In this document: one piece after another, positions 1 to 64,000 of the stretch
How positions within the stretch are numbered: position 1 is the stretch's first letter
How the letters are laid out: each line of letters begins with the position of its first letter
Virus record (IMG/VR): IMGVR_UViG_3300032030_000014
Span: 3,919 to 67,918 of that record
Source: a virus
DNA length: 64,000 bases
Direction: 5' to 3' (one strand)
Program-made: the position numbers and the translations under genes
The notes under the pieces: model-generated
Told to the model about the DNA's origin: nothing
What the model saw: the letters and a program-made list of their open reading frames with translations, nothing else
The model's database searches: none

Positions 1-1601
1 ATTCTAATCTTGTAGGAGGAGTAGACCCAATTGGACCAAGTGGTCCATTTCATCAACAAAAAACACGCAGAGGAGGCACTTATGGTTCTTCTGCCAATAG
101 CACAAGAACTTTAGTATCACGTCAAGTACGTAGTATTGATGGCGGAGTAGGAATGGGATTCCGTCTATGTCTCTCTGGTGATATGAATAGTGTTCCTCCT
201 GGAATGGTACGTCCAAAAGATGTTGTTCATCCTAATATTGATGAGCGTAATCTTCCTGTAACATATAGAGATAAGCGTTGGATTACTAACGATAATTATG
301 TTTGGTTAGGTTCGTTTGGTGGCTTTTTAAGTTTTGAAATGAAAATTTGGGAAACTGGTGAGATGGCAATTCGGTCTCCTGGATATACTGAGAAGGTTGG
401 TCAGTGGTATAGTGTAAGCAATCTTGGTCTTGTTTTTGTAGAAAATGCTTTTCAACAGAATGAAAAACGTATCATTATGCCATATATGTTTATTACAGAA
501 GAACTTGCTACTATTATCAATGATGTTTCTTTTTATGGAGACGGAGCACCGATGGGACGTTTTGAGAAAAAAGAAGTTGCTGATAGTAGTAAATTCAAGA
601 AACCAGAATATATTCTTTTATATCCACCAGAAGAGCTTGCAAAATCTTCAACTCATGATCATACTTCTTATGACCTAAGTAATATTACAGAAGAAATGAA
701 AGGTAAAGATAGACGACTTATTAACGAGGATGGATTTGGCTGGTGGTTGACAACGAGTATTGGTATTCATCAATACCGTGAAGATATTACCGAAGACGAT
801 TTGCGTTTTGTCGTTTATTCTCCGGCTTTCCCAAGTGAGTCTGGAGGAGCTGATCCTGGATATGGAGCAAATTATTTAGCTCAAGGAAAATGGTATACCA
901 TAAATGATATGCTTCTTGTGGTAGATACAGGAGATATTTTAATTCATTATTTATATACTGTAACTCCAGAAGTAAATTCATATGTAACTCAAGGTAAAAA
1001 AGCAAAACAAATGCTTCATATTTCCTATGCAGATTATGAAAAAGGCGATGCTCGTATCTTCGAATGTCATCCTAACAAAAATATTCGAGGTTATACACAT
1101 CAAATTCCAGAAGGAGAATTTAAACCTTTTGGTATTTCTACTTTCCGTAGAGAAATGCCACCTGAACCACTTTGTCCAGGTGGTTGTGGTTATCCAATTA
1201 ACCATTGTAGATGTAATACAATTTGTCCAGACTGCGGCGAGCATATAAATAATTGTTGTTGTCATAACGCAGAAGCAAGATTAGCTGAAGCTGTTGAAAA
1301 TGTAAAATCTTGTTTTGAAGGATACCAAGTCACAAATAATACATCGCAAGCTCACTTAGATGCTGCTGCAAGACTTGCGGTAGGTTTACATCAAATCAAG
1401 CGTTCTTGGGTTGGATTTAAAAAGACAAATGCCACTAAAGAAAAAGATGGTTCTATTGTTGGAACTATAGTTTTAACATTGGGAAATAATCAAGAAAAAA
1501 TTCCTATTAACTTAGTAATTCCTTGTTTAGCTCCAGTTAAAACAAAAGAAGAAGAAGCTATGGCTAAATTAATGGCAAGATTTGGATTTAAGGGGAAATA
1601 A
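1..1601 (+). CDS. 5'-partial large structural-type protein, Cys-rich near the C-terminus (CPGGCGYPINHCRCNTICPDCGEHINNCCCH); possible tail or fiber protein
   Basis: Reading frame is open from the window start in the frame of ORF 153..1601; ends with TAA. Function is a guess. Confidence 0.45.
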   Translation, partial: SNLVGGVDPIGPSGPFHQQKTRRGGTYGSSANSTRTLVSRQVRSIDGGVGMGFRLCLSGDMNSVPPGMVRPKDVVHPNIDERNLPVTYRDKRWITNDNYVWLGSFGGFLSFEMKIWETGEMAIRSPGYTEKVGQWYSVSNLGLVFVENAFQQNEKRIIMPYMFITEELATIINDVSFYGDGAPMGRFEKKEVADSSKFKKPEYILLYPPEELAKSSTHDHTSYDLSNITEEMKGKDRRLINEDGFGWWLTTSIGIHQYREDITEDDLRFVVYSPAFPSESGGADPGYGANYLAQGKWYTINDMLLVVDTGDILIHYLYTVTPEVNSYVTQGKKAKQMLHISYADYEKGDARIFECHPNKNIRGYTHQIPEGEFKPFGISTFRREMPPEPLCPGGCGYPINHCRCNTICPDCGEHINNCCCHNAEARLAEAVENVKSCFEGYQVTNNTSQAHLDAAARLAVGLHQIKRSWVGFKKTNATKEKDGSIVGTIVLTLGNNQEKIPINLVIPCLAPVKTKEEEAMAKLMARFGFKGK

Positions 1602-1604
1602 TAA

Positions 1605-1913
1605 ATGGCAAAAGGTAATATTGCAAAAGAGAATATTGTAAAAGTTTTAGAACAGGCTTTTGGCGAAGATTATATTGGAGAATTTGACAAAAAGTATTAT
1701 GTATGGGCTGATGATGGTGGAAATCGAATTCAGATTTCTATCGCCTTGACCTGTCCAAAAGTATATAGAGGAGTAGAGGAAACTGCTTCTACCGAAATGA
1801 ATTTTGATGATGATGCAGAATCCGCGGCAGGGGAGAGTAGTTTTACGCCTGCTGACATTTCTAAAGAAGAGCAAGATACATTGGCTCAACTTATGGAAAG
1901 ATTAGGATTATAA
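1605..1913 (+). CDS. hypothetical acidic protein (102 aa)
   Basis: ORF track; tightly coupled to the upstream gene (4-nt gap). Confidence 0.5.
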   Translation: MAKGNIAKENIVKVLEQAFGEDYIGEFDKKYYVWADDGGNRIQISIALTCPKVYRGVEETASTEMNFDDDAESAAGESSFTPADISKEEQDTLAQLMERLGL

Positions 1914-1930
1914 GGTCAAGAATTGATAAT

Positions 1931-1971
1931 AGCACTAACTTCTTTTTAAAAGATAAAAAAGAAGTTAGTGC
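1931..1971 (+). terminator. long perfect hairpin (agcactaacttctt ... aagaagttagtgct); candidate terminator or processing site
   Basis: 14-bp inverted repeat seen directly; no clear T-run, so terminator function is uncertain. Confidence 0.35.
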
Positions 1972-2000
1972 TTGACTTTTGCGAAAATTTTTAGTATTAT
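1972..2000 (+). promoter_or_regulatory. sigma70-type promoter: TTGACT, 17-nt spacer, TATTAT
   Basis: Near-consensus -35 and -10 with 17-nt spacing, about 40 nt upstream of the 2042 gene. Confidence 0.55.
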
Positions 2001-2041
2001 AAAAGAAAAAAATAAAATTTAGAGATAAAGGAGATTAAAAA

Positions 2042-2335
2042 ATGAGAAAGAATATTCCTATGCCTGAAGATTTTTGTAATTATGTTGAAGGATTAATGTA
2101 TGAGACAAATGCTCGTAAAGATGTAATTGCTTTTATGCTTAATTCTGCTATTTTAAATCAAGAAAGATTTGATCAATATCATAAAGAATATCTTGAATTT
2201 TATGCAAAGTATGAGTTAGTAAAGAATGAAATTCAAAAAACTTATGTAGATGAAGTTTATGGAAATCAGGCTATTAAATGGAATTTAAATTTCAAAACTC
2301 AAGAGTTAGAAATTGATTTAAAAGATGAAAAATAA
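2042..2335 (+). CDS. hypothetical protein (97 aa), first gene of rSAM cassette A
   Basis: ORF track; good RBS (aaaggagattaaaaaatg). Confidence 0.55.
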   Translation: MRKNIPMPEDFCNYVEGLMYETNARKDVIAFMLNSAILNQERFDQYHKEYLEFYAKYELVKNEIQKTYVDEVYGNQAIKWNLNFKTQELEIDLKDEK

Positions 2336-2357
2336 TTAATAGATAGGGGGTAACTTT

Positions 2358-3125
2358 ATGGCAGTTGCAACAGTAACAGCTGGTAGTCTATTAAGTGCCA
2401 CAACAATGACTAATTTAAAAGCTGCGGTTAAAGCAGAAATGTAGAGAAGATGTTATACAGGTTCTGTTGCTGCCTATGGTGGAACTTCATATGACTATAC
2501 TACAGCTGCAGGAACAGGAGTAAAAGCTGCTGTAGATTTTTATAATAAAAATGCTACTCCAGAAAATGCAGTTAATGCAGCAACGCCAACTAAAACAGCC
2601 GGAACAACAATTACAGCAGCTGATGTGAACACTTTAATCAATAATGTAAATACTTTTGCTGGCAGATCTTTAACAGCAACTACTTTAGCTGCTACAAGTT
2701 GTGCAGCATCATGCACTGGGCTATGTTTTAGTACTTGTGGAACTGCTTGTGCAACAAATTGTACTGGTGGATGTGGTAATAATTGTTAGGGTAGTTGTCT
2801 TGGAACTTGTTAGGGAACTTGTAATACAACTTGTCTTGCTTGTAGTAATGCTTGTGCATCAGGATGTAAAACAACTTGTACGGGTGGTTGTACTGGATGT
2901 AGTAATACATGTACTGGAGGTTGTAATACTACATGCACAACTGCTTGCGATACTGCGTGTGCAAAAGCCTGCACTGGAGGATGTGCCGGATGTACTGGAT
3001 ATTGCACGACAAGCTGTTAGGGATATTGTGAAGATAGTTGTTAGGGATGCTCAAATGCTTGTCAAGCAAGTTGTGGATCAGGTTGTACATCAAATTGTGT
3101 TCAAGCTTGTTCTACTGAAAATTAA
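2358..3125 (+). CDS. Cys-rich repetitive peptide or protein with 5 in-frame TAG codons; candidate substrate of the adjacent radical-SAM/SPASM enzyme
   Basis: ATG at 2358 with RBS (ggggtaactttatg). Frame contains only TAG codons as stops until TAA at 3123. C-terminal half is Thr/Gly/Ser-rich with repeated C-x3-C and C-x-G-G-C motifs; the TAG codons fall in C-TAG-G contexts. Confidence 0.6.
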
Positions 3126-3140
3126 TTAAGAGGGGCATAT

Positions 3141-4502
3141 ATGAAAACAAATATAAATGAAATAGAATCTTTTTCAAATTTTTTAACACGAGTTTTTATA
3201 CCAAAAAATTATTTTACAAAAAAAAATATGCTTGGTATAAACGGTGTTGCAGTAAAAGATATTACTATTTAGGTTACAGAAGATTGTAATTTACAATGTA
3301 CTTATTGCTATTAGCATAATAAAACTCCTCAAAAATTAAATATTGAAACTGGAAAAAAATTTATTGATTTAATTTTAGCTTCTGATAATCGAAGTGAAAA
3401 ATATATTTAGTCAAAAGAATGTCTTGGAGTTGTGCTTAATTTTATTGGAGGAGAACCTTTTTTAGAAATAGATACTATTGATATTCTTACTGATTATTTT
3501 ATTAATAAAATGATTGAATTAAATCATCCATGGCTATTTAGATATAGAATTAATATTACTTCTAATGGATTATTATATTTCTCTGAAAAAGTTCAAAAAT
3601 ATATTAATAAAAATGCCCAACATCTTTCAATAGGAATTTCTATTGATGGTAATAAAAAATTACATGATAGATGCAGAATAGATCATAATGGACAAGGATC
3701 TTATGATAGAGCAATAGCAGCCCAAACTCATTATTTTAAAAAATATAATCTTCATGGGTTAACTAAAATGACTCTTTCTCCAGATAATATAGATTGTTTT
3801 AAAGAGTCTTTAATAGAGTTTTTAGAGTAGCATAAAGAAACTTGTATTTATGCTAATTGTGTATACGAAAAAGGCTGGAATCTTAATCATGCTTAGATTT
3901 TATATCAAGAATTAAAAAGTATTGCAGATTATTTATTATAGCATGACTTACAAGATTCAACATTTATTAGTATTTTAGATTAGTTAATAGGAGTAAAATA
4001 TAGTTCAAATCATGCCTTTTGCGGAGGTTCTGGAGACATGGTAGCAGTTGATGTACATGGAGATATATACCCCTGTCTTAGATATACTCCAAGTTCTATT
4101 GGTAATCCTAATTTAAAATTTAAAATTGGCGATGTTGAACACGGATTTATTTATAATGAAGAGCAAGAGCAAAGATTAAAATGTTTAGCGTGTATTACTC
4201 GTTAGAGTCAAGATGCTACTACAGAAAATTGTACAAATTGTCCAATATCTTCAGGTTGTGGTGATTGTGCAGCATATAGTTATGAAGTTTTTGGTGAAGT
4301 TGGTCATAGAACAACTTTTATTTGTGAGATGCATAAAGCAAGAGTTTTAGCTGCCGTTTATTATAAAAATAAATGTTTTCAAAAAACCGGTATTAAAGAA
4401 CCTTTACCCATGAATTGTCCAAAAGAATGGGCAGTTCCAATTATTGGCGAAGAAGAATATAATATGCTTTGTGATTTAGCAAATAAATCATTTGAATCTT
4501 AA
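3141..4502 (+). CDS. radical SAM enzyme with SPASM domain (RiPP or peptide maturase-like), 8 in-frame TAG codons
   Basis: CNLQCTYCY (CxxxCxxC) near the N-terminus. C-terminal Cys clusters (CGGSGDM..YPC, CTNCPISSGCGDCAAY) are typical of SPASM. Frame is open except for TAGs. Confidence 0.65.
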
Positions 4503-4509
4503 AATTTTT

Positions 4510-4546
4510 GGGCGAGGTAGATAAATTTTGCCTCGCCCATTTTCTT
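4510..4546 (+). terminator. rho-independent terminator (gggcgagg...cctcgccc + T-run)
   Basis: GC-rich hairpin followed by attttctt. Confidence 0.7.
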
Positions 4547-4572
4547 ATTATAACACAAAGAAAGCTCTAAAA

Positions 4573-4601
4573 TTGATTTTTTAAAAAAAATATATTATAA
4601 T
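4573..4601 (+). promoter_or_regulatory. conserved phage promoter (TTGATT, 17 nt, TATAAT), family member
   Basis: ttgattttttaaaaaaaatatattataat; this sequence is repeated more than 25 times in the window. Confidence 0.7.
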
Positions 4602-4633
4602 ATATTTAGAAAATAAAAAAAGGAGAAAAAAAA

Positions 4634-4948
4634 ATGTTCGGTTATCATGATTCTAATCGCTGCAAGCTTGATATTTGGGCTCCAAAAGCATATCATTCTT
4701 GTGAAGATGCTGATGAAATCCAGTCTGGGTATGGCGTTTGGGAAGATACTCCCTATTCATGTGCTATTGACAATCGTGCGTTTTCTCCGTATGCAAAGCA
4801 TACTCAAGAGATTGATGATCTGGTCGAAATGATTGCGGCTGGTGGCACGTCTTTTGAACTGGACGATGATTTTTCCGAAGCTGACCTTGAAGAATTGCAA
4901 AGAAAACTTGCGGCAAGAGGTCTTTCAGCAGATTTATCCTTATCATAA
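4634..4948 (+). CDS. hypothetical protein (104 aa)
   Basis: ORF track; RBS aaaggag; preceded by the family promoter. Confidence 0.6.
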   Translation: MFGYHDSNRCKLDIWAPKAYHSCEDADEIQSGYGVWEDTPYSCAIDNRAFSPYAKHTQEIDDLVEMIAAGGTSFELDDDFSEADLEELQRKLAARGLSADLSLS

Positions 4949-4971
4949 TTTTAAGAAAAGGATTGATAACT

Positions 4972-5139
4972 ATGTCTAAGCAGCGAGAAACGCTCGAAGA
5001 AGCCGTAGAAAAGTATCTCAAGTATGAGCCAAGTAATCCTTGTTGGCACGACTTTTGGTATCTTGAGGATATTTGTGGCAAGTACGGATATGATGTAGTT
5101 CGTAAGGAAATTAAACGGCAAGAAAAACTCTCAACTTGA
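4972..5139 (+). CDS. small hypothetical protein (55 aa)
   Basis: ATG with RBS (aaaggattgataactatg); ends TGA. Shorter than the ORF-track cutoff. Confidence 0.4.
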   Translation: MSKQRETLEEAVEKYLKYEPSNPCWHDFWYLEDICGKYGYDVVRKEIKRQEKLST

Positions 5140-5164
5140 TTTTTTAAAAAAAATATATTATAAT
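5136..5164 (+). promoter_or_regulatory. conserved phage promoter (family)
   Basis: cttgattttttaaaaaaaatatattataat. Confidence 0.7.
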
Positions 5165-5196
5165 ATATATACAAGATAAGGAAAGGAGCTTTACCA

Positions 5197-5340
5197 ATGA
5201 CCGTTAAGGAAAAAGAAATGCTGCTTGCTCTTATCAAAGGTCTTACTAAAAGAGCGAATGTCACCCAATATGATAGTGGTATCAAGATTATCAAAGGCAA
5301 AGATGTTGATCTTTTAGAAGAAGCAATCAAAAAAATGTAA
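5197..5340 (+). CDS. small hypothetical protein (47 aa)
   Basis: RBS ggaaaggagc; ATG at 5197; TAA at 5338. Confidence 0.4.
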   Translation: MTVKEKEMLLALIKGLTKRANVTQYDSGIKIIKGKDVDLLEEAIKKM

Positions 5341-5345
5341 TATAT

Positions 5346-5433
5346 CCCTTTCTAGTGTGTTAAAGTAGGCACGTCGGTCTGTAAAACCGAAGCCTTGTGG
5401 CCCGAGTGGGTGCGATTCCCTCGAAAGGGACCA
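5346..5433 (+). tRNA. tRNA-Tyr (anticodon GTA), class II with long variable arm, CCA encoded
   Basis: Acceptor ccctttc/gaaaggg is perfect. Anticodon arm tcggt-ctGTAaa-accga. Long variable arm. Confidence 0.55.
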
Positions 5434-5575
5434 AAGCGGAGTGAACTCCTTCGCTATATAAAATAATAAGGTGAGTAACGCAGGAGAGCCACGTTCCCTG
5501 CCGCCGAGTAATCGGAAAATAGTGCGAGGTTTCCAAGGGGTGGTATGACTTGGGAGTAGTAGAAACCACCAATAT

Positions 5576-5651
5576 GCCTCCTTAGCCCAGTTGGTAGAGC
5601 GACAGACTGTTAATCTGTGGGTCGGCGGTTCGAGCCCGTCAGGAGGCGCCA
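5576..5651 (+). tRNA. tRNA-Asn (GTT), CCA encoded
   Basis: Acceptor gcctcct/aggaggc; anticodon arm acaga-ctGTTaa-tctgt; T-loop ggttcgagcc. Confidence 0.7.
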
Positions 5652-5984
5652 TGTGAAGCAAATCAGCAATTAAGCAAATGTGCGGCTGGTCAACCAAAAG
5701 ACTGTGGATTGGGCGAAATGCCACGATAGTTTTATCAAAAATCGCATCCGTGCTGTGGCACCTGTAGATATTGAGCAAAGCAGGGTGTAGTGATTGCCCT
5801 ATTACACTTGGATTAGGGTCGGAGAGAACAACTTCGTTATAACAAGTAGCGATCGGACTTGTTTGTTCGCCTTCTGGCTATGATGGTGTGGAGCCTCGCC
5901 ACATAGCGTTACATCTTGGGGTTCTCAAAGTGCGAATGGAATATTAGGCATACATTGGGGTGATGATCCTAGTCCCCTCCGTTT

Positions 5985-6058
5985 AGGCGGCTGGTGTAAC
6001 GGTAGCATGTCGGTCTCCAAAACCGTTGGTCTGAGTTCGAATCTTAGGTCGCCTGCCA
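5985..6058 (+). tRNA. tRNA-Trp (CCA)
   Basis: Acceptor aggcggc/gtcgcct; anticodon loop ctCCAaa; T-arm gagttcgaatct; 3' CCA. Confidence 0.55.
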
Positions 6059-6148
6059 AGCCCCGTGAGCTATTATGAGCTACCGGGTAGGACTCACGAC
6101 ATAGGTGGAGTGGTTGCCCATCTTTACATAAATAGCAACCATTTATAT

Positions 6149-6235
6149 CGGCGTGTGGCGGAACAGGTAGACGCGTCAGTTTGAGGGACTGGTGGGCGAA
6201 AGCCCGTGCTGGTTCAAGTCCAGTCATGCCGACCA
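6149..6235 (+). tRNA. tRNA-Leu (GAG), class II
   Basis: D-arm gcggaacaggtagacgc; anticodon arm tcagt-ttGAGgg-actgg; long variable arm; T-arm gctggttcaagtccagt. Confidence 0.6.
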
Positions 6236-6404
6236 GGAGCCGTTACGAGCAAAACTTCATAGGATTATTAGATAAGTCGGACTGATCCTCCGAAACTATT
6301 TGATAAACACCATGACCGCCGATTGGGTCAGAGATTGCTTGGGTTGCAACTTGCTAAGTAATCGTAATCGGATGTGCGGTTGGGCGACCTTAAGTCCGTC
6401 ATAT

Positions 6405-6481
6405 ACCTCGGTAGTTCAGTCCGGCAGAACAGCGGACTCATATTCCGTAGGTCGTTGGTTCAAATCCAACCCGAGGTACCA
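6405..6481 (+). tRNA. tRNA-Met or Ile2 type (CAT)
   Basis: Acceptor acctcgg/ccgaggt; anticodon arm gcgga-ctCATat-tccgt; T-arm gttggttcaaatccaac. Confidence 0.6.
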
Positions 6482-6526
6482 ACCTGGCAAGGTGGCGTAG
6501 CGTGAGCTACAAGTGCCAATGGCTGA

Positions 6527-6600
6527 AGGTACTTAAAACCGGCAATGGCCAAGCCAAGGGTATCCGAAAACCAAGAGGTCATTTATCTATCCAAATAGCA
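6527..6600 (+). repeat. copy 1 of a repeated ~70-nt module (aaaaccggcaatggccaagcc ... aaaaccaagaggtcatttatctatccaaatagca)
   Basis: Direct repeat of copy 2 at 6801-6897, about 85% identical over the flanks. Confidence 0.6.
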
Positions 6601-6777
6601 GGTGGCGGAATAGGTAGACGTAGTGGAGCGTGAGTAAGTAATCAGCGCTACTGGTTAATTGAAATTTTAAAGGCTCTGATAGGCAACCTCGATAGAGTAG
6701 TGGAATGAGAGCAGCTAAGTCCTATTGAAACTTACTCATATAGGGTGCAAATCCTTATCTTGCTATATTATAACTAT
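6594..6777 (+). other. tRNA-like gene with a ~95-nt internal insertion
   Basis: Candidate acceptor tagcagg/cttgcta; D-arm gcggaataggtagacg; T-arm tagggtgcaaatcctta. Anticodon region is unresolved. Confidence 0.25.
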
Positions 6778-6800
6778 TTGTGCGAATGACTGAACGCACG

Positions 6801-6897
6801 TAAAACCGGCAATGGGCAAGCCAGCTCGTAGCTTTATTCATGAAATAATGCTCTTAGCTAAAACCAAGAGGTCCTTTATCTATCCGAATAGCATATT
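6801..6897 (+). repeat. copy 2 of the repeated module (aaaaccggcaatgggcaagcc ... aaaaccaagaggtcctttatctatccgaatagca)
   Basis: See copy 1. Confidence 0.6.
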
Positions 6898-6983
6898 AAG
6901 TAAATCGTAGGTTACTAGTCGTGAAACGTTTTAGTGCGAGTACAGATGACACGACCATCCAAGGCGTGAGGATAGACTTTTAT

Positions 6984-7059
6984 GGGCAGGTAGCTCAGCT
7001 GGTAGAGCGTTGGCCTGAAGAGCCAAGCGTCGGGGGTTCAATTCCCTCCCTGCCCACCA
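6984..7059 (+). tRNA. tRNA-Phe (GAA)
   Basis: gggcagg-ta-gctcagctggtagagc...ttggc-ctGAAga-gccaa...ggttcaattcc...cctgccc-a-cca. Confidence 0.8.
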
Positions 7060-7081
7060 TAAAAACACAAAGGAGATTACT

Positions 7082-7267
7082 ATGCATACCTTCCATTCTC
7101 AGGATAAATACAATTTCCATCATAACGGAGATTTTTCTGGTGATGTAATAATCACCAAGGATAATGACGCTGATTTTGAGGTTGAAATTAGCGGTCAGGC
7201 TCTTCTTGAGTATGCTCGTTATGTGATTGAATCCATTCTTACAGAAAAAATTGAAGATATTATGTAA
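7082..7267 (+). CDS. small hypothetical protein (61 aa) inside the tRNA array
   Basis: RBS aaaggagattactatg. Confidence 0.45.
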   Translation: MHTFHSQDKYNFHHNGDFSGDVIITKDNDADFEVEISGQALLEYARYVIESILTEKIEDIM

Positions 7268-7268
7268 T

Positions 7269-7345
7269 GGTGTAGGTAGCGCAATTGGCAGAGCATCGGA
7301 TTGTGATTCCGAGTGTTGTGGGTTCAAATCCCATCCTTCACCCCA
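7269..7345 (+). tRNA. tRNA-His (GTG) with extra 5' G(-1)
   Basis: Anticodon arm tcgga-ttGTGat-tccga; T-arm gtgggttcaaatcccat. Confidence 0.6.
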
Positions 7346-7348
7346 TAT

Positions 7349-7423
7349 GCCGAGGTCATACAGTGGTTAGTATGCGAAACTGATAATTTCGTCACGGTAG
7401 TTCAACTCTACCCCTTGGCACCA
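7349..7423 (+). tRNA. tRNA-Ile (GAT)
   Basis: Acceptor gccgagg/ccttggc; anticodon arm cgaaa-ctGATaa-tttcg; T-arm gtagttcaactctac; CCA encoded. Confidence 0.6.
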
Positions 7424-7788
7424 GCGGTATAATAACCGTGCATACATAGGGCTTAGAAAATACAGTAATAATGGCTAACGGCAGTTTGCTGATTTAGATC
7501 AGCCAAGTCAGACGGGTCGGGGTTAGCAAAGAAAGGCTAACAGGTAGTACTGCGATAGGTAAGAAATTCGCGTTCCGAAATAAGTCGGGAAAACCGAATG
7601 ATACGGATCAGATACTTTCCACATAAGTGGTCTAGGAAGAGATTTTAGGTAGCGGATAACGACCGCTAGATGCTTCCTTGTAAAGTCACCTTGAAACTAG
7701 GTCATAGCTACCACATTATTACGACTAAAAGAACAATCATCAAGGGAGGGTTCCTCGGTGAAAATCCGAGTCTTGGACTCCCATTTTT

Positions 7789-7946
7789 CCCCGTCTAGCT
7801 CAATTGGTTAGAGCACACGACTTGCTGGTATAGTGTAATGGTAGCACGCAGGATGCCCCTCGTAATCTGGGGAGGAGTAAGTTCGATTCTTACTATCGGC
7901 ACTAATAATCGTGAGGTTCTGTGTTCAATTCACAGGGCGGGGACCA
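7789..7946 (+). tRNA. Pro-like tRNA gene (C1-G72, A73, 5' loop starts ctTGG) interrupted by an ~81-nt insertion in the anticodon loop
   Basis: Acceptor ccccgtc/ggcgggg, D-arm gctcaattggttagagc, anticodon stem cacga/tcgtg and T-arm ctgtgttcaattcacag are all complementary across an 88-nt loop region (7821-7908). Confidence 0.4.
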
Positions 7947-8060
7947 GAGAAGACACACACAGCAATTTACTTTATAAAAGTATATTAGTCCACTGGTAGG
8001 ACGCAATTCTGCAAAAATTGAATAGTGGGTCCGATTCCCACATATATTTTTTAGGTGTCT
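7944..8060 (+). repeat. stem-loop family member (aagacac-ACACAGCAA ... gtgtctt); here the stem encloses tRNA-Cys
   Basis: 7-bp stem aagacac/gtgtctt with the conserved ACAGCAA 5' loop segment. Confidence 0.5.
7979..8049 (+). tRNA. tRNA-Cys (GCA)
   Basis: D-arm gtccactggtaggac; anticodon arm caatt-ctGCAaa-aattg; T-arm gtgggtccgattcccac. Confidence 0.5.
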
Positions 8061-8063
8061 TGA

Positions 8064-8240
8064 ATGAAAAAAGAATTTATTTTCTATTTACCAAAATTAA
8101 ATAAAAATCGTATTATTATAGCCCGTGATGAAGCAACTGCGGTTTGGAAATTGTTTAATCAGTTTCGCTTGCGAGAGAGTGACGTTGATGGGTATAGAAT
8201 AATGCGACAGGGAAAAATTCATAGGAAATTTTCCCTTTGA
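8064..8240 (+). CDS. small hypothetical protein (58 aa)
   Basis: ATG directly after the stem-loop; ends TGA. Below the ORF-track cutoff. Confidence 0.3.
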   Translation: MKKEFIFYLPKLNKNRIIIARDEATAVWKLFNQFRLRESDVDGYRIMRQGKIHRKFSL

Positions 8241-8243
8241 TAT

Positions 8244-8319
8244 GCGGGCTTAGCTCAGCTGGTAGAGCATCGCGTTTACACCGCGGAGGTCGGGGGTCCG
8301 AGTCCCTCAGCCCGTACCA
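8244..8319 (+). tRNA. tRNA-Val (TAC)
   Basis: gcgggct-ta-gctcagctggtagagc...tcgcg-ttTACac-cgcgg...gggggtccgagtccc...agcccgt-a-cca. Confidence 0.8.
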
Positions 8320-8787
8320 AAAAGCATTGGCGTGGAGAGAATAGGCAGAAATTTATATTCAAAACTAGTGGGGAATGTTATACCCAGCCGAGTCAATGCT
8401 TTTTTCCAGACCATATATGCTAGAGTCCTCGCAGGCAGAGGAATATAAAGGTTTCGGGGATGCTTGGTGGTCGAGCCCCAGAAAAAAGTACCACCCTGGC
8501 GGTCAGAGGGATAACCGGTGCATAACGGAAAGAGCCCCGCAAGTCTGACAAGTATATACAAGAAGACGCAATCAGCAACTCAATCTTTATAGAATGATTG
8601 AATGATGTTGGGATAGTTTTTTTATTCCACCGAAGACTGAAAAGTATCTTTTCAGGTTCATAGCCAAGAGAAGGTTTATAGGAGACTAATTTCGGTCTCT
8701 TGGTAACAAAGAAATAAGGTCTCTTGCGTCTTGACTTAGGAGAAAGTAATGGAAATTTACACTTCTTATTTTTATTAGGTTCGTTTT

Positions 8788-9213
8788 ATGAAACCATATA
8801 TGATTCCACTTTCAACTGCTGTGTGGGATCCAAAATGGTTTCATCAAAACAAAGGATAGGATTTTGTTTGGAAAGATAAAAATAATGTGTATAATGGATT
8901 GCGGGCATCGGTGTTTGCTCCTGGTCCTCTCTGTGAAAATCTTTGCAGAGGACCTGAAACTTGTGATACACATGACCCAACAAAATGCTTATTTTTGAAA
9001 ACTTATCGTTATCAACTTGACCAATTGGATTTCAATGATGTAATCGCCCGTTGTGAGCGAATGGGCAATTATATTAAATCACTGGAAAATTTTTCTGAAG
9101 AACCAGTGATAATCCTTCTCGTTCACGAAGCAAAAGATAATCCTTGCTCAGAACGTCGTGTTATCCAAGAGTGGTTTGCCGCACATGGAAAGGAAGTTAC
9201 GGAATGGAGATAA
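8788..9213 (+). CDS. hypothetical protein with one in-frame TAG (141 aa)
   Basis: ATG at 8788 is in frame with ORF 8887..9213; the only intervening stop is TAG (HQNKG-TAG-DFVWKDK). Confidence 0.5.
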
Positions 9214-9443
9214 AACTTAATTATACACAGGAGGAACTATCCACTCTCTTGGATGGACTAAATAATGCTTGTATGGCACTGGCTCATGTATATTCAGCGG
9301 CATATTTAGGTTGCGATATTCCTGGTAGTTTTATACCTATGTTTGAACATCGTAGTTTTGAAGAAATTGAAGAAGTAACCAAATTGCGTTATGGTGCGGT
9401 TAGACAGTTATATAATTTTCTTCTGTCCTACGAAGAAAAATAA
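9204..9443 (+). CDS. hypothetical protein (79 aa), start overlaps the upstream stop
   Basis: ATGGAGATAA overlap; in frame with ORF 9144..9443. Confidence 0.5.
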   Translation: MEIKLNYTQEELSTLLDGLNNACMALAHVYSAAYLGCDIPGSFIPMFEHRSFEEIEEVTKLRYGAVRQLYNFLLSYEEK

Positions 9444-9445
9444 TT

Positions 9446-9520
9446 GCGGGTGTCGTATAACGGCTATTATACCTGGCTTCCACCCAGGAGACGTGGGTTC
9501 GATTCCCATCACTCGCTCCA
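9446..9520 (+). tRNA. tRNA-Gly (TCC)
   Basis: Acceptor gcgggtg/cactcgc; anticodon arm cctgg-ctTCCac-ccagg; T-arm gtgggttcgattcccat; U73; CCA. Confidence 0.75.
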
Positions 9521-9600
9521 ATAGCCGCCAGAGCAATGCGGCATTACCTGCTAGCAAGGTCCTGTAAAAACATGCCCTGCTGGCGGCTTATACCTCTTAT

Positions 9601-9629
9601 TTGATTTTTATAAAAAAATATATTATAAT
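9601..9629 (+). promoter_or_regulatory. conserved phage promoter (family)
   Basis: ttgatttttataaaaaaatatattataat. Confidence 0.7.
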
Positions 9630-9661
9630 ATATTTAGAAAATCAGATAAGAGGTGTTTTCT

Positions 9662-9853
9662 ATGTATTTCTGTCCGTTGTGCTATAAAACTTTCGAGACA
9701 GAGGCGGAAGCTGGAAAGCATTCGCTAAAGTGCTGGAAAGAAAGAAACCCTTATCATCAATCCAAGCCTGCCCCGCACAGCGAGAATATTGAAGAAAGAG
9801 CAATCAATAGCGATATGCTTAATTTCTTTTCTTCTCTCCAAAAGAAGGATTGA
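9662..9853 (+). CDS. small zinc-finger-like protein (FCPLCYKTF...H..KC)
   Basis: RBS aagaggtg; ATG at 9662; C2H2-like motif. Confidence 0.5.
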   Translation: MYFCPLCYKTFETEAEAGKHSLKCWKERNPYHQSKPAPHSENIEERAINSDMLNFFSSLQKKD

Positions 9854-10206
9854 TGATGCAAGAGGTAATGATAAAAACCCACTTAATAGTCACAGATGTT
9901 CACGAAGAATATTTTGTAGATTGGTGTGGGAAAATTGCTAATACAAAACCCCTTTTCAAGAACAATATGCCGATATTTGTTATTATTGGATCTGAGGGGC
10001 GTGTTGAAATAAACACTATTGACATAAAGAGTATTGAAGAATCAGCAAAAAAATTAACTCATCCTCGTGGGCGGCAGGCAATAACGACTGACATAGCCCG
10101 CATTTATATCAAAGAAGAAAATGGAAATGAGAAGTTGATTGGAAGAGTTATTCACAATCACGTTAAAAAATATCAGCAAATGTATGACCCTTTCAACAAG
10201 ATTTGA
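9853..10206 (+). CDS. hypothetical protein (117 aa)
   Basis: ORF track 9850..10206; overlaps the upstream stop. Confidence 0.5.
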   Translation: MMQEVMIKTHLIVTDVHEEYFVDWCGKIANTKPLFKNNMPIFVIIGSEGRVEINTIDIKSIEESAKKLTHPRGRQAITTDIARIYIKEENGNEKLIGRVIHNHVKKYQQMYDPFNKI

Positions 10207-10215
10207 AAATCTCTA

Positions 10216-10244
10216 ATTGATTTTTTAAAAAAAATATATTATAA
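10216..10244 (+). promoter_or_regulatory. conserved phage promoter (family)
   Basis: ttgattttttaaaaaaaatatattataat. Confidence 0.7.
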
Positions 10245-10277
10245 TATATATGTAAGATAAAGAAAGGGGAATGAAAG

Positions 10278-10445
10278 ATGTTTGATGATTTTGACACCCA
10301 GGTTCAGATCGAAGAGATTATCCCCGAAGAGTATGAGGACTGGCTTGAATCCATCCGCAATGAAGAGCATGATGAATGGTTTCGGCAGTTCTGTGAGGAT
10401 ATGGCGCAAGAGCGTTATGAGGAGGGCATTTATGCTGAAGTATGA
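10278..10445 (+). CDS. small acidic protein (55 aa)
   Basis: RBS aagggga; ends TGA, overlapping the next start. Confidence 0.4.
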   Translation: MFDDFDTQVQIEEIIPEEYEDWLESIRNEEHDEWFRQFCEDMAQERYEEGIYAEV

Positions 10446-10698
10446 TATGGTTAAGGAATTCAGTGGTGACGAAGTGTTCGAAGCCTGCCGCAAGCGTTGC
10501 GGTCGTGATATTGAGGGAATCCTCAATGAAACTTACTGCCCGCCTCAGGATGGCGCAATCTGGGTGAGTCTTCCTCCGAAAGATGAGTATGATGACCCTG
10601 AATGTTACAGCCCCGAAGAGATTATTTTGTTCAAGACCCTTCATGAAGATGGCGGGCTTGAGTGGGGCGAGGGCTGTTACATCGCAGTAAGCTACTAA
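10432..10698 (+). CDS. hypothetical protein (88 aa)
   Basis: ATG at 10432 in the frame of ORF 10282..10698; the upstream part of that ORF lies in the promoter and previous gene. Confidence 0.5.
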   Translation: MLKYDMVKEFSGDEVFEACRKRCGRDIEGILNETYCPPQDGAIWVSLPPKDEYDDPECYSPEEIILFKTLHEDGGLEWGEGCYIAVSY

Positions 10699-10714
10699 AC
10701 AAAAAGAACTCCAC

Positions 10715-10743
10715 TTGATTTTTTTAAAAAAATATTATATAAT
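10715..10743 (+). promoter_or_regulatory. conserved phage promoter driving a non-coding region plus tRNAs
   Basis: ttgatttttttaaaaaaatattatataat; no ORF downstream, tRNA-Ala ~170 nt downstream. Confidence 0.6.
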
Positions 10744-10913
10744 ATATATGTAAGATAAAGAAAGGGAATGAAACCGAGATAGAAAGTTGGGCTCGGCATT
10801 GACCATCATCCCTTCATCCAAGGCTCGCGGGAGGAATAATAGACGGACTGAGCATCACTAATTGTGGTTGGAGCGTGAAGAGGACGCCGTTGGCCGCGTT
10901 AAGGCTGATATCT

Positions 10914-10989
10914 GGGGGTGTAGCTCAATCGGTAGAGCGACGGCTTTGCAAGCCGTAGGTAGCGGGATCGTAACCTGTCACCTCCACCA
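10914..10989 (+). tRNA. tRNA-Ala (TGC), non-canonical T-loop (atcgtaa)
   Basis: gggggtg-ta-gctcaatcggtagagc...acggc-ttTGCaa-gccgt...cacctcc-a-cca. Confidence 0.55.
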
Positions 10990-11573
10990 GGCTCGCCCCT
11001 GGCCGCAACGTAAAGGGGTAAAGCGCCACCAGAGATTGATAGTATCTATGGAACTGCAGGCGCGATATAAATAGGTAAATCCAATTACTATTTTGGTCTT
11101 GAAGTTTAGCTTGGGAACAAGCTAACAGGCCACGGCAGTTCGTTTTGAAGTCATCCTGTCGTTATGAAGCGGTGGCCACCGTGAGAATATGATGGAGGGT
11201 GCCGGTCTCGAGAAAAATCCGACCAAAAGGAAGCTGCGGCGTTACCGGTTGCCGCACAACCGCCAATGGATTAAGCGGTATATAAAATGGTTCAGCTCGT
11301 AGCGACCGTCTGGCGCGAGGATAAACAAAAGTTCTTGGCGGCCTATAGCAAGTTAATATAGTTAGTCAGACGTTTGTTGACTAATCTATCACCCTTGCCG
11401 AATAAAATCGGTGCAAATCCGTTGCGGACTACGAAATGCTCAGAGGAATGTCGTAGGAGTAAGGTTCCCAAGGCGGGACATGATTAAGGACTGACGTGTG
11501 GCCCTACGATAAGGTGGCATGAGTTTAGCCCAAGTTTCGAGTCTTTTATCTTTGAAAAAGACGATGAACATAT
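10990..11573 (+). ncRNA. ~580-nt GC-rich (~50% GC) structured non-coding island between tRNA-Ala and tRNA-Asp; function unknown
   Basis: No ORF; sharp GC contrast with the genome; many local hairpins. I looked for tmRNA and RNase P motifs and did not recognise any. Confidence 0.3.
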
Positions 11574-11650
11574 GGCTCCGAGGGAAAACAGGTTGATCCG
11601 CCAGCCTGTCACGCTGGAGATAGCGGGTTCGAGCCCCGCCGGAGTCGCCA
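11574..11650 (+). tRNA. tRNA-Asp (GTC), unusual D-arm
   Basis: Acceptor ggctccg/cggagtc; anticodon arm ccagc-ctGTCac-gctgg; T-arm gcgggttcgagccccgc; G73; CCA. Confidence 0.5.
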
Positions 11651-11723
11651 GAGAGGAAAGTTACATTCGTTCAGAGTGGGTAACAAAGTAGGATGTGAAA
11701 CTGGTTCGGCCTACGTTTTATCT

Positions 11724-11807
11724 GCCGATGTGGCGGAATGGCAGACGCGTCTGCCTTAGGAGCAGATGTCGAAAGGCGTGCAGGTTCAAGTCCTGTCATC
11801 GGTACCA
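11724..11807 (+). tRNA. tRNA-Leu (TAG anticodon, reads CUA/CUG), class II
   Basis: D-arm gcggaatggcagacgc; anticodon arm tctgc-ctTAGga-gcaga; long variable arm; T-arm gcaggttcaagtcctgt; A73; CCA. Confidence 0.65.
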
Positions 11808-11818
11808 ATTTTATATGC

Positions 11819-11977
11819 GGGTTTCGTATAAGAGGTAAGACAGCCCCGAGGAGAGGGGCAGATGTGGGTTCGATCCCCACAACCGGCAAACAGGTTTGAT
11901 GTAAGAGGAAAGCATAGTGGCGGGCATTTGGAAATCCCGCCGCAGGTATGGGTTCGAATCCCATAACCGACAGTTAA
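11819..11977 (+). other. two tandem degenerate tRNA-like elements (possible tRNA pseudogenes)
   Basis: Both have good T-arms (gtgggttcgatccccac; atgggttcgaatcccat) and similar D-like regions. Acceptor and anticodon arms are imperfect. Confidence 0.3.
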
Positions 11978-12282
11978 TAGTATTTGGGTCGTTGCCAACT
12001 TCTACCCGACAAACTACTATGATTATAAACAGATAGTAGAGATTATAACAAAGTGAAGTATGGGTTTAGAGTGATGCTGGTTTATGCGTTCTATGCCGAA
12101 ACGCAATCGGGAATGGCTGTTTGGTTGAAGGTGTAGCCTCGCTCCCGGAAAGGCGAGGGTGAGAAGAACCGCCCGAGGATTTTTGTATCAGTTTTTCCTG
12201 CGCTTGGATAGTGGAAAAACATACGGTTCAGTGATGCCGCTGTTCCAGAAAGATGGGTGCTGCAGACCCCATAAGTGCATAT

Positions 12283-12359
12283 CCTCCTCTACTCCAACTG
12301 GTAGAGAGAGACGGCTCAAACCCGTTATAGTCTCGGTTCGAATCCGAGGGGGAGGACCA
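12283..12359 (+). tRNA. class-I-type tRNA with anticodon CAA (Leu codon UUG) but no long variable arm
   Basis: Acceptor cctcctc/ggggagg; anticodon arm gacgg-ctCAAac-ccgtt; T-arm ctcggttcgaatccgag; A73; CCA. Confidence 0.45.
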
Positions 12360-12372
12360 AAAAATCATTTAG

Positions 12373-12401
12373 TTGATTTTTCAAAAAAAATTTGATATAA
12401 T
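12373..12401 (+). promoter_or_regulatory. conserved phage promoter (family) driving a non-coding RNA region plus tRNAs
   Basis: ttgatttttcaaaaaaaatttgatataat. Confidence 0.65.
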
Positions 12402-12408
12402 ATTTATA

Positions 12409-12759
12409 GAAAGATAAGGAAAGCACCATGAAAGGGTTGGCGGTTATCCCTAAAAACCGTTGGCAACAGTAATCGCACCTCCACGTGGTGTTGCTGGATG
12501 CGAGTGATTTCTCTAGCTCGTAACTAAATGCGATAGATAACATAAGCTTGGCTGACGTCCCAGCCCCTGAGCCATTGAGAAGAATGGAACAGGATACAAC
12601 AGTACCGATGTACGCGCGGAAATTTCGGCCATAGTCAGGGAGCCGTAGAAAAGCTCTATGTTATCAACCTCAGCCCTTGGCGTGGGAGGCGAAACGTTCC
12701 AGCAAAGCAGATGAACTGCTGGTGGTTGTAGGTGACTGTATGGAACCTTCGTAGAAACT
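12409..12759 (+). ncRNA. ~350-nt GC-rich candidate structured ncRNA transcribed from the 12373 promoter, upstream of tRNA-Glu
   Basis: No ORF; ~50% GC; directly downstream of a strong promoter. Identity unknown. Confidence 0.3.
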
Positions 12760-12836
12760 GGCCCTGTCGACAAGAGGCCTAAGTCACCGGCCTTTCAAGC
12801 CGGAGTCGGTGGGTTCGAATCCCCCCAGGGTCACCA
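12760..12836 (+). tRNA. tRNA-Glu (TTC)
   Basis: Acceptor ggccctg/cagggtc; anticodon arm ccggc-ctTTCaa-gccgg; T-loop ttcgaat; CCA. Confidence 0.6.
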
Positions 12837-13129
12837 AAGGCTTCTTATCAATTCAGCCCAATAATAAAGAAGAATTGATACTCGTAGGGATGGATTATTA
12901 CTAAACTACCACCGGCACTCAACCTCGGCGTCCTTTGAGATATGCGGGTCAGTGATATGTGGCTTGTCACTAACGAGTATAAATAAAAGCGAAAGCAAGT
13001 AGAAGCCCATAATGGGGTGGCTGTCCCAGGTCAGGGGGGCGTTTCAAATTATCAGTTGTTCCAAACAGCGCAGTAAATATGACCATTTGGACGAGGAGCG
13101 TGGCTAAGCTCGTTAAACCGCCACATATT

Positions 13130-13206
13130 GGCCCCTTCCTCTAATGGCTTAGGAGTCCGGCCTCTCACGCCGGCAATGTTGAGTTCGAGTCTCACAGGGG
13201 TCACCA
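13130..13206 (+). tRNA. tRNA-Glu (CTC)
   Basis: Acceptor ggcccct/aggggtc; anticodon arm ccggc-ctCTCac-gccgg; T-loop ttcgagt; CCA. Confidence 0.6.
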
Positions 13207-13321
13207 TAGGTAGAGAATCGAGAATCTACCTGCCCCAAGTGCATAGCACTGAGGCGATGCCGTTTGTATTTTTCATATTACTCAGTGCTGGGTATCACAT
13301 TAAACTGCCCACTCCTCATAT

Positions 13322-13400
13322 TGCGGGGTGTTAGCAGTCTGGTAGCTTGCCTGCCTCATAAGCAGGAGGTCGGTGGTTCAAATCCATCCCCCCGCAACCA
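13322..13400 (+). tRNA. second CAT-anticodon tRNA (Met, fMet or Ile2 type)
   Basis: Anticodon arm cctgc-ctCATaa-gcagg; T-arm ggtggttcaaatccatc; acceptor tgcgggg/ccccgca with one extra nucleotide; CCA. Confidence 0.5.
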
Positions 13401-13805
13401 GGTGTTCGCGCACTGTTTTCTCATTCCTCGTTTAAGCTCCCTTCGGAGGGATCCTACTTATCTTGTCTATGGTAACTACCTCCTATAAAAATAAGTCGTT
13501 AATTTTGGTATAGTTAAGTAGGCTGGGGAGTAACACCTCTTCACATACCTTCTTTTCGCAATAAAAACTCTTTTCTGACAGGAGTTTTTAATAAAACTTG
13601 TGTGTTCGTTTTCAGTCTCCTTTCTTTTGGTTTTTTGTTTTGAAAGTGTCCTCTTTCACCGTTGTTCTGTTTTCCACACAAGAATAAATTTTTACCTGTC
13701 AGTTCTTATAAAATTCTTTTTCTAAACCACCAATGATTGGTCTCAAGTCCAATAGGAAGAAGTGCGAGAGGAAAAAGAATTTTTTTTGAAAGGGAGGAAT
13801 TTCAA

Positions 13806-14093
13806 ATGAAGTTCTATTCTGAAAAGCTCAATAAGATGTTCGACACTTAGGAGCTATGTGCTCAAGCAGAGAGCGAGCACGAACAAGCAGTAGCGGAGGC
13901 TGAGGCTAAGAAGAAAGCCCTCGCAGAAGAAAGAGCAACCCGTGCCAAGGCTGTTGAAGATGCATACCGCAAGGCTGTTGAAGCCAAGCAAGAGTATGAT
14001 AAAATCCTTCAAGAGTTCCTTAAAGATTATGGTTCTTTCCACGCTACATTCAAAACCGGCGATCCCTTCTTTGGAATTTTTGACTGGTTTTAA
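13806..14093 (+). CDS. hypothetical protein with one in-frame TAG (95 aa)
   Basis: RBS gggaggaatttcaaatg; frame contains a single TAG (KMFDT-TAG-ELCAQ) and ends TAA. Confidence 0.5.
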
Positions 14094-14134
14094 TCTCTTC
14101 TAAACGCGGCCGGGGCGCAAGTCCCGACCCTTAT

Positions 14135-14229
14135 GTCGGGCTAAGCCTAATTGGTAAGGCATCCGCCTGCTAAGCGGAGAGTAGTCGTCGTAAGGCGGCG
14201 TTTCGGTTCAAGTCCGAAGCCCGACGCCA
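14135..14229 (+). tRNA. tRNA-Ser (GCT), class II
   Basis: Acceptor gtcgggc/gcccgac is perfect; anticodon arm tccgc-ctGCTaa-gcgga; long variable arm; G73; CCA. Confidence 0.75.
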
Positions 14230-14270
14230 GAGCTTTGGCTCTATTTTACGCGTAAAAGGAGAGATTCCCA

Positions 14271-14810
14271 ATGAATGATGTTCGTCTCAAGATTTCACCC
14301 CCATGGATTACTTATATCAATAAGCTGTAGGCTCTATTTGATGGCGATCCGCAGATCGCTTGTAATGTAAATCAGAGTGCGGCAGGACCTTCTATTGTTC
14401 TTGCTTGCAACAATGGTGATAAGGTTGCTGCTCTACAGAGACTTCTTCCAACAGAAAAGAAGTTTGGCAATGTAACCCTCACTATTGGAGTTGATGGAGT
14501 TCCAAGCAATATTGCTTTTCCAACTCCAAAGGCTTTGTTTGATGCCGCTTTTAGTGGTAATCCAGCTTATGCTTATTCCCTATCTCCTTCCGACGAAGGT
14601 TATTGGTTCTTTAGCATGACTTATGTTGTATTCAAGAATTGTGTTGTTCAGTTTTTCAATGATAATCTAAATGATTGTCATGGTTTAATTAGCACACTTT
14701 ATCAGGATATTGCAGCAGAAATCTTTGAAGATGCTGGTTTGAGTGGTGTTTATTATAACACCGATGTTGAAACTGGCAAGCTCGGCAAGCCACTTGGTGA
14801 GTGGCCTTAA
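14271..14810 (+). CDS. hypothetical protein with one in-frame TAG (179 aa)
   Basis: RBS aaaaggagag; ATG at 14271 is in frame with ORF 14535..14810 across one TAG (YINKL-TAG-ALFDG). Confidence 0.55.
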
Positions 14811-14825
14811 TGCGTAAATAATTTA

Positions 14826-14892
14826 AAGGCTCATACAGCAATTTTTTATATATAATTTACTTAAAATAAATTTACATATAAAAAAGAGCCTT
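14826..14892 (+). repeat. stem-loop family member (aaggctc-ATACAGCAA ... gagcctt) preceding tRNA-Ser
   Basis: 7-bp stem with the conserved loop 5' segment; AT-rich ~50-nt loop. Confidence 0.55.
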
Positions 14893-14900
14893 GTTTTTAT

Positions 14901-14994
14901 ACAGTGGTAAGCCTAATTGGTAAGGCACCCGCCTGGAAAGTGGGGAGTAACCGTTAATAGCGGCGTGCGAGTTCAAGTCTCGCCCACTGTGCCA
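14901..14994 (+). tRNA. tRNA-Ser (GGA), class II
   Basis: Acceptor acagtgg/ccactgt is perfect; anticodon arm cccgc-ctGGAaa-gtggg; long variable arm; G73; CCA. Confidence 0.7.
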
Positions 14995-14999
14995 AATAT

Positions 15000-15087
15000 G
15001 CGCGTAATCCGGCTGGATGAGGAAGCGGTCTTGAAAACCGTCGGGGTCCAAAAGCCTTTGGGGGTTCGAGTCCCTCTGCGCGCGCCA
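15000..15087 (+). tRNA. tRNA-Ser (TGA), class II
   Basis: Acceptor gcgcgta/tgcgcgc; anticodon arm gcggt-ctTGAaa-accgt; long variable arm; G73; CCA. Confidence 0.65.
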
Positions 15088-15229
15088 AGACCAAACGCGC
15101 AAGGTTTAGAGGGGTTGTAGTAGAAGAAATAGTCTGGTCTACGCCGGGTGGCGTCATGAACCACAACATGGAGACGCGGCATTCAGTTCCGTCAACCCCT
15201 CGATTTTTAGGAGGATAAAATGGATAAGC

Positions 15230-15375
15230 ATCTTGCAAAAATTTATAAACATCTACGAAAAATTGAGAAGAAATGTGAAAAAAAGGGTATTTCTTCTGCA
15301 GGTCTGCGTCAAGCTATTCTCAATCTCCATGTTGAACTTCATAATATCGGTTTTACCTACGATACTAAGAAATAA
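15230..15375 (+). CDS. small basic protein (48 aa)
   Basis: RBS taggaggataaaatg. Confidence 0.4.
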
Positions 15376-15450
15376 GCCCCGTTAGTCTAATGGATAAAAC
15401 AAAGGACTTCTAATCCTTAGTTCTGCGTTCGAGTCGCAGGCGGGGTGCCA
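15376..15450 (+). tRNA. tRNA-Arg (TCT)
   Basis: Acceptor gccccgt/gcggggt; anticodon arm aagga-ctTCTaa-tcctt; T-arm ctgcgttcgagtcgcag; CCA. Confidence 0.7.
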
Positions 15451-15462
15451 TAAGGAGTAATT

Positions 15463-15933
15463 ATGAAAATTCTAAATACTTCATTAAATATTTTTGATTT
15501 ACCCCAATCTTCTAATTGCGCCGTTTGCGTATTGACAAATGGGGTTATTAAAAAAGATGGTAGTTTAGTTATGGGTGCAGGCCAAGCAAAAGAAGCAGAT
15601 GTAAGATTTAAGTGCGCGAAAGAATTTGGAAAATTAACTGCTGATAGTGGTATTAAACCTTGCTGCTTAAGTAGAAAAGTAACTGGTAATAATACACAAC
15701 CGTATTGGTTATTTAGTTTTCCTACAAAATATCATTGGCGCGATAAGAGTGATCTAAATCTTATTACTATTTCTGCTTATGAAATAGTGAGAATGGTTAA
15801 TAATCTTGAGATAGATACTTGTTATCTTCCTCCTGCGGGATGCGGGTTGGGTGGACTGAATTGGAAAACACAAGTAAAACCAATTCTTGAATCTATTTTA
15901 AATGATCACTTTATAGTAGTATTGCGAGAATAA
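15463..15933 (+). CDS. hypothetical protein (156 aa); weak resemblance to macro-domain / ADP-ribose-binding proteins (VMGAGQAKEA), not secure
   Basis: ORF track; RBS taaggagtaattatg. Confidence 0.5.
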   Translation: MKILNTSLNIFDLPQSSNCAVCVLTNGVIKKDGSLVMGAGQAKEADVRFKCAKEFGKLTADSGIKPCCLSRKVTGNNTQPYWLFSFPTKYHWRDKSDLNLITISAYEIVRMVNNLEIDTCYLPPAGCGLGGLNWKTQVKPILESILNDHFIVVLRE

Positions 15934-15936
15934 TAT

Positions 15937-16011
15937 GCCCCGGTAGTCTAACGGATAGAACATTTGGCTACGGACCAAAGGGTGTGGGTTCGATTCCTGC
16001 TCGGGGTGCCA
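15937..16011 (+). tRNA. tRNA-Arg (ACG)
   Basis: Acceptor gccccgg/tcggggt; anticodon arm tttgg-ctACGga-ccaaa; T-loop ttcgatt; CCA. Confidence 0.65.
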
Positions 16012-16234
16012 AAAGTAGCAAACACTTTAAGTTTGACGGACGCCAGCTATTCCGCTCCATGTCGAAGGGAGTATAAATATGCGATCTTGAGGTAGCTGGA
16101 GGTTGTGGGTTATCCTGTGAAACCCTCTTATATTAGCAAGGTTTAAGCGAATCTGGAAACGGCAAATCCACTCAATTTAGTTGAGGTTAAATCCGAGAGA
16201 ACCGTGTCGCGGCAATCGCAGAGCCGCACTATAT

Positions 16235-16358
16235 GGGGAACTAGGCAAACTGGCAAAGCCGCGTTATAGACGATGTCTAGTCCAAGACAGTGACAGCAAT
16301 TTTTCTTCTTGCATGTAGGAGCACGTGTTTGGTGGTTCGAGTCCACCGTTCCCCACCA
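16235..16358 (+). other. tRNA-like gene with a ~45-nt insertion (candidate intron-containing or aberrant tRNA); anticodon unresolved
   Basis: Acceptor ggggaac/gttcccc is perfect; D-arm ggcaaactggcaaagcc; T-arm ggtggttcgagtccacc; A73; CCA. Interior contains GACAGTGACAGCAA. Confidence 0.35.
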
Positions 16359-16860
16359 TGGTACCAACACCTAACTACAATTTTTTCTTCTGCTATTGCA
16401 TATTTAATTTGCATTAGACAGAGACGCTTAGGTGCAATTTTTGAGAAAACATAGTTTTGTAGTATAACTCAAAACGTGGTCCCAACACGAAAAGTAGGGA
16501 TATAGTGGATAGTATTACTTTATTATTGAACTTCGCGTTCAGGGCGAGAAAAGTTAAATTTAGATTATTAAAACAATTTTGAAACCCAGACGCGCACTCC
16601 ACTCAATGTGCGGCCTGTAAATATGGATTGATAGATTGGGTTGGGGCACCTTATATAAATTTATTTGTTTAGCCAGGAGAGGTTAGTAAATTGCGGAGAG
16701 GTTCATAAGCAACTTTGGTTAGCGGTATGAAGTGTAAACTAAACAAATAGATTTAATAGGTGCCTCAATTTTCTCCACAGGGCTGGCTGCGGCGGCCTCG
16801 GTCATAAAAACCGTCAGCCCAAATCAAAAATGCTTTTTCAAAATTCAAAGAGAAAAATAG

Positions 16861-16889
16861 TTGATTTTTATAAAAAAATATTTTATAAT
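16861..16889 (+). promoter_or_regulatory. conserved phage promoter (family)
   Basis: ttgatttttataaaaaaatattttataat. Confidence 0.7.
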
Positions 16890-16922
16890 ATATATAGAAA
16901 ATAAATCAAGGAGGACCTAAAC

Positions 16923-17117
16923 ATGAATTATAAAAGATACCTGAACTATGAAATTGTCCTTCGGCGTTGCGTTCTTTTGGAAGAGGACGATAATAGACCC
17001 GTTGATGAAATCATTAATGAGGATCTTGATACCAATTGGTTCGTAGAAAATGCTACGAGAGATATGTTTGGTCCAGATGAAGTTCAAAATATTACTATGA
17101 ATTATTATAAAAAGTAA
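16923..17117 (+). CDS. small acidic protein (64 aa)
   Basis: RBS aaggaggacctaaacatg. Confidence 0.5.
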   Translation: MNYKRYLNYEIVLRRCVLLEEDDNRPVDEIINEDLDTNWFVENATRDMFGPDEVQNITMNYYKK

Positions 17118-17536
17118 TGCTGGCGTGGCTCAATGGCAGAGCAGCTGATTTGTTAGCTAAATTTATATCTATGATTGAATTAAGTCCAAAACAAAAAGGT
17201 AATTTAACCGAATTAAAATGCATTAGTGCGTTTTATGAATTAGGTTATCAATGTAGTATCCCTTATGGAGAAAATTCACGGTATGATTTAATTGCGGATA
17301 TAGATGGTAAGCTAATACGGGTACAATGTAAAACTTCAAGAGAAGTTGACGAAGGAGTTATAGAGTTTCCTTGTCGTAGTTCTCGAAGCAATACTCAATC
17401 TAATTTGCAAAGAAGATATACCGCAGACGAAATTGATTATTTCTGTACTTATTGGAAAGGGAAGTGTTATTTAATTCCTATTTCAGAATGTTCAGTAACT
17501 AAAAAACTTCGTTTTATCCCTCCAAAAAACGGATAG
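17117..17536 (+). CDS. ORF inside the tRNA insertion; PD-(D/E)XK-like nuclease motifs (YDLIADIDGKLIRVQCK); candidate intron or homing endonuclease
   Basis: ORF track. Alternative internal start ATG at 17168 (MIELSPKQKGN...). D...D...QxK motif. Confidence 0.45.
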   Translation: MLAWLNGRAADLLAKFISMIELSPKQKGNLTELKCISAFYELGYQCSIPYGENSRYDLIADIDGKLIRVQCKTSREVDEGVIEFPCRSSRSNTQSNLQRRYTADEIDYFCTYWKGKCYLIPISECSVTKKLRFIPPKNG

Positions 17537-17655
17537 AAAGTGGGGATTACTTATGCAAAAGATTATGAACTTCAAGGACAGCTTGAAAAATTGAAAGGTT
17601 AAACATTGGCTAACAAATCAGCAGGTTGGGGGTTCGACTCCCTCCGCCAGCTCCA
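17119..17655 (+). tRNA. split tRNA gene: 5' half (17119-17151) and 3' half (17611-17655) separated by a ~460-nt ORF-containing insertion; anticodon ambiguous (UCA if the exons join as ttt+caaa)
   Basis: Acceptor gctggcg/cgccagc is perfect; D-arm gctcaatggcagagc; anticodon-stem halves gctga and tcagc (extended 9-bp complementarity gctgatttg/caaatcagc); T-arm gggggttcgactccctc; U73; CCA. Confidence 0.5.
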
Positions 17656-17806
17656 CAAGGCTGCCTATGCCTTAAGGGCTTAGTGAAAGGTTTAAAGGTT
17701 TAGCGCTGAATCCTTAAACTAAGTAAATAGGAAGATACAAATAGGAGCCCTACCAAGGGACTGGGAAGAGGGCTGTAACCCCAGTATAAAGCAATCAGCC
17801 TACCGT

Positions 17807-17881
17807 GCGGGTATGGTGTCAGCGGTAGCACATGTGCTTGCCAAGCATAAAGGACGGGTCCGAATCCCGTTACTCGCTCCA
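17807..17881 (+). tRNA. tRNA-Gly (GCC)
   Basis: Acceptor gcgggta/tactcgc; anticodon arm tgtgc-ttGCCaa-gcata; T-arm acgggtccgaatcccgt; U73; CCA. Confidence 0.55.
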
Positions 17882-17890
17882 AAATAAATA

Positions 17891-17999
17891 AAGGCACATA
17901 CAGCAATTACATATAATATATGTACCATCGGTTCAAATCCGATTTCCGCAAATTTTGCGAAATAGCTTAGTTGGTAAAGCAATATAAAAAAAGTGCCTT
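17891..17999 (+). repeat. stem-loop family member (aaggcac-ATACAGCAA ... gtgcctt) enclosing T-arm-like and D-arm-like modules in permuted order
   Basis: Stem aaggcac/gtgcctt. Interior has atcggttcaaatccgat followed by tgcgaaatagcttagttggtaaagc. Confidence 0.4.
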
Positions 18000-18031
18000 G
18001 TGAAAACTTCGTTTTCACGAAGTAAAAATAT

Positions 18032-18109
18032 CGGGGTGTAGCACAGTTTGGCTAGTGCGCGCGCTTTGGGAGCGTGAGGTCGGGGGTTCAAGTCCCTCCA
18101 CCCCGACCA
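18032..18109 (+). tRNA. tRNA-Pro (TGG)
   Basis: Acceptor cggggtg/caccccg (C1-G72); anticodon arm cgcgc-ttTGGga-gcgtg; T-arm gggggttcaagtccctc; A73; CCA. Confidence 0.7.
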
Positions 18110-36118: not shown

Positions 36119-36961
36119 ATGATTACTCGCTGGCTTCTTACTGGCGATTGTCACGGCGAATTCACCAGGTTTAAAAACTATGATAAAGAAGTCCAGCAAG
36201 ATGAAAATACAGCAGTAATCATCCTCGGTGATGCTGGACTGAACTGGACATTGGACGAGCACGATAGTCAGATGAAGAACTTCCTATCCAAAAGATATAA
36301 GTTTAGGATCTACTGCGTGCGTGGAAACCACGAAGCACGACCTGCTGATGTTCCTGGGATGAAACTCATTTATGACGAGGATGTTGGCGGTGAAGTATAT
36401 ATGCAAGAAAAATGGCCTAATATTAGATATTTTAAAGATTGGGGTATTTATCTAATTGACGGCTTAGAAATCGCCGTTATTGGTGGAGCATATTCTGTTG
36501 ATAAGTGGTTTCGGCTTGATCGCGGTGCTATCTGGTTTGAAAATGAACAACTTACCGATGAAGAAATGCTTGCGGCAACTATAGAATTAACTGGAGCGGA
36601 AGTTGATATGGTATTTACCCATACTTGTCCTATCTGTTGGGAACCTTGGGATTTATTCCTTCCCAGCATTGATCAAAGTCGAGTGGATAAGTCCATGGAA
36701 CTATTTTTAGAAGAAATTGCTCAATGTTTTGGGTGGAAAATTTGGGTGTTTGGTCATTATCACGAAGACCGCCTAGAGCGTCCAGGAGTTGAGCAATTTT
36801 TTAAAAAGACAGAAGAGCTAAAGACTGTATGGGACAGATGGCAAAATTATGAAAAAGATAATGAATCTTTAAACTGGCGGTTGCCAAAAAGTCCAATGTT
36901 TTATGATAAAGATTTCGTTTTAGAGAAAAGAGAGGAATATTGGAAAAATGGAAAAAATTGA
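36119..36961 (+). CDS. calcineurin-like metallophosphoesterase (GDCHG, GDAGLN, VRGNHE)
   Basis: ORF track; phosphoesterase motifs I-III. Confidence 0.65.
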   Translation: MITRWLLTGDCHGEFTRFKNYDKEVQQDENTAVIILGDAGLNWTLDEHDSQMKNFLSKRYKFRIYCVRGNHEARPADVPGMKLIYDEDVGGEVYMQEKWPNIRYFKDWGIYLIDGLEIAVIGGAYSVDKWFRLDRGAIWFENEQLTDEEMLAATIELTGAEVDMVFTHTCPICWEPWDLFLPSIDQSRVDKSMELFLEEIAQCFGWKIWVFGHYHEDRLERPGVEQFFKKTEELKTVWDRWQNYEKDNESLNWRLPKSPMFYDKDFVLEKREEYWKNGKN

Positions 36962-37415
36962 AAAATTTGATGGACAATACGCTTTTCTTTCTAACTTCTA
37001 TGATAGCCCACTTCCAACCTCTGGAGGAACAGTAATTTTTCCAACAGTAGAACATTATTTTCAAGCAATGAAAACTGAAAATCCAGAAGAGAGAGAACGC
37101 ATAAGACTTGCGGCAACTCCTGGAAAAGCTAAACGATTAGGGCGCACGGTTAATTTGAGGGCTGATTGGGAAGAGATAAAGTTAAACGTGATGAAATATG
37201 CCTTAATTAAAAAGTTTAATAATAATCCTGAATTAAGAAATTTATTGCTTGAAACTGGCGATGCAGAACTCGTTGAAGGCAATTACTGGCACGATAACTT
37301 TTGGGGAAATTGTTCTTGTGAAAAATGTAAAAATATTAAAGGACAAAATCATTTAGGACAGCTTCTTATGGAAATTCGTGCAGAATATAGAAAATATAAC
37401 GATATTATCAGATAA
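36948..37415 (+). CDS. NADAR / YbiA-like (DUF1768) protein; possible ADP-ribosyl-DNA glycohydrolase (anti-DarT type)
   Basis: FLSNFYDSP ... EHYFQAMK ... W ... NYWHDNFWGNCSC pattern typical of NADAR. Confidence 0.55.
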   Translation: MEKIEKFDGQYAFLSNFYDSPLPTSGGTVIFPTVEHYFQAMKTENPEERERIRLAATPGKAKRLGRTVNLRADWEEIKLNVMKYALIKKFNNNPELRNLLLETGDAELVEGNYWHDNFWGNCSCEKCKNIKGQNHLGQLLMEIRAEYRKYNDIIR

Positions 37416-37442
37416 TCAAAGAGAGGAATAAATATCCTCTCT

Positions 37443-37471
37443 TTGATTTTTATAAAAAATTATTATATAAT
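37443..37471 (+). promoter_or_regulatory. conserved phage promoter (family)
   Basis: ttgatttttataaaaaattattatataat. Confidence 0.7.
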
Positions 37472-37506
37472 ATTTATAGAAAATAAAGAAAGGGTTGGTC
37501 TTATAA

Positions 37507-38304
37507 ATGAATATCTATTTTGACTTTGAAGCCACACAATTCTCAAATCAGGTTATTGCCATTGGAGCAACTTGCGACTATGGCGATTTCTGGTGTCTGG
37601 TGTCCAGTTTCCGCAAAAAGATTACTCCGTTTATCACTCAGCTGACCGGCATCACAAAGGAAATGGCTGAAGGTGCTCCTACTGCGGAAGAGGCTTTTTC
37701 TGATTTGCGTGAGTGGATTAGTAAGATGTGGGAATGTGCCGAAGAGCCGGTTTTCTATCACTGCTATGGCGATAGTGATAAAGATTTTCTCCATAATACC
37801 GCCTGGAAAATTGAAAACACTGGAATTGCCAATTTTGCTAATAATCTGGCAGATTCTTTGATTGACGATTCCAAAAAAGTGACACGTTTCTTCCACACCA
37901 AGGCTATTGGTGTATATAAGGCTCTGCGTTATTTTGAGCCTGAACTTGGTGAACAGGACCATGACCCGCTAAATGATGCAATCGCATTGCATCGTCTTAA
38001 TAATCATATCGACAAGGCTGAACCGCTGAATGAATATCCTTTTGTTGAGAACGATAAAATTATCAAAGTCGTTGCTCCTCAGCCTTCTAAGAGCGGTTAT
38101 CTTATTACCGCTATTTCATTGACTGATGTGGTTATGAAGCCCCGTTTCTTCGATACTTATGGCGAAGCCTGCGATTGGCTTTATGCCAGGGTCAAGAAGA
38201 AGAGCCCTGATGCAATAAGGGATAATATCTTGAAACGTATGAAAAAGGCTATTGACGAAACCTCTGATTATGGTGGTTTCCATTGGACTAAAGAAATTTG
38301 TTAA
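37507..38304 (+). CDS. DEDD-family 3'-5' exonuclease (DnaQ/RNase T-like)
   Basis: FDFEAT (Exo I) ... HDPLNDA (Exo III). Confidence 0.6.
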   Translation: MNIYFDFEATQFSNQVIAIGATCDYGDFWCLVSSFRKKITPFITQLTGITKEMAEGAPTAEEAFSDLREWISKMWECAEEPVFYHCYGDSDKDFLHNTAWKIENTGIANFANNLADSLIDDSKKVTRFFHTKAIGVYKALRYFEPELGEQDHDPLNDAIALHRLNNHIDKAEPLNEYPFVENDKIIKVVAPQPSKSGYLITAISLTDVVMKPRFFDTYGEACDWLYARVKKKSPDAIRDNILKRMKKAIDETSDYGGFHWTKEIC

Positions 38305-38322
38305 AGAAAGGATTGAGTAACA

Positions 38323-39669
38323 ATGAGCGAGCATGTTGGCTATATCGTAAAAATCAATGAGTTGAACCCTCATGCCAATGCTGACCGTCTGCAGATCGCA
38401 ACCATTTTTGGTGCTTCTGTAATTGTTGGGTTGGATGTTAAGGTGGGCGATCTCGGTGTATATTTCCCCATTGACCTTCAGCTGAGCGAGGAGTACTGTG
38501 CTCAGAATAACCTTGTCCGTAAGAAGGACGAGAATGGAAACAATATCGGCGGATACCTTGATCCCGATAAGCGGAATATACGTGCGATGAAACTCCGTGG
38601 TGAGAAGTCTGAGGGTCTCTTTATGCCTCTTGAGTCTCTTGCCTACACCGGCGAGACCAAGTTTGAGGTGGGTGAGAAGATTGACGTTCTCAACGGACAT
38701 GAGATTTGCCGTAAATATATCCCCAAGGGCAATTCTGGCGTCGCTCATGTCAAGGATGGAAACCATACCCGTAAGCATTCTGTTCCTATTGCACCTCTGT
38801 TCGCAGAGCACGCAGATACTGAGCAGCTGGCTTACAACCTGGATGCTTTCCGAGGCGGCGATCTTGTTGAGATCACCTTGAAGATGCACGGTACTTCTGG
38901 CCGCACTGGCTATCTGCCGAAGTTCCAGGGCTATAAGCGTACTTTCTGGGATAAGATCCTTCGTCGTCCTGGTACTCCTATTTACGATTGGGGTTATGTA
39001 ACCGGCACTCGTCGCGTTGTCCTCAACGACTTCGAGGATGGTGGATATTATGGCTCCAACGCATTCCGTGAGCCCCACGCAAAGTTCTTCGAGGGTAAGC
39101 TGCACAAGGGCGAGACCGTGTACTACGAGATCGTAGGTTTCACCAATGATGGTGCTCCTATCATGGCATCTGTTGCCAATAGCAAGATTTCTGATAAGGA
39201 GTTTGCTAAGCAGTACGGCAAGGAGACTGTGTTCTCTTATGGATGCGACCCGAAGGGTACTCCTGATGAGCCTCAGTCTGCCTGCTACGTCTATCGTATG
39301 ACCATGACCAACGAGGATGGCGATGTGGTGGAGTACACTCCCGACTTCATGCGTTATCGCTGTGAGCAGATGGGTGCCAAGTGCGTTCTTCCGTTCTGGA
39401 AGGGCTATATTCCTGAGGATCCCTACAAGCGTGATATGATTACTCCTGGCGATTGGATCAAGGATATTGCAGAGAAGTATTATGACGGACCTGACCCTGT
39501 CGGCAAGACTCATGTGCGTGAGGGCGTAGTTATCCGCATTGTGAATCACCCGAAGTTCTGTGCCTTCAAGCATAAGAACTTCTCCTTCAAGGTTCTTGAG
39601 GGTATCGCTAAGGATCTTGCAGCCGAGCCTGATATGGAGGAGGCTCAGGAGGTTCAGGACGATGTATAA
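38323..39669 (+). CDS. RNA ligase (Rnl2-like motif I KMHGTSGR) with N-terminal tRNA-binding OB domain (Myf/EMAP-like); candidate tRNA repair ligase
   Basis: N-terminus VGYIVKINELNPHANADRLQIATIFGASVIVGLDVKVGDLGVY...KLRGEKSEGLFMP resembles the tRNA-binding domain of MetRS/CsaA. KxHG nucleotidyl-transferase motif. Confidence 0.55.
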   Translation: MSEHVGYIVKINELNPHANADRLQIATIFGASVIVGLDVKVGDLGVYFPIDLQLSEEYCAQNNLVRKKDENGNNIGGYLDPDKRNIRAMKLRGEKSEGLFMPLESLAYTGETKFEVGEKIDVLNGHEICRKYIPKGNSGVAHVKDGNHTRKHSVPIAPLFAEHADTEQLAYNLDAFRGGDLVEITLKMHGTSGRTGYLPKFQGYKRTFWDKILRRPGTPIYDWGYVTGTRRVVLNDFEDGGYYGSNAFREPHAKFFEGKLHKGETVYYEIVGFTNDGAPIMASVANSKISDKEFAKQYGKETVFSYGCDPKGTPDEPQSACYVYRMTMTNEDGDVVEYTPDFMRYRCEQMGAKCVLPFWKGYIPEDPYKRDMITPGDWIKDIAEKYYDGPDPVGKTHVREGVVIRIVNHPKFCAFKHKNFSFKVLEGIAKDLAAEPDMEEAQEVQDDV

Positions 39670-39982
39670 TCCAGATCAGTTAGTTATGACTAAAGAAGAG
39701 GCAAGGTTCCCGTGGGAGCCGTTTAAGAGCAACACAGGAGACCCTCCTACTTCCACGGAACCTTCTTCTACTGTAATACCTACACCGCAGCCTGTTCCTC
39801 CAAAACTTTGCCCTTACCGCAAACAAACTGTATATATGACCATGGTACATGGAAGTAGAGTGGAAGTCTCTATGAACGATGCCACTTTTTCTGAGGAATT
39901 TTTCTTACCGTGTACAGAAGATTGTATATGCTATGTAAAATATGCCTTAAATGGCTATAGTCCAACTTGTAATCATAAATAA
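39662..39982 (+). CDS. hypothetical Pro/Thr-rich protein (106 aa)
   Basis: Internal ATG of ORF 39560..39982, overlapping the ligase stop. Confidence 0.45.
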   Translation: MYNPDQLVMTKEEARFPWEPFKSNTGDPPTSTEPSSTVIPTPQPVPPKLCPYRKQTVYMTMVHGSRVEVSMNDATFSEEFFLPCTEDCICYVKYALNGYSPTCNHK

Positions 39983-39988
39983 AAAAAA

Positions 39989-40016
39989 TAAGCCTCTTAG
40001 AAATAAGAGGCTTATT
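39989..40016 (+). terminator. rho-independent terminator (aagcctcttagaaataagaggctt + T-rich)
   Basis: Hairpin seen directly. Confidence 0.65.
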
Positions 40017-40044
40017 TGATTTTTTATAAAAAATATTGTATAAT
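40016..40044 (+). promoter_or_regulatory. conserved phage promoter (family)
   Basis: ttgattttttataaaaaatattgtataat. Confidence 0.7.
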
Positions 40045-40074
40045 AATTATAGAAAAAATAAAGGAGTGATACCT

Positions 40075-40854
40075 ATGGGAAGAGTATTTGCTCTAAGTGA
40101 CCTTCATGGTCAACGAGCATTATGGGAACAAATCAAGGAATATCTTGAGCCGGATGACAAGCTATTTTTTCTTGGCGACGCAATAGACCGCGGACCTGAT
40201 GGATTTGCAATTATGAAGGAGCTATTGACCGATAAGAGAGTAACTTATCTCAAGGGTAATCATGAAGCTTTGATGGAAGATGCTTTGTGTGAAATTCGTA
40301 GATATGAAGATCTTGGAGAAATGTTTACTCTCTGGCTTCAGAATGGTTGTTATCCAACCTATGAAGCATGGCTTAATAATGGAATGAATTTTGGTTGGAT
40401 CCATATTCTTCATAATCTTCCTACCAAATATACTTATGTAAATGCCAAGGGAGAAGAGGTTTGTCTATCCCATGCTGGCTTTACTCCTGGCTCACAGGCA
40501 GTAAGTGATTTTGATTTGATATGGAATAGAAAGCATTTTTTTGACAGTATTCCAGAAGAGTATCAAGATTGTCACGAAATCATTGTTCATGGACACACTC
40601 CAACGGTGTTTATTATGGAAGATTTTGACAAGGTTAATCAACTTGCCGCTTGGAATCAGCAAAATGGAAAACATGGTAATACATATTATTTCCAGGAGAG
40701 AGAAGGAGCAGTTATCTATGGAGATGGATGTAAAGTATGTATTGACTGCGGCTGTTTCGCAACTGGACACACTGTTTTGTTAAATCTGGATACCTGGGAA
40801 GTAATTCCCTTTGATGCAGACATTGAAGATGGTGAGGAGGATATTAACGAATGA
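40075..40854 (+). CDS. metallophosphoesterase / Ser-Thr phosphatase-like (LSDLHGQ, GDAIDRGPDG, GNHE)
   Basis: ATG with RBS aaaggagtgatacctatg; ORF-track start 40036 lies inside the promoter. Confidence 0.65.
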   Translation: MGRVFALSDLHGQRALWEQIKEYLEPDDKLFFLGDAIDRGPDGFAIMKELLTDKRVTYLKGNHEALMEDALCEIRRYEDLGEMFTLWLQNGCYPTYEAWLNNGMNFGWIHILHNLPTKYTYVNAKGEEVCLSHAGFTPGSQAVSDFDLIWNRKHFFDSIPEEYQDCHEIIVHGHTPTVFIMEDFDKVNQLAAWNQQNGKHGNTYYFQEREGAVIYGDGCKVCIDCGCFATGHTVLLNLDTWEVIPFDADIEDGEEDINE

Positions 40855-41075
40855 GCTCTTATGATTGGGAAGATCTTGGTATAGCAATTGTCGTTGCAAT
40901 TTTTGCTCTTGTTTTGGCTTTTTTTGAAGCAATTCTCGGAGTTTGGCTGTGGAGAAAAATTATGGTAGAAATTTTCAATCTTCCATATTTGACTTTCTGG
41001 CAGTTTTATGGTCTGACCGTTTTAATTCACATCATTTTCCCCGGCAGAACAGTAAAAATTAAGGAGAAAAACTAA
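40851..41075 (+). CDS. small membrane protein (2 TM helices)
   Basis: ORF track; hydrophobic segments. Confidence 0.5.
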   Translation: MSSYDWEDLGIAIVVAIFALVLAFFEAILGVWLWRKIMVEIFNLPYLTFWQFYGLTVLIHIIFPGRTVKIKEKN

Positions 41076-41335
41076 TGGCTAAATATGAAGAGCATCAGTT
41101 TTATTGTCTTCTTTGCGGCAGGCCTGGTATTCCACTCCGAAGAAAAACAGGTTTTCAACACGGTGCAATGCATCGTAAGAAATTGTATTGCCCCTACTGT
41201 AAAACCGAAGTAAATCATGTTGAAATAAGAAACATTCTTGAAAAAGAAAAGTTTCTTGAAGACTTTAAAAATGGGGTGTATAAAGATGAAGCAGAAGAAT
41301 CTCGTAATACTTGCCGGAATTCCAGGTGCGGGTAA
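41075..41335 (+). CDS. small zinc-ribbon protein (CLLCG ... CPYC)
   Basis: ORF track; overlapping stop and start. Confidence 0.5.
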   Translation: MAKYEEHQFYCLLCGRPGIPLRRKTGFQHGAMHRKKLYCPYCKTEVNHVEIRNILEKEKFLEDFKNGVYKDEAEESRNTCRNSRCG

Positions 41336-41786
41336 ATCTACTTGGGTTAAACAACACCTTGGTGAAAATGATATATATGTTTCTCGTGATGAAGTGCGTT
41401 TTTCTCTTATCAGCAATGAAGAAGAGTATTTTTCTCATGAGACTGAAACATTCGATAAGTTTGTGCGAGGAATTGAAAAGAATTTGGAAAAGGGTAAGCG
41501 TGTTTTCGCAGACGCAACACATATCAATTGGGCAAGTCGCCGCAAATTGATTGAGCGTTTACACAATCGTGAAGATATTGATATTGATGTGTATTACTTC
41601 ACTATCACTCTTCCTCTTGCGATTGCTCGAAATAATCAGCGCCAAGGACGTGCTCGCGTACCAGAGGATGTTATCCACCGCATGTATAAACAATCTACTC
41701 ATCCGTCTACCGACCCCTTTACTTATCATACAATAAAACTAATTTTTTCTGATGGACAAGAGACTGTTGTAAAGGAGGGTGAATAA
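41286..41786 (+). CDS. P-loop polynucleotide-kinase-like protein (GIPGAGKST ... SRDEVR)
   Basis: Walker A plus Pnk-like SRD motif. ORF track 41238..41786; the start I chose is the first ATG not overlapping most of the upstream gene. Confidence 0.5.
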   Translation: MKQKNLVILAGIPGAGKSTWVKQHLGENDIYVSRDEVRFSLISNEEEYFSHETETFDKFVRGIEKNLEKGKRVFADATHINWASRRKLIERLHNREDIDIDVYYFTITLPLAIARNNQRQGRARVPEDVIHRMYKQSTHPSTDPFTYHTIKLIFSDGQETVVKEGE

Positions 41787-41787
41787 T

Positions 41788-42306
41788 ATGTAGACTATTT
41801 GGATTGCATGCGGTCCACCTGCAAGCGGAAAAAGTACAGCTATACAAGAAAGAATTCAAGATAATGAATTATATGTATCTCGTGATGCGGTAAGATTATC
41901 TATGATTCCAGAAGGCGAAACAATCTACTCTGTTTATGAAGATGATGTTTATCATAATTTTATTGAAGCAGTTCAAAACGCAATCAATACAGGAAAAAAT
42001 GTCTATATAGACGATACTCATTGTTTTGCTAAAAATCGTAAAGAATTGCTTGATAACTTAGATATATCAGAAGTAGATAAAATAAATATTATCTGTTTTA
42101 AAACCTCTTTATTTTTCTGTATCAAGAGAAATAATAAAAGAGATAGTTGGCATAGAACTAATGCTCAAACCGTTTCAAGAGAATTTTATGCTCTGCAAAC
42201 AGAAGATCCTGCTAATGATGACTTTTATAAGTATGATGAAATTCATTATATTTATGATGATGGAACAGAAGAGGTGAAATATAAAAATGATTTGGGTAAC
42301 GAGTGA
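41788..42306 (+). CDS. second P-loop kinase-like protein (CGPPASGKST ... SRDAVR); TAG is codon 2
   Basis: ATG-TAG-ACT...; in frame with ORF 41902..42306; Walker A lies upstream of the ORF-track start. Confidence 0.5.
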
Positions 42307-42883
42307 CTGGCATTTTGGTCATGACAGAGAATTTATCTGGAAGGCTCGCGGTTTTGCCAGTGTTGAAGATATGAATGAATATATTATCAATGCACATAAT
42401 GCGATTGTAAAGCCAGAAGATGATGTTTATGTTCTTGGCGATTTGATGCTCGGTGATAGCGATAAGGGTATTGAATGCGTTAAGCGTATGAATGGAAAAC
42501 TTCATATTGTATGGGGCAACCATGATACAGATTCTCGTAAAGCGAAATATAATGCTCTGCCGAATGTGGTTGAAAGCGGTCATGTAATCGTGCTGAAATA
42601 CAAAAAGCATAACTTCTATATGAGCCATTATCCTACGCTAACCGGCAACCTTGAACAAGAAAGTCTGACGCAAATGACGCTTAATCTTTTTGGGCATACT
42701 CACCAAAAGACAAATTTTCATATGGATATGCCCTTTATGTATCATGTTGGCGTAGATTCTCATAAATGTTTTCCAGTAAACCTGGATAATATTATCGAAG
42801 AGATGCACGCAAAAGTAAAAGAGTGTAAGGAGTTCCTCGATGAACCGGACGATAAGAAAACGCCAGAAGTGGAGTTGGCTTAG
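42287..42883 (+). CDS. metallophosphoesterase (DWHFGH, GDLMLGD, GNHD)
   Basis: ORF track; phosphoesterase motifs. Confidence 0.65.
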   Translation: MIWVTSDWHFGHDREFIWKARGFASVEDMNEYIINAHNAIVKPEDDVYVLGDLMLGDSDKGIECVKRMNGKLHIVWGNHDTDSRKAKYNALPNVVESGHVIVLKYKKHNFYMSHYPTLTGNLEQESLTQMTLNLFGHTHQKTNFHMDMPFMYHVGVDSHKCFPVNLDNIIEEMHAKVKECKEFLDEPDDKKTPEVELA

Positions 42884-43112
42884 ACAGAAGGAATTGAACA
42901 AGTTCCTGAGCCCTATAGAGCAGCCGCAATTAACTGGGATTACGAGACACAGCGATGCGATAAATGCGTTCATTACAGAAGTCAATGCGGTGGCCCATCT
43001 CGGTATCGACCAGGGAAATGCCCCCCTGGACAATCTTATAAAAGGGATCCTCCTGACGGTGGATTCTATGGATGATTATTTTGTTGATTTATTTAAACAA
43101 GGGTACATTTAA
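42840..43112 (+). CDS. hypothetical protein (90 aa)
   Basis: ORF track. Confidence 0.4.
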   Translation: MNRTIRKRQKWSWLRQKELNKFLSPIEQPQLTGITRHSDAINAFITEVNAVAHLGIDQGNAPLDNLIKGILLTVDSMDDYFVDLFKQGYI

Positions 43113-43140
43113 AAATTAAATAATAAAAGGAGAAAAGAAA

Positions 43141-44619
43141 ATGCTGAGTACAATTTTGCCGTTCATTCCTTTCGTTGTGATTGCGATTGTTGTTATCGCA
43201 ATTCTTTGCAGTGGTTATATCAAGGCTCCGCCCGATATGGCTTACATCATCTCTGGTCTTCACAAAAAGCCTCGTATCCTTATTGGTAAGGCCGGCATCA
43301 AGATTCCTTTCTTCGAGCGAGTTGATAAGCTCTCACTTGGTGCCATCCAGATTGATGTAAAGACCGGCTCTGCCGTTCCTACTGCCGAATATATCAACGT
43401 TAGAGTGGATAGCACAGTTTCAGTGCGTGTAGGTAGAACTGATGAAATGATTGCGTTGGCGGCTCAGAACTTTTTGAATGTTGGGCGTGAAGAGATTGCG
43501 CGCAAGATTAATGATCTCCTGGAAGGCAACATTCGTGAAATTGTTGGCCAAATGAAGCTGACTGAAATGATTGGCGACCGCAAGAGCTTCTCTGAAAAGG
43601 TGCAGGAAAATGCTGTTCCCGACCTCGCCAGATATGGTCTTGAGCTGATTACCTTCAACGTTCAGAACTTCGTTGATGACAACGACGTTATTCAGAACCT
43701 TGGTATTGATAACGTCGCACAGATTTCCAAGAACGCTGCTATCGCTCGTTCAAACGCTGAACGCGAAGTTGAAGTCGCAAAGGCTGCAAACGCAAAGCAG
43801 GCAAATGACGCTAAGGTCCAGGCTGCTGAAGAGATTGCCAAGAGAAACAATGACCTGGCAATCAAGCAGGCAAATCTTCAGCGTGAAGCTGATACTGAGA
43901 AGGCTCGTGCCGAGGCTGCCAAGAGCATCGAGGCAGAAAATCAGCGTAAGTTGAAGGATGTTGCTGAAACCGAAGCGAATATCGCCAAGGCACAGAAGCA
44001 AGCCGAACTCAAGCAGAAGGAAATTGAACTGAAAGAGTATGAACTGACCGCTCTTGTGCGTAAGCAGGCTGATGCCGATAAGTACGCTCAGGAGAAGGCA
44101 GCTGAAGCAAAAATGGTTCAGCAGCAGCGAGAGGCTGAGGCTCGTGCTTACGAGCAGGTGAAGAGATCTGAAGCCGCAAAACGTGCAACTGAGCTCGAAG
44201 CGGAAGCACGCAAGTTGCAGGCAGATGCTGATAAGTATGCGGCGATGGCTGAGGCGGAAGCAATTAAGGCAAAGGGTGAAGCTGAAGCTGAGGCAATCCG
44301 CTTGAAAGGCGAGGCTGAAGCTATTGGTATTGAGAAGAAGGCTGAGGCTCAGAAGAAGATGGGTGAAGCTTCCGTTATCGAAATGATTATGAACGCACTG
44401 CCCGAAATGACTGCGGCCGCCGCGGCTCCTTTGAGCCAGGTTGATAGCATCACTATGTACGGCGATGGCAATGGAGCTAAAATGGTTGGTGACATCACTA
44501 CTTCCGTCAGTAAGGTCATCTCTGGCGTGAAAGATGCAACCGGAGTGGACATTGCGTCCCTTATCGCCGGATATATGAGTGGCAAGACTCTGACTGGCAA
44601 TCCTCCCACGCAAGAATAA
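43141..44619 (+). CDS. SPFH/Band-7 (flotillin-like) membrane protein with long Ala/Glu/Lys coiled-coil region (492 aa)
   Basis: N-terminal TM helix; Band-7 core (YIISGL ... IQIDVKTG ... YINVRVDSTVSVRV); ~200-aa EA-rich coiled coil. Confidence 0.6.
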   Translation: MLSTILPFIPFVVIAIVVIAILCSGYIKAPPDMAYIISGLHKKPRILIGKAGIKIPFFERVDKLSLGAIQIDVKTGSAVPTAEYINVRVDSTVSVRVGRTDEMIALAAQNFLNVGREEIARKINDLLEGNIREIVGQMKLTEMIGDRKSFSEKVQENAVPDLARYGLELITFNVQNFVDDNDVIQNLGIDNVAQISKNAAIARSNAEREVEVAKAANAKQANDAKVQAAEEIAKRNNDLAIKQANLQREADTEKARAEAAKSIEAENQRKLKDVAETEANIAKAQKQAELKQKEIELKEYELTALVRKQADADKYAQEKAAEAKMVQQQREAEARAYEQVKRSEAAKRATELEAEARKLQADADKYAAMAEAEAIKAKGEAEAEAIRLKGEAEAIGIEKKAEAQKKMGEASVIEMIMNALPEMTAAAAAPLSQVDSITMYGDGNGAKMVGDITTSVSKVISGVKDATGVDIASLIAGYMSGKTLTGNPPTQE

Positions 44620-44625
44620 CTTATA

Positions 44626-44661
44626 AAGGGGTGTAACTTCGGTTACACCTCTTTTTTGTTT
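44626..44661 (+). terminator. rho-independent terminator (aaggggtgtaacttcggttacacctctttttt)
   Basis: Hairpin plus T-run. Confidence 0.75.
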
Positions 44662-44727
44662 CCGAAAACGACCGAGGTTCGGTTCGCCGCGCCCATAGCA
44701 AATTTTTTTACCAAAAAGGGGAAAGGG

Positions 44728-44756
44728 TTGCTTTTCTTAAAATTTTTTGCTATAAT
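44728..44756 (+). promoter_or_regulatory. promoter variant (TTGCTT, 17 nt, TATAAT)
   Basis: ttgcttttcttaaaattttttgctataat. Confidence 0.55.
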
Positions 44757-44799
44757 TTAATTAGAAAATAATAAATAGAAAGGGTGTTTTTATCTATCA

Positions 44800-45234
44800 A
44801 TGAAGCACGAACCTAAGTTCTATTTCAATCCTGATGAAGGATCTTCTCTTTGTGTTATTTAGACTAAAACAAAAACATATATTGGGACCGCCCAATGCAC
44901 GAAAGAAGATAGAGATATGATGAGCGAAAAAACAGGTTGTGAAATTGCTTATCATAGAGCCGTAATTCATTCTTTGGAAGATAGAGTAAATGATTTAAAA
45001 GGCGAATTAGCTGGATTGAAAAAGTATTATTATACAATAAATCAAAGCAAATATTATCAATCTGATAGTTATTATGTAGTTATGTTAAATAATCAAATTC
45101 AATAGAGAAATGATGATATAGATTTTACAAAAAAAATGATTAAAAAGGAAAAAAATTATTTAAAAAACTATATGCAAGATAAAGCTGAGTTTTATAAAAA
45201 GATTAGACGTAATAGGTAGGTCAATTCAAATTAA
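44800..45234 (+). CDS. hypothetical protein with 3 in-frame TAG codons (144 aa)
   Basis: RBS aaagggtg; ATG at 44800 is in frame with ORF 44917..45105; TAGs at 3 positions; ends TAA at 45232. Confidence 0.45.
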
Positions 45235-45272
45235 TAAACCTATCCATTTTTTCATAATAAATGAACTAAAGA

Positions 45273-45551
45273 ATGGAAAGGGTGATACTTATTACTATTC
45301 TATTAGTATTTTGTATGGGCTATGCTTTGTGTGCCTGGGGGGTTCCATTCCTTGATAACATATTTAATACTATTGCTGTATTTTTTCAATTACTTCAAGG
45401 AAAAATGGCAGTAAAAATAACTGCGGACTCTGTAAAAGCAGCTAAATTAAAAGAGGCACTAAATAAAGATGGAGAAAGCACTAGAGTAATAGGCTTTACA
45501 CTCCCCAATCCAATAGAAGAAGAGGAAGAAGAATATGAAGATGACGAATAA
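45273..45551 (+). CDS. small membrane protein with acidic C-terminus (92 aa)
   Basis: ORF track. Confidence 0.5.
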   Translation: MERVILITILLVFCMGYALCAWGVPFLDNIFNTIAVFFQLLQGKMAVKITADSVKAAKLKEALNKDGESTRVIGFTLPNPIEEEEEEYEDDE

Positions 45552-46797
45552 ATATTTCGATACGAGTAGTTTGTTGCTATTGGCAGATACCCTTTTTGAA
45601 GAAAATCATAATTTTAATATTTATATTACATCAATAACATTAAGTGAATTAGAATATATTAAAACATCTGCTAATAAAGACCAAAGTGTAAAATATGCAG
45701 CTCGTCAATTACTTCATAAACTTGACGAAAATTTAGACAAATGGAATTGTCTACCTTATAATACAGATTGTCAACAAATATTAGATAGATTCAAATATGA
45801 AACTACTAATGATACAAAAATTTTAGCTCTTGCATATCAACATATGAATCAATATTAGGCTCAAATTCCTATTTTTGTTACTAATGATATTGCATTAAAA
45901 ATGTTGGCAAAACCACTATTTGGTAAAAATATTGAAAGTATTCCAATAGAAGTAGAAGATTATACAGGATATGAAGAATTATACCTTACCGAAGAGGAAA
46001 TGGCTAATTTCTATTCTTACCCTAATATTTATGGTCAATGTCTAAAAATCAATCAATACATAAATTTGTATAGTAAAGAAACAAAAGAAAGAGTAGATAC
46101 ATTACTCTGGACCGGAGAAGAATTTAGACAACTCAAATATAAAGGTTTTTATTCTAAACAATTTGGAGAAATTAAACCTTATAAAGGTGATATATATCAA
46201 GCTATGGCGGCAGATAGTCTTATGAATAATAAGATTACAATGATCAAAGGACCTGCGGGCGCCGGTAAATCACTTCTCTCTGTTGGATACTTATTTTACT
46301 TATTAGAAAAGGGAAAAATAGACAAAATAATTATATTTTGTAATACAATAGCAACAAAAAATTCAGCACGTTTAGGATTTTATCCTGGAACACGCGATGA
46401 AAAACTTTTAGATTCACAAATTGGTAACTTTTTATCCAGCAAATTAGGTAGTCAATTGGCAGTAGAACAATTGATTCAAAGCGAAAAACTATTATTGCTA
46501 CCAATGAGCGATATTAGAGGTTATGATACTTCTGGAATGAATGCTGGTATTTATATTACAGAAGCCCAAAATCTTGATATACAATTACTCAAATTAGCAC
46601 TCCAAAGAGCCGGCGAAGATTCAATCTTTATCCTTGATGGAGATATAGATAGTCAAGTTGATTTAATTGACTATGAAGGAGTAAATAATGGTATGCGTCG
46701 AGCCTCTAAAGTATTTAGAGGTAGCGATATATATGGAGAAGTTACATTAAAAACAATTCATAGAAGTAAAATTGCAGAATTGGCACAGATGCTATGA
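45535..46797 (+). CDS. PhoH2-type protein: N-terminal PIN-like domain fused to PhoH-like P-loop ATPase (GPAGAGKS); one in-frame TAG at the domain junction
   Basis: ORFs 45535..45858 and 45901..46797 share a frame and are separated only by TAG (HMNQY-TAG-AQIPIFVTNDIAL); PIN+PhoH is a known domain architecture. Confidence 0.6.
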
Positions 46798-46835
46798 GAA
46801 ATCATAGCATCTGCTTTTTATAAGGAGGAATTGGA

Positions 46836-47624
46836 ATGAATAGTAAATTAGTTGATTATACAGAATTATCTCCAAACAACTCCGGACTTAGACTTCAACC
46901 CATTGATAGAATTTCTCCTCATTGTGTTGTAGGACAATGCACAGCAGAGGCATTAGGTGCTTGGTTTGCAAAAACATCTACTAAAGCCTCTTCTAATTAT
47001 GGTATTGATAAAGACGGAAGAATTGGACTATACGTAGAAGAATAGAATAGAAGTTGGTGTACTTCAAGTGCATCTAATGATAATAGAGCAATTACTATTG
47101 AATGTGCAAGTGATTCATATCATCCGTATAGAATGAATGATACTGTATTAAATTCTTTAATAAAACTATGTATAGATATTTGTGAAAGATATGATAAAGA
47201 TACTTTATTATGGTTTAATGATAAAAATAAATCTTTAAATTATATACCAAAGAAAAATGAAATGGTTATTACAGTTCATAGATGGTTTGCCAATAAATCT
47301 TGTCCTGGAGATTGGCTTTATGAACGTTTGGGTTATGTTGCTGAATAGGTAACTAAGGCTCTGCAAAAACATATAATTTCACAGCCAGAAGAGAAAAAGG
47401 AGGAAGAAACTGTGACACAAGAACAATTTAATGAAATGATGAATGTTTGGCTTGAAACTCAAGCCGCAAGAGAACCTTCTAATTGGTCTCAGGAAGCTCG
47501 TCGTTGGGCAGAAAATAACGGCTTCATTAAGGGCGATGATAAGGGTCAAAAAATGTATAAAAAACCTCTTACCAGGGAAGAGTTTGTTTAGGTTCTGTAT
47601 AGAATTGAAAATCAAAAAGCGTAA
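46836..47624 (+). CDS. endolysin: N-acetylmuramoyl-L-alanine amidase (amidase_2/PGRP-like) with C-terminal SLH-like cell-wall-binding domain; 3 in-frame TAG codons
   Basis: ISPHCVVGQ ... WFANKSCPGDWLY amidase motifs; ORFs 46836 and 47133 share a frame across TAG; C-terminal PSNWSQEARRWAENNGFIKGDDKG..KPLTREEF-TAG-VLYR. Confidence 0.6.
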
Positions 47625-47688
47625 AGAGAAACAAAAGAAGGAATTTAGCAAAGTGCTGCTAATACAAGAGTCCGCCCTCATATGGATT

Positions 47689-47982
47689 ATGACGATTAGC
47701 TTTATTGGATTAGCAGCACTTTGTGTAATAAATAATTTCACTGGTCAATTGCCGTGGCTTACTGCGATGGTAAGTCTTCCTTGGACGGCATATGGTGTTA
47801 GCCAGTGTTTTTATTATAATAAATCTAAAGCAGAAAATACAAAAGATGGTATAAAATATGAAACAGTAATGACAGATTTAATGGAATCTTATAAGCATAA
47901 TATAGAGGGAATTAGCGAAGAACTTACTAACAATCAAGATGAAAATGAAGTAAATTCTGTCGATTTAGATTACGGTATCTAA
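47689..47982 (+). CDS. holin-like small membrane protein (2 TM helices)
   Basis: MTISFIGLAALCVINNF..LPWLTAMVSLPWTAYGVSQCF; directly downstream of the endolysin. Confidence 0.5.
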   Translation: MTISFIGLAALCVINNFTGQLPWLTAMVSLPWTAYGVSQCFYYNKSKAENTKDGIKYETVMTDLMESYKHNIEGISEELTNNQDENEVNSVDLDYGI

Positions 47983-47989
47983 TTATAGT

Positions 47990-48026
47990 GGCTTGTAGAT
48001 GAATAATCTGCAAGCCATTTTTTTGT
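47990..48026 (+). terminator. rho-independent terminator (ggcttgtagatgaataatctgcaagcc + T-run)
   Basis: Hairpin plus 7 T. Confidence 0.7.
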
Positions 48027-48051
48027 TTTTCATAGAAAAATATGTTATAAT
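48023..48051 (+). promoter_or_regulatory. promoter variant (TTGTTT, 17 nt, TATAAT)
   Basis: ttgtttttcatagaaaaatatgttataat. Confidence 0.5.
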
Positions 48052-48072
48052 AAAAATAAAAGGAATAAAATT

Positions 48073-48776
48073 ATGAAGTGGGTAAATACTATTTCACCAG
48101 ATGCAGTTTTCGTCGCACAGTGTCTTGCGGGTGCGGCTAAAGTAGAACGCGAAGAAAAAGGCAAAATCATTTGTCCTCCGCAAGATTAGATTTTTAGAGC
48201 ATTAGAATTAACTCCGCCCGATAAAGTCAAGGTAGTTATTATCGGACAAGATCCATATCATACTCCAGGACAGGCTAACGGATTGGCATTCTCTATTGCA
48301 AATGGAAATCCTATCCAGCCAAGTTTGCGGAATATTTTCAAAGAATTAGTTAGTGATATTGGCTGCGCGATGCCAACAACCACTGATTTGACACCGTGGG
48401 CTGAACAAGGTGTTCTTCTGTTAAACGCCTCCCTTACTGTTGAAGCACACAAAGCCAACAGCCACGCAGGATGGGGCTGGAACAAATTTACGTCAGAGAT
48501 ATTCGCTGCCTGCGCCCAAATGGAGCAGCCAGTAGTATTCCTTGCTTGGGGTAATTTTGCGCACGAAATCGTTTATAAATCATTTCCAAAAGCAACAACA
48601 AATTGGAAAGATATGGTCACTCAACGTCATAAGGCTTGCTTGTTTTCGAGCCATCCCAGTCCTTTGAGTGCCACAAGAGGAAATAGTCCTTTTATTGGCA
48701 GCCATTGCTTTTCAATGACTAACAAATGGCTAAAACAAATGGGTGCAGATGAAATTAATTGGGAGTTGCCCTGATT
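48073..48776 (+). CDS. ung: uracil-DNA glycosylase (family 1 UNG) with one in-frame TAG
   Basis: KVVIIGQDPYHTPGQANGLAFS and HPSPLSA motifs. The TAG aligns to Gln in the human UNG motif PPPHQVF (ours PPQD-TAG-IF) and to Asp in E. coli, by recall. Confidence 0.7.
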
Positions 48777-48803
48777 GACTTTTTTAAATTTCTATGTTAT
48801 AAT
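48775..48803 (+). promoter_or_regulatory. sigma70 promoter (TTGACT, 17 nt, TATAAT)
   Basis: ttgacttttttaaatttctatgttataat. Confidence 0.6.
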
Positions 48804-48882
48804 ATAATTATAAATAAGATTTTCTAGTTTCAATTATATTATAACAAAACTTTTATAGAATGTCAATCCAGATGGAGGTATT

Positions 48883-49076
48883 ATGAAGATAGAGAGCGCT
48901 TATTATACAAAACGTAAAGATATTATTATTATATAGTTTCCACTTGATAGATATGCAGTAGATGATATGAGTGATATGATAAAAGAAATTAAAAAAGTTT
49001 TTCCAAATAATGATATTGTGTGTATTCCAGAAGATATCACCATATCTTTGATAAGAGAGGAAAATCCATTCTTATG
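48883..49076 (+). CDS. small hypothetical protein with one in-frame TAG (64 aa)
   Basis: RBS ggaggtattatg; ends TGA overlapping the RNase H start (ATGA). Confidence 0.35.
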
Positions 49077-49514
49077 ATTATATATACAGATGGAAGTGCA
49101 AAAATAAATCCAGGTCCAGGAGGATTTGGAGTAGTAGTATTAGATGATGATGAAAATTTAATACTTACTCATAATGAAAAAAGTAATTATACTACAAACA
49201 ACAGAGAAGAATTAAAAGCAATTTTATGGGCGTTTTTAAAGTATGGGGAACCTGCGGCCGCAGGTAATCCACCCATTGTTCGTAGTGATAGTGCTTATTG
49301 TGTAAATACCTTTACCTTCTGGATGTTCTCTTGGGAACAAAAAGGCTGGAAAAAATCAGATAACACCAAGCCAGAAAATTTAGATTTAATCATACCGTTC
49401 TTTAATTATTGGCAACAAGGATATAGAATTGATTTACAAAAGGTGAGAGGGCATGCAGGAAACAAATGGAATGAATTAGCAGATAATATAGCCGCAGGAA
49501 AGGCTATATTATAA
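49074..49514 (+). CDS. rnhA: ribonuclease HI
   Basis: YTDGS ... TNNREEL ... RSDSAYC ... GHAGNKWNELAD; canonical RNase H motifs. Confidence 0.75.
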   Translation: MIIYTDGSAKINPGPGGFGVVVLDDDENLILTHNEKSNYTTNNREELKAILWAFLKYGEPAAAGNPPIVRSDSAYCVNTFTFWMFSWEQKGWKKSDNTKPENLDLIIPFFNYWQQGYRIDLQKVRGHAGNKWNELADNIAAGKAIL

Positions 49515-49759
49515 ATATAGAGATGGCGCATGGTATACTAAATATACTAAAGAAGAAATCAAGGCAATGATAGACCCTGATGACGAAAAAACTTTTCTAT
49601 GGTTATTAGAAGAATTGGACTATCCATATATAAAAAAAATATGGGACAAATAGAAACAATATTGGTAGGATTAGAGCTTTTTTGGACGATATTTAGCTTT
49701 TATGAGACTATATGATTTTAGACAATGGACGTGGGCTGATTCTTAGGAACTAAACGAAC

Positions 49760-49788
49760 TTGATTTTTTTAAATAAATATTGTATAAT
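49760..49788 (+). promoter_or_regulatory. conserved phage promoter (family)
   Basis: ttgatttttttaaataaatattgtataat. Confidence 0.7.
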
Positions 49789-49822
49789 ATAAATAGAAAA
49801 TAATAAGGAAAGGATAAATTGT

Positions 49823-51751
49823 ATGGCTGTTGATAAAACACTATATAATGAAGAGAGTATTGAGAGTTTAAGCCCTCTTGAATTTACTCGTTTGCGTCCA
49901 GGTGTTTATGCCGGCGACACGACTTATTCTACTCAATTACTTGTTGAAATCTTCTCCAATGCCGTTGATGAATATCGACTTGGACACGGCAATAAGATTG
50001 AAGTTAAAATTAATGGTGCAAAAGTCAAAGTAAGAGACTATGGACAAGGTTTTATTCCCAATAGCTTCAGGGATGACGGTAAGACGATCCTTGAAGCTGC
50101 TTTTAGTGTCCTCAATACTTCTGGTAAATATCGTGAAGATGGTACATATGAAGGTACATCTTTAGGTTCTTTTGGTATTGGTTCAAAAATCACAACATTT
50201 CTTTCTCATTGGCTTGTTGTATCTACATATAGAGATATGCAAAGAGAAGAAATTCACTTTAAAGAAGGGGTTTTTGAGTGTAGATATAATGGTGCACCAA
50301 AATCCTTAGAAGCTATTGAAGATGTCCGCAAGGGCGGTACAGAAGTAGAATGGGAAGCTAGTGAAGAATTCTTTACTCATCCAGAAGTAAATGTGAATGA
50401 AGTTAAAGCCCTTTTTAAAACTGTCTCTTGTCTTTGTCCAGGTCTTACAATTGAGCTTGATAGTAATGGAGAAAAAACCACTTATTTCTCTAAAAACGGA
50501 CTTGAAGACTTGGTTGATGAAGCAGTAAAAGGTAAAGAATTAATTGACCATCGTTTTGATTTAAAATTTGCAAATGGTAAGAATAAAATTGATATGGTTA
50601 TGACTTATACATCAAATTATTCTATGACCATGGTGCCATATGTAAATACAGGTCTTACATCCGTTGGACCTCATATCACACAAATTAAAGCTCTTCTTAC
50701 AAGAGAATTTAATAAGTTCTTCAAGGATAAGAAGTGGATCAAAGATGGCGAAGATAATCTCTCTGGTGAGGATATCCAAGAGGGATTATATATTGTATTC
50801 AATATTACCGCACCGAATGTAGCATATGATGCACAGGTTAAAACTCGTATCACTAAGATTGAGATGAGTCCTTATACTGCGGCAATTGCCGAAGAGTTGC
50901 GTATTTGGTTTGCGGCAAATGAGAAAGAAATCAAAGCGATTGCGGATAAGGCTAAGATGGCGAAAAAGGCTCGTGAGGCTGCCGCGAAAGCTAGAGATTC
51001 AGTTCGTGAAAAGCAGGCTAAAAAGGAGAAAGCCCTTAAGTTTGACTCTAAGTTGGCTGACTGTTATGGAAAAGATCGTAAGAAATGTGAACTTTATATT
51101 ACAGAGGGTGATTCTGCTTCTGGTAACTTGAAACAAGCAAGAGATAATGAGTTCCAAGCAGTTCTTCCTGTTCGTGGTAAGATTTTGAATACTCATAAAG
51201 CTGGAGTAGATAAAATTCAAAAGAATTCAGAAATTATGTCAATGATTGATGCTTTTGGACTGGAAATTGACCCACGAACAATGAAAGTCACCTATGATAA
51301 GAATAAAATTAGATATGGTAAGATTATTATTATGAGTGATGCTGACGTTGACGGTGCTCATATTAAGAATCTTTTCTATACATTTGTGTGGAATTTCTGT
51401 CCACAGTTAATTGAAGATGGTTTTGTATATGCTGGTGTTCCACCGCTTTATAAAATCACTACAAGTAAGGGATATAAATATCTTAAAAACGACGATGATT
51501 TGAAAGCATATCAGAAAGCAAATACTGGTAAAGCATATAAAGTCAATCGTATGAAGGGTCTTGGTGAGATGGATGTTGAAGAGACAGAAGAAACTCTTAC
51601 CGACCCAGAACAGAGAATTATCAAGCAGGTTACAATCAGTGATGCAGATGCTGCTAAAAAGCTGTTTGATGATTTGATGGGAACTGCGGTAACTCCTCGA
51701 AAGGTTTATATTAAAGAACATAGCGAGGAGGCAACTTATAATGCGGAATAA
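49823..51751 (+). CDS. type IIA DNA topoisomerase ATPase/Toprim subunit (GyrB/ParE or T4 gp39-like)
   Basis: GHKL ATPase region; Toprim YITEGDSASGN ... DGAHI; 642 aa. Confidence 0.75.
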   Translation: MAVDKTLYNEESIESLSPLEFTRLRPGVYAGDTTYSTQLLVEIFSNAVDEYRLGHGNKIEVKINGAKVKVRDYGQGFIPNSFRDDGKTILEAAFSVLNTSGKYREDGTYEGTSLGSFGIGSKITTFLSHWLVVSTYRDMQREEIHFKEGVFECRYNGAPKSLEAIEDVRKGGTEVEWEASEEFFTHPEVNVNEVKALFKTVSCLCPGLTIELDSNGEKTTYFSKNGLEDLVDEAVKGKELIDHRFDLKFANGKNKIDMVMTYTSNYSMTMVPYVNTGLTSVGPHITQIKALLTREFNKFFKDKKWIKDGEDNLSGEDIQEGLYIVFNITAPNVAYDAQVKTRITKIEMSPYTAAIAEELRIWFAANEKEIKAIADKAKMAKKAREAAAKARDSVREKQAKKEKALKFDSKLADCYGKDRKKCELYITEGDSASGNLKQARDNEFQAVLPVRGKILNTHKAGVDKIQKNSEIMSMIDAFGLEIDPRTMKVTYDKNKIRYGKIIIMSDADVDGAHIKNLFYTFVWNFCPQLIEDGFVYAGVPPLYKITTSKGYKYLKNDDDLKAYQKANTGKAYKVNRMKGLGEMDVEETEETLTDPEQRIIKQVTISDADAAKKLFDDLMGTAVTPRKVYIKEHSEEATYNAE

Positions 51752-51980
51752 TGTTATTAAACTACCTGATAATGAGAATATGAATCATCATCATTTCTGT
51801 CCAAAGTGTCATTATTGGCTTTTTGGAGAAAATAGAGGAGATCAATATTGTCCGCATTGCGGAATTAAATTATTTTGGAACTCTAAAAACTTAGAAGAGT
51901 TTCATTCTCAAATGTATGACTATAGTATTAGTAGATATAAACAATTAGTAGAACATAAGGAGGCTTGTTATGCTAAATAA
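51741..51980 (+). CDS. small zinc-ribbon protein (CPKC ... CPHCG)
   Basis: ORF track. Confidence 0.5.
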   Translation: MRNNVIKLPDNENMNHHHFCPKCHYWLFGENRGDQYCPHCGIKLFWNSKNLEEFHSQMYDYSISRYKQLVEHKEACYAK

Positions 51981-52188
51981 CAGACTCACTGCTAGAAATC
52001 AATGGGGAGATATCCTTTATATTGGTCAATATAAACAAGGTCAATATAGAAATTGGGGAGATTATCCCGAAAAAATGACCGATGAAGCTAAGGATGAAGT
52101 TTTAGCAAAACTTTATTTTATTGAAGAAGCAATAGAAGATTTTGAAGAAGGGATGGAAACACTTTATGGCAAACGAGATTCTAACTGA
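51970..52188 (+). CDS. small hypothetical protein (72 aa)
   Basis: ORF track. Confidence 0.45.
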   Translation: MLNNRLTARNQWGDILYIGQYKQGQYRNWGDYPEKMTDEAKDEVLAKLYFIEEAIEDFEEGMETLYGKRDSN

Positions 52189-54514
52189 CCTTATTAATGA
52201 ACTTGGTACTAATTTCATAGAGTATGCGGTTGCTGTAAATACAGACCGTTCTATTCCAGACGCAAAAACTGGACTAAAGCCAGTAGCAAAGCGTATTCTA
52301 TATTGCTCTTATGACGAAGGCTTTAGTTCAAAGAAACCACACGTCAAATGTGCCAATATTGTTGGTAATACAATGGCTTATTGGCATCCTCACGGAGATT
52401 CAAGTATATATGGTGCATTGGTTCGTCTATCTCAAAATTGGACATTACGCTATCCTCTTATTGATTTCCACGGTTCTAATGGTAGTCGTGATGGTGATGA
52501 GCCTGCGGCCTATCGTTATACAGAAGCACGACTCGCAACTATCGCAGAAGATGGTATGTTGGTTGGAATGAAGAAAGGCGTTGTTGATACAGTGCCTAAT
52601 TATTCCGAAACAAAAGATGAACCTGTCACTCTTCCATCTTACTTCCCAAATCTTCTTTGTAACCCAAATACTGGTATTGGTGTCGCAATGGCTTGTAACT
52701 GGGCTCCACATAATTTGAATGAAGTTGCACAAGCAATTTTTGATTATATGGACGGGAAAGAGCCAATGATTCCTGGCCCCGACTTTCCAACAGGTGGTTT
52801 AGTTACCAATAAAGACGATATTCCTTCAATTATGAGAACTGGTCGTGGAAGCGTCAAACTTCGTGGCAAGTATAACATTGAAGGTAACAATATTATCTTC
52901 TATGAAATCCCATATGGTGTTGTTACAGAGGCTCTTATGGAACAAATTGGTAAGGCTTGTGATGATGGTGATGTAGAAGGGATTAAACATATTCGCAATG
53001 AAAGTAACCGAAAAAAGGGTTTTAGATTGGTTCTTGAATGCGAAAAAGATGCTAATTTGAATAAAACGATTATGCAGCTGTTTAAAAATACAGATTTGCA
53101 GACTTCGTTTTCATATAATATGGTTGGTCTTGTAAGTAAAACTCCAAAAGAGTTGAATTTAAAGGAATGCTGTCAAATTTATGTTGAGCATAATAGTGAG
53201 TGCATTCGTAGAGAAACTGAATATGATTTGAAGAAAACCGAAGCAAAACTTGAAGTTGATGAAGGTTTGCTTAAGGCTCTTGAAGATATTGACAATATTA
53301 TTGCTCTTATTAAGGCTTCAAAATCTGCGGCAGATGCTCGTGTACAGCTTTGTGCTAAGTATAAATTCACTGAGCCCCAGGCGCAAGCAATTACTGATAT
53401 GAAGCTTGGCAAGTTGGCTAATCTTGAAAAAGTTGAGCTAAACGAAGAAATTGAAGGTCTTAAAGAGGAAATTAAACATTTTAATGCTGTTCTTGCTAAC
53501 CCTCTTGAAGAACTTAAAGTTCGTTTGAGAGCAATTGTTAACAAGTATGGCGATGCTCGTAGAACGGAGTTGACTCAAATAGCCGAGCCGAAGGACAGCG
53601 AAGAGAAAAAAATTGCCGCAATACCCCCAGAGAAATGCGTCGTAGTACTTACTGTGGGTGGATCTATCAAACGAATTGCCGCTACCGCATTTAAGGCCCA
53701 GAAACGTGCCGGCAAGGGGGTTAAGACTCAGGACGATATTACCTCAGTGGTTCTCAGAACAAACACAGTAGACAACTTAATGATTTTTACTGATAAGGGT
53801 AATATGTATCGTCTAATTGTAGATGATATTCCAGAAGGAACAAACACTTCAAAAGGTATGCCTGTTAAGGCACTTGTTTCTATGGAGCCTGGTGAAAATC
53901 CAACGGTAATCTACTCCATTTATCGTGATACCGATGCTAAGTTTGTAATTTTCGTTACAAAACAAGGTTATGTAAAACGCACATCTCTGGATGAATATGT
54001 CGGCGTAAAAAAGAAAACTGGTATTAAAGCATTAAATCTTCATGACGGAGATAGTATTGCTGCAGTATTTCTTGCAAATGAAGAACAAATTTTAATTCTT
54101 TCAAAAGATGGATACGCTATCAGATGCAAGGGAACAGAATTCCCTGCTACTGGACGAGTATCTATGGGATATAAAGGTATCAATTTGAAAGATGGCGATG
54201 AAGTTATTACTGCACTCCCAATTCGTAATCCAGAAGATGATGTAGCAATTTTCTCCTCTACTGGTCTTGGTAGAAGAGTTGCTCTTAAAAGTTTTTCTCC
54301 ACAGACAAGAAATGGACGTGGAACAATTTATGCAAAAGATGCAGATGCAGTTGCGGCTTGTCTTGTAACAGATGGAGATTTGATTTTGGTTTGCGGCGAT
54401 AAGACTTCTTTGTGTATTAAAGCAGAAGAAATTGCTGAAACTGAATCAAAAACTACTCAGGGTAATATTATTATAAAAGGAAATAATAAAATTACTGGAG
54501 TAAGTAAAGTATAA
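52166..54514 (+). CDS. type IIA DNA topoisomerase DNA-cleavage subunit (GyrA/ParC or T4 gp52-like) with catalytic Tyr (AAYRYTEARL) and beta-pinwheel C-terminal domain
   Basis: Start chosen at MANEILTD (ORF track begins 52142); YAVAVNTDRSIPDAKTGLKPV motif. Confidence 0.75.
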   Translation: MANEILTDLINELGTNFIEYAVAVNTDRSIPDAKTGLKPVAKRILYCSYDEGFSSKKPHVKCANIVGNTMAYWHPHGDSSIYGALVRLSQNWTLRYPLIDFHGSNGSRDGDEPAAYRYTEARLATIAEDGMLVGMKKGVVDTVPNYSETKDEPVTLPSYFPNLLCNPNTGIGVAMACNWAPHNLNEVAQAIFDYMDGKEPMIPGPDFPTGGLVTNKDDIPSIMRTGRGSVKLRGKYNIEGNNIIFYEIPYGVVTEALMEQIGKACDDGDVEGIKHIRNESNRKKGFRLVLECEKDANLNKTIMQLFKNTDLQTSFSYNMVGLVSKTPKELNLKECCQIYVEHNSECIRRETEYDLKKTEAKLEVDEGLLKALEDIDNIIALIKASKSAADARVQLCAKYKFTEPQAQAITDMKLGKLANLEKVELNEEIEGLKEEIKHFNAVLANPLEELKVRLRAIVNKYGDARRTELTQIAEPKDSEEKKIAAIPPEKCVVVLTVGGSIKRIAATAFKAQKRAGKGVKTQDDITSVVLRTNTVDNLMIFTDKGNMYRLIVDDIPEGTNTSKGMPVKALVSMEPGENPTVIYSIYRDTDAKFVIFVTKQGYVKRTSLDEYVGVKKKTGIKALNLHDGDSIAAVFLANEEQILILSKDGYAIRCKGTEFPATGRVSMGYKGINLKDGDEVITALPIRNPEDDVAIFSSTGLGRRVALKSFSPQTRNGRGTIYAKDADAVAACLVTDGDLILVCGDKTSLCIKAEEIAETESKTTQGNIIIKGNNKITGVSKV

Positions 54515-54539
54515 AAGAAAGGAGATTTAATGAATTATT

Positions 54540-56657
54540 ATGAATGATCTTCTTAATCAATTTAACACGCTTATTGCTTAGAATTTTGAATTGTATAATG
54601 AATAGGCTAAGAACAAAGGAACAATAGATAATTCAAAAGCATTAGAAGAAGTTAAGTTTTAGACTTTTATGTTATCAACAAAGTATCAAGGCGAAATTTT
54701 TAATTTAGTAAATAGATTAAATTATTATAAAGCAAAATATAATGAAGGATCTCCAGTAATTTCTGATGAAGAATATGATTCTTTATATTTTGATTTATTA
54801 ACTTTGGAAAAAATGAGTGGAATCGTAATGGAAGATACACCAACCAAAGTAGTAGATTTGGATAGTATTTCAGATAATAATTTAATAACATATGACTATA
54901 GACATGATTTTATTCCAAGAGAAACTTATAATTTTTAGGAAGTTGTTGATTTTGTTAATAATTCACAAACCACTGTTGCTGTAATAGAACCAGAAGGCAT
55001 AACTTGTTATTTAGAATATGATTAGGGATATTTAATGGCTGCGGTTGCTTATGAACCAGATGTTATTGATAAAAACATATTTAAAAAAGTTTTATCAATA
55101 ACATCTTCTGTTCCAAGACGTATTAATTATTAGAAAAAATTAATAATAAAAGGTAAACTAACATGTTTACCAAGAATGATTTATTATAAATTATTAGATA
55201 AATCAAAGACTATTTATGACATTGTTTTAAATGCTTTAAATGATATAAATTCATCATTATATACTTTTGAAAATATTGGTATTTCTTTTTTAGTCACTGA
55301 TATAATATCTGGATTAGAAGATACTCCTTATTTTTATTAGAATATGTGCTTCATAAATGAATTAGGATTTGCTATTTCTCAAATGATGAATTTGGCAATT
55401 ATTGATTTGCCTTATATTAATTATTTAAAAGGTAGAGGACATTAGAGAGAATTATCTTTCTCAAAAATTCTTTTTAAAAAAAATAAAAGTACAGAAAATA
55501 ACTATAAAAATGTATTATATTATCATTGTTATGATTTAATTTATACTCAAAAATTAAAAGATATTATTTGGGAATTTGATAATGGTGAAAATAAATTAAT
55601 TCCAGTTTTATTTCATACTCCATTAATTGTAGATAATTAGATTATTTGCCATACTAAATTATCGTTTAATACAATAAAAGATATGATAAAAGATATTTTT
55701 AATAATAAATTATATTATAATTAGACAATCTATATTTATAAGACAAAATTTTTATCATCATATTTAAAAGATATAGATGATAATTCAACATCATCAAGTA
55801 AAATTTATTTTGATACATCTGTTATTCCAACTGTATGCCCATATTGTGGAACAACAATAAATTATACCTATGATCATTGGTCACCAATGCATGAAATTAA
55901 TTTTATTGAATGTCCAAATGAACATTGTCAAGGTAAATTATTTAATAGAATTAAACATTTCTTTGGAGAAGATGGATTAAATATCACTGATTTTTCTGAG
56001 GATTTATTAAGATGGTTAGTTTATGAAAAAAAGTGGATTAATAATTTAACAGATATTTATACTTTAGAAAAATATAAAAAAGAATGGTCATGTATCCCTA
56101 ATTTTAATAAACATATTGTTTCTAATTTATTAAATAATATTGAAAATAGTAAAAAATGCTCATTTGCAGAGTTTTTATCGGCTTTATCTATCCCATTTAT
56201 TACTAAAGAAGATGCAATAAAAATTGCTAACCATTTTAAAACATATGAAAACTTTTTAGATTCAATTTATTTTGAAGGAAATAATCTGTTAGACAATGCA
56301 TTGGCTTTAAATGATAATCAAATTCAATCATTATTAGAGTTTGATTATTGTGAAGCAAATATATTGTGGAAAATTATGAAATATGGTGAAAAAATAGACT
56401 ATACTGCGAACTATTTTGATATGCCATTAAGAAATTAGACTTATGTAGTAGTTGGTCCAGTAAAATATTTTGATAGCGTAGAATGGCTTTGTGGTTATAT
56501 TCATGGTATAGGCGGAGCAGTAATTTCACAAGTTACAGAAAATGTAGATTATGTAATTAATAATAATCCAGAATCAAATTGTCCAGAAAATATTGCCGCA
56601 AGAGAGCTTAATATACCTATCATCACAGAAGAAGAGTTTTTGAGTAATATTTATTGA
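54540..56657 (+). CDS. LigA-like pseudo-enzyme: diverged, very AT-rich paralog of NAD-dependent DNA ligase lacking the catalytic Lys (KxDG replaced by EPEG) but keeping Zn-finger, HhH and BRCT regions; ~16 in-frame TAG codons (705 codons)
   Basis: RBS aaaggagatttaatgaattattatg. A 705-codon frame with no TAA or TGA in ~20%-GC DNA. Aligns along its length to the downstream LigA (e.g. ILGDLPYKGEK... vs ...; CPYCGTT/CPICGSR; BRCT TYVVVGPVKYF/MKFVITGSVKHF). Confidence 0.5.
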
Positions 56658-56682
56658 CAATTCAAAAAAAATATTTTATAAT
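56654..56682 (+). promoter_or_regulatory. consensus sigma70 promoter (TTGACA, 17 nt, TATAAT) for ligA; -35 overlaps the TGA stop of the upstream paralog
   Basis: ttgacaattcaaaaaaaatattttataat. Confidence 0.7.
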
Positions 56683-56703
56683 TAAAATGTAAGGTAAAAG
56701 AAT

Positions 56704-58617
56704 ATGGAAGAAATGAAAGCTTTAGTCGATAGACTAAATTATCTTACTAAAAAATACGATGAAGGACATCCAGAAGTTAGCGATAAAGAGTGGGATGAAC
56801 TTTATTTTAAGCTCGTTCAAATGGAAGAAGATACGGGGATTCATCTTAATGAATCCCCTACACAGACAATTATTTATCAAGTAGTTAATGAATTAAGGAA
56901 AGTAGAACATAATCATAAAATGTTGTCTCTTGATAAAACTAAAGACATAGAAGAAGTAAAAAAGTTTTTAGGTAAAGATAATGATTATGTTGCTATGTGT
57001 AAAATGGATGGTTTGACTTGTTCGTTGAGATACATCGGCGGCAAGTTGATTTCTGCAGAAACGCGTGGAAATGGCGTTATTGGTGAAGATATTTTGCATA
57101 ATGCCTTAGTTATTCCATCTATTCCAAAAACAATTCCATATCCAGAAGAACTGGTTGTTGATGGAGAAATTATTTGTACCTATGAAGATTTTAAGCCTTT
57201 CTCAGATACATATAAAAATCCTCGCAATTTTGCGGCTGGAAGTATAAGACTTCTTGATAGTAAAGAGTGTGCAAAACGCAACTTGACTTTTGTTGCATGG
57301 GATGTAATCAAAGGTTTTCCAAATGATAATAATGTTTATTCTCGATTGCTTTTACTTACTTTTGAAGGATTTACTATTGTACCATTTGAAAAAGGATCAG
57401 TTGAACATTGTATTGAATGGTTAACTGAAACAGCAAAATGTATGAGTTATCCAATTGATGGTATAGTATTTAAATTCGATGAAGTAGATTTTGGAAAACA
57501 ACAGGGTGAAACTGCACATCATTTTAAAAACGCTATTGCATATAAGTTTTATGATGATGAATATGAAACTACTCTGCAAAATATTGAATATTCTATGGGC
57601 AGAACTGGAATTTTAACTCCAATAGCAGTATATGAAGATATTGACATAGATGGTTCAGTATGTAATAGAGCAAGTTTACATAATCTTAGCATTATGACAG
57701 AACTATTGGGAGACTTACCATATAAAGGAGAAAAGATTTGGATTTATAAAGCAAATATGATTATTCCGCAAGTGAGTAAGGCAGAAAAAAGAAACTCTTC
57801 TGAGGATTTTCATTTTGATATTCCAAAAATTTGTCCTATTTGCGGCAGTAGAACAGCAATTAATGAGTCATCTCAATTATATTGCACTAATCCCGATTGC
57901 GATGGTAAACTAATCAATAAACTCGACCATTTTTGCGGCAAGAAAGGACTCGATATAAAAGGTCTCTCTAAAGCAACTTTGGAAAAGTTAATTGATTGGG
58001 GCTGGGTAAATAATTGTGTTGATTTATTTTCTTTGCGAGATCACGCTGAAGAATGGGTTGTAAAACCTGGCTTTGGTGCTAAGTCTGTTGAAAAAATTCT
58101 TGATTCCATTGAAGAGAGTAAAAATTGTTCTACCGAGGCTTTTATTGCTTCTCTTGGTATTCCTCTCATTGGTAGAACAATCGCTGCTGATTTAGCCAAA
58201 AAATTTGAAACTTATGAAGCTTTATCAAAAGCGATTGATGAAGGATATGATTTTACTAAATTGCCTGGCTTTGCTTGGACTAAATCTCAAGCATTAACTA
58301 ATTTTGATTATACAGAAGCCGATAAATTATACGGTATTCTAAATGTGAAGCCAGCGCCAACTGTTATTGAAGTATCAGAACAGCCATTAAAAGATATGAA
58401 GTTTGTAATCACAGGTTCTGTTAAACATTTTAAAAACAGAACTGAATTACAAAATTTGATTGAAAAATGCGGTGGTAAAGTCGTATCTGCTATATCAAAA
58501 AATGTTGATTATTTGATCAATAATAATGCAGAATCTACATCAGCAAAAAATGTAGCTGCAAAAAAGTTGGGGATTCCTATCCTCACAGAAGAAGAATTTT
58601 TAGAGAAAATCAGTTGA
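56704..58617 (+). CDS. ligA: NAD-dependent DNA ligase (LigA), canonical, no in-frame TAG
   Basis: KMDG adenylation motif; ATRGNG; Zn-finger CPICGSR...C..C; HhH; C-terminal BRCT; 637 aa. Confidence 0.8.
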   Translation: MEEMKALVDRLNYLTKKYDEGHPEVSDKEWDELYFKLVQMEEDTGIHLNESPTQTIIYQVVNELRKVEHNHKMLSLDKTKDIEEVKKFLGKDNDYVAMCKMDGLTCSLRYIGGKLISAETRGNGVIGEDILHNALVIPSIPKTIPYPEELVVDGEIICTYEDFKPFSDTYKNPRNFAAGSIRLLDSKECAKRNLTFVAWDVIKGFPNDNNVYSRLLLLTFEGFTIVPFEKGSVEHCIEWLTETAKCMSYPIDGIVFKFDEVDFGKQQGETAHHFKNAIAYKFYDDEYETTLQNIEYSMGRTGILTPIAVYEDIDIDGSVCNRASLHNLSIMTELLGDLPYKGEKIWIYKANMIIPQVSKAEKRNSSEDFHFDIPKICPICGSRTAINESSQLYCTNPDCDGKLINKLDHFCGKKGLDIKGLSKATLEKLIDWGWVNNCVDLFSLRDHAEEWVVKPGFGAKSVEKILDSIEESKNCSTEAFIASLGIPLIGRTIAADLAKKFETYEALSKAIDEGYDFTKLPGFAWTKSQALTNFDYTEADKLYGILNVKPAPTVIEVSEQPLKDMKFVITGSVKHFKNRTELQNLIEKCGGKVVSAISKNVDYLINNNAESTSAKNVAAKKLGIPILTEEEFLEKIS

Positions 58618-58642
58618 TTTTTCAAAAAAATTTTTTTATAAT
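58614..58642 (+). promoter_or_regulatory. conserved phage promoter (family)
   Basis: ttgatttttcaaaaaaatttttttataat. Confidence 0.65.
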
Positions 58643-58680
58643 AAAATTGTAAAAATTAAGGATGAAAATTTTAAAGAAAA

Positions 58681-58872
58681 ATGAAAACAAAAGACGTAAA
58701 AAAGTTAGCAAAAGAAATTATGACTTTAGAAGATATCATTGACACGAGTAAAGATGAAGGTGCTATCAATAAAGCCAAAAATCGGATACTTGAAATATCT
58801 CACAATATCAGCGTAGAAGATATGATTCAAGTGGACGAATATATTCAAGATCATATGCAGAACCAATCTTGA
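58681..58872 (+). CDS. small acidic protein (63 aa)
   Basis: ORF track. Confidence 0.45.
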   Translation: MKTKDVKKLAKEIMTLEDIIDTSKDEGAINKAKNRILEISHNISVEDMIQVDEYIQDHMQNQS

Positions 58873-58897
58873 TTTTAAAAAAATTTTTTGATATAAT
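58869..58897 (+). promoter_or_regulatory. conserved phage promoter (family)
   Basis: ttgattttaaaaaaattttttgatataat. Confidence 0.65.
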
Positions 58898-58963
58898 TTT
58901 TACGAAAGGTAAAGAAATTACCAAATAAAAAAATATTTTATAAAACAAAAGGAGAAATTTATT

Positions 58964-59230
58964 ATGGCTATGAAGGAAAATTCTAAGAAGGTTCTTGAGT
59001 ATTTGAAGAGTATTAACGGTCAGGATGTTACCGCTGCTGATGTGGCTGACGCCCTTGGTCTTGAGAAGCGTTCTGTTGATGGCATTTTTACAAGTGCTAT
59101 TCAGCGTAAGGGTCTTGGCATCCGCACTCCTGCCGAGGTTGAGCTTGCTGACGGCACTCATAAGGCTGTTAAGTTCCTTTCCCTCACTGAGGCTGGTATG
59201 GCATTTGATCCCGATGCCGATGCTGAGTAA
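58964..59230 (+). CDS. small, probably highly expressed protein (88 aa); possible DNA-binding or histone-like
   Basis: RBS aaaaggagaaatttattatg; GC-richer codon usage like the TROVE and MVP genes. Confidence 0.5.
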   Translation: MAMKENSKKVLEYLKSINGQDVTAADVADALGLEKRSVDGIFTSAIQRKGLGIRTPAEVELADGTHKAVKFLSLTEAGMAFDPDADAE

Positions 59231-59245
59231 TTAAAATATATATAG

Positions 59246-59281
59246 TGCGGGGTGAGATAAAACTCACCCCGCGTTTTTTAT
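59246..59281 (+). terminator. rho-independent terminator (gcggggtgagataaaactcaccccgc + T-run)
   Basis: Hairpin plus gtttttta. Confidence 0.75.
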
Positions 59282-59282
59282 A

Positions 59283-60272
59283 GTGATTATCCTATATATT
59301 CTTATCGGTCTAATTGTAGGAGGTCTTGGGATATATCTACTACTTAGACCGAAACTCAAAATTACTGCTGAAAAAAATATTGCTATTGAATAGGCTAATG
59401 AATAGCTTGAAATAAAAAATAGTAATTTAAAAGAAATTAACGAACATAGAGAAAAATTATTAGAAGAAACTACTCAAAAATATTATGAAATGGGAGCCAA
59501 AAGAGAAGAAATAAAAAAGGCTCTTGAAGATTTAAAAGAAACTCAGCAAAAAGCTGCTGAGGATTTGTATAGTTAGGCTTTAAATATTGCTGAAAATAGT
59601 TATCAACAAGAGATTGATAGAATTAGTGATGACTTGTTTAATCACCGTGAAGAAGCAAAAAATATTTATCTCCAAATGACAGAAGAAGCTGTCCAAGAGT
59701 ATCAAGAAGCTATTGCTGAAAAACAAAAAAAACTTAATGACTTAACGGTTCAATTAGAAAATAAATAGGTAGATGTAAATCTTGCGGTCGAGGCTGCTTA
59801 GCGGAAGATGGAGATGGAAAACAAACAAGATTATTATCGTATTTGTTTATCTGATGAAGATATAGCAGAGATAAAACGCTTGCGGGAAGTGCTTCCTTAC
59901 TTGCGAGATAAAACTCCTCTAAATAAAGTCATTTACAAAGTTTATTATGAAAAACCACTTACTGATATGATTGGTAGAGTAGTTGGCTCCGGTGTTCATA
60001 CTGGCATTTATAAAATCACCAATATTGAAAATCAAATGTGCTATGTTGGTCAAGCCGCAAATATTGCAGATCGTTGGAAGCAGCACTGTAAGCGAGGCGT
60101 AGGTGCCGAAGACTGGACGCAGAATAAACTTTATCCGGCTATGTATTCTCTTGGAGTTGAAAATTTTACTTTTGAAATCATAGAAGAATGCGATCGTTCT
60201 AAATTAAATGAACGTGAGGACTATTGGCAAAACTATTTTCATGCAAAGGATTTTGGGTATAGTATAAAATGA
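59283..60272 (+). CDS. GIY-YIG nuclease-domain protein (certain part 59808..60272); the frame stays open upstream through 5 TAG codons to a TM helix plus coiled-coil segment starting at GTG 59283 (possible single ~330-aa protein)
   Basis: GIYKITNIENQMCYVGQAANIADRWKQH GIY-YIG motif; upstream in-frame VIILYILIGLIVGGLGIYLLL TM helix and heptad-like region interrupted only by TAG. Confidence 0.45.
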
Positions 60273-60388
60273 ATCAAAAATATTTTATACAAAGAGATAA
60301 AACATTCTATACCAAATATACCAAAGATGAGATTAGAAATATGATAAACCCATAGGAAGAGAAAACCTTTTTACCAATTCTATAGGAT

Positions 60389-60589
60389 ATGAATTATCCT
60401 TATGTAGATTATCAGTGGAAAAAGCTTGTAAAAAAAGCAGAGCAACATACTACCGCAGATAAATATAGTACATATGTTATTGGTAGGTATATAGCACTAA
60501 TGAAGTTGCGATCTTTTGCTTCTTATACTTGGGAAGATTCTAATCTTATAAACCAAGCAAATAGAGAAAGTGGTTTAATTTATGAATGA
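60389..60589 (+). CDS. small hypothetical protein (66 aa)
   Basis: ORF track. Confidence 0.4.
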   Translation: MNYPYVDYQWKKLVKKAEQHTTADKYSTYVIGRYIALMKLRSFASYTWEDSNLINQANRESGLIYE

Positions 60590-61364
60590 AGTTATTACTT
60601 ATGGAAAAACATTACCAGAAGCCTATCATGGCTCTTTGTTGCTTTTACAAGAAGCTCCTATAACACCTTGTCCAGACTGGAATACTAATCAAAAAGAACT
60701 TTCTATGACTTTTATGGTAGATCATCCTCTACAAGATAATATGATTAGTAAGTTAGCATTTTGCGATCCAACAAGCCTTGAACAATATTGTCAAGAAATG
60801 CTTGATGGAATTTTGGATTTTGAAATTGAAGAAGGCAAATGGAAATATACGTATCACAATAGAATGGTAGCTTATCCAGTGCGCATAGGTAATAAAACAG
60901 ATTTTGTGAATCAATTAAATTTTATTATTAATGAATTACAACGAAATCCATATTCTCGTCGTGCGGTTGTAGATATTAGGGATAATAATGAAGATATGTA
61001 TTCTGATGACCCTGCCTGCTTGCAGCATATTCAATTTTTTATCCGCGATAATCAACTTCATATGAAAGTTCTATTTCGTTCTAATGACGCTTGTAAAGCA
61101 GCTTTTATGAATGCATTTGCACTTATAATGCTTGAAAAAAGAATCGCTGATACTCTTGGAATTGAAGTAGGAACTTACACTCATAGAGCAAATAGCTATC
61201 ATTGCTATGAGCGTGATTTTGGTATGTTGGATGGATATTGTAAGCGTATTCATAATGAAGATCCAGACGATTTAAGTTATTCATATTGGGATGATTGGAA
61301 ATTTCTTATGGATGATGCCAAGTCTGAAATAGCTAATAAGGTTGAAAATCTAAAAAATTTATGA
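60582..61364 (+). CDS. thymidylate synthase (ThyA) family enzyme; could be a TS or a dUMP/dCMP hydroxymethylase-type base-modifying enzyme
   Basis: SRRAVV ... DPACLQHIQFFIRDNQL ... RSNDACKAAFMNAFALIML matches the ThyA-family pattern (R-R, PCH-Q-F, RS-D, PFN-A-YALL) with substitutions. Confidence 0.55.
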   Translation: MNEVITYGKTLPEAYHGSLLLLQEAPITPCPDWNTNQKELSMTFMVDHPLQDNMISKLAFCDPTSLEQYCQEMLDGILDFEIEEGKWKYTYHNRMVAYPVRIGNKTDFVNQLNFIINELQRNPYSRRAVVDIRDNNEDMYSDDPACLQHIQFFIRDNQLHMKVLFRSNDACKAAFMNAFALIMLEKRIADTLGIEVGTYTHRANSYHCYERDFGMLDGYCKRIHNEDPDDLSYSYWDDWKFLMDDAKSEIANKVENLKNL

Positions 61365-61370
61365 TATAAT
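61342..61370 (+). promoter_or_regulatory. promoter (TTGAAA, 17 nt, TATAAT) inside the end of the ThyA-like gene
   Basis: ttgaaaatctaaaaaatttatgatataat. Confidence 0.55.
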
Positions 61371-61407
61371 ATATATAGAAAATAAAAAAGAAGAGGTTAT
61401 ATAAGTT

Positions 61408-61758
61408 ATGTCATTAAAACAAAATTTTATTAGTTATGTTGAAAGTAATTTTAACACAAATCCTATGCCCGAAGATTTGACCGAATATTGGGAAAAGTTT
61501 AAGGGCGGCTCTGGCGGCGGAGACAAGCCGCAATTTACCGAGAATGGTAAGAAAATTTTGGCTTTCCTACAGCAGAACCAAGGAACCAGAACTTGGAAGT
61601 CTAAAGATATTGCAGAGGGAATGTTTATTGCGTCTCGCACAGTATCTGGTGCAATCCGCAAGCTGGTAACTGATGGGTATGTTGAGAAAGTCGGTCAAGA
61701 CCCAGTTATTTATAGTATTACTGAAAAAGGTATTGAAACTAAAATTGATGAAGAATAA
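61408..61758 (+). CDS. winged-helix (MarR-like) DNA-binding protein
   Basis: ORF track; FIASRTVSGAIRKLVTDGYVEK wHTH-like. Confidence 0.5.
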   Translation: MSLKQNFISYVESNFNTNPMPEDLTEYWEKFKGGSGGGDKPQFTENGKKILAFLQQNQGTRTWKSKDIAEGMFIASRTVSGAIRKLVTDGYVEKVGQDPVIYSITEKGIETKIDEE

Positions 61759-61825
61759 AATTTTGGGTAAAGTTAATTAAATTTTAATTAACATAACTCA
61801 TATTTAGTAGAAAGAAGTGTGAGTT

Positions 61826-62485
61826 ATGTCAATAGGAATTTATAAAATTGAAAATTTAGTTAATCATAAAATTTATATTGGCCAATCTATAGAAATTGAA
61901 CGCAGATGGCAAAAACATTTGAATGCAAACGATGATTTTCTTATTCATAAAGCATTGAGAAAATATGGAAAAGAAAATTTTTCTTTTACAATACTTGAAG
62001 AATGTAATAAAGAAGAATTAAATGAAAAAGAAAATTATTGGATTACCTATTATAATTGTATTATACCAAATGGATATAATATGATTAATGGTGGTAGTAA
62101 CGGTGCTGGACTTGCAAAAGGAAAAAGTGTTTTATAGTATTCTTTAGACGGAGTTTTTATAAAAGAATATCCAAGTGCAAGTCAAGCAAGCATAGTAACA
62201 AATATTTGTCATTCAGATATATGTCGTTGTTGTCGTGGTGAAATTATTAGAGCTGGTGAATTTTAGTGGAAATACAAAAACAGCGATAAAATTATAAAGC
62301 CCATCAAATTGCGATTAGATTTTGCAGTTTTACAAATTGATACTAAAACGAATGAAATAATTAATGAATTTTCATCAATAGCAGAAGCAAGTAAAATAAC
62401 AAATATTGCTAAAGCAACAATATGTAATGTTTGTAATGGCAAAGGAAAAACCGCAGGCGGATTTAGATGGAAATACAAAAAATAA
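61826..62485 (+). CDS. GIY-YIG homing-endonuclease-like protein with C-terminal DNA-binding repeats (GFRWKYK x2), 2 in-frame TAG codons
   Basis: IGIYKIENLVNHKIYIGQS GIY-YIG; ORF 61826..62137 continues in frame across TAGs to a TAA at 62483; repeated (E/G)F-TAG/R-WKYK motifs typical of Seg/I-TevI-like endonucleases. Confidence 0.55.
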
Positions 62486-62532
62486 TATAAAATATAATAC
62501 AAGTATAAAGATAATTAAGGAGAATAATAATT

Positions 62533-63462
62533 ATGAAGAATATGATAAATAGCACACATATCGAGGGCTTAGTTTATGAATCTACTCTTGAACTTCGTGT
62601 TTCTGGTGAAAATTCAAAGAATCCTGGAACCGAGTTTATTATGGGTAATTTGAACATCGCAACTGATAATGACTGCACAAATATTGTTCCCGTGCATTTT
62701 ACTTATGTAACCGCTACTACTGCTAAGGGTAATGCAAATGCAACCTTTGGCGTTTTGAAGGATATTGTTGATGGTAAAATTGGAACCGTTATGGCAAATG
62801 GTAAGGAAAATGCTGGTAAGGTTCGTATTGATTCCGCCATTGGTCTCAATGAGTTCTATTCTGATCGTAATGGCAAGGAAGAGCTTGTAAGTACAAAGCG
62901 TAATGAGGGTGGTTTTGTTCACACCGTGGCAACTCTCAACGCCGATGAAAAGGCTCGTAATACTTTTATGGCCGATATGCTTATCACCAGTGTAACTCAT
63001 GTTGTAGGTGATGAAGAGAAGGGCACTAAGGAGAAGGCTCTTGTCCGTGGTTGTGTATTTGACTTCCGCAAGGCTGTTCTTCCTATTGAATTTTCTGTAA
63101 CTAATGCTCGTGGTATGGATTATTTTGAAGGTCTTGAAGCTTCTCCAAAGAGTCCTGTATTCACTAAGGTATGGGGTCGTCAGATTTCCACAACCGTAAA
63201 GAATACTAAGGTTGAAGAGTCTGGTTGGGGCGAAGCTAACGTCCAGGAGAGCACCAGCACTCGTCGTGATTGGGTAATCACTGGTAGTAACACCGAGCCT
63301 TATGCTTGGGATGATGAAGAGACTATCACCGCTAAGGAACTCACTGAAGCTATGGCAAATCGTGAGGTTTATCTTGCTGGTATTAAGCAGCGTCAGGATG
63401 AATACAAGGCAAGTAAGACTGCTCCTGCGGCAGCTCCTGCCACCGGCGGGTTTAACTTCTAA
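62533..63462 (+). CDS. hypothetical, probably abundant protein (309 aa); possible structural or ssDNA-binding role
   Basis: ORF track; RBS taaggagaataataattatg; GC-richer codon usage. Confidence 0.6.
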   Translation: MKNMINSTHIEGLVYESTLELRVSGENSKNPGTEFIMGNLNIATDNDCTNIVPVHFTYVTATTAKGNANATFGVLKDIVDGKIGTVMANGKENAGKVRIDSAIGLNEFYSDRNGKEELVSTKRNEGGFVHTVATLNADEKARNTFMADMLITSVTHVVGDEEKGTKEKALVRGCVFDFRKAVLPIEFSVTNARGMDYFEGLEASPKSPVFTKVWGRQISTTVKNTKVEESGWGEANVQESTSTRRDWVITGSNTEPYAWDDEETITAKELTEAMANREVYLAGIKQRQDEYKASKTAPAAAPATGGFNF

Positions 63463-63479
63463 TTTAGGAGTTAAACCCA

Positions 63480-63635
63480 ATGGAAGTCTCTGTTGATATT
63501 GAAGAATTAGAACAGTTTTTAATTAGTGATAAATTTAGAGAATTTTTATTAAAAGAATCAAATTTTGAAATAGCAGCATTTATATTACAAACACTTTTTG
63601 ATAAATTAGATGAAGTAAAAGGAGACAATGAATAA
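63480..63635 (+). CDS. small acidic protein (51 aa)
   Basis: RBS tttaggagttaaacccaatg; stop overlaps the next start (TAATG). Confidence 0.4.
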   Translation: MEVSVDIEELEQFLISDKFREFLLKESNFEIAAFILQTLFDKLDEVKGDNE

Positions 63636-64000
63636 TGGCAGAAATTTCCCTACTTGACCTTAAGCCGCATCAGGTATCACGTGATTTACGTGGTTATTCT
63701 GTGCTGTTTTATGGTGCCCCAAAGACTGGTAAGACTACAATTTCCAGTCATTTTCCAGGGGCATTGCTTTGTGCCTTTGAGAAAGGTTATAATGCTCTTG
63801 CAGATGTATTCGTACAGCCAATTACTTGCTGGGCTGATTTTAAAAAGGTTATTACTCAGTTGAAGCAGCCTGCTGTCGCAGAAAGATTTCAGACTATTGT
63901 TGTGGATACTGGCGATATTGCCTATGATATGTGTGTAAAGTATATTTGCTCCCGCGAATCTACTGCTGATAAAACTTATGAGACTATTGGCGATATTCCA
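63635..64000 (+). CDS. 3'-partial RecA-like/AAA ATPase (Sak4-like recombination ATPase; Walker A YGAPKTGKTT)
   Basis: RBS aaaggagacaatgaataatg; runs off the window end. Confidence 0.55.
   Translation, partial: MAEISLLDLKPHQVSRDLRGYSVLFYGAPKTGKTTISSHFPGALLCAFEKGYNALADVFVQPITCWADFKKVITQLKQPAVAERFQTIVVDTGDIAYDMCVKYICSRESTADKTYETIGDIP

Follow-up and report, generated by a model that had tools for sequence, protein, structure and literature searches.

Results

A recoded three-gene cassette

What does a phage make when it carries a gene for a Cys-rich repeat protein beside a gene for a radical-SAM enzyme: a small secreted peptide, or a part of its own particle? This question is raised by a three-gene locus, cassette A, in a 64,000-nucleotide stretch (hereafter "the window") of the IMG/VR virus record IMGVR_UViG_3300032030_000014, positions 3,919 to 67,918. 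Our best reading, in which we place about even confidence, is that the cassette is expressed late and serves to cross-link a virion protein of fibre-like type, where both the chemistry and the virion location are what we infer from the comparisons below.

Three co-oriented genes on the + strand, g1, g2 and g3, lie exactly where an earlier, sequence-only reading of this DNA had placed genes for proteins of 97, 255 and 453 aa. The cassette and its candidate signals are as follows.

1931..1972, + strand: terminator-like hairpin that closes the upstream transcription unit, 17-bp stem (consensus match only)
1972..2000, + strand: sigma-70-like promoter candidate of the cassette, TTGACT-17-TATTAT, 10/12 matches (consensus match only)
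2042..2335, + strand: g1, 97 aa, no TAG
2358..3125, + strand: g2, 255 aa, in-frame TAG at 2442, 2787, 2811, 3018 and 3042
3141..4502, + strand: g3, 453 aa, 8 in-frame TAG
4509..4549 (hairpin 4509..4539), + strand: intrinsic-terminator-like hairpin and T-run at the cassette end, 13-bp stem with 7 GC pairs, then TTTTCTTATT (consensus match only)

The promoter and terminator that the sequence-only reading had put at 1972 and 4510 were both recovered, as candidates that match a consensus; given that promoter-like sites are frequent in this region (24 found versus 17.4 expected), the promoter candidate is weak evidence on its own. No protease, transporter, export signal or signal peptide was found in the window cassette. 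At the nucleotide level, the window shares tRNA fragments at most with GenBank phages, and a 44-mer taken from g1 had no exact match in IMG/VR.

Both here and in a related phage (L011), the cassette has tRNA, nuclease, gyrase and ligase genes around it, part of a region for tRNAs and replication, and recognisable tail genes do not adjoin it in either phage, which counts against a fibre. A protein with an FGE-sulfatase domain is encoded upstream and was considered as a tail-fibre or Cys-modifying partner; we treat it as a mere neighbour because its position is not conserved in another relative (L012). A second, different radical-SAM/Cys-rich cassette lies 15 kb from cassette A.

TAG as a sense codon in g2 and g3

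The genes g2 and g3 are translatable only with TAG as a sense codon, which bears out the recoding that had been claimed for them: together they contain 13 in-frame TAGs, and the match of g3 to the enzyme family TIGR04115 covers residues 39-408, spanning all 8 of the TAGs in that gene. TAG density reaches 17.6-19.5 per 1000 codons in g2 and g3 and is 0 in the flanking genes. The orthologous cassette of L012 has sense codons at seven of the g3 TAG positions; the TAGs within the conserved motifs ITIQVTEDC and CYQHNK both align to Q in that cassette, and Q is also found in family members opposite the TAGs of conserved motifs. The window further encodes two suppressor tRNAs, both called by ARAGORN.

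24736..24810, + strand: suppressor tRNA(CUA) no. 1, acceptor stem resembling that of the window tRNA-Gln(CTG)
25009..25083, + strand: suppressor tRNA(CUA) no. 2, acceptor stem resembling that of the window tRNA-Gln(TTG)

The window phage accordingly shows both marks of a TAG-to-Gln recoded phage (genetic code 15), namely TAG at conserved sense positions and a phage tRNA(CUA), and glutamine is the most likely sense of TAG in g2 and g3. Translation of the two genes needs tRNA(CUA) no. 1 in trans. We reject the idea that TAG was placed specifically in C-TAG-G contexts: four of the five TAGs in g2 do read TGT-TAG-GGN, and this is explained by Gln at the first variable position of the repeat followed by Gly, the commonest residue at the second variable position (45% family-wide). 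Late/lytic genes have been proposed as enriched in recoded stops (bioRxiv 10.1101/2021.08.26.457843), and the heavy TAG load of g2 and g3 may mean that they are made only late, once the suppressor tRNA is active. One practical consequence is that standard gene callers miss such cassettes in TAG-recoded phages.

The radical-SAM enzyme, g3

Judged by its profile matches, g3 is a radical-SAM/SPASM enzyme of TIGR04115, within the peptide-maturase clade. It scores 352.4 bits on this family over profile positions 2-359 of 359 (E 3.5e-105), passing the cut-off of 350 by a margin of 2 bits only, and phage and prophage orthologues score 463-468 bits. It also passes Pfam Radical_SAM (30.8 versus a cut-off of 29.5) and matches phrog_1802 at 2e-53. 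The CxxxCxxC motif and C-terminal SPASM Cys clusters that had been read from the sequence are present as C49-x3-C53-x2-C56 for the SAM cluster and C294-x12-G307-x4-C312, C364-x2-C367-x5-C373-x2-C376 and C395 for a seven-Cys SPASM, with the three SAM-cluster Cys and the seven SPASM Cys invariant in alignment A4. Absence of SPASM on profile analysis had been named as an outcome that would refute the sequence-only reading; the Pfam SPASM model alone does stay below threshold (18.8 versus 21.5 bits), and the seven-Cys pattern is there.

The four best families after its own include three thioether formers, PapB (158 bits, second best overall), SCIFF maturase (120) and QhpD (105), with the anaerobic sulfatase maturase family also detectable (75 bits). 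The class proposed by the sequence-only reading, of ranthipeptide, sactipeptide or SCIFF type, is not supported by these comparisons: g3 misses the curated cut-offs for PapB-type ranthipeptide maturases (NF047865, 157.6 versus 340 bits) and for SCIFF maturases (TIGR03974, 120.1 versus 425 bits), and the family whose cut-off it passes is the separate, CXXX-repeat family TIGR04115. The closest solved structure is CteB (5WGG, E 3e-30), with g3 37-409 aligning to CteB 95-449. Because this alignment starts at CteB residue 95, g3 is without a counterpart of the additional N-terminal ~94 residues of CteB, which we take to be a peptide-recognition domain.

The predicted Cys-repeat target, g2

Adjoining the enzyme gene, g2 encodes the predicted target of g3, which combines an N-domain (residues 1-~105) with the junction motif SCAASCTGLC and with a Cys tract (residues 115-255, DNA 2700..3110). 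The tract holds 36 of the 37 Cys of the entire protein. It is indeed dense in C-x3-C, as had been described, with Cys-Cys spacings of 4 in 31 of 35 cases and of 3 in the remaining 4, a regularity reached by 0 of 10,000 shuffles; it is 141 rather than 150 residues long, and the C-x-G-G-C that had been named beside C-x3-C occurs only 4 times. By composition, the tract is 26% C, 18% T, 16% G, 11% A and 9% S, its variable positions being mostly T, S, G and A, and Asp and Glu come to ~1% each. It is without the Asp/Glu acceptors that PapB and QhpD use, which counts against a thioether product.

We found 89 homologues of g2, 55 of them with PF27846 (tSAM_targ_Cxxx_rpt), among which the N-domain and the junction (C115, C119, G121, C123) are conserved. 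The protein itself matches phrog_6085 at 4e-9 and falls below the cut-offs of TIGR04117 (18.7 versus 50) and TIGR04114 (11.8 versus 20); it has no match in a Pfam set that lacks PF27846, where known carriers of that domain are equally unmatched.

The structure of g2 was approached through AF2 modelling of its closest homologue (P0001, 49% identical), and the model predicts a helical, confidently folded N-domain of ~105 aa (pLDDT 85-94), with the tract on its own at pLDDT below 50. A Foldseek search of the N-domain against the PDB gave no fold match, solved tail proteins included, and the g2 tract is not trailed by a C-terminal domain; both of these count against the fibre reading. Foldseek against BFVD returned only uncharacterised homologues from uncultured viruses, and a profile search of PDB sequences for the target returned nothing meaningful.

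The helper, g1

The AF2 model of g1 (pLDDT 94) has the topology strand, helix, helix, strand, strand, a fold unrelated to the N-terminal domain of CteB. Searches of g1 gave no match in NCBIfam at E<=1 and none in Pfam. Its family nonetheless comprises 498 clusters at E<=1e-3, and homologues lie directly upstream of, or are fused to, the radical-SAM gene in 75 of 80 viral loci. In L010 (549 aa in the standard code, with no TAG), L011 and L031 the fusion is in frame and at the enzyme N-terminus, the place that the N-terminal ~94 residues occupy in CteB. The helper also seems to be joined to 277-396-aa proteins (P0142, P0228, P0246), but these look like gene-call artefacts: two translate Cys tracts out of frame and one probably reads through a recoded stop.

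The link from g1 to a named family is transitive. g1 relates to the helper of a Desnuesiella massiliensis prophage locus (L007) by BLAST (2e-3) and by a shared profile; the prophage helper matches TIGR04116 at E 0.005, and the phage-helper profile matches Bacteroidales TIGR04116 proteins at about 1e-7 to 1e-2, one of which (L146) scores 102 bits on TIGR04116. By way of the prophage helper and the profile, g1 would be a remote relative of TIGR04116, the "CXXX repeat peptide modification system protein", and it is a candidate substrate-recognition adaptor for the enzyme.

The module in other phages

Such systems had been thought to be described rarely, if ever, in phages, a view that finds no support: relatives of the enzyme turn up on at least 251 IMG/VR contigs, and PHROG families exist for both enzyme and target. 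Among the best 80 viral loci, the helper is present in 75, the target in 78 and both in 73. Prophages of cultured hosts that carry the module include those of Desnuesiella massiliensis (LN879456, about 153-174 kb, L007) and Neglectibacter timonensis SN17 (L098). The second maturase of bacterial CXXX-repeat systems, TIGR04119, was not found here: BLASTP gave only weak SPASM-region matches among the TAG-sense ORFs of the window and of the 80 viral loci.

In the six phage loci annotated with Pfam, the module adjoins tail or lysis genes in five, and no protease or exporter was seen in the six; markers near the module are baseplate J, Mu gp48, tail-collar fibre, tape measure, XkdX, holin and endolysin. 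For 22 further viral loci, the named families in the top-25 PHROG list of neighbours are all tail fibre, tail, baseplate, virion structural or head decoration. The tract proteins vary widely, with 17 to 88 Cys per tract; 24 of the 74 distinct ones continue for at least 100 aa beyond the tract, and C-terminal domains of 110-600 aa are seen fused to tracts. In one group (L066/L071), two ALK_LTK_GRD domains (7e-99) are attached to the tract, and the neighbours are a paralogous three-GRD protein and the endolysin. A gene of ~180-200 aa that follows the target in many loci was rejected as a fourth component: its copies show no detectable similarity to one another, match no family and are absent from the window.

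The family is catalogued in databases yet unstudied. The literature searched contains no paper on the CXXX-repeat system, nor on Cys-rich/radical-SAM modules of phage tail fibres, two RiPP-enzyme reviews mention neither phages nor the CXXX-repeat family, and no cultured phage record holds a copy of the target N-domain. The TIGR04115-type CXXX-repeat families were reportedly defined in a 2011 TIGRFAMs paper.

Discussion

A cross-linked fibre as the best reading

Under the reading that we prefer, g1 would fill the part of the fused N-terminal recognition domain of related maturases and dock g2 onto g3, either through the N-domain or through the conserved junction, (D/G)C-x-(A/S)-S-C-T-G-(L/T)-C. 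The enzyme would then form sulfur-to-carbon (thioether) bonds at many points of the Cys tract, in the way of PapB, CteB and QhpD, and these cross-links would make an otherwise unstructured tract into a rigid rod, resistant to proteases and to redox change. The mature product would remain in the cell and be assembled into or onto the virion, where it would form a short fibre, or the shaft of one, attached by its N-domain. We infer the thioether product from the nearest characterised enzyme families only. A place in the virion is suggested by the tail-fibre or baseplate location of the module in most other phages, by the highly variable tract length and by the C-terminal globular domains. Because the family resides mostly in phage tail-fibre gene blocks, a cross-linked virion fibre is the more likely product when set against a secreted, antibiotic-like peptide. 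The sequence-only reading had named a Cys-rich protein that turned out to be structural and unrelated to the enzyme as an outcome that would undo it; g2 does look structural, and it is tightly linked to the enzyme.

Extended to the family as a whole, it is possible, and we offer this tentatively, that many uncultured phages of anaerobes build a fibre shaft from Cys-every-fourth repeats that a dedicated radical-SAM enzyme and an adaptor staple with thioethers. If true, a RiPP-type machine would mature a structural virus protein, and the result would be a new kind of fibre architecture.

Alternative readings

Could the product instead be a classical RiPP or bacteriocin, with the ~105-aa N-domain as an unusually long leader and a modified core that, once cleaved off, leaves the lysing cell to serve the phage or lysogen as an antimicrobial or a signal? 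We consider this unlikely. The enzyme does sit in a RiPP-maturase clade, clostridial TIGR04115 members act on 76-86-aa peptides beside ABC-transporter-like genes, and the region between tail-fibre and lysis genes, where cargo genes are common, is a classic site for genes unrelated to the virion, a circumstance that also counts against the fibre. Yet neither the window cassette nor the six Pfam-annotated phage loci supply a protease or exporter, the N-domain is conserved and predicted to fold with a confidence (pLDDT 85-94) unlike that of a leader peptide, tracts reach 88 Cys, and the phage branch no longer has TIGR04119 as a second maturase. What stands of the peptide-system architecture first proposed for this locus is the peptide-maturase clade and the relationship to thioether formers (PapB, SCIFF, QhpD, CteB); the small precursor peptide finds no support, because the N-domain is folded, export and processing functions are missing and the tract is fused to large C-terminal domains (110-600 aa) in tail-fibre modules.

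It is also improbable that the Cys tract binds metal or iron-sulfur clusters, or is stabilised by disulfides, while the enzyme catalyses some reaction other than thioether formation (for example formylglycine formation from Cys, epimerisation or methylation), although the role of the protein might even then be structural. The best-scoring characterised relatives of g3 are all Cys thioether formers, even if the anaerobic sulfatase maturase family is a detectable relative at 75 bits. Bacteroidales homologues carry a twin-arginine-type motif and have tatA/tatC-like neighbours, which is typical of cofactor-loaded proteins, and both the missing Asp/Glu acceptors of PapB and QhpD and the unfolded state of the tract when modelled alone (AF2 pLDDT below 50, which fits ligand dependence) point the same way; set against these, a Cys in every fourth place along as many as 400 residues looks more like a repeated enzyme substrate than like a discrete metal site, and the strict co-inheritance of the target with an enzyme and an adaptor dedicated to it speaks for a modification that is covalent and stoichiometric. 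Very unlikely, finally, is a non-virion intracellular accessory of a jumbo-type phage (for host takeover, anti-defence, or redox or metal buffering) whose tail-module location reflects late co-expression only, for although the window and L011 cassettes lie away from tail genes, among tRNA, nuclease, gyrase and ligase genes, and the window has its different radical-SAM/Cys-rich cassette 15 kb away, the libraries searched (PADLOC not among them) gave no known defence or anti-defence domain and the fibre-like domain fusions and tail-gene neighbourhoods of most loci are hard to reconcile with such a role.

Significance

Work on radical-SAM peptide maturases has so far centred on small secreted natural products. 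The module suggests that phages widely use the same chemistry to mature large proteins, whose chains contain as many as about 88 Cys each. In that case the length of the substrate repeat could be engineered, and a new adaptor protein would replace the usual recognition domain. A cross-linked fibre would amount to enzyme-installed covalent reinforcement of a tail component, a point of relevance to the survival of gut phages in the presence of proteases and under reducing conditions.

Comparison with known systems

Cassette A is best explained as the three-gene form that the CXXX-repeat radical-SAM maturation system takes in phages. The bacterial system (TIGR04115, TIGR04119, TIGR04116, TIGR04114/TIGR04117, PF27846), which is defined in silico only, has in common with the cassette a TIGR04115 enzyme and a target with Cys at every fourth position; it also has a helper of ~90-100 aa, to which g1 would be remotely homologous through the transitive link described above. 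The two differ in enzyme score, with Bacteroidales and Clostridium loci at 573-641 bits on TIGR04115 versus 352 for g3, and in the TIGR04119 second maturase, which in bacteria is separate or fused to the enzyme (Prevotella 232 bits, Clostridium 304 bits) and which phage loci do not have. Bacterial targets are 76-237 aa long, those of Bacteroidales carrying a twin-arginine-type SRRDFFKK motif with tatA/tatC-like genes adjoining, and those of clostridia being short peptides of 76-86 aa with ABC-transporter-like genes nearby; phage targets, in contrast, lack an export signal, begin with a conserved domain and often carry further domains at the C-terminus.

Among characterised enzymes, PapB is a single radical-SAM/SPASM enzyme that repeatedly makes thioether rings on C-x3-D motifs (PMC9413430). 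The PapB/freyrasin pair of Paenibacillus polymyxa, a ranthipeptide system, is one enzyme acting on a repeat with Cys every few residues. The predicted substrate here is g2, 255 aa long, built on C-x3-C and nearly free of Asp/Glu; a separate helper accompanies it, and the context is a phage. CteB, of the SCIFF systems, has the same SAM cluster motif and seven-Cys SPASM layout as g3, but g3 begins at the catalytic core, with g1 in place of an N-terminal domain, and SCIFF precursors have ~45 aa and six Cys versus the 255 aa and 37 Cys of g2. The best functional analogy for the proposed action of g3 on g2 is QhpD/QhpC, in which QhpD cross-links Cys inside a protein that remains a structural subunit and does not become a free peptide (PMC10114670). 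QhpC receives three Cys-to-Asp/Glu links in a small enzyme subunit, whereas the Cys of g2 number in the dozens and form a repeat; dehydrogenase genes are missing here, and the 105 bits of g3 on QhpD are far under the 453-bit cut-off.

On the side of the virion, known phage fibre shafts built from repeats include collagen-like G-X-Y tracts and the metal-ligated tip of T4 gp37, and we know of none that is matured by a radical-SAM enzyme. The target family resembles such shafts in its putative N-terminal attachment domain, its variable-length repeat, its optional C-terminal globular domain and the placement of its genes in the tail-fibre block, and it departs from them in having C-x-x-x as its repeat and in being tied to a dedicated radical-SAM enzyme.

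Organization and recoding of cassette A

Cassette A comprises three closely spaced genes on the + strand, each preceded by a purine-rich ribosome-binding sequence:

1972..2000, promoter-like site, upstream end of the cassette
2042..2335, + strand, g1 (helper), 97 aa
2358..3125, + strand, g2 (Cys-tract target), 255 aa, 5 in-frame TAG codons
3141..4502, + strand, g3 (radical-SAM/SPASM enzyme), 453 aa, 8 in-frame TAG codons
4509..4539, strong terminator-like hairpin, downstream end of the cassette

Standard-code translation leaves g2 and g3 fragmented, and with TAG read as sense both are full length. This read-through is genuine, as the family-profile match of g3 spans all eight of its TAGs, seven of these positions are ordinary sense codons in L012 (a syntenic cassette on a related contig), the two in conserved motifs are both Gln there, and the window's 35 tRNAs include two tRNA(CUA) with acceptor stems similar to those of its two tRNA-Gln genes. 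The sequence-only reading of a three-gene, TAG-recoded cassette between promoter and terminator was borne out. Its proposal that TAGs are placed specifically in C-TAG-G contexts was not: TGT-TAG-GGN surrounds four of the five g2 TAGs, and we rejected it as a special signal, as it represents Gln at the variable position 1 followed by Gly, the family's commonest residue at position 2.

TAG density in g2 and g3 (17.6–19.5 per 1000 codons) is among the window's highest and is zero in the flanking genes, in line with a proposed association of recoded stops with late genes (bioRxiv 10.1101/2021.08.26.457843). Across the whole window, per-gene TAG density and gene GC content were anticorrelated (Spearman -0.49, p 1.5e-4), and several TAG-free genes with GC near 0.5 (28044..29585, 30824..33271, 38323..39669 and 43141..44619), amid genes of GC 0.25–0.35, may have been acquired recently or be expressed early. 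The window's top density belongs to a 107-aa ORF at 49453..49776 (6 TAG in 108 codons), similar to an ORF at 60269..60589 (YTKYTKEEI/DEI ... EKTFL in both). ARAGORN placed the 35 tRNA genes at 5346..26540 on the + strand, with all 20 amino acids covered even without the two tRNA(CUA), and one call (7824..7902) has an anomalous two-base anticodon.

Enzyme, target and helper

By profile score, g3 belongs to NCBIfam TIGR04115, "radical SAM peptide maturase, CXXX-repeat target family" (352.4 bits, passing the cut-off of 350), and its next-best families, all thioether formers, fall below their cut-offs (PapB 158/340, SCIFF maturase 120/425, QhpD 105/453 bits). The RiPP-like interpretation of the sequence-only reading therefore stands for a radical-SAM/SPASM maturase with a predicted Cys-repeat target and gives way on the classes it named. 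The enzyme carries the SAM-cluster motif, and seven more of its conserved Cys follow a SPASM arrangement, slightly sub-threshold against the Pfam SPASM model alone. Among solved structures it is closest to CteB (5WGG, E 3e-30), and the alignment starts at CteB residue 95, so that the N-terminal ~94 residues of CteB have no counterpart in g3.

The target g2 is a period-4 protein: its tract (residues 115–255) holds 36 Cys in a T/G/A/S matrix nearly devoid of Asp/Glu, and 31 of 35 Cys-Cys spacings are exactly four residues, a count reached by none of 10,000 shuffles. Its 89 homologues (160–295 aa, nearly all metagenomic; 55 with Pfam PF27846, "tSAM_targ_Cxxx_rpt") share a conserved ~105-aa N-domain, which occurs in no cultured phage record, and, preceding the repeats, an almost invariant junction, (D/G)C-x-(A/S)-SCTG(L/T)C. 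The AlphaFold model of the closest homologue has a confident, helical N-domain (pLDDT 85–94) and an unstructured tract (pLDDT below 50), and neither a structure search nor a profile search of solved-structure sequences returned a resembling solved structure.

Given the relatedness of g3 to PapB, CteB and QhpD, we infer that it would install multiple thioether cross-links in g2, with acceptor residues that must differ from those of its relatives because the tract almost lacks Asp/Glu. We consider a different chemistry on the tract, or a metal-binding tract, unlikely.

For g1, the predicted fold is a strand, two long helices and two strands (pLDDT 94) with only generic structural neighbours, and its family (498 clusters) is remotely linked to the CXXX system's small protein, TIGR04116. 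In-frame fusions of helper and enzyme occur at three loci (L010, L011, L031), with the helper at the enzyme N-terminus, where CteB has its extra residues, and mainly for this reason we see g1 as a candidate substrate adaptor that would present g2 to g3. Helpers also occur as tandem two-domain proteins of about 205–218 aa.

The module in other phages

Searching IMG/VR with the enzyme alignment revealed at least 251 viral contigs encoding relatives of these enzymes, so that cassette A, a kind of system that the sequence-only reading regarded as rarely, if ever, described in phages, is one case of a widespread module and no first among phage RiPPs. Among the 80 best viral loci, analysed with our own profiles of helper and N-domain, the helper was present in 75 (usually as the gene directly preceding the enzyme), a Cys-tract or N-domain protein was encoded somewhere in the locus in 78, and 73 had helper and target together; the three genes are co-inherited.

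Outside the window, the module has a tail-module context. In five Pfam-annotated phage or prophage loci it lies among the tail genes or directly behind them and ahead of the lysis genes (nearby markers: baseplate J, Mu gp48, tail-collar fibre, tape measure, XkdX, holin, endolysin), and for 119 neighbours at 22 further viral loci the named families in the top-25 PHROG list were all tail fibre, tail, baseplate, virion structural or head decoration. The 74 distinct tract proteins have a median of 106.5 aa before the tract and 17 to 88 Cys within it, and 24 continue for at least 100 residues beyond it. In one group (L066/L071) two ALK/LTK-type glycine-rich domains (Pfam 7e-99) come after the tract, the gene lying between endolysin and a paralogous three-GRD protein, and another group (L034) has a C-terminal domain of ~190 aa. 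An attachment-like N-domain, a free-length repeat and an optional distal globular domain make up a fibre layout, and the mature g2 product would, in our interpretation, be a virion fibre, with a true diffusible RiPP an improbable product of the gene.

Some phages (L040, L047, L058, L060, L033) have two Cys-tract proteins per cassette, for example a 176-aa N-domain protein and a 256–265-aa protein with a tract from residue 25. Downstream of the CXXX cassette in a 31–68-kb phage (L004–L006; 11223..19445) come the gene for a 2224-aa protein and one for a reverse transcriptase (weak RVT_1 match), an arrangement that may represent a diversity-generating retroelement targeting the fibre gene next to it.

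Setting of cassette A in this phage

The window showed no nucleotide-level similarity to deposited phages, and the metagenomic contigs on which the g1 protein is found are as long as 158 kb. Unlike in the small phages, cassette A lies among many tRNA genes, with recognisable tail genes far away, as do the two such cassettes of L011, a recoded relative, near RNase H, gyrase and ligase genes; this distance favours a non-virion role in jumbo-type phages, which we nonetheless judge very unlikely.

L012, a close relative, shares the gene order around the cassette. Comparing it with the window (1605..4948), cassette proteins are 63–73% identical and the flanking 102-aa and 104-aa proteins 84% and 98%, indicating either faster evolution of the cassette than of its surroundings or exchange; tract length also differs (proteins of 213 and 255 aa). 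The product of the window's first gene (1..1601, truncated by the window start) has 731 aa in near-identical contigs (L094, L095), with an N-terminal FGE-sulfatase domain (PF03781, E 2e-26) and a Cys/His cluster, CPGGCGYPINHCRCNTICPDCGEHINNCCCHN, and the gene is not conserved at this position in L012.

A second, different cassette (18882..23159) begins with a PapB-like radical-SAM/SPASM gene (TTG start at 18882, 410 aa, 8 TAG; NF047865 178 bits, below the cut-off of 340; TIGR04115 only 94 bits). It continues with a 231-aa protein (20124..20819, 5 TAG), which carries a CxxC/CxxxC tract at each end and gave no match to the N-domain. The next protein, of 773 aa, has a signal peptide and an S-layer-homology domain (Pfam SLH 6e-22), and this SLH protein hints at a Gram-positive-type host.

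Comparison with known systems

The canonical CXXX system was found by genome scan in Bacteroidales and some clostridia. Its enzyme scores 573–641 bits to TIGR04115 and its helper 80–102 bits to TIGR04116, a second maturase (TIGR04119) is present, separate or enzyme-fused, and its targets are short (76–86-aa peptides in clostridia). In Bacteroidales an SRRDFFKK twin-arginine-type motif opens the targets, and tatA/tatC-like genes adjoin, as directly downstream of the system in Prevotella and Bacteroides genomes (L146, L129, L163; about 7200..11500), which suggests that the modified Cys-repeat protein is exported folded. The phage type, in contrast, has a divergent enzyme and helper and a target with its own N-domain and no export signal, and TIGR04119 is absent from the window and the viral loci. 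The N-domain type was limited to 8 of the 80 best genome loci, each assigned to Bacillota or unclassified MAGs; one further example is a Desnuesiella prophage. These differences and this rarity make cassette A a member of a phage-specific variant within a database-curated family. The module is widespread in phages and catalogued in databases yet unstudied, our literature search having found no paper on the CXXX-repeat family. Its most likely role is enzymatic stapling of a fibre protein, new biology if confirmed, for which the best functional analogy is QhpD/QhpC, in which a radical-SAM enzyme introduces cross-links into a protein subunit and not into a free peptide (PMC10114670).

Follow-up and report, generated by a model that had tools for sequence, protein, structure and literature searches.

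The tRNA cluster of phage T4 encodes small stable RNAs that are not tRNAs, which are co-transcribed with the tRNAs and matured by the tRNA-processing machinery. Phage tRNA arrays are also known to carry the large RNAs GOLLD and ROOL, which are frequently encoded near tRNAs in phages (PMC5737381, PMC12286853), and theta ribozymes, which adjoin tRNA 3′ ends in recoded gut Caudoviricetes (Kienbeck et al. 2024, PMC10879173). We analyzed a 64,000-nt stretch of a large phage of the gut/rumen type (hereafter, the window; positions 3,919–67,918 of IMG/VR record IMGVR_UViG_3300032030_000014) that extends this habit, with at least five distinct RNA types carried in about 6 kb of array. We propose, with a probability of roughly 0.7, that the GC-rich islands between its tRNA genes are non-tRNA cargo of the phage's tRNA-array transcription unit and consist of discrete structured RNA modules. 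The islands may be likened to the T4 stable RNAs through the co-transcription and maturation by the tRNA machinery that we propose for them; to our knowledge there is no sequence relationship between the T4 RNAs and the present modules, and the array studied here differs from the T4 cluster in being far larger and in holding many more RNA types, including ribozymes.

Like the hosts of theta ribozymes (PMC10879173), the window phage is TAG-recoded, with TAG used as a sense codon, and combines a large tRNA array with a DRB0094-like RNA ligase. All of its 35 tRNA genes are on the + strand (5346–26540), as are the islands at 10990–11573, 12409–12759 and 12837–13129. Most of the tRNA genes encode CCA, compared to only 4.5% of theta-ribozyme-adjacent tRNAs (PMC10879173). 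An initial annotation of the window had described ORF-free islands of ~50% GC; they are indeed ORF-free and the contrast is real, although the percentage was slightly generous. GC content is 49.4% in 10750–10913, 47.4% in 10990–11573, 45.0% in 11974–12282, 49.0% in 12409–12759, 44.7% in 12837–13129, 43.0% in 7424–7788 and 41.7% in 8320–8760, compared to 37.7% for the whole window and ~25–35% for neighbouring coding DNA. That two of the islands stand behind promoters of one family was borne out by copies at 10715–10743 and 12373–12401 (+ strand; both TTGATT-17 nt-TATAAT, 10/12 match), the second with an extended TG. Both belong to a 62-nt repeat family with six copies in the window, and tiles containing copies of this promoter family match 33–60 related loci. 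From their positions, transcription would start near 10750 and near 12408, respectively.

No ORF of at least 100 aa was found in the gaps under code 11, and with TAG read as sense they still contained no credible ORF, only short ones or ones overlapping tRNAs. These observations bear on the possibility that the islands encode small proteins that were missed because TAG is a sense codon. The array genes at 8731–9213, 13737–14093 and 14271–14810 are visible only under that code, and Shine-Dalgarno-like sequences followed by ATG-AAA mini-ORFs can be seen by eye in the leaders. With TAG read through, however, the islands yield only ORFs of 51–87 aa or ORFs that cross tRNA genes; indels of 19 and 29 nt relative to a related phage contig, L063, break the frame, and substitutions in stems are paired; and variation in the S5 RNA described below tracks base-pairing rather than codons. 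We therefore regard a coding function as very unlikely.

The initial annotation had recognized no tmRNA, RNase P, 6S or group I RNA by eye, and Rfam searches agree: no model for tmRNA, RNase P RNA, 6S, group I/II or Y RNA/YrlA reached its gathering score anywhere in the window, and none matched at E ≤ 10 in 5000–16500 or in two focused searches. The annotation's suggestion that the islands are unrecognized introns was not supported. Self-splicing introns, or their remnants, tied to tRNA genes might be expected to be GC-rich, structured and ORF-free beside tRNAs, as the islands are, and one tRNA-like gene (16234–16358) does carry an internal insert of ~60 nt. But the islands lie between tRNA genes and not inside them, the flanking tRNA genes are complete with normal scores, group I/II signals are absent even at E ≤ 10, and relatives carry the modules at differing array positions without split exons, making this the least credible of the explanations considered here, with next to no chance of being correct.

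Many stable hairpins had also been reported for the islands. Their folding energies are unexceptional, with MFE z-scores of −1.8, −1.6 and −0.3 against dinucleotide shuffles, not significantly better than shuffled sequence, and conserved blocks of ~100 nt folded as single sequences gave z-scores near zero; the support for structure comes instead from comparison with relatives. No paralogy was found between the islands. Searching INPHARED phages by blastn with 10700–13200 returned only tRNA matches (best, the code-15 phage Phass-1), an exact 25-mer from an island was absent from IMG/VR, and the flanking small proteins at 10282–10698 and 15463–15933, used as anchors, led to one distant locus each, without tRNAs. 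Comparison with the arrays of related phages indicates that each island is a mosaic of modules that are independent of one another and not a single RNA. The earlier proposal of candidate novel phage ncRNAs is supported for several of these modules, by covariation in S5, an HDV-like fold, a near-threshold RAGATH-33 and compensated helices of S2 at 11126–11520.

Evidence that the RNAs are exchangeable modules, bounded by tRNAs or ribozymes, is one of the new elements of this locus. Blocks that are 91–95% identical stand within a background of ~72–75% identity. In contig L006 the segment 12665–12757 is joined to a different leader, and in L063 a theta ribozyme (4427–4483) takes the place of tRNA-Ala ahead of the S2 core. 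The relatives' arrays also carry ROOL (328 bits), cow-rumen-3, tmRNA and tRNA-adjacent theta ribozymes. Most modules are common to only one or a few relatives, and S2, S3, 12535–12664, 13003–13129 and the leader upstream of the HDV-like fold each have at most one homologue in ~2 Mb of related arrays; with homologues so few, the case for structural selection in one-homologue modules is a two-sequence comparison.

The module S5 (12880–13002, + strand), delimited by a covariance model and covariation, is a member of a pseudoknotted RNA family that is widespread and has no match among the 4227 families of Rfam 15. The family is defined by helices P1, P3, P4 and P5 together with conserved AACUAC, GRUAUG and GCRAAGUAA, and all helices are present in the window copy: P1 (12880–12885 with 12973–12978), the pseudoknot P3 (12898–12902 with 12998–13002), P4 (12909–12912 with 12959–12962) and P5 (12916–12918 with 12952–12954), capped by a variable hairpin. 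The conserved joining regions in the window read AACUAC, GAUAUG and GCGAAAG. A covariance model built without the window sequence (R2) matches 12871–13007 with 51.9 bits (E = 5.6 × 10−9). Covariation across related phages, which the initial annotation had named as a check, strongly supports the fold: in a 20-sequence MAFFT alignment pairing is 98.4% and 13 of 19 pairs are compensated (0/500 shuffles), and in 57 further distinct sequences pairing is 96.2%, compared to 74.9% when shuffled (0/500; P3 outside the model).

Mutual information added tertiary contacts to this fold, with tertiary co-variation among J1, J2 and J3. A Watson–Crick helix between J1 and J2 was unsupported by eye, and mutual information favours isolated contacts. 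The core is compact and double-pseudoknot-like, with ~30 near-invariant unpaired nucleotides and a co-varying triple, 27/212/258. The strands of P1 and P3 are ordered much as those of HDV P1 and P2 are, but an HDV-like reading of S5 was rejected on sequence because a variable hairpin stands in place of the invariant P3/L3 and 10 nt separate the hairpin from the 3′ strand of P1. As a conserved, covariation-supported motif of rumen/gut phages, S5 is similar to RAGATH-33 (RF03102) and to the cow-rumen and RAGATH motif collections of the Weinberg/Breaker-lab comparative surveys; its architecture is distinct, an H-type pseudoknot (P1, P3) enclosing a P4–P5 hairpin of variable length.

Covariance-model matches to S5 numbered 36 in the first 81 sources, and a pattern search recovered S5 in 54 IMG/VR contigs and nine MAG contigs, with 60 covariance-model matches among the 61 sources searched. 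All of the more than 80 distinct homologues come from large phage-like contigs and have tRNA genes no more than a few kb away, and tRNA genes were present at every S5 locus examined. Many copies have a tRNA no farther than 120 nt away. Some sit flush between two tRNAs with spacers of 1–5 nt, which is the arrangement needed for release by tRNA processing; L124 4660–4803 is one such flush copy. S5 is a well-supported family that Rfam does not contain, and its members are numerous enough to allow structural and biochemical study.

The compact and highly conserved fold of S5 implies a specific molecular job, either partner binding or catalysis. The window encodes a TROVE-like protein (28044–29585; DUF2828/DUF7788) and an MVP-like protein (30761–33271; MVP-shoulder/Vault_3), and we considered whether any of the RNAs is a partner of either, in the manner of Y RNA with Ro60 or of vault RNA in the TEP1–MVP particle. 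In a discussion of TROVE proteins in jumbo phages, these are treated as platforms for RNA repair whose RNA partner is tRNA-like (PMC7824862), and the presence of the RNA ligase noted above is a further point in favour. TROVE-like genes are common in large gut phages (at least 184 relatives), and two related contigs, L063 and L071, carry both a TROVE-like gene and S5. Nevertheless, no Y-RNA, YrlA or vault-RNA model matched, no RNA adjoins the TROVE-like gene, the gaps beside that gene are AT-rich, and S5 is closed by a pseudoknot and not by the 5′/3′ terminal stem typical of Y RNAs. We consider a partnership of this kind improbable.

In the island behind the second promoter, positions 12462–12534 (+ strand) fit the fold of HDV-like self-cleaving ribozymes, although with P4 extended; the site was located by descriptor and by alignment to drz-agam-1. 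An earlier, looser HDV descriptor matched shuffled sequences as often as real sequence and was tightened for that reason; in 1.42 Mb the strict version gave 20 matches on the + strand (the window site and 19 others), whereas the − strand and five shuffles yielded no match. The nested double pseudoknot can be drawn in full in canonical order, with P1 (12462–12467 with 12490–12495), P2 (12472–12476 with 12530–12534), P3 (12477–12479 with 12487–12489), P1.1 (C12481 and C12482 with G12497 and G12496) and P4 (12500–12504 with 12517–12521; 5 bp and a 12-nt loop). The loop L3 is TCCACGT, and J4/2 is AACUAAAU, with C12524 as the candidate catalytic residue. In the window, P3/L3 reads ACC / UCCACGU / GGU, followed by GG at 12496–12497; the Rfam drz-agam-1 consensus has an identical core.

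The Rfam drz-agam-1 model itself aligned from the same starting G over the common core ACCUCCNCGUGGU (19.6 bits, E = 0.3 in a 776-nt search), a score far below the gathering cutoff of 37 bits. Rfam models of the HDV type recover divergent HDV-like ribozymes poorly. The pair at the base of P1, where cleavage would occur, is G·U in 19 of 19 aligned copies (G12462·U12495 in the window). The sequences of P1 and P2 vary freely among these copies yet remain complementary, although pairing in 100% of the 19 holds by construction since the descriptor demanded it. C12524 in AACUAAAU corresponds to the CU[A/G]A that precedes P2 in most aligned relatives, with one or two purines between C12524 and P4 as drawn. 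The modelled fold predicts a cut between 12461 and 12462, which would separate a leader of ~54 nt (12408–12461, + strand; placed from the promoter position and the ribozyme G1) that has no homologue in ~2 Mb of related arrays.

The window ribozyme shares with HDV-like and theta ribozymes (PMC10879173; drz-agam-1, RF01787) the nested double pseudoknot, the G·U at the cleavage site, the UCCACGU L3 with its CC/GG P1.1 and, as a candidate catalytic residue, a C in J4/2. Theta ribozymes are distinguished by a minimal P4/L4 and by cleavage no more than 5 nt to either side of a tRNA 3′ end, and both features are seen in copies from relatives (e.g., L063 6566 and L050 12208). A tRNA 3′ end lies within 3 nt in 7 of the 19 relatives' copies, matching the published theta-ribozyme context (PMC10879173). 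In the window copy, by contrast, P4 is extended, and the copy lies 102 nt past tRNA-Leu(caa), ~54 nt after the predicted promoter start; it probably falls outside the published minimal 'theta' descriptor because of its extended P4 and the 1–2 nt between P4 and the candidate C. The same ribozyme sub-type occurs in L013 and L006, and the promoter-proximal arrangement, away from a tRNA, is common to L013. An HDV-like fold in this context, repeated in a second phage, is a new finding.

The largest island, of 584 nt (10990–11573, + strand), directly follows tRNA-Ala(tgc) (10914–10989, + strand, 61.8 bits) and appears to hold a large, lineage-specific structured RNA, S2, at the kind of position where relatives carry ROOL, a proposal based on sequence comparison. 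Its core spans 11126–11520, including a nearly invariant block at 11133–11229. The sole homologue is in L063, from one other phage; scans of IMG/VR and JGI metagenomes with the S2 core found only this contig and two chance matches in coding DNA. The two-sequence fold has 71 predicted pairs, 11 of them compensated, a number to be read with the caution that two members do not suffice to claim a consensus structure. By eye, one hairpin changes from TGCGGC..GCCGCA to TGTAAT..ATTACA in L063, where a 19-nt hairpin is also inserted into an S2 loop. Like ROOL, S2 lies between two tRNAs of a phage array, is ORF-free, contains compensated helices and is of similar length (584 nt compared to a 574-position model). 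It differs from ROOL and GOLLD in having no similarity to their Rfam covariance models at E ≤ 10, and its identification as ROOL was rejected, with no Rfam match at E ≤ 10 when 901 nt were searched and none to a profile HMM trained on 20 ROOLs found in related phages (--max, E ≤ 10). Of 79 related loci, 20 have ROOL in their arrays. The tRNAs flanking ROOL vary, so there is no fixed ROOL 'slot' in these arrays.

Further modules occupy the remaining gaps, all on the + strand. A leader RNA before tRNA-Ala (10750–10913) shares its first ~60 nt with leaders in L006 and L063 and includes a 95-nt module (10816–10910) that is 94.7% identical to L063 17944–18038; the L063 copy sits after tRNA-Lys(ctt), indicating that this module has moved. 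S3 (11974–12282), directly upstream of tRNA-Leu(caa), is conserved over ~12060–12280 and 75–85% identical to L063 5597–5815, its sole homologue, with 8 of 64 predicted pairs compensated. Downstream of the ribozyme, a module shared only with L013 (12535–12664) contains the conserved blocks GGATACAACAGTA and GCGCG..AATTTCGG.CATA, and no other homologue was found in ~2 Mb of related arrays. It is followed by S4b (12665–12759), which ends directly before tRNA-Glu(ttc) and is homologous to L006 5576–5668; by eye, its hairpin AGCAG/CTGCT becomes TGCAG/CTGCA in L006. In the island 7424–7788, positions 7474–7605 match the RAGATH-33 model (RF03102) from end to end (model positions 1–113 of 113; 116.6 bits, E = 7 × 10−26). 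The score is just short of the gathering cutoff of 120.4 bits owing to 19 additional nucleotides in the loop of the first hairpin, and we treat this RNA as a putative, near-threshold member of the family. The island 8320–8760 contains a small conserved module (8406–8538; 22 predicted pairs, 4 compensated) with homologues in L063, L046/L108 and L098.

Part of this material might be debris. The islands could be mostly decayed tRNA genes and array spacers with tRNA-like GC content, in which only incidental pieces, such as processing signals, are conserved. Decay of tRNAs does occur in these arrays, since L063 keeps only the 5′ half of tRNA-Asp, and a tRNA-like sequence at 11890–11972 is below threshold (27.3 bits); the unremarkable folding energies and the presence of most modules in only one or a few relatives would also be expected of junk. 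This explanation does not account for the blocks of 91–95% identity, the compensated helices of S2, S3 and S4b, or the S5 and HDV-like families, which are clearly under structural selection, and no tRNA-like match at E ≤ 10 was found inside 10990–11573, 12409–12759 or 12837–13129. As an account of the islands in general it is unlikely, but it may hold for parts of 10990–11125 and for the GC-rich segment before tRNA-Glu(ctc) (13003–13129, + strand), which matched only itself in ~2 Mb of related arrays and may be either an RNA private to this phage or simple spacer.

Under the modular cargo reading that we favour, the strong promoters at 10715 and 12373 would drive long precursors in which discrete structured, GC-rich RNA modules are interspersed among the tRNAs, and the modules would recombine between related phages. 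Host tRNA-processing enzymes acting at flanking tRNA ends could release the modules, with RNase P cutting on the 5′ side of a tRNA and RNase Z, or some other nuclease, on the 3′ side; 3′-end processing of tRNA-Ala(tgc), for instance, would set the 5′ end of S2. Cleavage by the HDV-like ribozyme at 12461/12462 would remove the ~54-nt leader and leave a 5′-OH RNA running to tRNA-Glu. The absence of ORFs, the promoters, the HDV-like fold with its descriptor specificity, the structure and spread of the S5 family and the modular mosaic are direct observations, whereas co-transcription, release by tRNA processing, self-cleavage and any downstream function are inferred. If any module acts on tRNA maturation, host RNA-targeting defence or the TAG switch, the array would bear on how recoded large phages take over translation. 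A more specific version, which we consider unlikely, is that S5 is a new catalytic or tRNA-directed RNA, trimming tRNA trailers as a ribozyme or capturing a host factor, and that the 584-nt island is a new ornate RNA with the role of ROOL or GOLLD. Trailer trimming by S5 would be the job of theta ribozymes performed with an unrelated fold; some S5 copies lie 3–5 nt after a tRNA end.

All 35 tRNA genes in the window lie on the + strand between positions 5346 and 26540, and two of them (24736–24810 and 25009–25083) are suppressor tRNAs with the anticodon CTA. Because the radical-SAM/SPASM genes at 3141–4502 and 18882–20114 are intact solely when TAG is a sense codon, the phage reads TAG as sense, as in code 15. 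A blastn search of 10700–13200 against INPHARED found no close relative among deposited phage genomes; at the tRNA level, the code-15-clade phage Phass-1 matched best. Related loci were gathered through a 179-aa array protein (14271–14810, seen only with TAG read through), which led to 79 IMG/VR loci on contigs of up to 200 kb. The closest relative, contig L063, is syntenic with 5984–18995.

The GC-rich gaps between tRNA genes are real, and their detail is more interesting than the "GC-rich islands" of the initial annotation. Their GC content (45–49%, window 37.7%) is raised, though slightly below the ~50% first claimed. They contain no ORF of at least 100 aa under code 11, in keeping with the "ORF-free" of that annotation, and the promoters it placed ahead of two islands (10715 and 12373) are both TTGATT-17-TATAAT and belong to a repeat family (62 nt, six copies in the window). 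By eye, the leaders behind both promoters (10768–10848 and 12429–12473) carry a Shine–Dalgarno-like sequence and then ATG-AAA mini-ORFs. With TAG read through, the gaps hold only short ORFs or ORFs overlapping tRNA genes, and indels between the window and L063 break the reading frame in 10990–11573; both points speak against small recoded ORFs, a highly improbable reading. That the islands are unrecognised introns is scarcely credible, with no group I or II match in Rfam searches of the window at gathering score or, at E ≤ 10, of 5000–16500 and the islands. Folding energies alone (z-scores of −1.8, −1.6 and −0.3) do little to bear out the reported stable hairpins; the argument for structure depends on alignment to relatives, in which compensated helices are found.

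We tiled the array and searched each tile against the relatives by iterative nhmmer. Tiles with promoter-family copies matched 33–60 related loci; the only other widespread non-coding tiles were 6600–6799 (22 loci), 12800–13099 (33 loci) and 16200–16399 (23 loci), and the remaining island pieces had one matching relative apiece. On a background identity of ~72–75% between window and L063, 10816–10910 is 95% identical to L063 17944–18038, at a different array position, and 11133–11229 is 93% identical to L063 4539–4636. Contig L013 matches 12430–12680, and contig L006 matches 12665–12757 with a copy that follows a leader resembling 10750–10815. Modules are exchanged between these phages, and by sequence comparison the islands read as mosaics of such modules. 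Given its homologues in 22 related loci, tile 6600–6799 is probably another RNA family. The same area has a two-copy internal repeat (6513–6600 and 6780–6893, 86–94% identical) in another ORF-free gap, and a ~130-nt conserved module at 8406–8538, with some compensated pairs, is common to L063, L046/L108 and L098. At 16234–16358, a tRNA-like gene called by neither ARAGORN nor Rfam has an acceptor stem, T-arm and ACCA, and an internal insert of ~60 nt. The insert motif (AAGAC-N4-CAGCAAUU..GC..AGGAGC) recurs before T-arms in about 30 related loci, and its 5′ half is repeated at 7950, 14826, 16284 and 17891.

Structured RNAs in phage tRNA arrays are a known phenomenon (PMC10879173, PMC5737381, PMC12286853). 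At gathering score, Rfam detected ROOL (328 bits), cow-rumen-3 and one tmRNA amid the tRNAs of seven related loci, and nothing besides tRNAs over the whole window; ROOL occurs in 20 of the 79 related loci. Below gathering score, the Rfam check suggested at the outset yielded drz-agam-1, treated below, and a full-length RAGATH-33 match at 7474–7605 (116.6 bits, cutoff 120.4; E = 7 × 10−26) whose hairpin loop carries a 19-nt insertion. Counted as a member despite the shortfall, it places a known motif in island 7424–7788. The proposal of novel phage non-coding RNAs is supported for several pieces of the islands.

With 12837–13129 as seed, iterative nhmmer settled on a core of ~120 nt, found in 35 of 80 sequences; the window copy of this RNA, S5, spans 12880–13002 (+ strand). 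Its fold, with P4 and P5 nested with P1 and P1 crossed by P3, was tested with 20 "type I" members, the window excluded, in a plain MAFFT alignment. Here 98.4% of cells were paired, 13 of 19 pairs were compensated, and none of 500 shuffles equalled the real pairing (slid controls, 29–43%). A covariance model of the nested helices only, with P3 left out, matched the window copy (51.9 bits, E = 5.6 × 10−9) and 36 copies in total in 81 sources. The pattern AACTACCACYGRC-N35-65-GRTATGTGGC, used to find more members, matched 54 IMG/VR contigs and 9 MAG contigs, ruminant-gut ones among them, that reach 182 kb and are probably binned phage DNA; run on 61 of these sources, the model found 60 copies. 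In 57 further distinct sequences P3 was 90–95% paired, though outside the model, with one pair occurring as CG (20), GC (17), UA (9) and AU (3); overall pairing was 96.2% against 74.9% in shuffles, 0 of 500 of which matched it. The covariation check across related phages thus favours S5 in both the 20- and 57-sequence sets. The top-ranked pairs by mutual information belong to P5, P1 and P3, followed through the joining segments by a three-way co-variation of J1 C/U with J3 G/A and with J2 C/U that fits C-G.C / U-A.U base triples; also revealed were a J1–J2 pair and, within the internal loop between P4 and P5, a G.A/A.G exchange. Neither the window copy nor a type I representative had an Rfam match, even at E ≤ 10, and S5 is new as a well-supported RNA family without an Rfam counterpart. 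All fetched loci with S5 have tRNA genes as well. For many copies a tRNA, most commonly Glu, ends no more than 120 nt upstream, and several copies sit flush between two tRNAs with spacers of 1–5 nt. S5 resembles an independent RNA gene that would mature together with the tRNAs. Four 79-nt "mini" relatives (L026 1637–1715, L034 1413–1491, L079 8827–8905 and L019 8785–8863) retain P1 together with the A-rich block on the 3′ side and are devoid of P4 and P5.

The region of 12462–12534 shares the block CACCTCCACGTGGTGTT.CTGG with L013, and when this block is taken as RNA a complete HDV-like fold can be drawn: P1 (GGCAAC with GUUGCU, first pair G.U), P2 (AUCGC with GCGAU), P3 (ACC with GGU) closing L3 (UCCACGU), P1.1 (CC with GG), P4 (GCGAG with CUCGU) and J4/2 (AACUAAAU). 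The sole Rfam signal of this island, drz-agam-1 (19.6 bits, E = 0.3 in a 776-nt search), begins at the G1 of this fold and has a core consensus, ACCUCCuCGuGGU, that the window sequence follows. A loose HDV descriptor performed like shuffles and was dropped. The strict one (G-initiated P1 of 6–7 bp, P2 of at least 5 bp, P3 of 3 bp, L3 [U/G]CCN[C/A]GN, P1.1 CC/GG and a C in J4/2) gave 20 matches on the + strand of 1.42 Mb, none on the − strand and none in five shuffles; exactly one is in the window. An alignment of 19 copies shows P1 and P2 to be nearly without fixed sequence and always complementary, with changes on both sides at 6 of 7 P1 and 9 of 9 P2 pairs; as pairing is demanded by the descriptor itself, the informative features are pair-type diversity and strand asymmetry. 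Seven copies in relatives start no more than 3 nt from the 3′ end of a tRNA, the placement that defines the theta ribozymes of recoded gut phages (PMC10879173). Unlike these, the window copy has an extended P4, also present in L013 and L006, and follows the inferred transcription start by ~54 nt, a layout shared with L013. We regard 12462–12534 as a candidate HDV-like ribozyme, not a strict theta ribozyme, and as a new, promoter-proximal variant. The TAA of the 12429–12473 mini-ORF falls inside its J1/2, and ribozyme folding could thus be disturbed by translation. In contig L050 (IMGVR_UViG_3300026549_001121), 13 kb of tRNA array (4398–17064) hold seven HDV-like/theta ribozymes, four of them flush with tRNA 3′ ends.

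Scans of IMG/VR (17-mer) and JGI metagenomes (20-mer) found L063 as the sole homologue of the 584-nt island 10990–11573 (S2), which had no Rfam match at E ≤ 10; a ROOL identity was rejected with both Rfam covariance models and a profile HMM of the relatives' ROOLs. The two sequences share a near-invariant 97-nt block, after which conservation is patchy; there RNAalifold predicted 71 pairs, 11 of them compensated. By eye, one hairpin is wholly recoded (UGCGGC..GCCGCA to UGUAAU..AUUACA) with its loop CCGGU kept, and L063 has an extra 19-nt hairpin within another loop. Ahead of the S2 core lies tRNA-Ala in the window and a minimal theta ribozyme in L063 (4427–4483); either would define the RNA's 5′ end. 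S2 is probably a large structured RNA of narrow distribution, and the module at about 12060–12280 (S3) has the same standing; with two sequences each, no consensus structure can be claimed, and they are putatively one or two new, lineage-specific large RNAs. Nearby, weak tRNA-like sequences adjoin at 11816–11889 (35.1 bits) and 11890–11972 (27.3 bits); the L063 counterpart of the latter is called tRNA-Phe(gaa), and both may be degenerating or unusual tRNAs.

Decay of tRNAs in these arrays is real, since L063 retains only the 5′ half of a tRNA-Asp (4954–4994) that is whole in the window, and decayed tRNAs or spacer DNA may account for 13003–13129 and parts of 10990–11125. As a general account of the islands this is unlikely, because it leaves the conserved or compensated modules unexplained. 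For structured RNAs flanked by tRNAs or ribozymes, we propose that long precursors would be transcribed across the array, that RNase P and the 3′-end nucleases that free tRNAs might also release the intervening RNAs, that the candidate ribozyme would cut off the leader to leave a 5′-OH end, and that the released RNAs could act in trans.

Partnership of an island RNA with the window's TROVE-like or MVP-like protein, also raised initially, is doubtful: Rfam searches gave no Y-RNA-like signal and no RNA module adjoins the TROVE-like gene. That DUF2828/DUF7788 (TROVE/vWA-like) gene (28044–29585) has 50–57% GC among neighbours at 17–35% and at least 184 IMG/VR relatives (best, 87% amino-acid identity); the MVP-like protein (30761–33271) has MVP shoulder and Vault_3 domains. 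The window also encodes an SPFH/flotillin-family protein (43141–44619), gyrase A and B, an NAD-dependent ligase and a DRB0094-like RNA ligase, of a family reported as enriched in theta-ribozyme phages (PMC10879173). Immediately upstream of the radical-SAM/SPASM gene 3141–4502, a 255-aa Cys/Thr/Gly-rich protein with CTGGC-type repeats (2358–3125) looks like the precursor of a phage-encoded precursor and maturase pair for a modified peptide.

What the first reader, a model, noticed from the sequence alone, without database searches (positions are those of the whole stretch)
36119..42883. Extended RNA and tRNA repair toolkit
Within 7 kb there is an Rnl2-type RNA ligase (KMHG motif) fused to an N-terminal tRNA-binding OB domain. 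Beside it are two tandem Pnk-like P-loop kinases, three calcineurin-like phosphoesterases, a DEDD exonuclease and a NADAR protein. Elsewhere there is a Thg1-like 3'-5' polymerase (23251), a Pol-beta nucleotidyltransferase (34647) and the Ro60-like protein. Together with ~35 tRNA genes this suggests the phage both supplies its own tRNA pool and heals cleaved host and phage tRNAs, countering anticodon-nuclease defence. Ro60/Rsr systems in bacteria are also linked to RNA repair.
Basis: partly seen in the sequence, partly recalled or inferred. Interest (0 to 1): 0.6.

Follow-up and report, generated by a model that had tools for sequence, protein, structure and literature searches.

The report
Phage RNA break-repair gene cassette
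An uncultured large phage that reads the TAG stop codon as an amino acid carries a conserved set of genes for mending broken RNA (ligase, end-fixing kinases and phosphatases, a nucleotide-adding enzyme) next to a Ro60-like RNA-binding protein and 35 tRNA genes; this is a recognisable variant of a toolkit already described in big phages, not a new kind of system.

Summary
One label is wrong. The ligase (38323-39669, KMHG at residues 187-190) is an Rnl5-type (DraRnl/NgrRnl-like) nick-sealing RNA ligase, whose N-terminal OB domain is the family signature; it is not Rnl2. The second kinase exists only if TAG at codon 2 is read through, and the window is from a TAG-recoded phage with two tRNA(CUA) genes.

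Across 80 related viral loci the conserved core is ligase, a Pol-beta (RlaP-like) nucleotidyltransferase and a Pnk-like kinase, often with the Ro60-like gene. One group of loci fuses the kinase to an HD phosphohydrolase. The window's group instead has a stand-alone kinase followed directly by metallophosphoesterase 3, the likeliest 3'-end healer.

NADAR, the DEDDh exonuclease and phosphoesterases 1 and 2 are accessories confined to that group; NADAR is better explained as an ADP-ribose remover. The tRNA and anticodon-nuclease target is inferred, not shown.

The concept is published for jumbo phages. Side findings are tRNA-like RNAs with an ACAGCAA motif linked to the Ro60-like gene, and a major-vault-protein homologue.

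The parts
38323..39669 (+). Rnl5-like ATP-dependent RNA ligase. It has an N-terminal OB domain and a nucleotidyltransferase domain with motif I K187-M-H-G, motif III E269, motif IV E400-G-V-V-I-R and motif V K416-H-K418.
   Evidence: phrog_968 at 1.7e-68 over the full length. TIGR02306 RNA_lig_DRB0094 at 2.8e-14, below its cutoff. PF21189. PDB sequence hit to the NgrRnl OB domain at 7e-4. Foldseek: NgrRnl 3e-14 against T4 Rnl2 4e-6. K187 aligns with NgrRnl K170. The motif residues are invariant in 54 homologues.
34647..35495 (+). Pol-beta superfamily nucleotidyltransferase, RlaP-like. The active-site pattern GS...DVD is visible in the sequence.
   Evidence: phrog_388 at 2.5e-22. Pfam RlaP scores 20.8 bits against a 23-bit cutoff. 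A homologue lies within 10 kb of the ligase in 67 of 80 related loci.
41286..41786 (+). Pnk-like 5'-kinase 1, with P-loop GIPGAGKST and the motif SRDEVR.
   Evidence: AAA_33 at 1.2e-15. Bacterial Pnkp at 1.9e-15 and PSTK at 8.6e-14. phrog_505 'polynucleotide kinase' at 2.4e-20. PDB: C. thermocellum Pnkp kinase domain 2e-9, T4 Pnk 2e-8.
41788..42306 (+). Pnk-like 5'-kinase 2, a paralogue of kinase 1. It starts ATG-TAG, so it is made only if TAG is decoded. It has P-loop GPPASGKST and the motif SRDAVR.
   Evidence: Sequence. phrog_505 at 4.6e-17. Pnkp1 (4xrp) at 5e-3. 33% identical to kinase 1, E 1e-28.
42287..43075 (+). Metallophosphoesterase 3 (YfcE/aq_1665-like), with a Cys-rich C-terminal extension reached by reading through TAG 42881. 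It is the probable 3'-end healing partner of the kinase.
   Evidence: Metallophos_2 at 2.9e-8. phrog_547 at 4.5e-44. 1xm7 at 1.2e-5. It lies directly downstream of the stand-alone kinase in 35 of 35 such loci, and is absent from 30 of the 37 kinase-HD loci and not adjacent to the kinase in the other 7. The extension is contiguous, with no stop codon, in L010, L021 and L022.
40075..40854 (+). Metallophosphoesterase 2, of the lambda-phosphatase/PrpA/ApaH type, with motifs DLHG, GDAIDRG and GNHE.
   Evidence: Metallophos at 1.3e-11. phrog_246 at 5.7e-31 and phrog_8238 (a kinase-phosphatase-ligase fusion profile), positions 174-346, at 4e-10. Lambda phosphatase 1g5b at 2e-4. Present in 29 of 35 stand-alone-kinase loci and 0 of 37 kinase-HD loci.
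36119..36961 (+). Metallophosphoesterase 1, substrate unknown.
   Evidence: Metallophos at 2.6e-13. phrog_1649 at 2.1e-21. No PDB sequence match.
36948..37415 (+). NADAR domain protein, a probable nucleic-acid ADP-ribosyl-guanine hydrolase.
   Evidence: NADAR at 3.7e-34. phrog_1017 at 1.8e-47. Function inferred from PMC11825919 and PMC11833690.
37507..38304 (+). DEDDh 3'-5' exonuclease with a C-terminal extension of about 100 residues. It is the first gene of the ligase transcription unit.
   Evidence: RNase_T at 6.3e-9. ERI1-family exoribonuclease 3 at 1.4e-3. Promoter at 37443-37471.
39662..39982 (+). 106-aa protein of unknown function, co-transcribed with the ligase.
   Evidence: ORF. Called as a gene in relatives. 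No family hit.
41075..41335 (+). Zinc-ribbon protein that precedes the kinase.
   Evidence: phrog_1257 at 3e-9. Present in 29 of 35 stand-alone-kinase loci.
40851..41075 (+). 74-aa predicted membrane protein.
   Evidence: ORF. Synteny with relatives.
28044..29585 (+). Ro60-like protein (DUF2828 helical domain plus a vWA domain with MIDAS residues D315, S317, S319).
   Evidence: Pfam. phrog_850 'RNA-binding protein' at 2e-132. AF2 model at pLDDT 75.7. The top 8 Foldseek hits are all Ro60/TROVE, best 1.4e-6. MIDAS residues invariant.
30821..33271 (+). Major-vault-protein-like protein (vault repeat, shoulder domain, C-terminal coiled coil).
   Evidence: MVP_shoulder at 3.5e-19 and Vault_3 at 1.1e-9. 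No PHROG family.
43141..44619 (+). SPFH/flotillin-like membrane scaffold, the last gene of the kinase transcription unit.
   Evidence: Band_7 at 1.6e-21 and Flot at 4e-7. Terminator at 44625-44654.
23251..24087 (+). Thg1-like 3'-5' nucleotidyltransferase.
   Evidence: PF04446 at 5.5e-26. phrog_4717 at 2e-88.
5346..26540 (+). Array of 35 tRNA genes, including two tRNA(CUA) suppressors at 24736-24810 and 25009-25083.
   Evidence: ARAGORN. Rfam.
17891..18002 (+). Candidate Y-RNA-like (YrlA-like) RNA. It has a closing stem AAGGCAC/GUGCCUU, the motif ACAGCAA, then a T-arm, a hairpin and a D-arm in the permuted YrlA order.
   Evidence: Rfam YrlA at 27.7 bits, E 0.031, below the gathering score. Folding z-score -2.95. 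Homologous elements with compensatory stems in L009 and L011.
25128..25219 (+). Second RNA with the ACAGCAA motif. Its 5' end AAGGCAGAUACAGCAAUU is almost identical to that of the 17891 element. It has a T-arm and a closing stem.
   Evidence: Sequence and fold.
16235..16358 (+). tRNA-shaped RNA with acceptor stem GGGGAAC/GUUCCCC, a 3' ACCA, a T-arm and an internal ACAGCAA insertion.
   Evidence: A homologue lies upstream of the Ro60-like gene in L007.
33316..33344 (+). Conserved phage promoter TTGATT-N17-TATAAT. It heads the unit that contains the nucleotidyltransferase, phosphoesterase 1 and NADAR.
   Evidence: 16 copies in the window, all on the + strand, against 0.04 expected. Scan.
37443..37471 (+). 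Same promoter type, heading the exonuclease-ligase unit. The terminator is at 39986-40017.
40016..40044 (+). Same promoter type, heading the unit phosphoesterase 2, kinases, phosphoesterase 3, SPFH.
45535..46797 (+). PIN-PhoH protein, an RNA-acting ATPase/nuclease type, immediately downstream.
   Evidence: PIN_4 and PhoH in the relative. PhoH at 7.6e-24.

Best explanation
The interval is the centre of a conserved phage module for healing and sealing broken RNA, expressed from a shared early-type promoter class.

Core pathway (gene content shown, chemistry inferred from the families):
1. An RNA broken by a metal-independent ribonuclease carries 2',3'-cyclic-phosphate and 5'-OH ends.
2. A metallophosphoesterase opens or removes the 3' phosphate. 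Phosphoesterase 3 is the best candidate because it takes the place of the HD domain that relatives fuse to the kinase. The lambda-phosphatase-like phosphoesterase 2 is the second candidate.
3. The Pnk-like kinase(s) phosphorylate the 5'-OH.
4. If a nucleotide was lost, the RlaP-like Pol-beta nucleotidyltransferase restores it, or the DEDDh exonuclease trims the end.
5. The Rnl5-type ligase, via lysine 187-AMP, seals the 3'-OH/5'-PO4 junction. It most likely acts where the break lies in or next to a duplex.

The most likely substrates are tRNAs or tRNA-like RNAs, from host or phage, damaged by host ribotoxin defences. This is inferred by analogy with T4 Pnk/Rnl1 and from the neighbouring tRNA array, Thg1 and Ro60-like protein.

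NADAR, phosphoesterase 1 and perhaps phosphoesterase 2 are co-located counter-defence or accessory enzymes, not obligate steps.

Kinase 2 and the long form of phosphoesterase 3 need TAG decoding. They can therefore appear only once the phage suppressor tRNAs act (inferred).
For: - Family assignments for every enzyme.
- Ligase: Rnl5 fold and a complete motif set.
- Rosetta-stone evidence: kinase 1 and phosphoesterase 2 match consecutive segments of the fusion profiles phrog_8238 and phrog_246.
- Related phages carry ligase / nucleotidyltransferase / kinase-HD as adjacent genes (L017).
- A Bacillus phage has a 48%-identical ligase with a Pnk gene next to it. A mycobacteriophage has the two genes about 3 kb apart.
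- Co-occurrence within 10 kb of the ligase in 80 loci: nucleotidyltransferase 67, kinase 65.
- HD fusion and kinase-adjacent phosphoesterase 3 are alternatives. Of 37 kinase-HD loci, 30 lack phosphoesterase 3 and in the other 7 it is not next to the kinase. All 35 stand-alone-kinase loci have it directly downstream.
- A separate NAD-dependent DNA ligase is encoded at 56704-58617, so this ligase is not needed for DNA joining.
- The same promoter motif heads the three units of the module and units in the tRNA region.
- The module is almost free of TAG codons, unlike many other genes of the window.
- Published comparative genomics describes the same toolkit in jumbo phages (PMC7824862).
Against: - No enzyme activity, substrate or phenotype is shown.
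- Characterised Rnl5 ligases seal duplex nicks and have an uncharted physiological role. DraRnl affects DNA reassembly after irradiation (PMC5397189).
- The nucleotidyltransferase is below the Pfam RlaP threshold.
- The kinases score nearly as well against PSTK, a tRNA-dependent kinase.
- The co-occurrence counts come from what look like two groups of related phages, so they are not independent events.
- Phosphoesterase 2 did not match the bacterial Pnkp model.
- The ligase structure model is only of medium confidence: pLDDT 65.6, TM-scores 0.35-0.45.
Confidence: 0.6

Rival explanations
1. All nine genes of the interval, together with Thg1 and the Ro60-like protein, form one integrated tRNA-repair machine aimed specifically at anticodon nucleases.
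For: All the genes are adjacent, on one strand, under one promoter class, and syntenic in close relatives. The window also has Thg1 and 35 tRNA genes.
Against: NADAR, the DEDD exonuclease and phosphoesterases 1 and 2 are absent from all 37 kinase-HD loci, which keep only ligase, nucleotidyltransferase and kinase. Phage NADARs act on ADP-ribosylated guanine (PMC11825919, PMC11833690). Rnl5 enzymes prefer duplex nicks to open loops (PMC5397189). The tRNA-His gene already encodes G-1.
Confidence: 0.15
2. DNA repair or replication role. The Rnl5-like ligase seals nicks whose 3'-OH strand is RNA, for example ribonucleotide-tailed breaks or primer junctions. The kinases and phosphoesterases clean DNA ends, as proposed for DraRnl.
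For: DraRnl loss delays genome reassembly after irradiation (PMC5397189). The neighbourhood holds a pyrimidine-dimer glycosylase (29971-30405), UDG, RNase H, gyrase/topoisomerase and LigA genes.
Against: The conserved partners are an RNA-ligase-associated type of nucleotidyltransferase and a Ro60-like RNA-binding protein. The kinases score best against RNA-repair Pnkp/Pnk. A dedicated DNA ligase is present.
Confidence: 0.1
3. Housekeeping RNA processing. The cassette matures the phage's own unusual tRNA-shaped RNAs, which carry insertions with the ACAGCAA motif or have a permuted order. It would join ends after endonucleolytic cuts, as tRNA splicing enzymes do, rather than repair defence damage.
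For: tRNA-shaped RNAs of about 115 nt, with an insertion of roughly 45 nt in the anticodon region, sit in tandem next to the Ro60-like gene in relatives. Three related elements lie in the window's tRNA array. The chemistry (cyclic-phosphate opening, kinase, ligase) is that of the fungal and plant tRNA splicing ligase.
Against: No splicing endonuclease was identified. The insertions look like Y-RNA modules, with a conserved protein-binding-like motif, rather than introns. No anticodon can be read in them. No evidence of cleavage exists.
Confidence: 0.1

Closest known systems
Jumbo-phage RNA repair toolkits and RlaP-associated RNA repair systems (Iyer et al. 2021, PMC7824862; Burroughs & Aravind 2016, cited from memory because the paper is not held in the library)
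   Same: The same 'syntax': an ATP-dependent RNA ligase, a polynucleotide kinase, a phosphoesterase and a ligase-associated Pol-beta nucleotidyltransferase. Optional ROT/TROVE protein, Thg1 and NADAR/Macro, plus many tRNA genes.
   Different: The ligase is the divergent OB-domain (Rnl5-like, phrog_968) type, which that survey set apart from Rnl1/Rnl2. 3'-end healing is by calcineurin-type phosphoesterases rather than HAD or 2H enzymes. The kinase is duplicated in tandem. The host phage is TAG-recoded. MVP-like and flotillin-like genes are embedded in the module.
[quoted passage not shown]
   Same: An N-terminal OB domain followed by a C-terminal adenylyltransferase domain, with no C-terminal appended domain. 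Motif I lysine aligns with NgrRnl K170. NgrRnl is the best sequence and structural match.
   Different: About 110 residues longer, with insertions and an acidic tail. Only about 16% identical to NgrRnl in the structural alignment. It scores 52.7 bits against the 151-bit cutoff of TIGR02306. Its activity is untested.
Phage T4 Pnk + Rnl1 tRNA repair (the counter to the PrrC anticodon nuclease)
   Same: A phage-encoded 5'-kinase, 3'-phosphatase and ATP-dependent RNA ligase. T4 Pnk is among the best structural-database matches of kinase 1.
   Different: The ligase family differs: Rnl5-like, not Rnl1. The phosphatase is a metallophosphoesterase on a separate polypeptide, not a HAD domain fused to the kinase. 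No cognate host nuclease is known.
Bacterial Pnkp/Hen1 and Pnkp1-Rnl-Hen1 RNA repair systems
   Same: The kinase is closest to the Pnkp kinase domain (4gp7, TIGR04075). The phosphatase is of the calcineurin/lambda-phosphatase type, as in Pnkp. Kinase 2 weakly matches Pnkp1.
   Different: The domains are split into separate genes. No Hen1 methyltransferase was seen. The ligase is not the Pnkp ligase domain (3ty5 scores only E 0.02).
Ro60/Rsr with YrlA-type Y RNAs (Chen et al. 2014, PMC4201824)
   Same: A ring-type helical domain plus a vWA protein whose best structural matches are all Ro60. tRNA-like RNAs lie on the same strand next to the gene in relatives, and one window element matches the YrlA model architecture.
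   Different: The protein belongs to Pfam DUF2828/DUF7788, not the TROVE family. The RNAs carry ACAGCAA instead of the GNCGAAN0-1G motif and score far below the Rfam threshold. In the window they sit in the tRNA array 3-12 kb from the gene.
AdfN, phage NADAR anti-DarTG1 factor (PMC11825919)
   Same: A stand-alone phage NADAR protein of similar size.
   Different: No DarT-type activity or target is known for this phage's host. Not tested here.

Membership tests
Rnl5 RNA ligases (DraRnl/NgrRnl) | N-terminal OB domain directly fused to a C-terminal adenylyltransferase domain, with no C-terminal accessory domain | tested here: met
   PF21189 OB at residues 8-103. The NgrRnl OB domain aligns at residues 11-109. 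Full-length Foldseek match to NgrRnl at 3e-14. The protein ends about 30 residues after motif V.
Rnl5 RNA ligases (DraRnl/NgrRnl) | Covalent nucleotidyltransferase motifs I, III, IV and V with the lysine nucleophile | tested here: met
   K187-M-H-G, E269, E400-G-V-V-I-R and K416-x-K418 are invariant in 54 homologues. K187 aligns with NgrRnl K170.
Rnl5 RNA ligases (DraRnl/NgrRnl) | Scores above the curated family model cutoff (TIGR02306 RNA_lig_DRB0094) | tested here: not met
   52.7 bits against a 151.15-bit cutoff, and only residues 8-198 align. It is a divergent sister clade, not an equivalog.
Rnl5 RNA ligases (DraRnl/NgrRnl) | Mn-dependent sealing of 3'-OH/5'-PO4 nicks with RNA on the 3'-OH side | not testable with these tools
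   This is a biochemical property (PMC5397189).
Rnl2 RNA ligases (T4 Rnl2, REL1) | N-terminal adenylyltransferase domain followed by a C-terminal helical domain, with no N-terminal OB domain | tested here: not met
   The domain order is OB then nucleotidyltransferase. T4 Rnl2 matches only the catalytic domain, at 4e-6, eight orders of magnitude weaker than NgrRnl. Pfam RNA_ligase PF09414 did not reach E 0.01 for this protein, although it is recorded for some close homologues.
Polynucleotide 5'-kinases (T4 Pnk / bacterial Pnkp clade) | P-loop GxxxxGK[ST] plus a downstream catalytic Asp/Arg motif (S/N-R-D-x-x-R), and best matches to Pnk/Pnkp rather than metabolite kinases | tested here: met
   Kinase 1: GIPGAGKST...SRDEVR. 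Kinase 2: GPPASGKST...SRDAVR. Matches: TIGR04075 1.9e-15, 4gp7 2e-9, 1ly1 2e-8, phrog_505. PSTK scores close behind. No thymidylate or adenylate kinase family was listed.
Polynucleotide 5'-kinases (T4 Pnk / bacterial Pnkp clade) | Phosphoryl transfer to the 5'-OH of RNA or DNA | not testable with these tools
   Needs an enzyme assay.
RlaP (RNA-ligase-associated Pol-beta nucleotidyltransferase) | Match to Pfam PF10127 above the gathering score | tested here: not met
   20.8 bits against 23. The L017 homologue gives no hit. phrog_388 'nucleotidyltransferase' scores 2.5e-22.
RlaP (RNA-ligase-associated Pol-beta nucleotidyltransferase) | Conserved genomic linkage to an RNA ligase | tested here: met
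   67 of 80 related loci have a homologue within 10 kb of the ligase. It is adjacent in L017-type loci.
Ro60/TROVE proteins | Helical-repeat TROVE ring followed by a vWA domain with a MIDAS motif | tested here: inconclusive
   The eight best Foldseek matches are all Ro60 proteins over the full length, but with low TM-scores of 0.31-0.37. MIDAS residues D315/S317/S319 are invariant. The Pfam assignment is DUF2828/DUF7788, not TROVE.
Ro60/TROVE proteins | Partner Y RNA encoded nearby on the same strand | tested here: inconclusive
   No Rfam match at gathering score. A weak YrlA match lies at 17891-18002. Tandem tRNA-like RNAs with the ACAGCAA motif lie directly upstream of the gene in 9 relatives. 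Binding is untested.
Calcineurin-like metallophosphoesterases | Motifs DxH, GD(xxDR) and GNH[DE], with a Pfam match above cutoff | tested here: met
   All three proteins pass Metallophos or Metallophos_2. The motifs GDCHG/GDAG/GNHE, DLHG/GDAIDRG/GNHE and DWHFGH/GDLM/GNHD can be read in the translations.

The most novel reading that the evidence does not exclude
The repair enzymes may be only the catalytic part of a phage-encoded ribonucleoprotein assembly resembling Ro/vault particles. The parts would be: a Ro60-like (DUF2828-vWA) protein; a previously undescribed class of tRNA-shaped Y-like RNAs marked by an ACAGCAA motif; a near full-length major-vault-protein homologue; a flotillin-type scaffold; and an ADP-ribose-removing NADAR. 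Together they would capture and mend damaged tRNAs. Two components would be gated by TAG suppression, so the machine would change composition during infection.
Probability: 0.15. Interest if true: 0.75.

Novelty: new member of a known kind. Interest (0 to 1): 0.42.

Why it matters
The finding adds a well-resolved example of RNA break repair in an abundant, uncultured, stop-codon-recoded phage lineage; the ligase search returned its ceiling of 8000 homologues from public metagenomes. It ties an Rnl5-type ligase, whose natural role is still unknown, to a conserved kinase / nucleotidyltransferase / Ro60-like context. That gives a testable hypothesis for what Rnl5 enzymes do in nature. The exchange of a kinase-fused HD domain for a separate metallophosphoesterase nominates a specific enzyme for 3'-end healing. 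The tRNA-like RNAs with the ACAGCAA motif and the vault-protein homologue are leads toward phage Ro/Y-RNA biology. None of this overturns current views, because the general toolkit has already been described for jumbo phages.

Tried and rejected
- Rnl2 assignment: rejected on domain order and on the ranking of matches.
- Profile of close ligase homologues against PDB: weaker than the single sequence because the alignment is too shallow. It was useful only for the motif I alignment.
- Megablast of 28000-45000 against isolated phages: no match. No cultured close relative exists in that collection.
- Exact-protein contig look-up for the window ligase: not on record. Cluster look-up shows only unnamed metagenomic contigs.
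- Rfam at gathering score: tRNAs only, no Y RNA.
- Scan of viral contigs for a T-arm followed by a D-arm: all 17 hits were ordinary tandem tRNA genes. Uninformative.
- The search for related loci with the protein at 18356-18802, meant to fetch relatives' tRNA regions: nothing found.
- A covariance model for the ACAGCAA RNAs was considered but not built. MAFFT did not align the variable hairpins in register, so the support given is direct reading of compensatory stems plus motif enrichment.
- Burroughs & Aravind 2016 could not be retrieved. Statements about it rest on memory and on its citation in PMC7824862.
- Thymidylate or metabolite kinase reading of the two kinases: no such family appeared.
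- tRNA-His needing Thg1 for G-1: the gene already has G at position -1, so this simple rationale for Thg1 is not required.
- PDB sequence searches for phosphoesterase 1 and the nucleotidyltransferase: no hits.

Full report
**The observation**

All genes in 34.6-44.6 kb lie on the + strand.
- 36119-36961: Metallophos, 2.6e-13.
- 36948-37415: NADAR, 3.7e-34.
- 37507-38304: RNase_T/DEDD exonuclease, 6.3e-9.
- 40036-40854: Metallophos, 1.3e-11.
- 41238-41786: AAA_33, 1.2e-15.
- 42287-42883: Metallophos_2, 2.9e-8 (all).

NCBIfam and PHROG give concordant results.

Elsewhere in the window:
- Thg1 at 23251-24087: PF04446, 5.5e-26; phrog_4717, 2e-88.
- A Pol-beta nucleotidyltransferase at 34647-35495: phrog_388, 2.5e-22.
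- 35 tRNA genes between 5346 and 26540.

The block is conserved gene for gene in a 188.6-kb related metagenomic contig. No isolated phage in the collection is close at the DNA level. The window's own proteins occur only on unnamed metagenomic contigs, the longest 163,725 bp.

Many long + strand ORFs are continuous only if TAG is decoded. Examples are 54540-56657 with 11 in-frame TAGs and 3141-4502 with 8. Two tRNA(CUA) genes lie at 24736 and 25009. One of them shares its acceptor stem and discriminator base with the phage tRNA-Gln(CUG).

This matters for the finding in two ways.
- The second kinase really starts at 41788 with ATG-TAG, behind a GGAGG ribosome-binding site, and then encodes the P-loop GPPASGKST.
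- The third phosphoesterase runs through TAG 42881 into a Cys-rich extension ending at 43075. That extension is joined without any stop codon in relatives L010, L021 and L022. It is separated by TAG in L027, and it is a separate ORF in L008.

Apart from these two codons the module is almost free of in-frame TAG.

**The ligase**

The 448-residue protein matches phrog_968 'RNA ligase' end to end at 1.7e-68. It matches the DraRnl model TIGR02306 at 2.8e-14, but only over residues 8-198 and below the cutoff. It also matches Pfam PF21189, the PHA02142 OB-fold domain.

Its only sequence match among solved structures is the OB domain of Naegleria gruberi RNA ligase, the Rnl5 prototype. An AlphaFold model of medium quality (pLDDT 65.6) finds NgrRnl first, at E 3e-14 over the full length. 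T4 Rnl2 follows at 4e-6, then archaeal Rnl3 and REL1. tRNA-binding OB proteins appear only at about 1e-2.

KMHG (187-190) aligns with the NgrRnl motif I KLDG. K187, E269, E400-G, K416 and K418 are invariant in 54 homologues.

[quoted passage not shown] The protein is therefore Rnl5-like, not Rnl2. It is a divergent sister clade rather than an equivalog, because the curated cutoff is not met. A separate NAD-dependent DNA ligase is encoded at 56704-58617.

**Kinases and phosphoesterases**

Kinase 1 scores best against:
- the bacterial Pnkp model, 1.9e-15;
- the C. thermocellum Pnkp kinase domain, 4gp7, 2e-9;
- T4 Pnk, 2e-8.

PSTK is close behind at 8.6e-14. Kinase 2 is a 33%-identical paralogue of kinase 1; it matches phrog_505 'polynucleotide kinase' at 4.6e-17 and, weakly, Pnkp1 of the Pnkp1-Rnl-Hen1 complex. 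Both kinases keep the P-loop and an S-R-D-x-x-R motif.

- Phosphoesterase 2 is of the lambda-phosphatase/PrpA/ApaH type.
- Phosphoesterase 3 is YfcE/aq_1665-like.
- Phosphoesterase 1 has no informative relative.

Kinase 1 and phosphoesterase 2 match consecutive segments of two fusion profiles. In phrog_8238 the kinase matches positions 2-143 and the phosphoesterase positions 174-346; the same pattern holds for phrog_246. This is Rosetta-stone support for a joint function.

**Comparative context**

Eighty IMG/VR loci encode a ligase 58-79% identical to this one. Within 10 kb of it, tblastn finds the following homologues:
- nucleotidyltransferase in 67 loci;
- a kinase in 65;
- the Ro60-like gene in 43;
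- phosphoesterase 3 in 42;
- phosphoesterase 1 in 31;
- phosphoesterase 2 in 29;
- the MVP-like gene in 27;
- NADAR in 20;
- the exonuclease in 19;
- Thg1 in 12.

The loci fall into two architectures.
- In 37 loci the order is ligase, small ORF, nucleotidyltransferase, then a kinase fused to an HD phosphohydrolase. Example: L017 12503-13459, AAA_33 plus a sub-threshold HD match (19.1 bits against a 22-bit cutoff). None of phosphoesterases 1 and 2, NADAR, the exonuclease, MVP or SPFH is nearby.
- In 35 loci the kinase is stand-alone and phosphoesterase 3 starts about 500 nt downstream in every case. Phosphoesterase 2 and the zinc-ribbon gene are each present in 29 of the 35.

These counts probably reflect two groups of related phages, so they are not independent events. 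Two conclusions still hold. The core common to both architectures is ligase, nucleotidyltransferase and kinase, usually with the Ro60-like gene. And where the HD domain is missing, phosphoesterase 3 occupies its place.

Relatives have a single kinase. The tandem pair was seen only in the window and its closest relatives L002 and L003. A Bacillus phage with a 48%-identical ligase has a Pnk gene adjacent. A mycobacteriophage has the two genes about 3 kb apart.

**Expression**

A 29-nt promoter-like motif, TTGATT-N17-TATAAT with a conserved A/T spacer, occurs 16 times in the window, always on the + strand, against 0.04 expected. Five copies precede units of the module, at 27939, 30761, 33316, 37443 and 40016. 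Others lie in the tRNA region.

With the terminator-like hairpins this predicts the following units:
- 33316 onward: small ORFs, nucleotidyltransferase, phosphoesterase 1, NADAR;
- 37443 onward: exonuclease, ligase, 106-aa ORF, terminator at 39986;
- 40016 onward: phosphoesterase 2, membrane ORF, zinc ribbon, kinase 1, kinase 2, phosphoesterase 3, SPFH protein, terminator at 44625.

That host RNA polymerase uses these promoters early in infection is an inference. It fits the near absence of TAG in the module.

**Mechanism**

The best-supported reading is a healing-and-sealing pathway.
1. A phosphoesterase converts 2',3'-cyclic or 3'-phosphate ends to 3'-OH.
2. The kinase makes the 5'-phosphate.
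3. The nucleotidyltransferase refills lost nucleotides, or the exonuclease trims.
4. The Rnl5-like ligase joins the ends.

Gene content and linkage are shown. Every chemical step is inferred from family knowledge: T4 Pnk/Rnl1, bacterial Pnkp, and the published proposal that RlaP enzymes restore lost nucleotides (PMC7824862).

That the substrates are tRNAs cut by host anticodon nucleases is plausible. The evidence is the tRNA array, Thg1, the Ro60-like protein and the T4 precedent. It remains untested, and characterised Rnl5 enzymes prefer duplex nicks.

NADAR is better explained by its demonstrated phage role, removing ADP-ribose from guanine in DNA, and by NADAR activity on guanosine-modified RNA (PMC11825919, PMC11833690).

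**The Ro60-like protein and its possible RNAs**

The DUF2828/DUF7788 protein (28044-29585) was modelled at pLDDT 75.7. Its eight best PDB matches are all Ro60/TROVE proteins, led by a Thermus phage Ro60 at 1.4e-6, though TM-scores are low. The vWA MIDAS residues are invariant.

Rfam at gathering score finds no Y RNA. A permissive scan gives a full-length but weak YrlA match at 17891-18002: 27.7 bits, E 0.031. That element has an outer stem, a T-arm, a hairpin and a D-arm in the permuted YrlA order. It folds better than all 200 shuffles.

Homologous elements in L009 and L011 keep this architecture with different stem sequences. All of them carry the motif ACAGCAA just after the 5' strand of the closing stem.

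The same motif marks two more window elements, at 16235-16358 and 25128-25219. In nine relatives it marks 1-4 tRNA-shaped RNAs, mostly in tandem, lying 0.1-1.3 kb upstream of the Ro60-like gene on the same strand; those hit by the tRNA model are about 115 nt long.

CAGCAA is the commonest hexamer 10-50 nt upstream of T-arm motifs in these loci: 25 of 257, against about 2.6 expected. Known YrlA RNAs lie within 4 kb of Ro60 genes on the same strand and carry a 5' GNCGAAN0-1G motif thought to bind Ro60 (PMC4201824). These phage RNAs look like a variant of that theme. Binding is untested.

**Comparison and novelty**

A comparative survey of jumbo phages already describes the combination of tRNA arrays, ATP-dependent RNA ligases, polynucleotide kinases, phosphoesterases (including, rarely, calcineurin-like ones), RlaP nucleotidyltransferases, a ROT/TROVE protein, Thg1 and NADAR/Macro enzymes. 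It interprets the combination as a counter to host attacks on the translation apparatus (PMC7824862).

The present cassette is therefore a new member of a known kind. Its particular features are:
- an Rnl5-like ligase;
- a split and duplicated kinase;
- a metallophosphoesterase in the place of the HD domain;
- two products dependent on TAG decoding;
- embedded MVP-like and flotillin-like genes.

The inventory and the general idea hold. The ligase subtype, the single-pathway view and the specific anticodon-nuclease target do not follow from the evidence.

Noticed in passing
whole window; e.g. 3141-4502, 18882-20114, 54540-56657; tRNA(CUA) at 24736-24810 and 25009-25083: The phage reads TAG as a sense codon. 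Many long ORFs have 5-11 in-frame TAGs, and two suppressor tRNA(CUA) genes are present. One of them shares its acceptor stem and discriminator with the phage tRNA-Gln(CUG). The repair module is almost free of TAG.
   Followed up: partly
41788-41793 and 42881-42883: TAG is codon 2 of kinase 2. TAG also sits in the linker between the phosphoesterase 3 catalytic domain and a conserved Cys-rich C-terminal domain that is contiguous in some relatives. Both products would depend on suppressor tRNA, which would give stage-specific or two-isoform expression.
   Followed up: partly
window 16235-16358, 17891-18002, 25128-25219; L029 6770-7122, L037 6878-7125, L055 15361-15601, L042, L044, L050, L056, L007, L009, L011: A family of tRNA-shaped or YrlA-like RNAs with an invariant ACAGCAA motif after a variable stem. 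In relatives, up to four copies, mostly in tandem, lie upstream of the Ro60-like (DUF2828) gene. In the window they are scattered through the tRNA array. No Rfam family matches at threshold.
   Followed up: partly
30821-33271: A protein of about 815 aa with a major-vault-protein repeat, a shoulder domain and a C-terminal coiled coil, encoded by a phage. It has no PHROG family. It is present in 27 of 80 related loci, all without a kinase-HD fusion (22 with the stand-alone kinase, 5 with no kinase detected).
   Followed up: partly
43141-44619: An SPFH/flotillin-like protein with an N-terminal membrane segment and a long Ala/Glu/Lys-rich coiled region. It is the last gene of the kinase transcription unit and has no PHROG family.
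   Followed up: no
7474-7605 (+): A strong match to the orphan RNA family RAGATH-33: 116.6 bits, E 4e-24, just under the 120.4-bit gathering score because of a 19-nt hairpin insertion. It lies inside the tRNA array.
   Followed up: partly
16 sites, e.g. 4573, 5136, 9601, 27939, 30761, 33316, 37443, 40016, 58614: A highly conserved promoter-like motif, TTGATTTTT-A/T-rich-TATAAT. It occurs 16 times, all on the + strand, against 0.04 expected. It heads the tRNA clusters and the repair module alike.
   Followed up: partly
54540-56657 and 56704-58617: Two tandem LigA-like genes. The downstream one is a standard NAD-dependent DNA ligase. The upstream one has 11 in-frame TAGs, and only its BRCT domain is detected, so its adenylation domain may be degenerate or very divergent.
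   Followed up: partly
7269-7345: The phage tRNA-His gene has G at position -1 opposite C73 and an encoded CCA end. G-1 need not be added by the Thg1-like enzyme, whose role may instead be 5'-end repair.
   Followed up: partly
7824-7902 and 11816-11889: Odd tRNA calls. One has a two-base 'anticodon' (ARAGORN 'tRNA-???'; Rfam tRNA 43 bits). The other is a 74-nt 'tRNA-Ser', too short for a class II tRNA.
   Followed up: no
2358-3125 and 20124-20819, next to 3141-4502 and 18882-20114: Two Cys/Gly/Thr-rich repetitive small proteins, each next to a roughly 410-450-aa protein with a CxxxCxxC motif that suggests a radical SAM maturase. All four are rich in TAG codons. They look like peptide-modification pairs. 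The reading comes from the translations only.
   Followed up: no
30443-30697 (-): A small minus-strand ORF with an in-frame TAG, between a bidirectional terminator (30404-30443) and the MVP promoter. It is the only apparent minus-strand gene in the module.
   Followed up: no
L069 3706-4055: A related phage contig encodes a tmRNA (102.6 bits) within its tRNA array. ARAGORN, which also reports tmRNA genes, listed none in the window.
   Followed up: no
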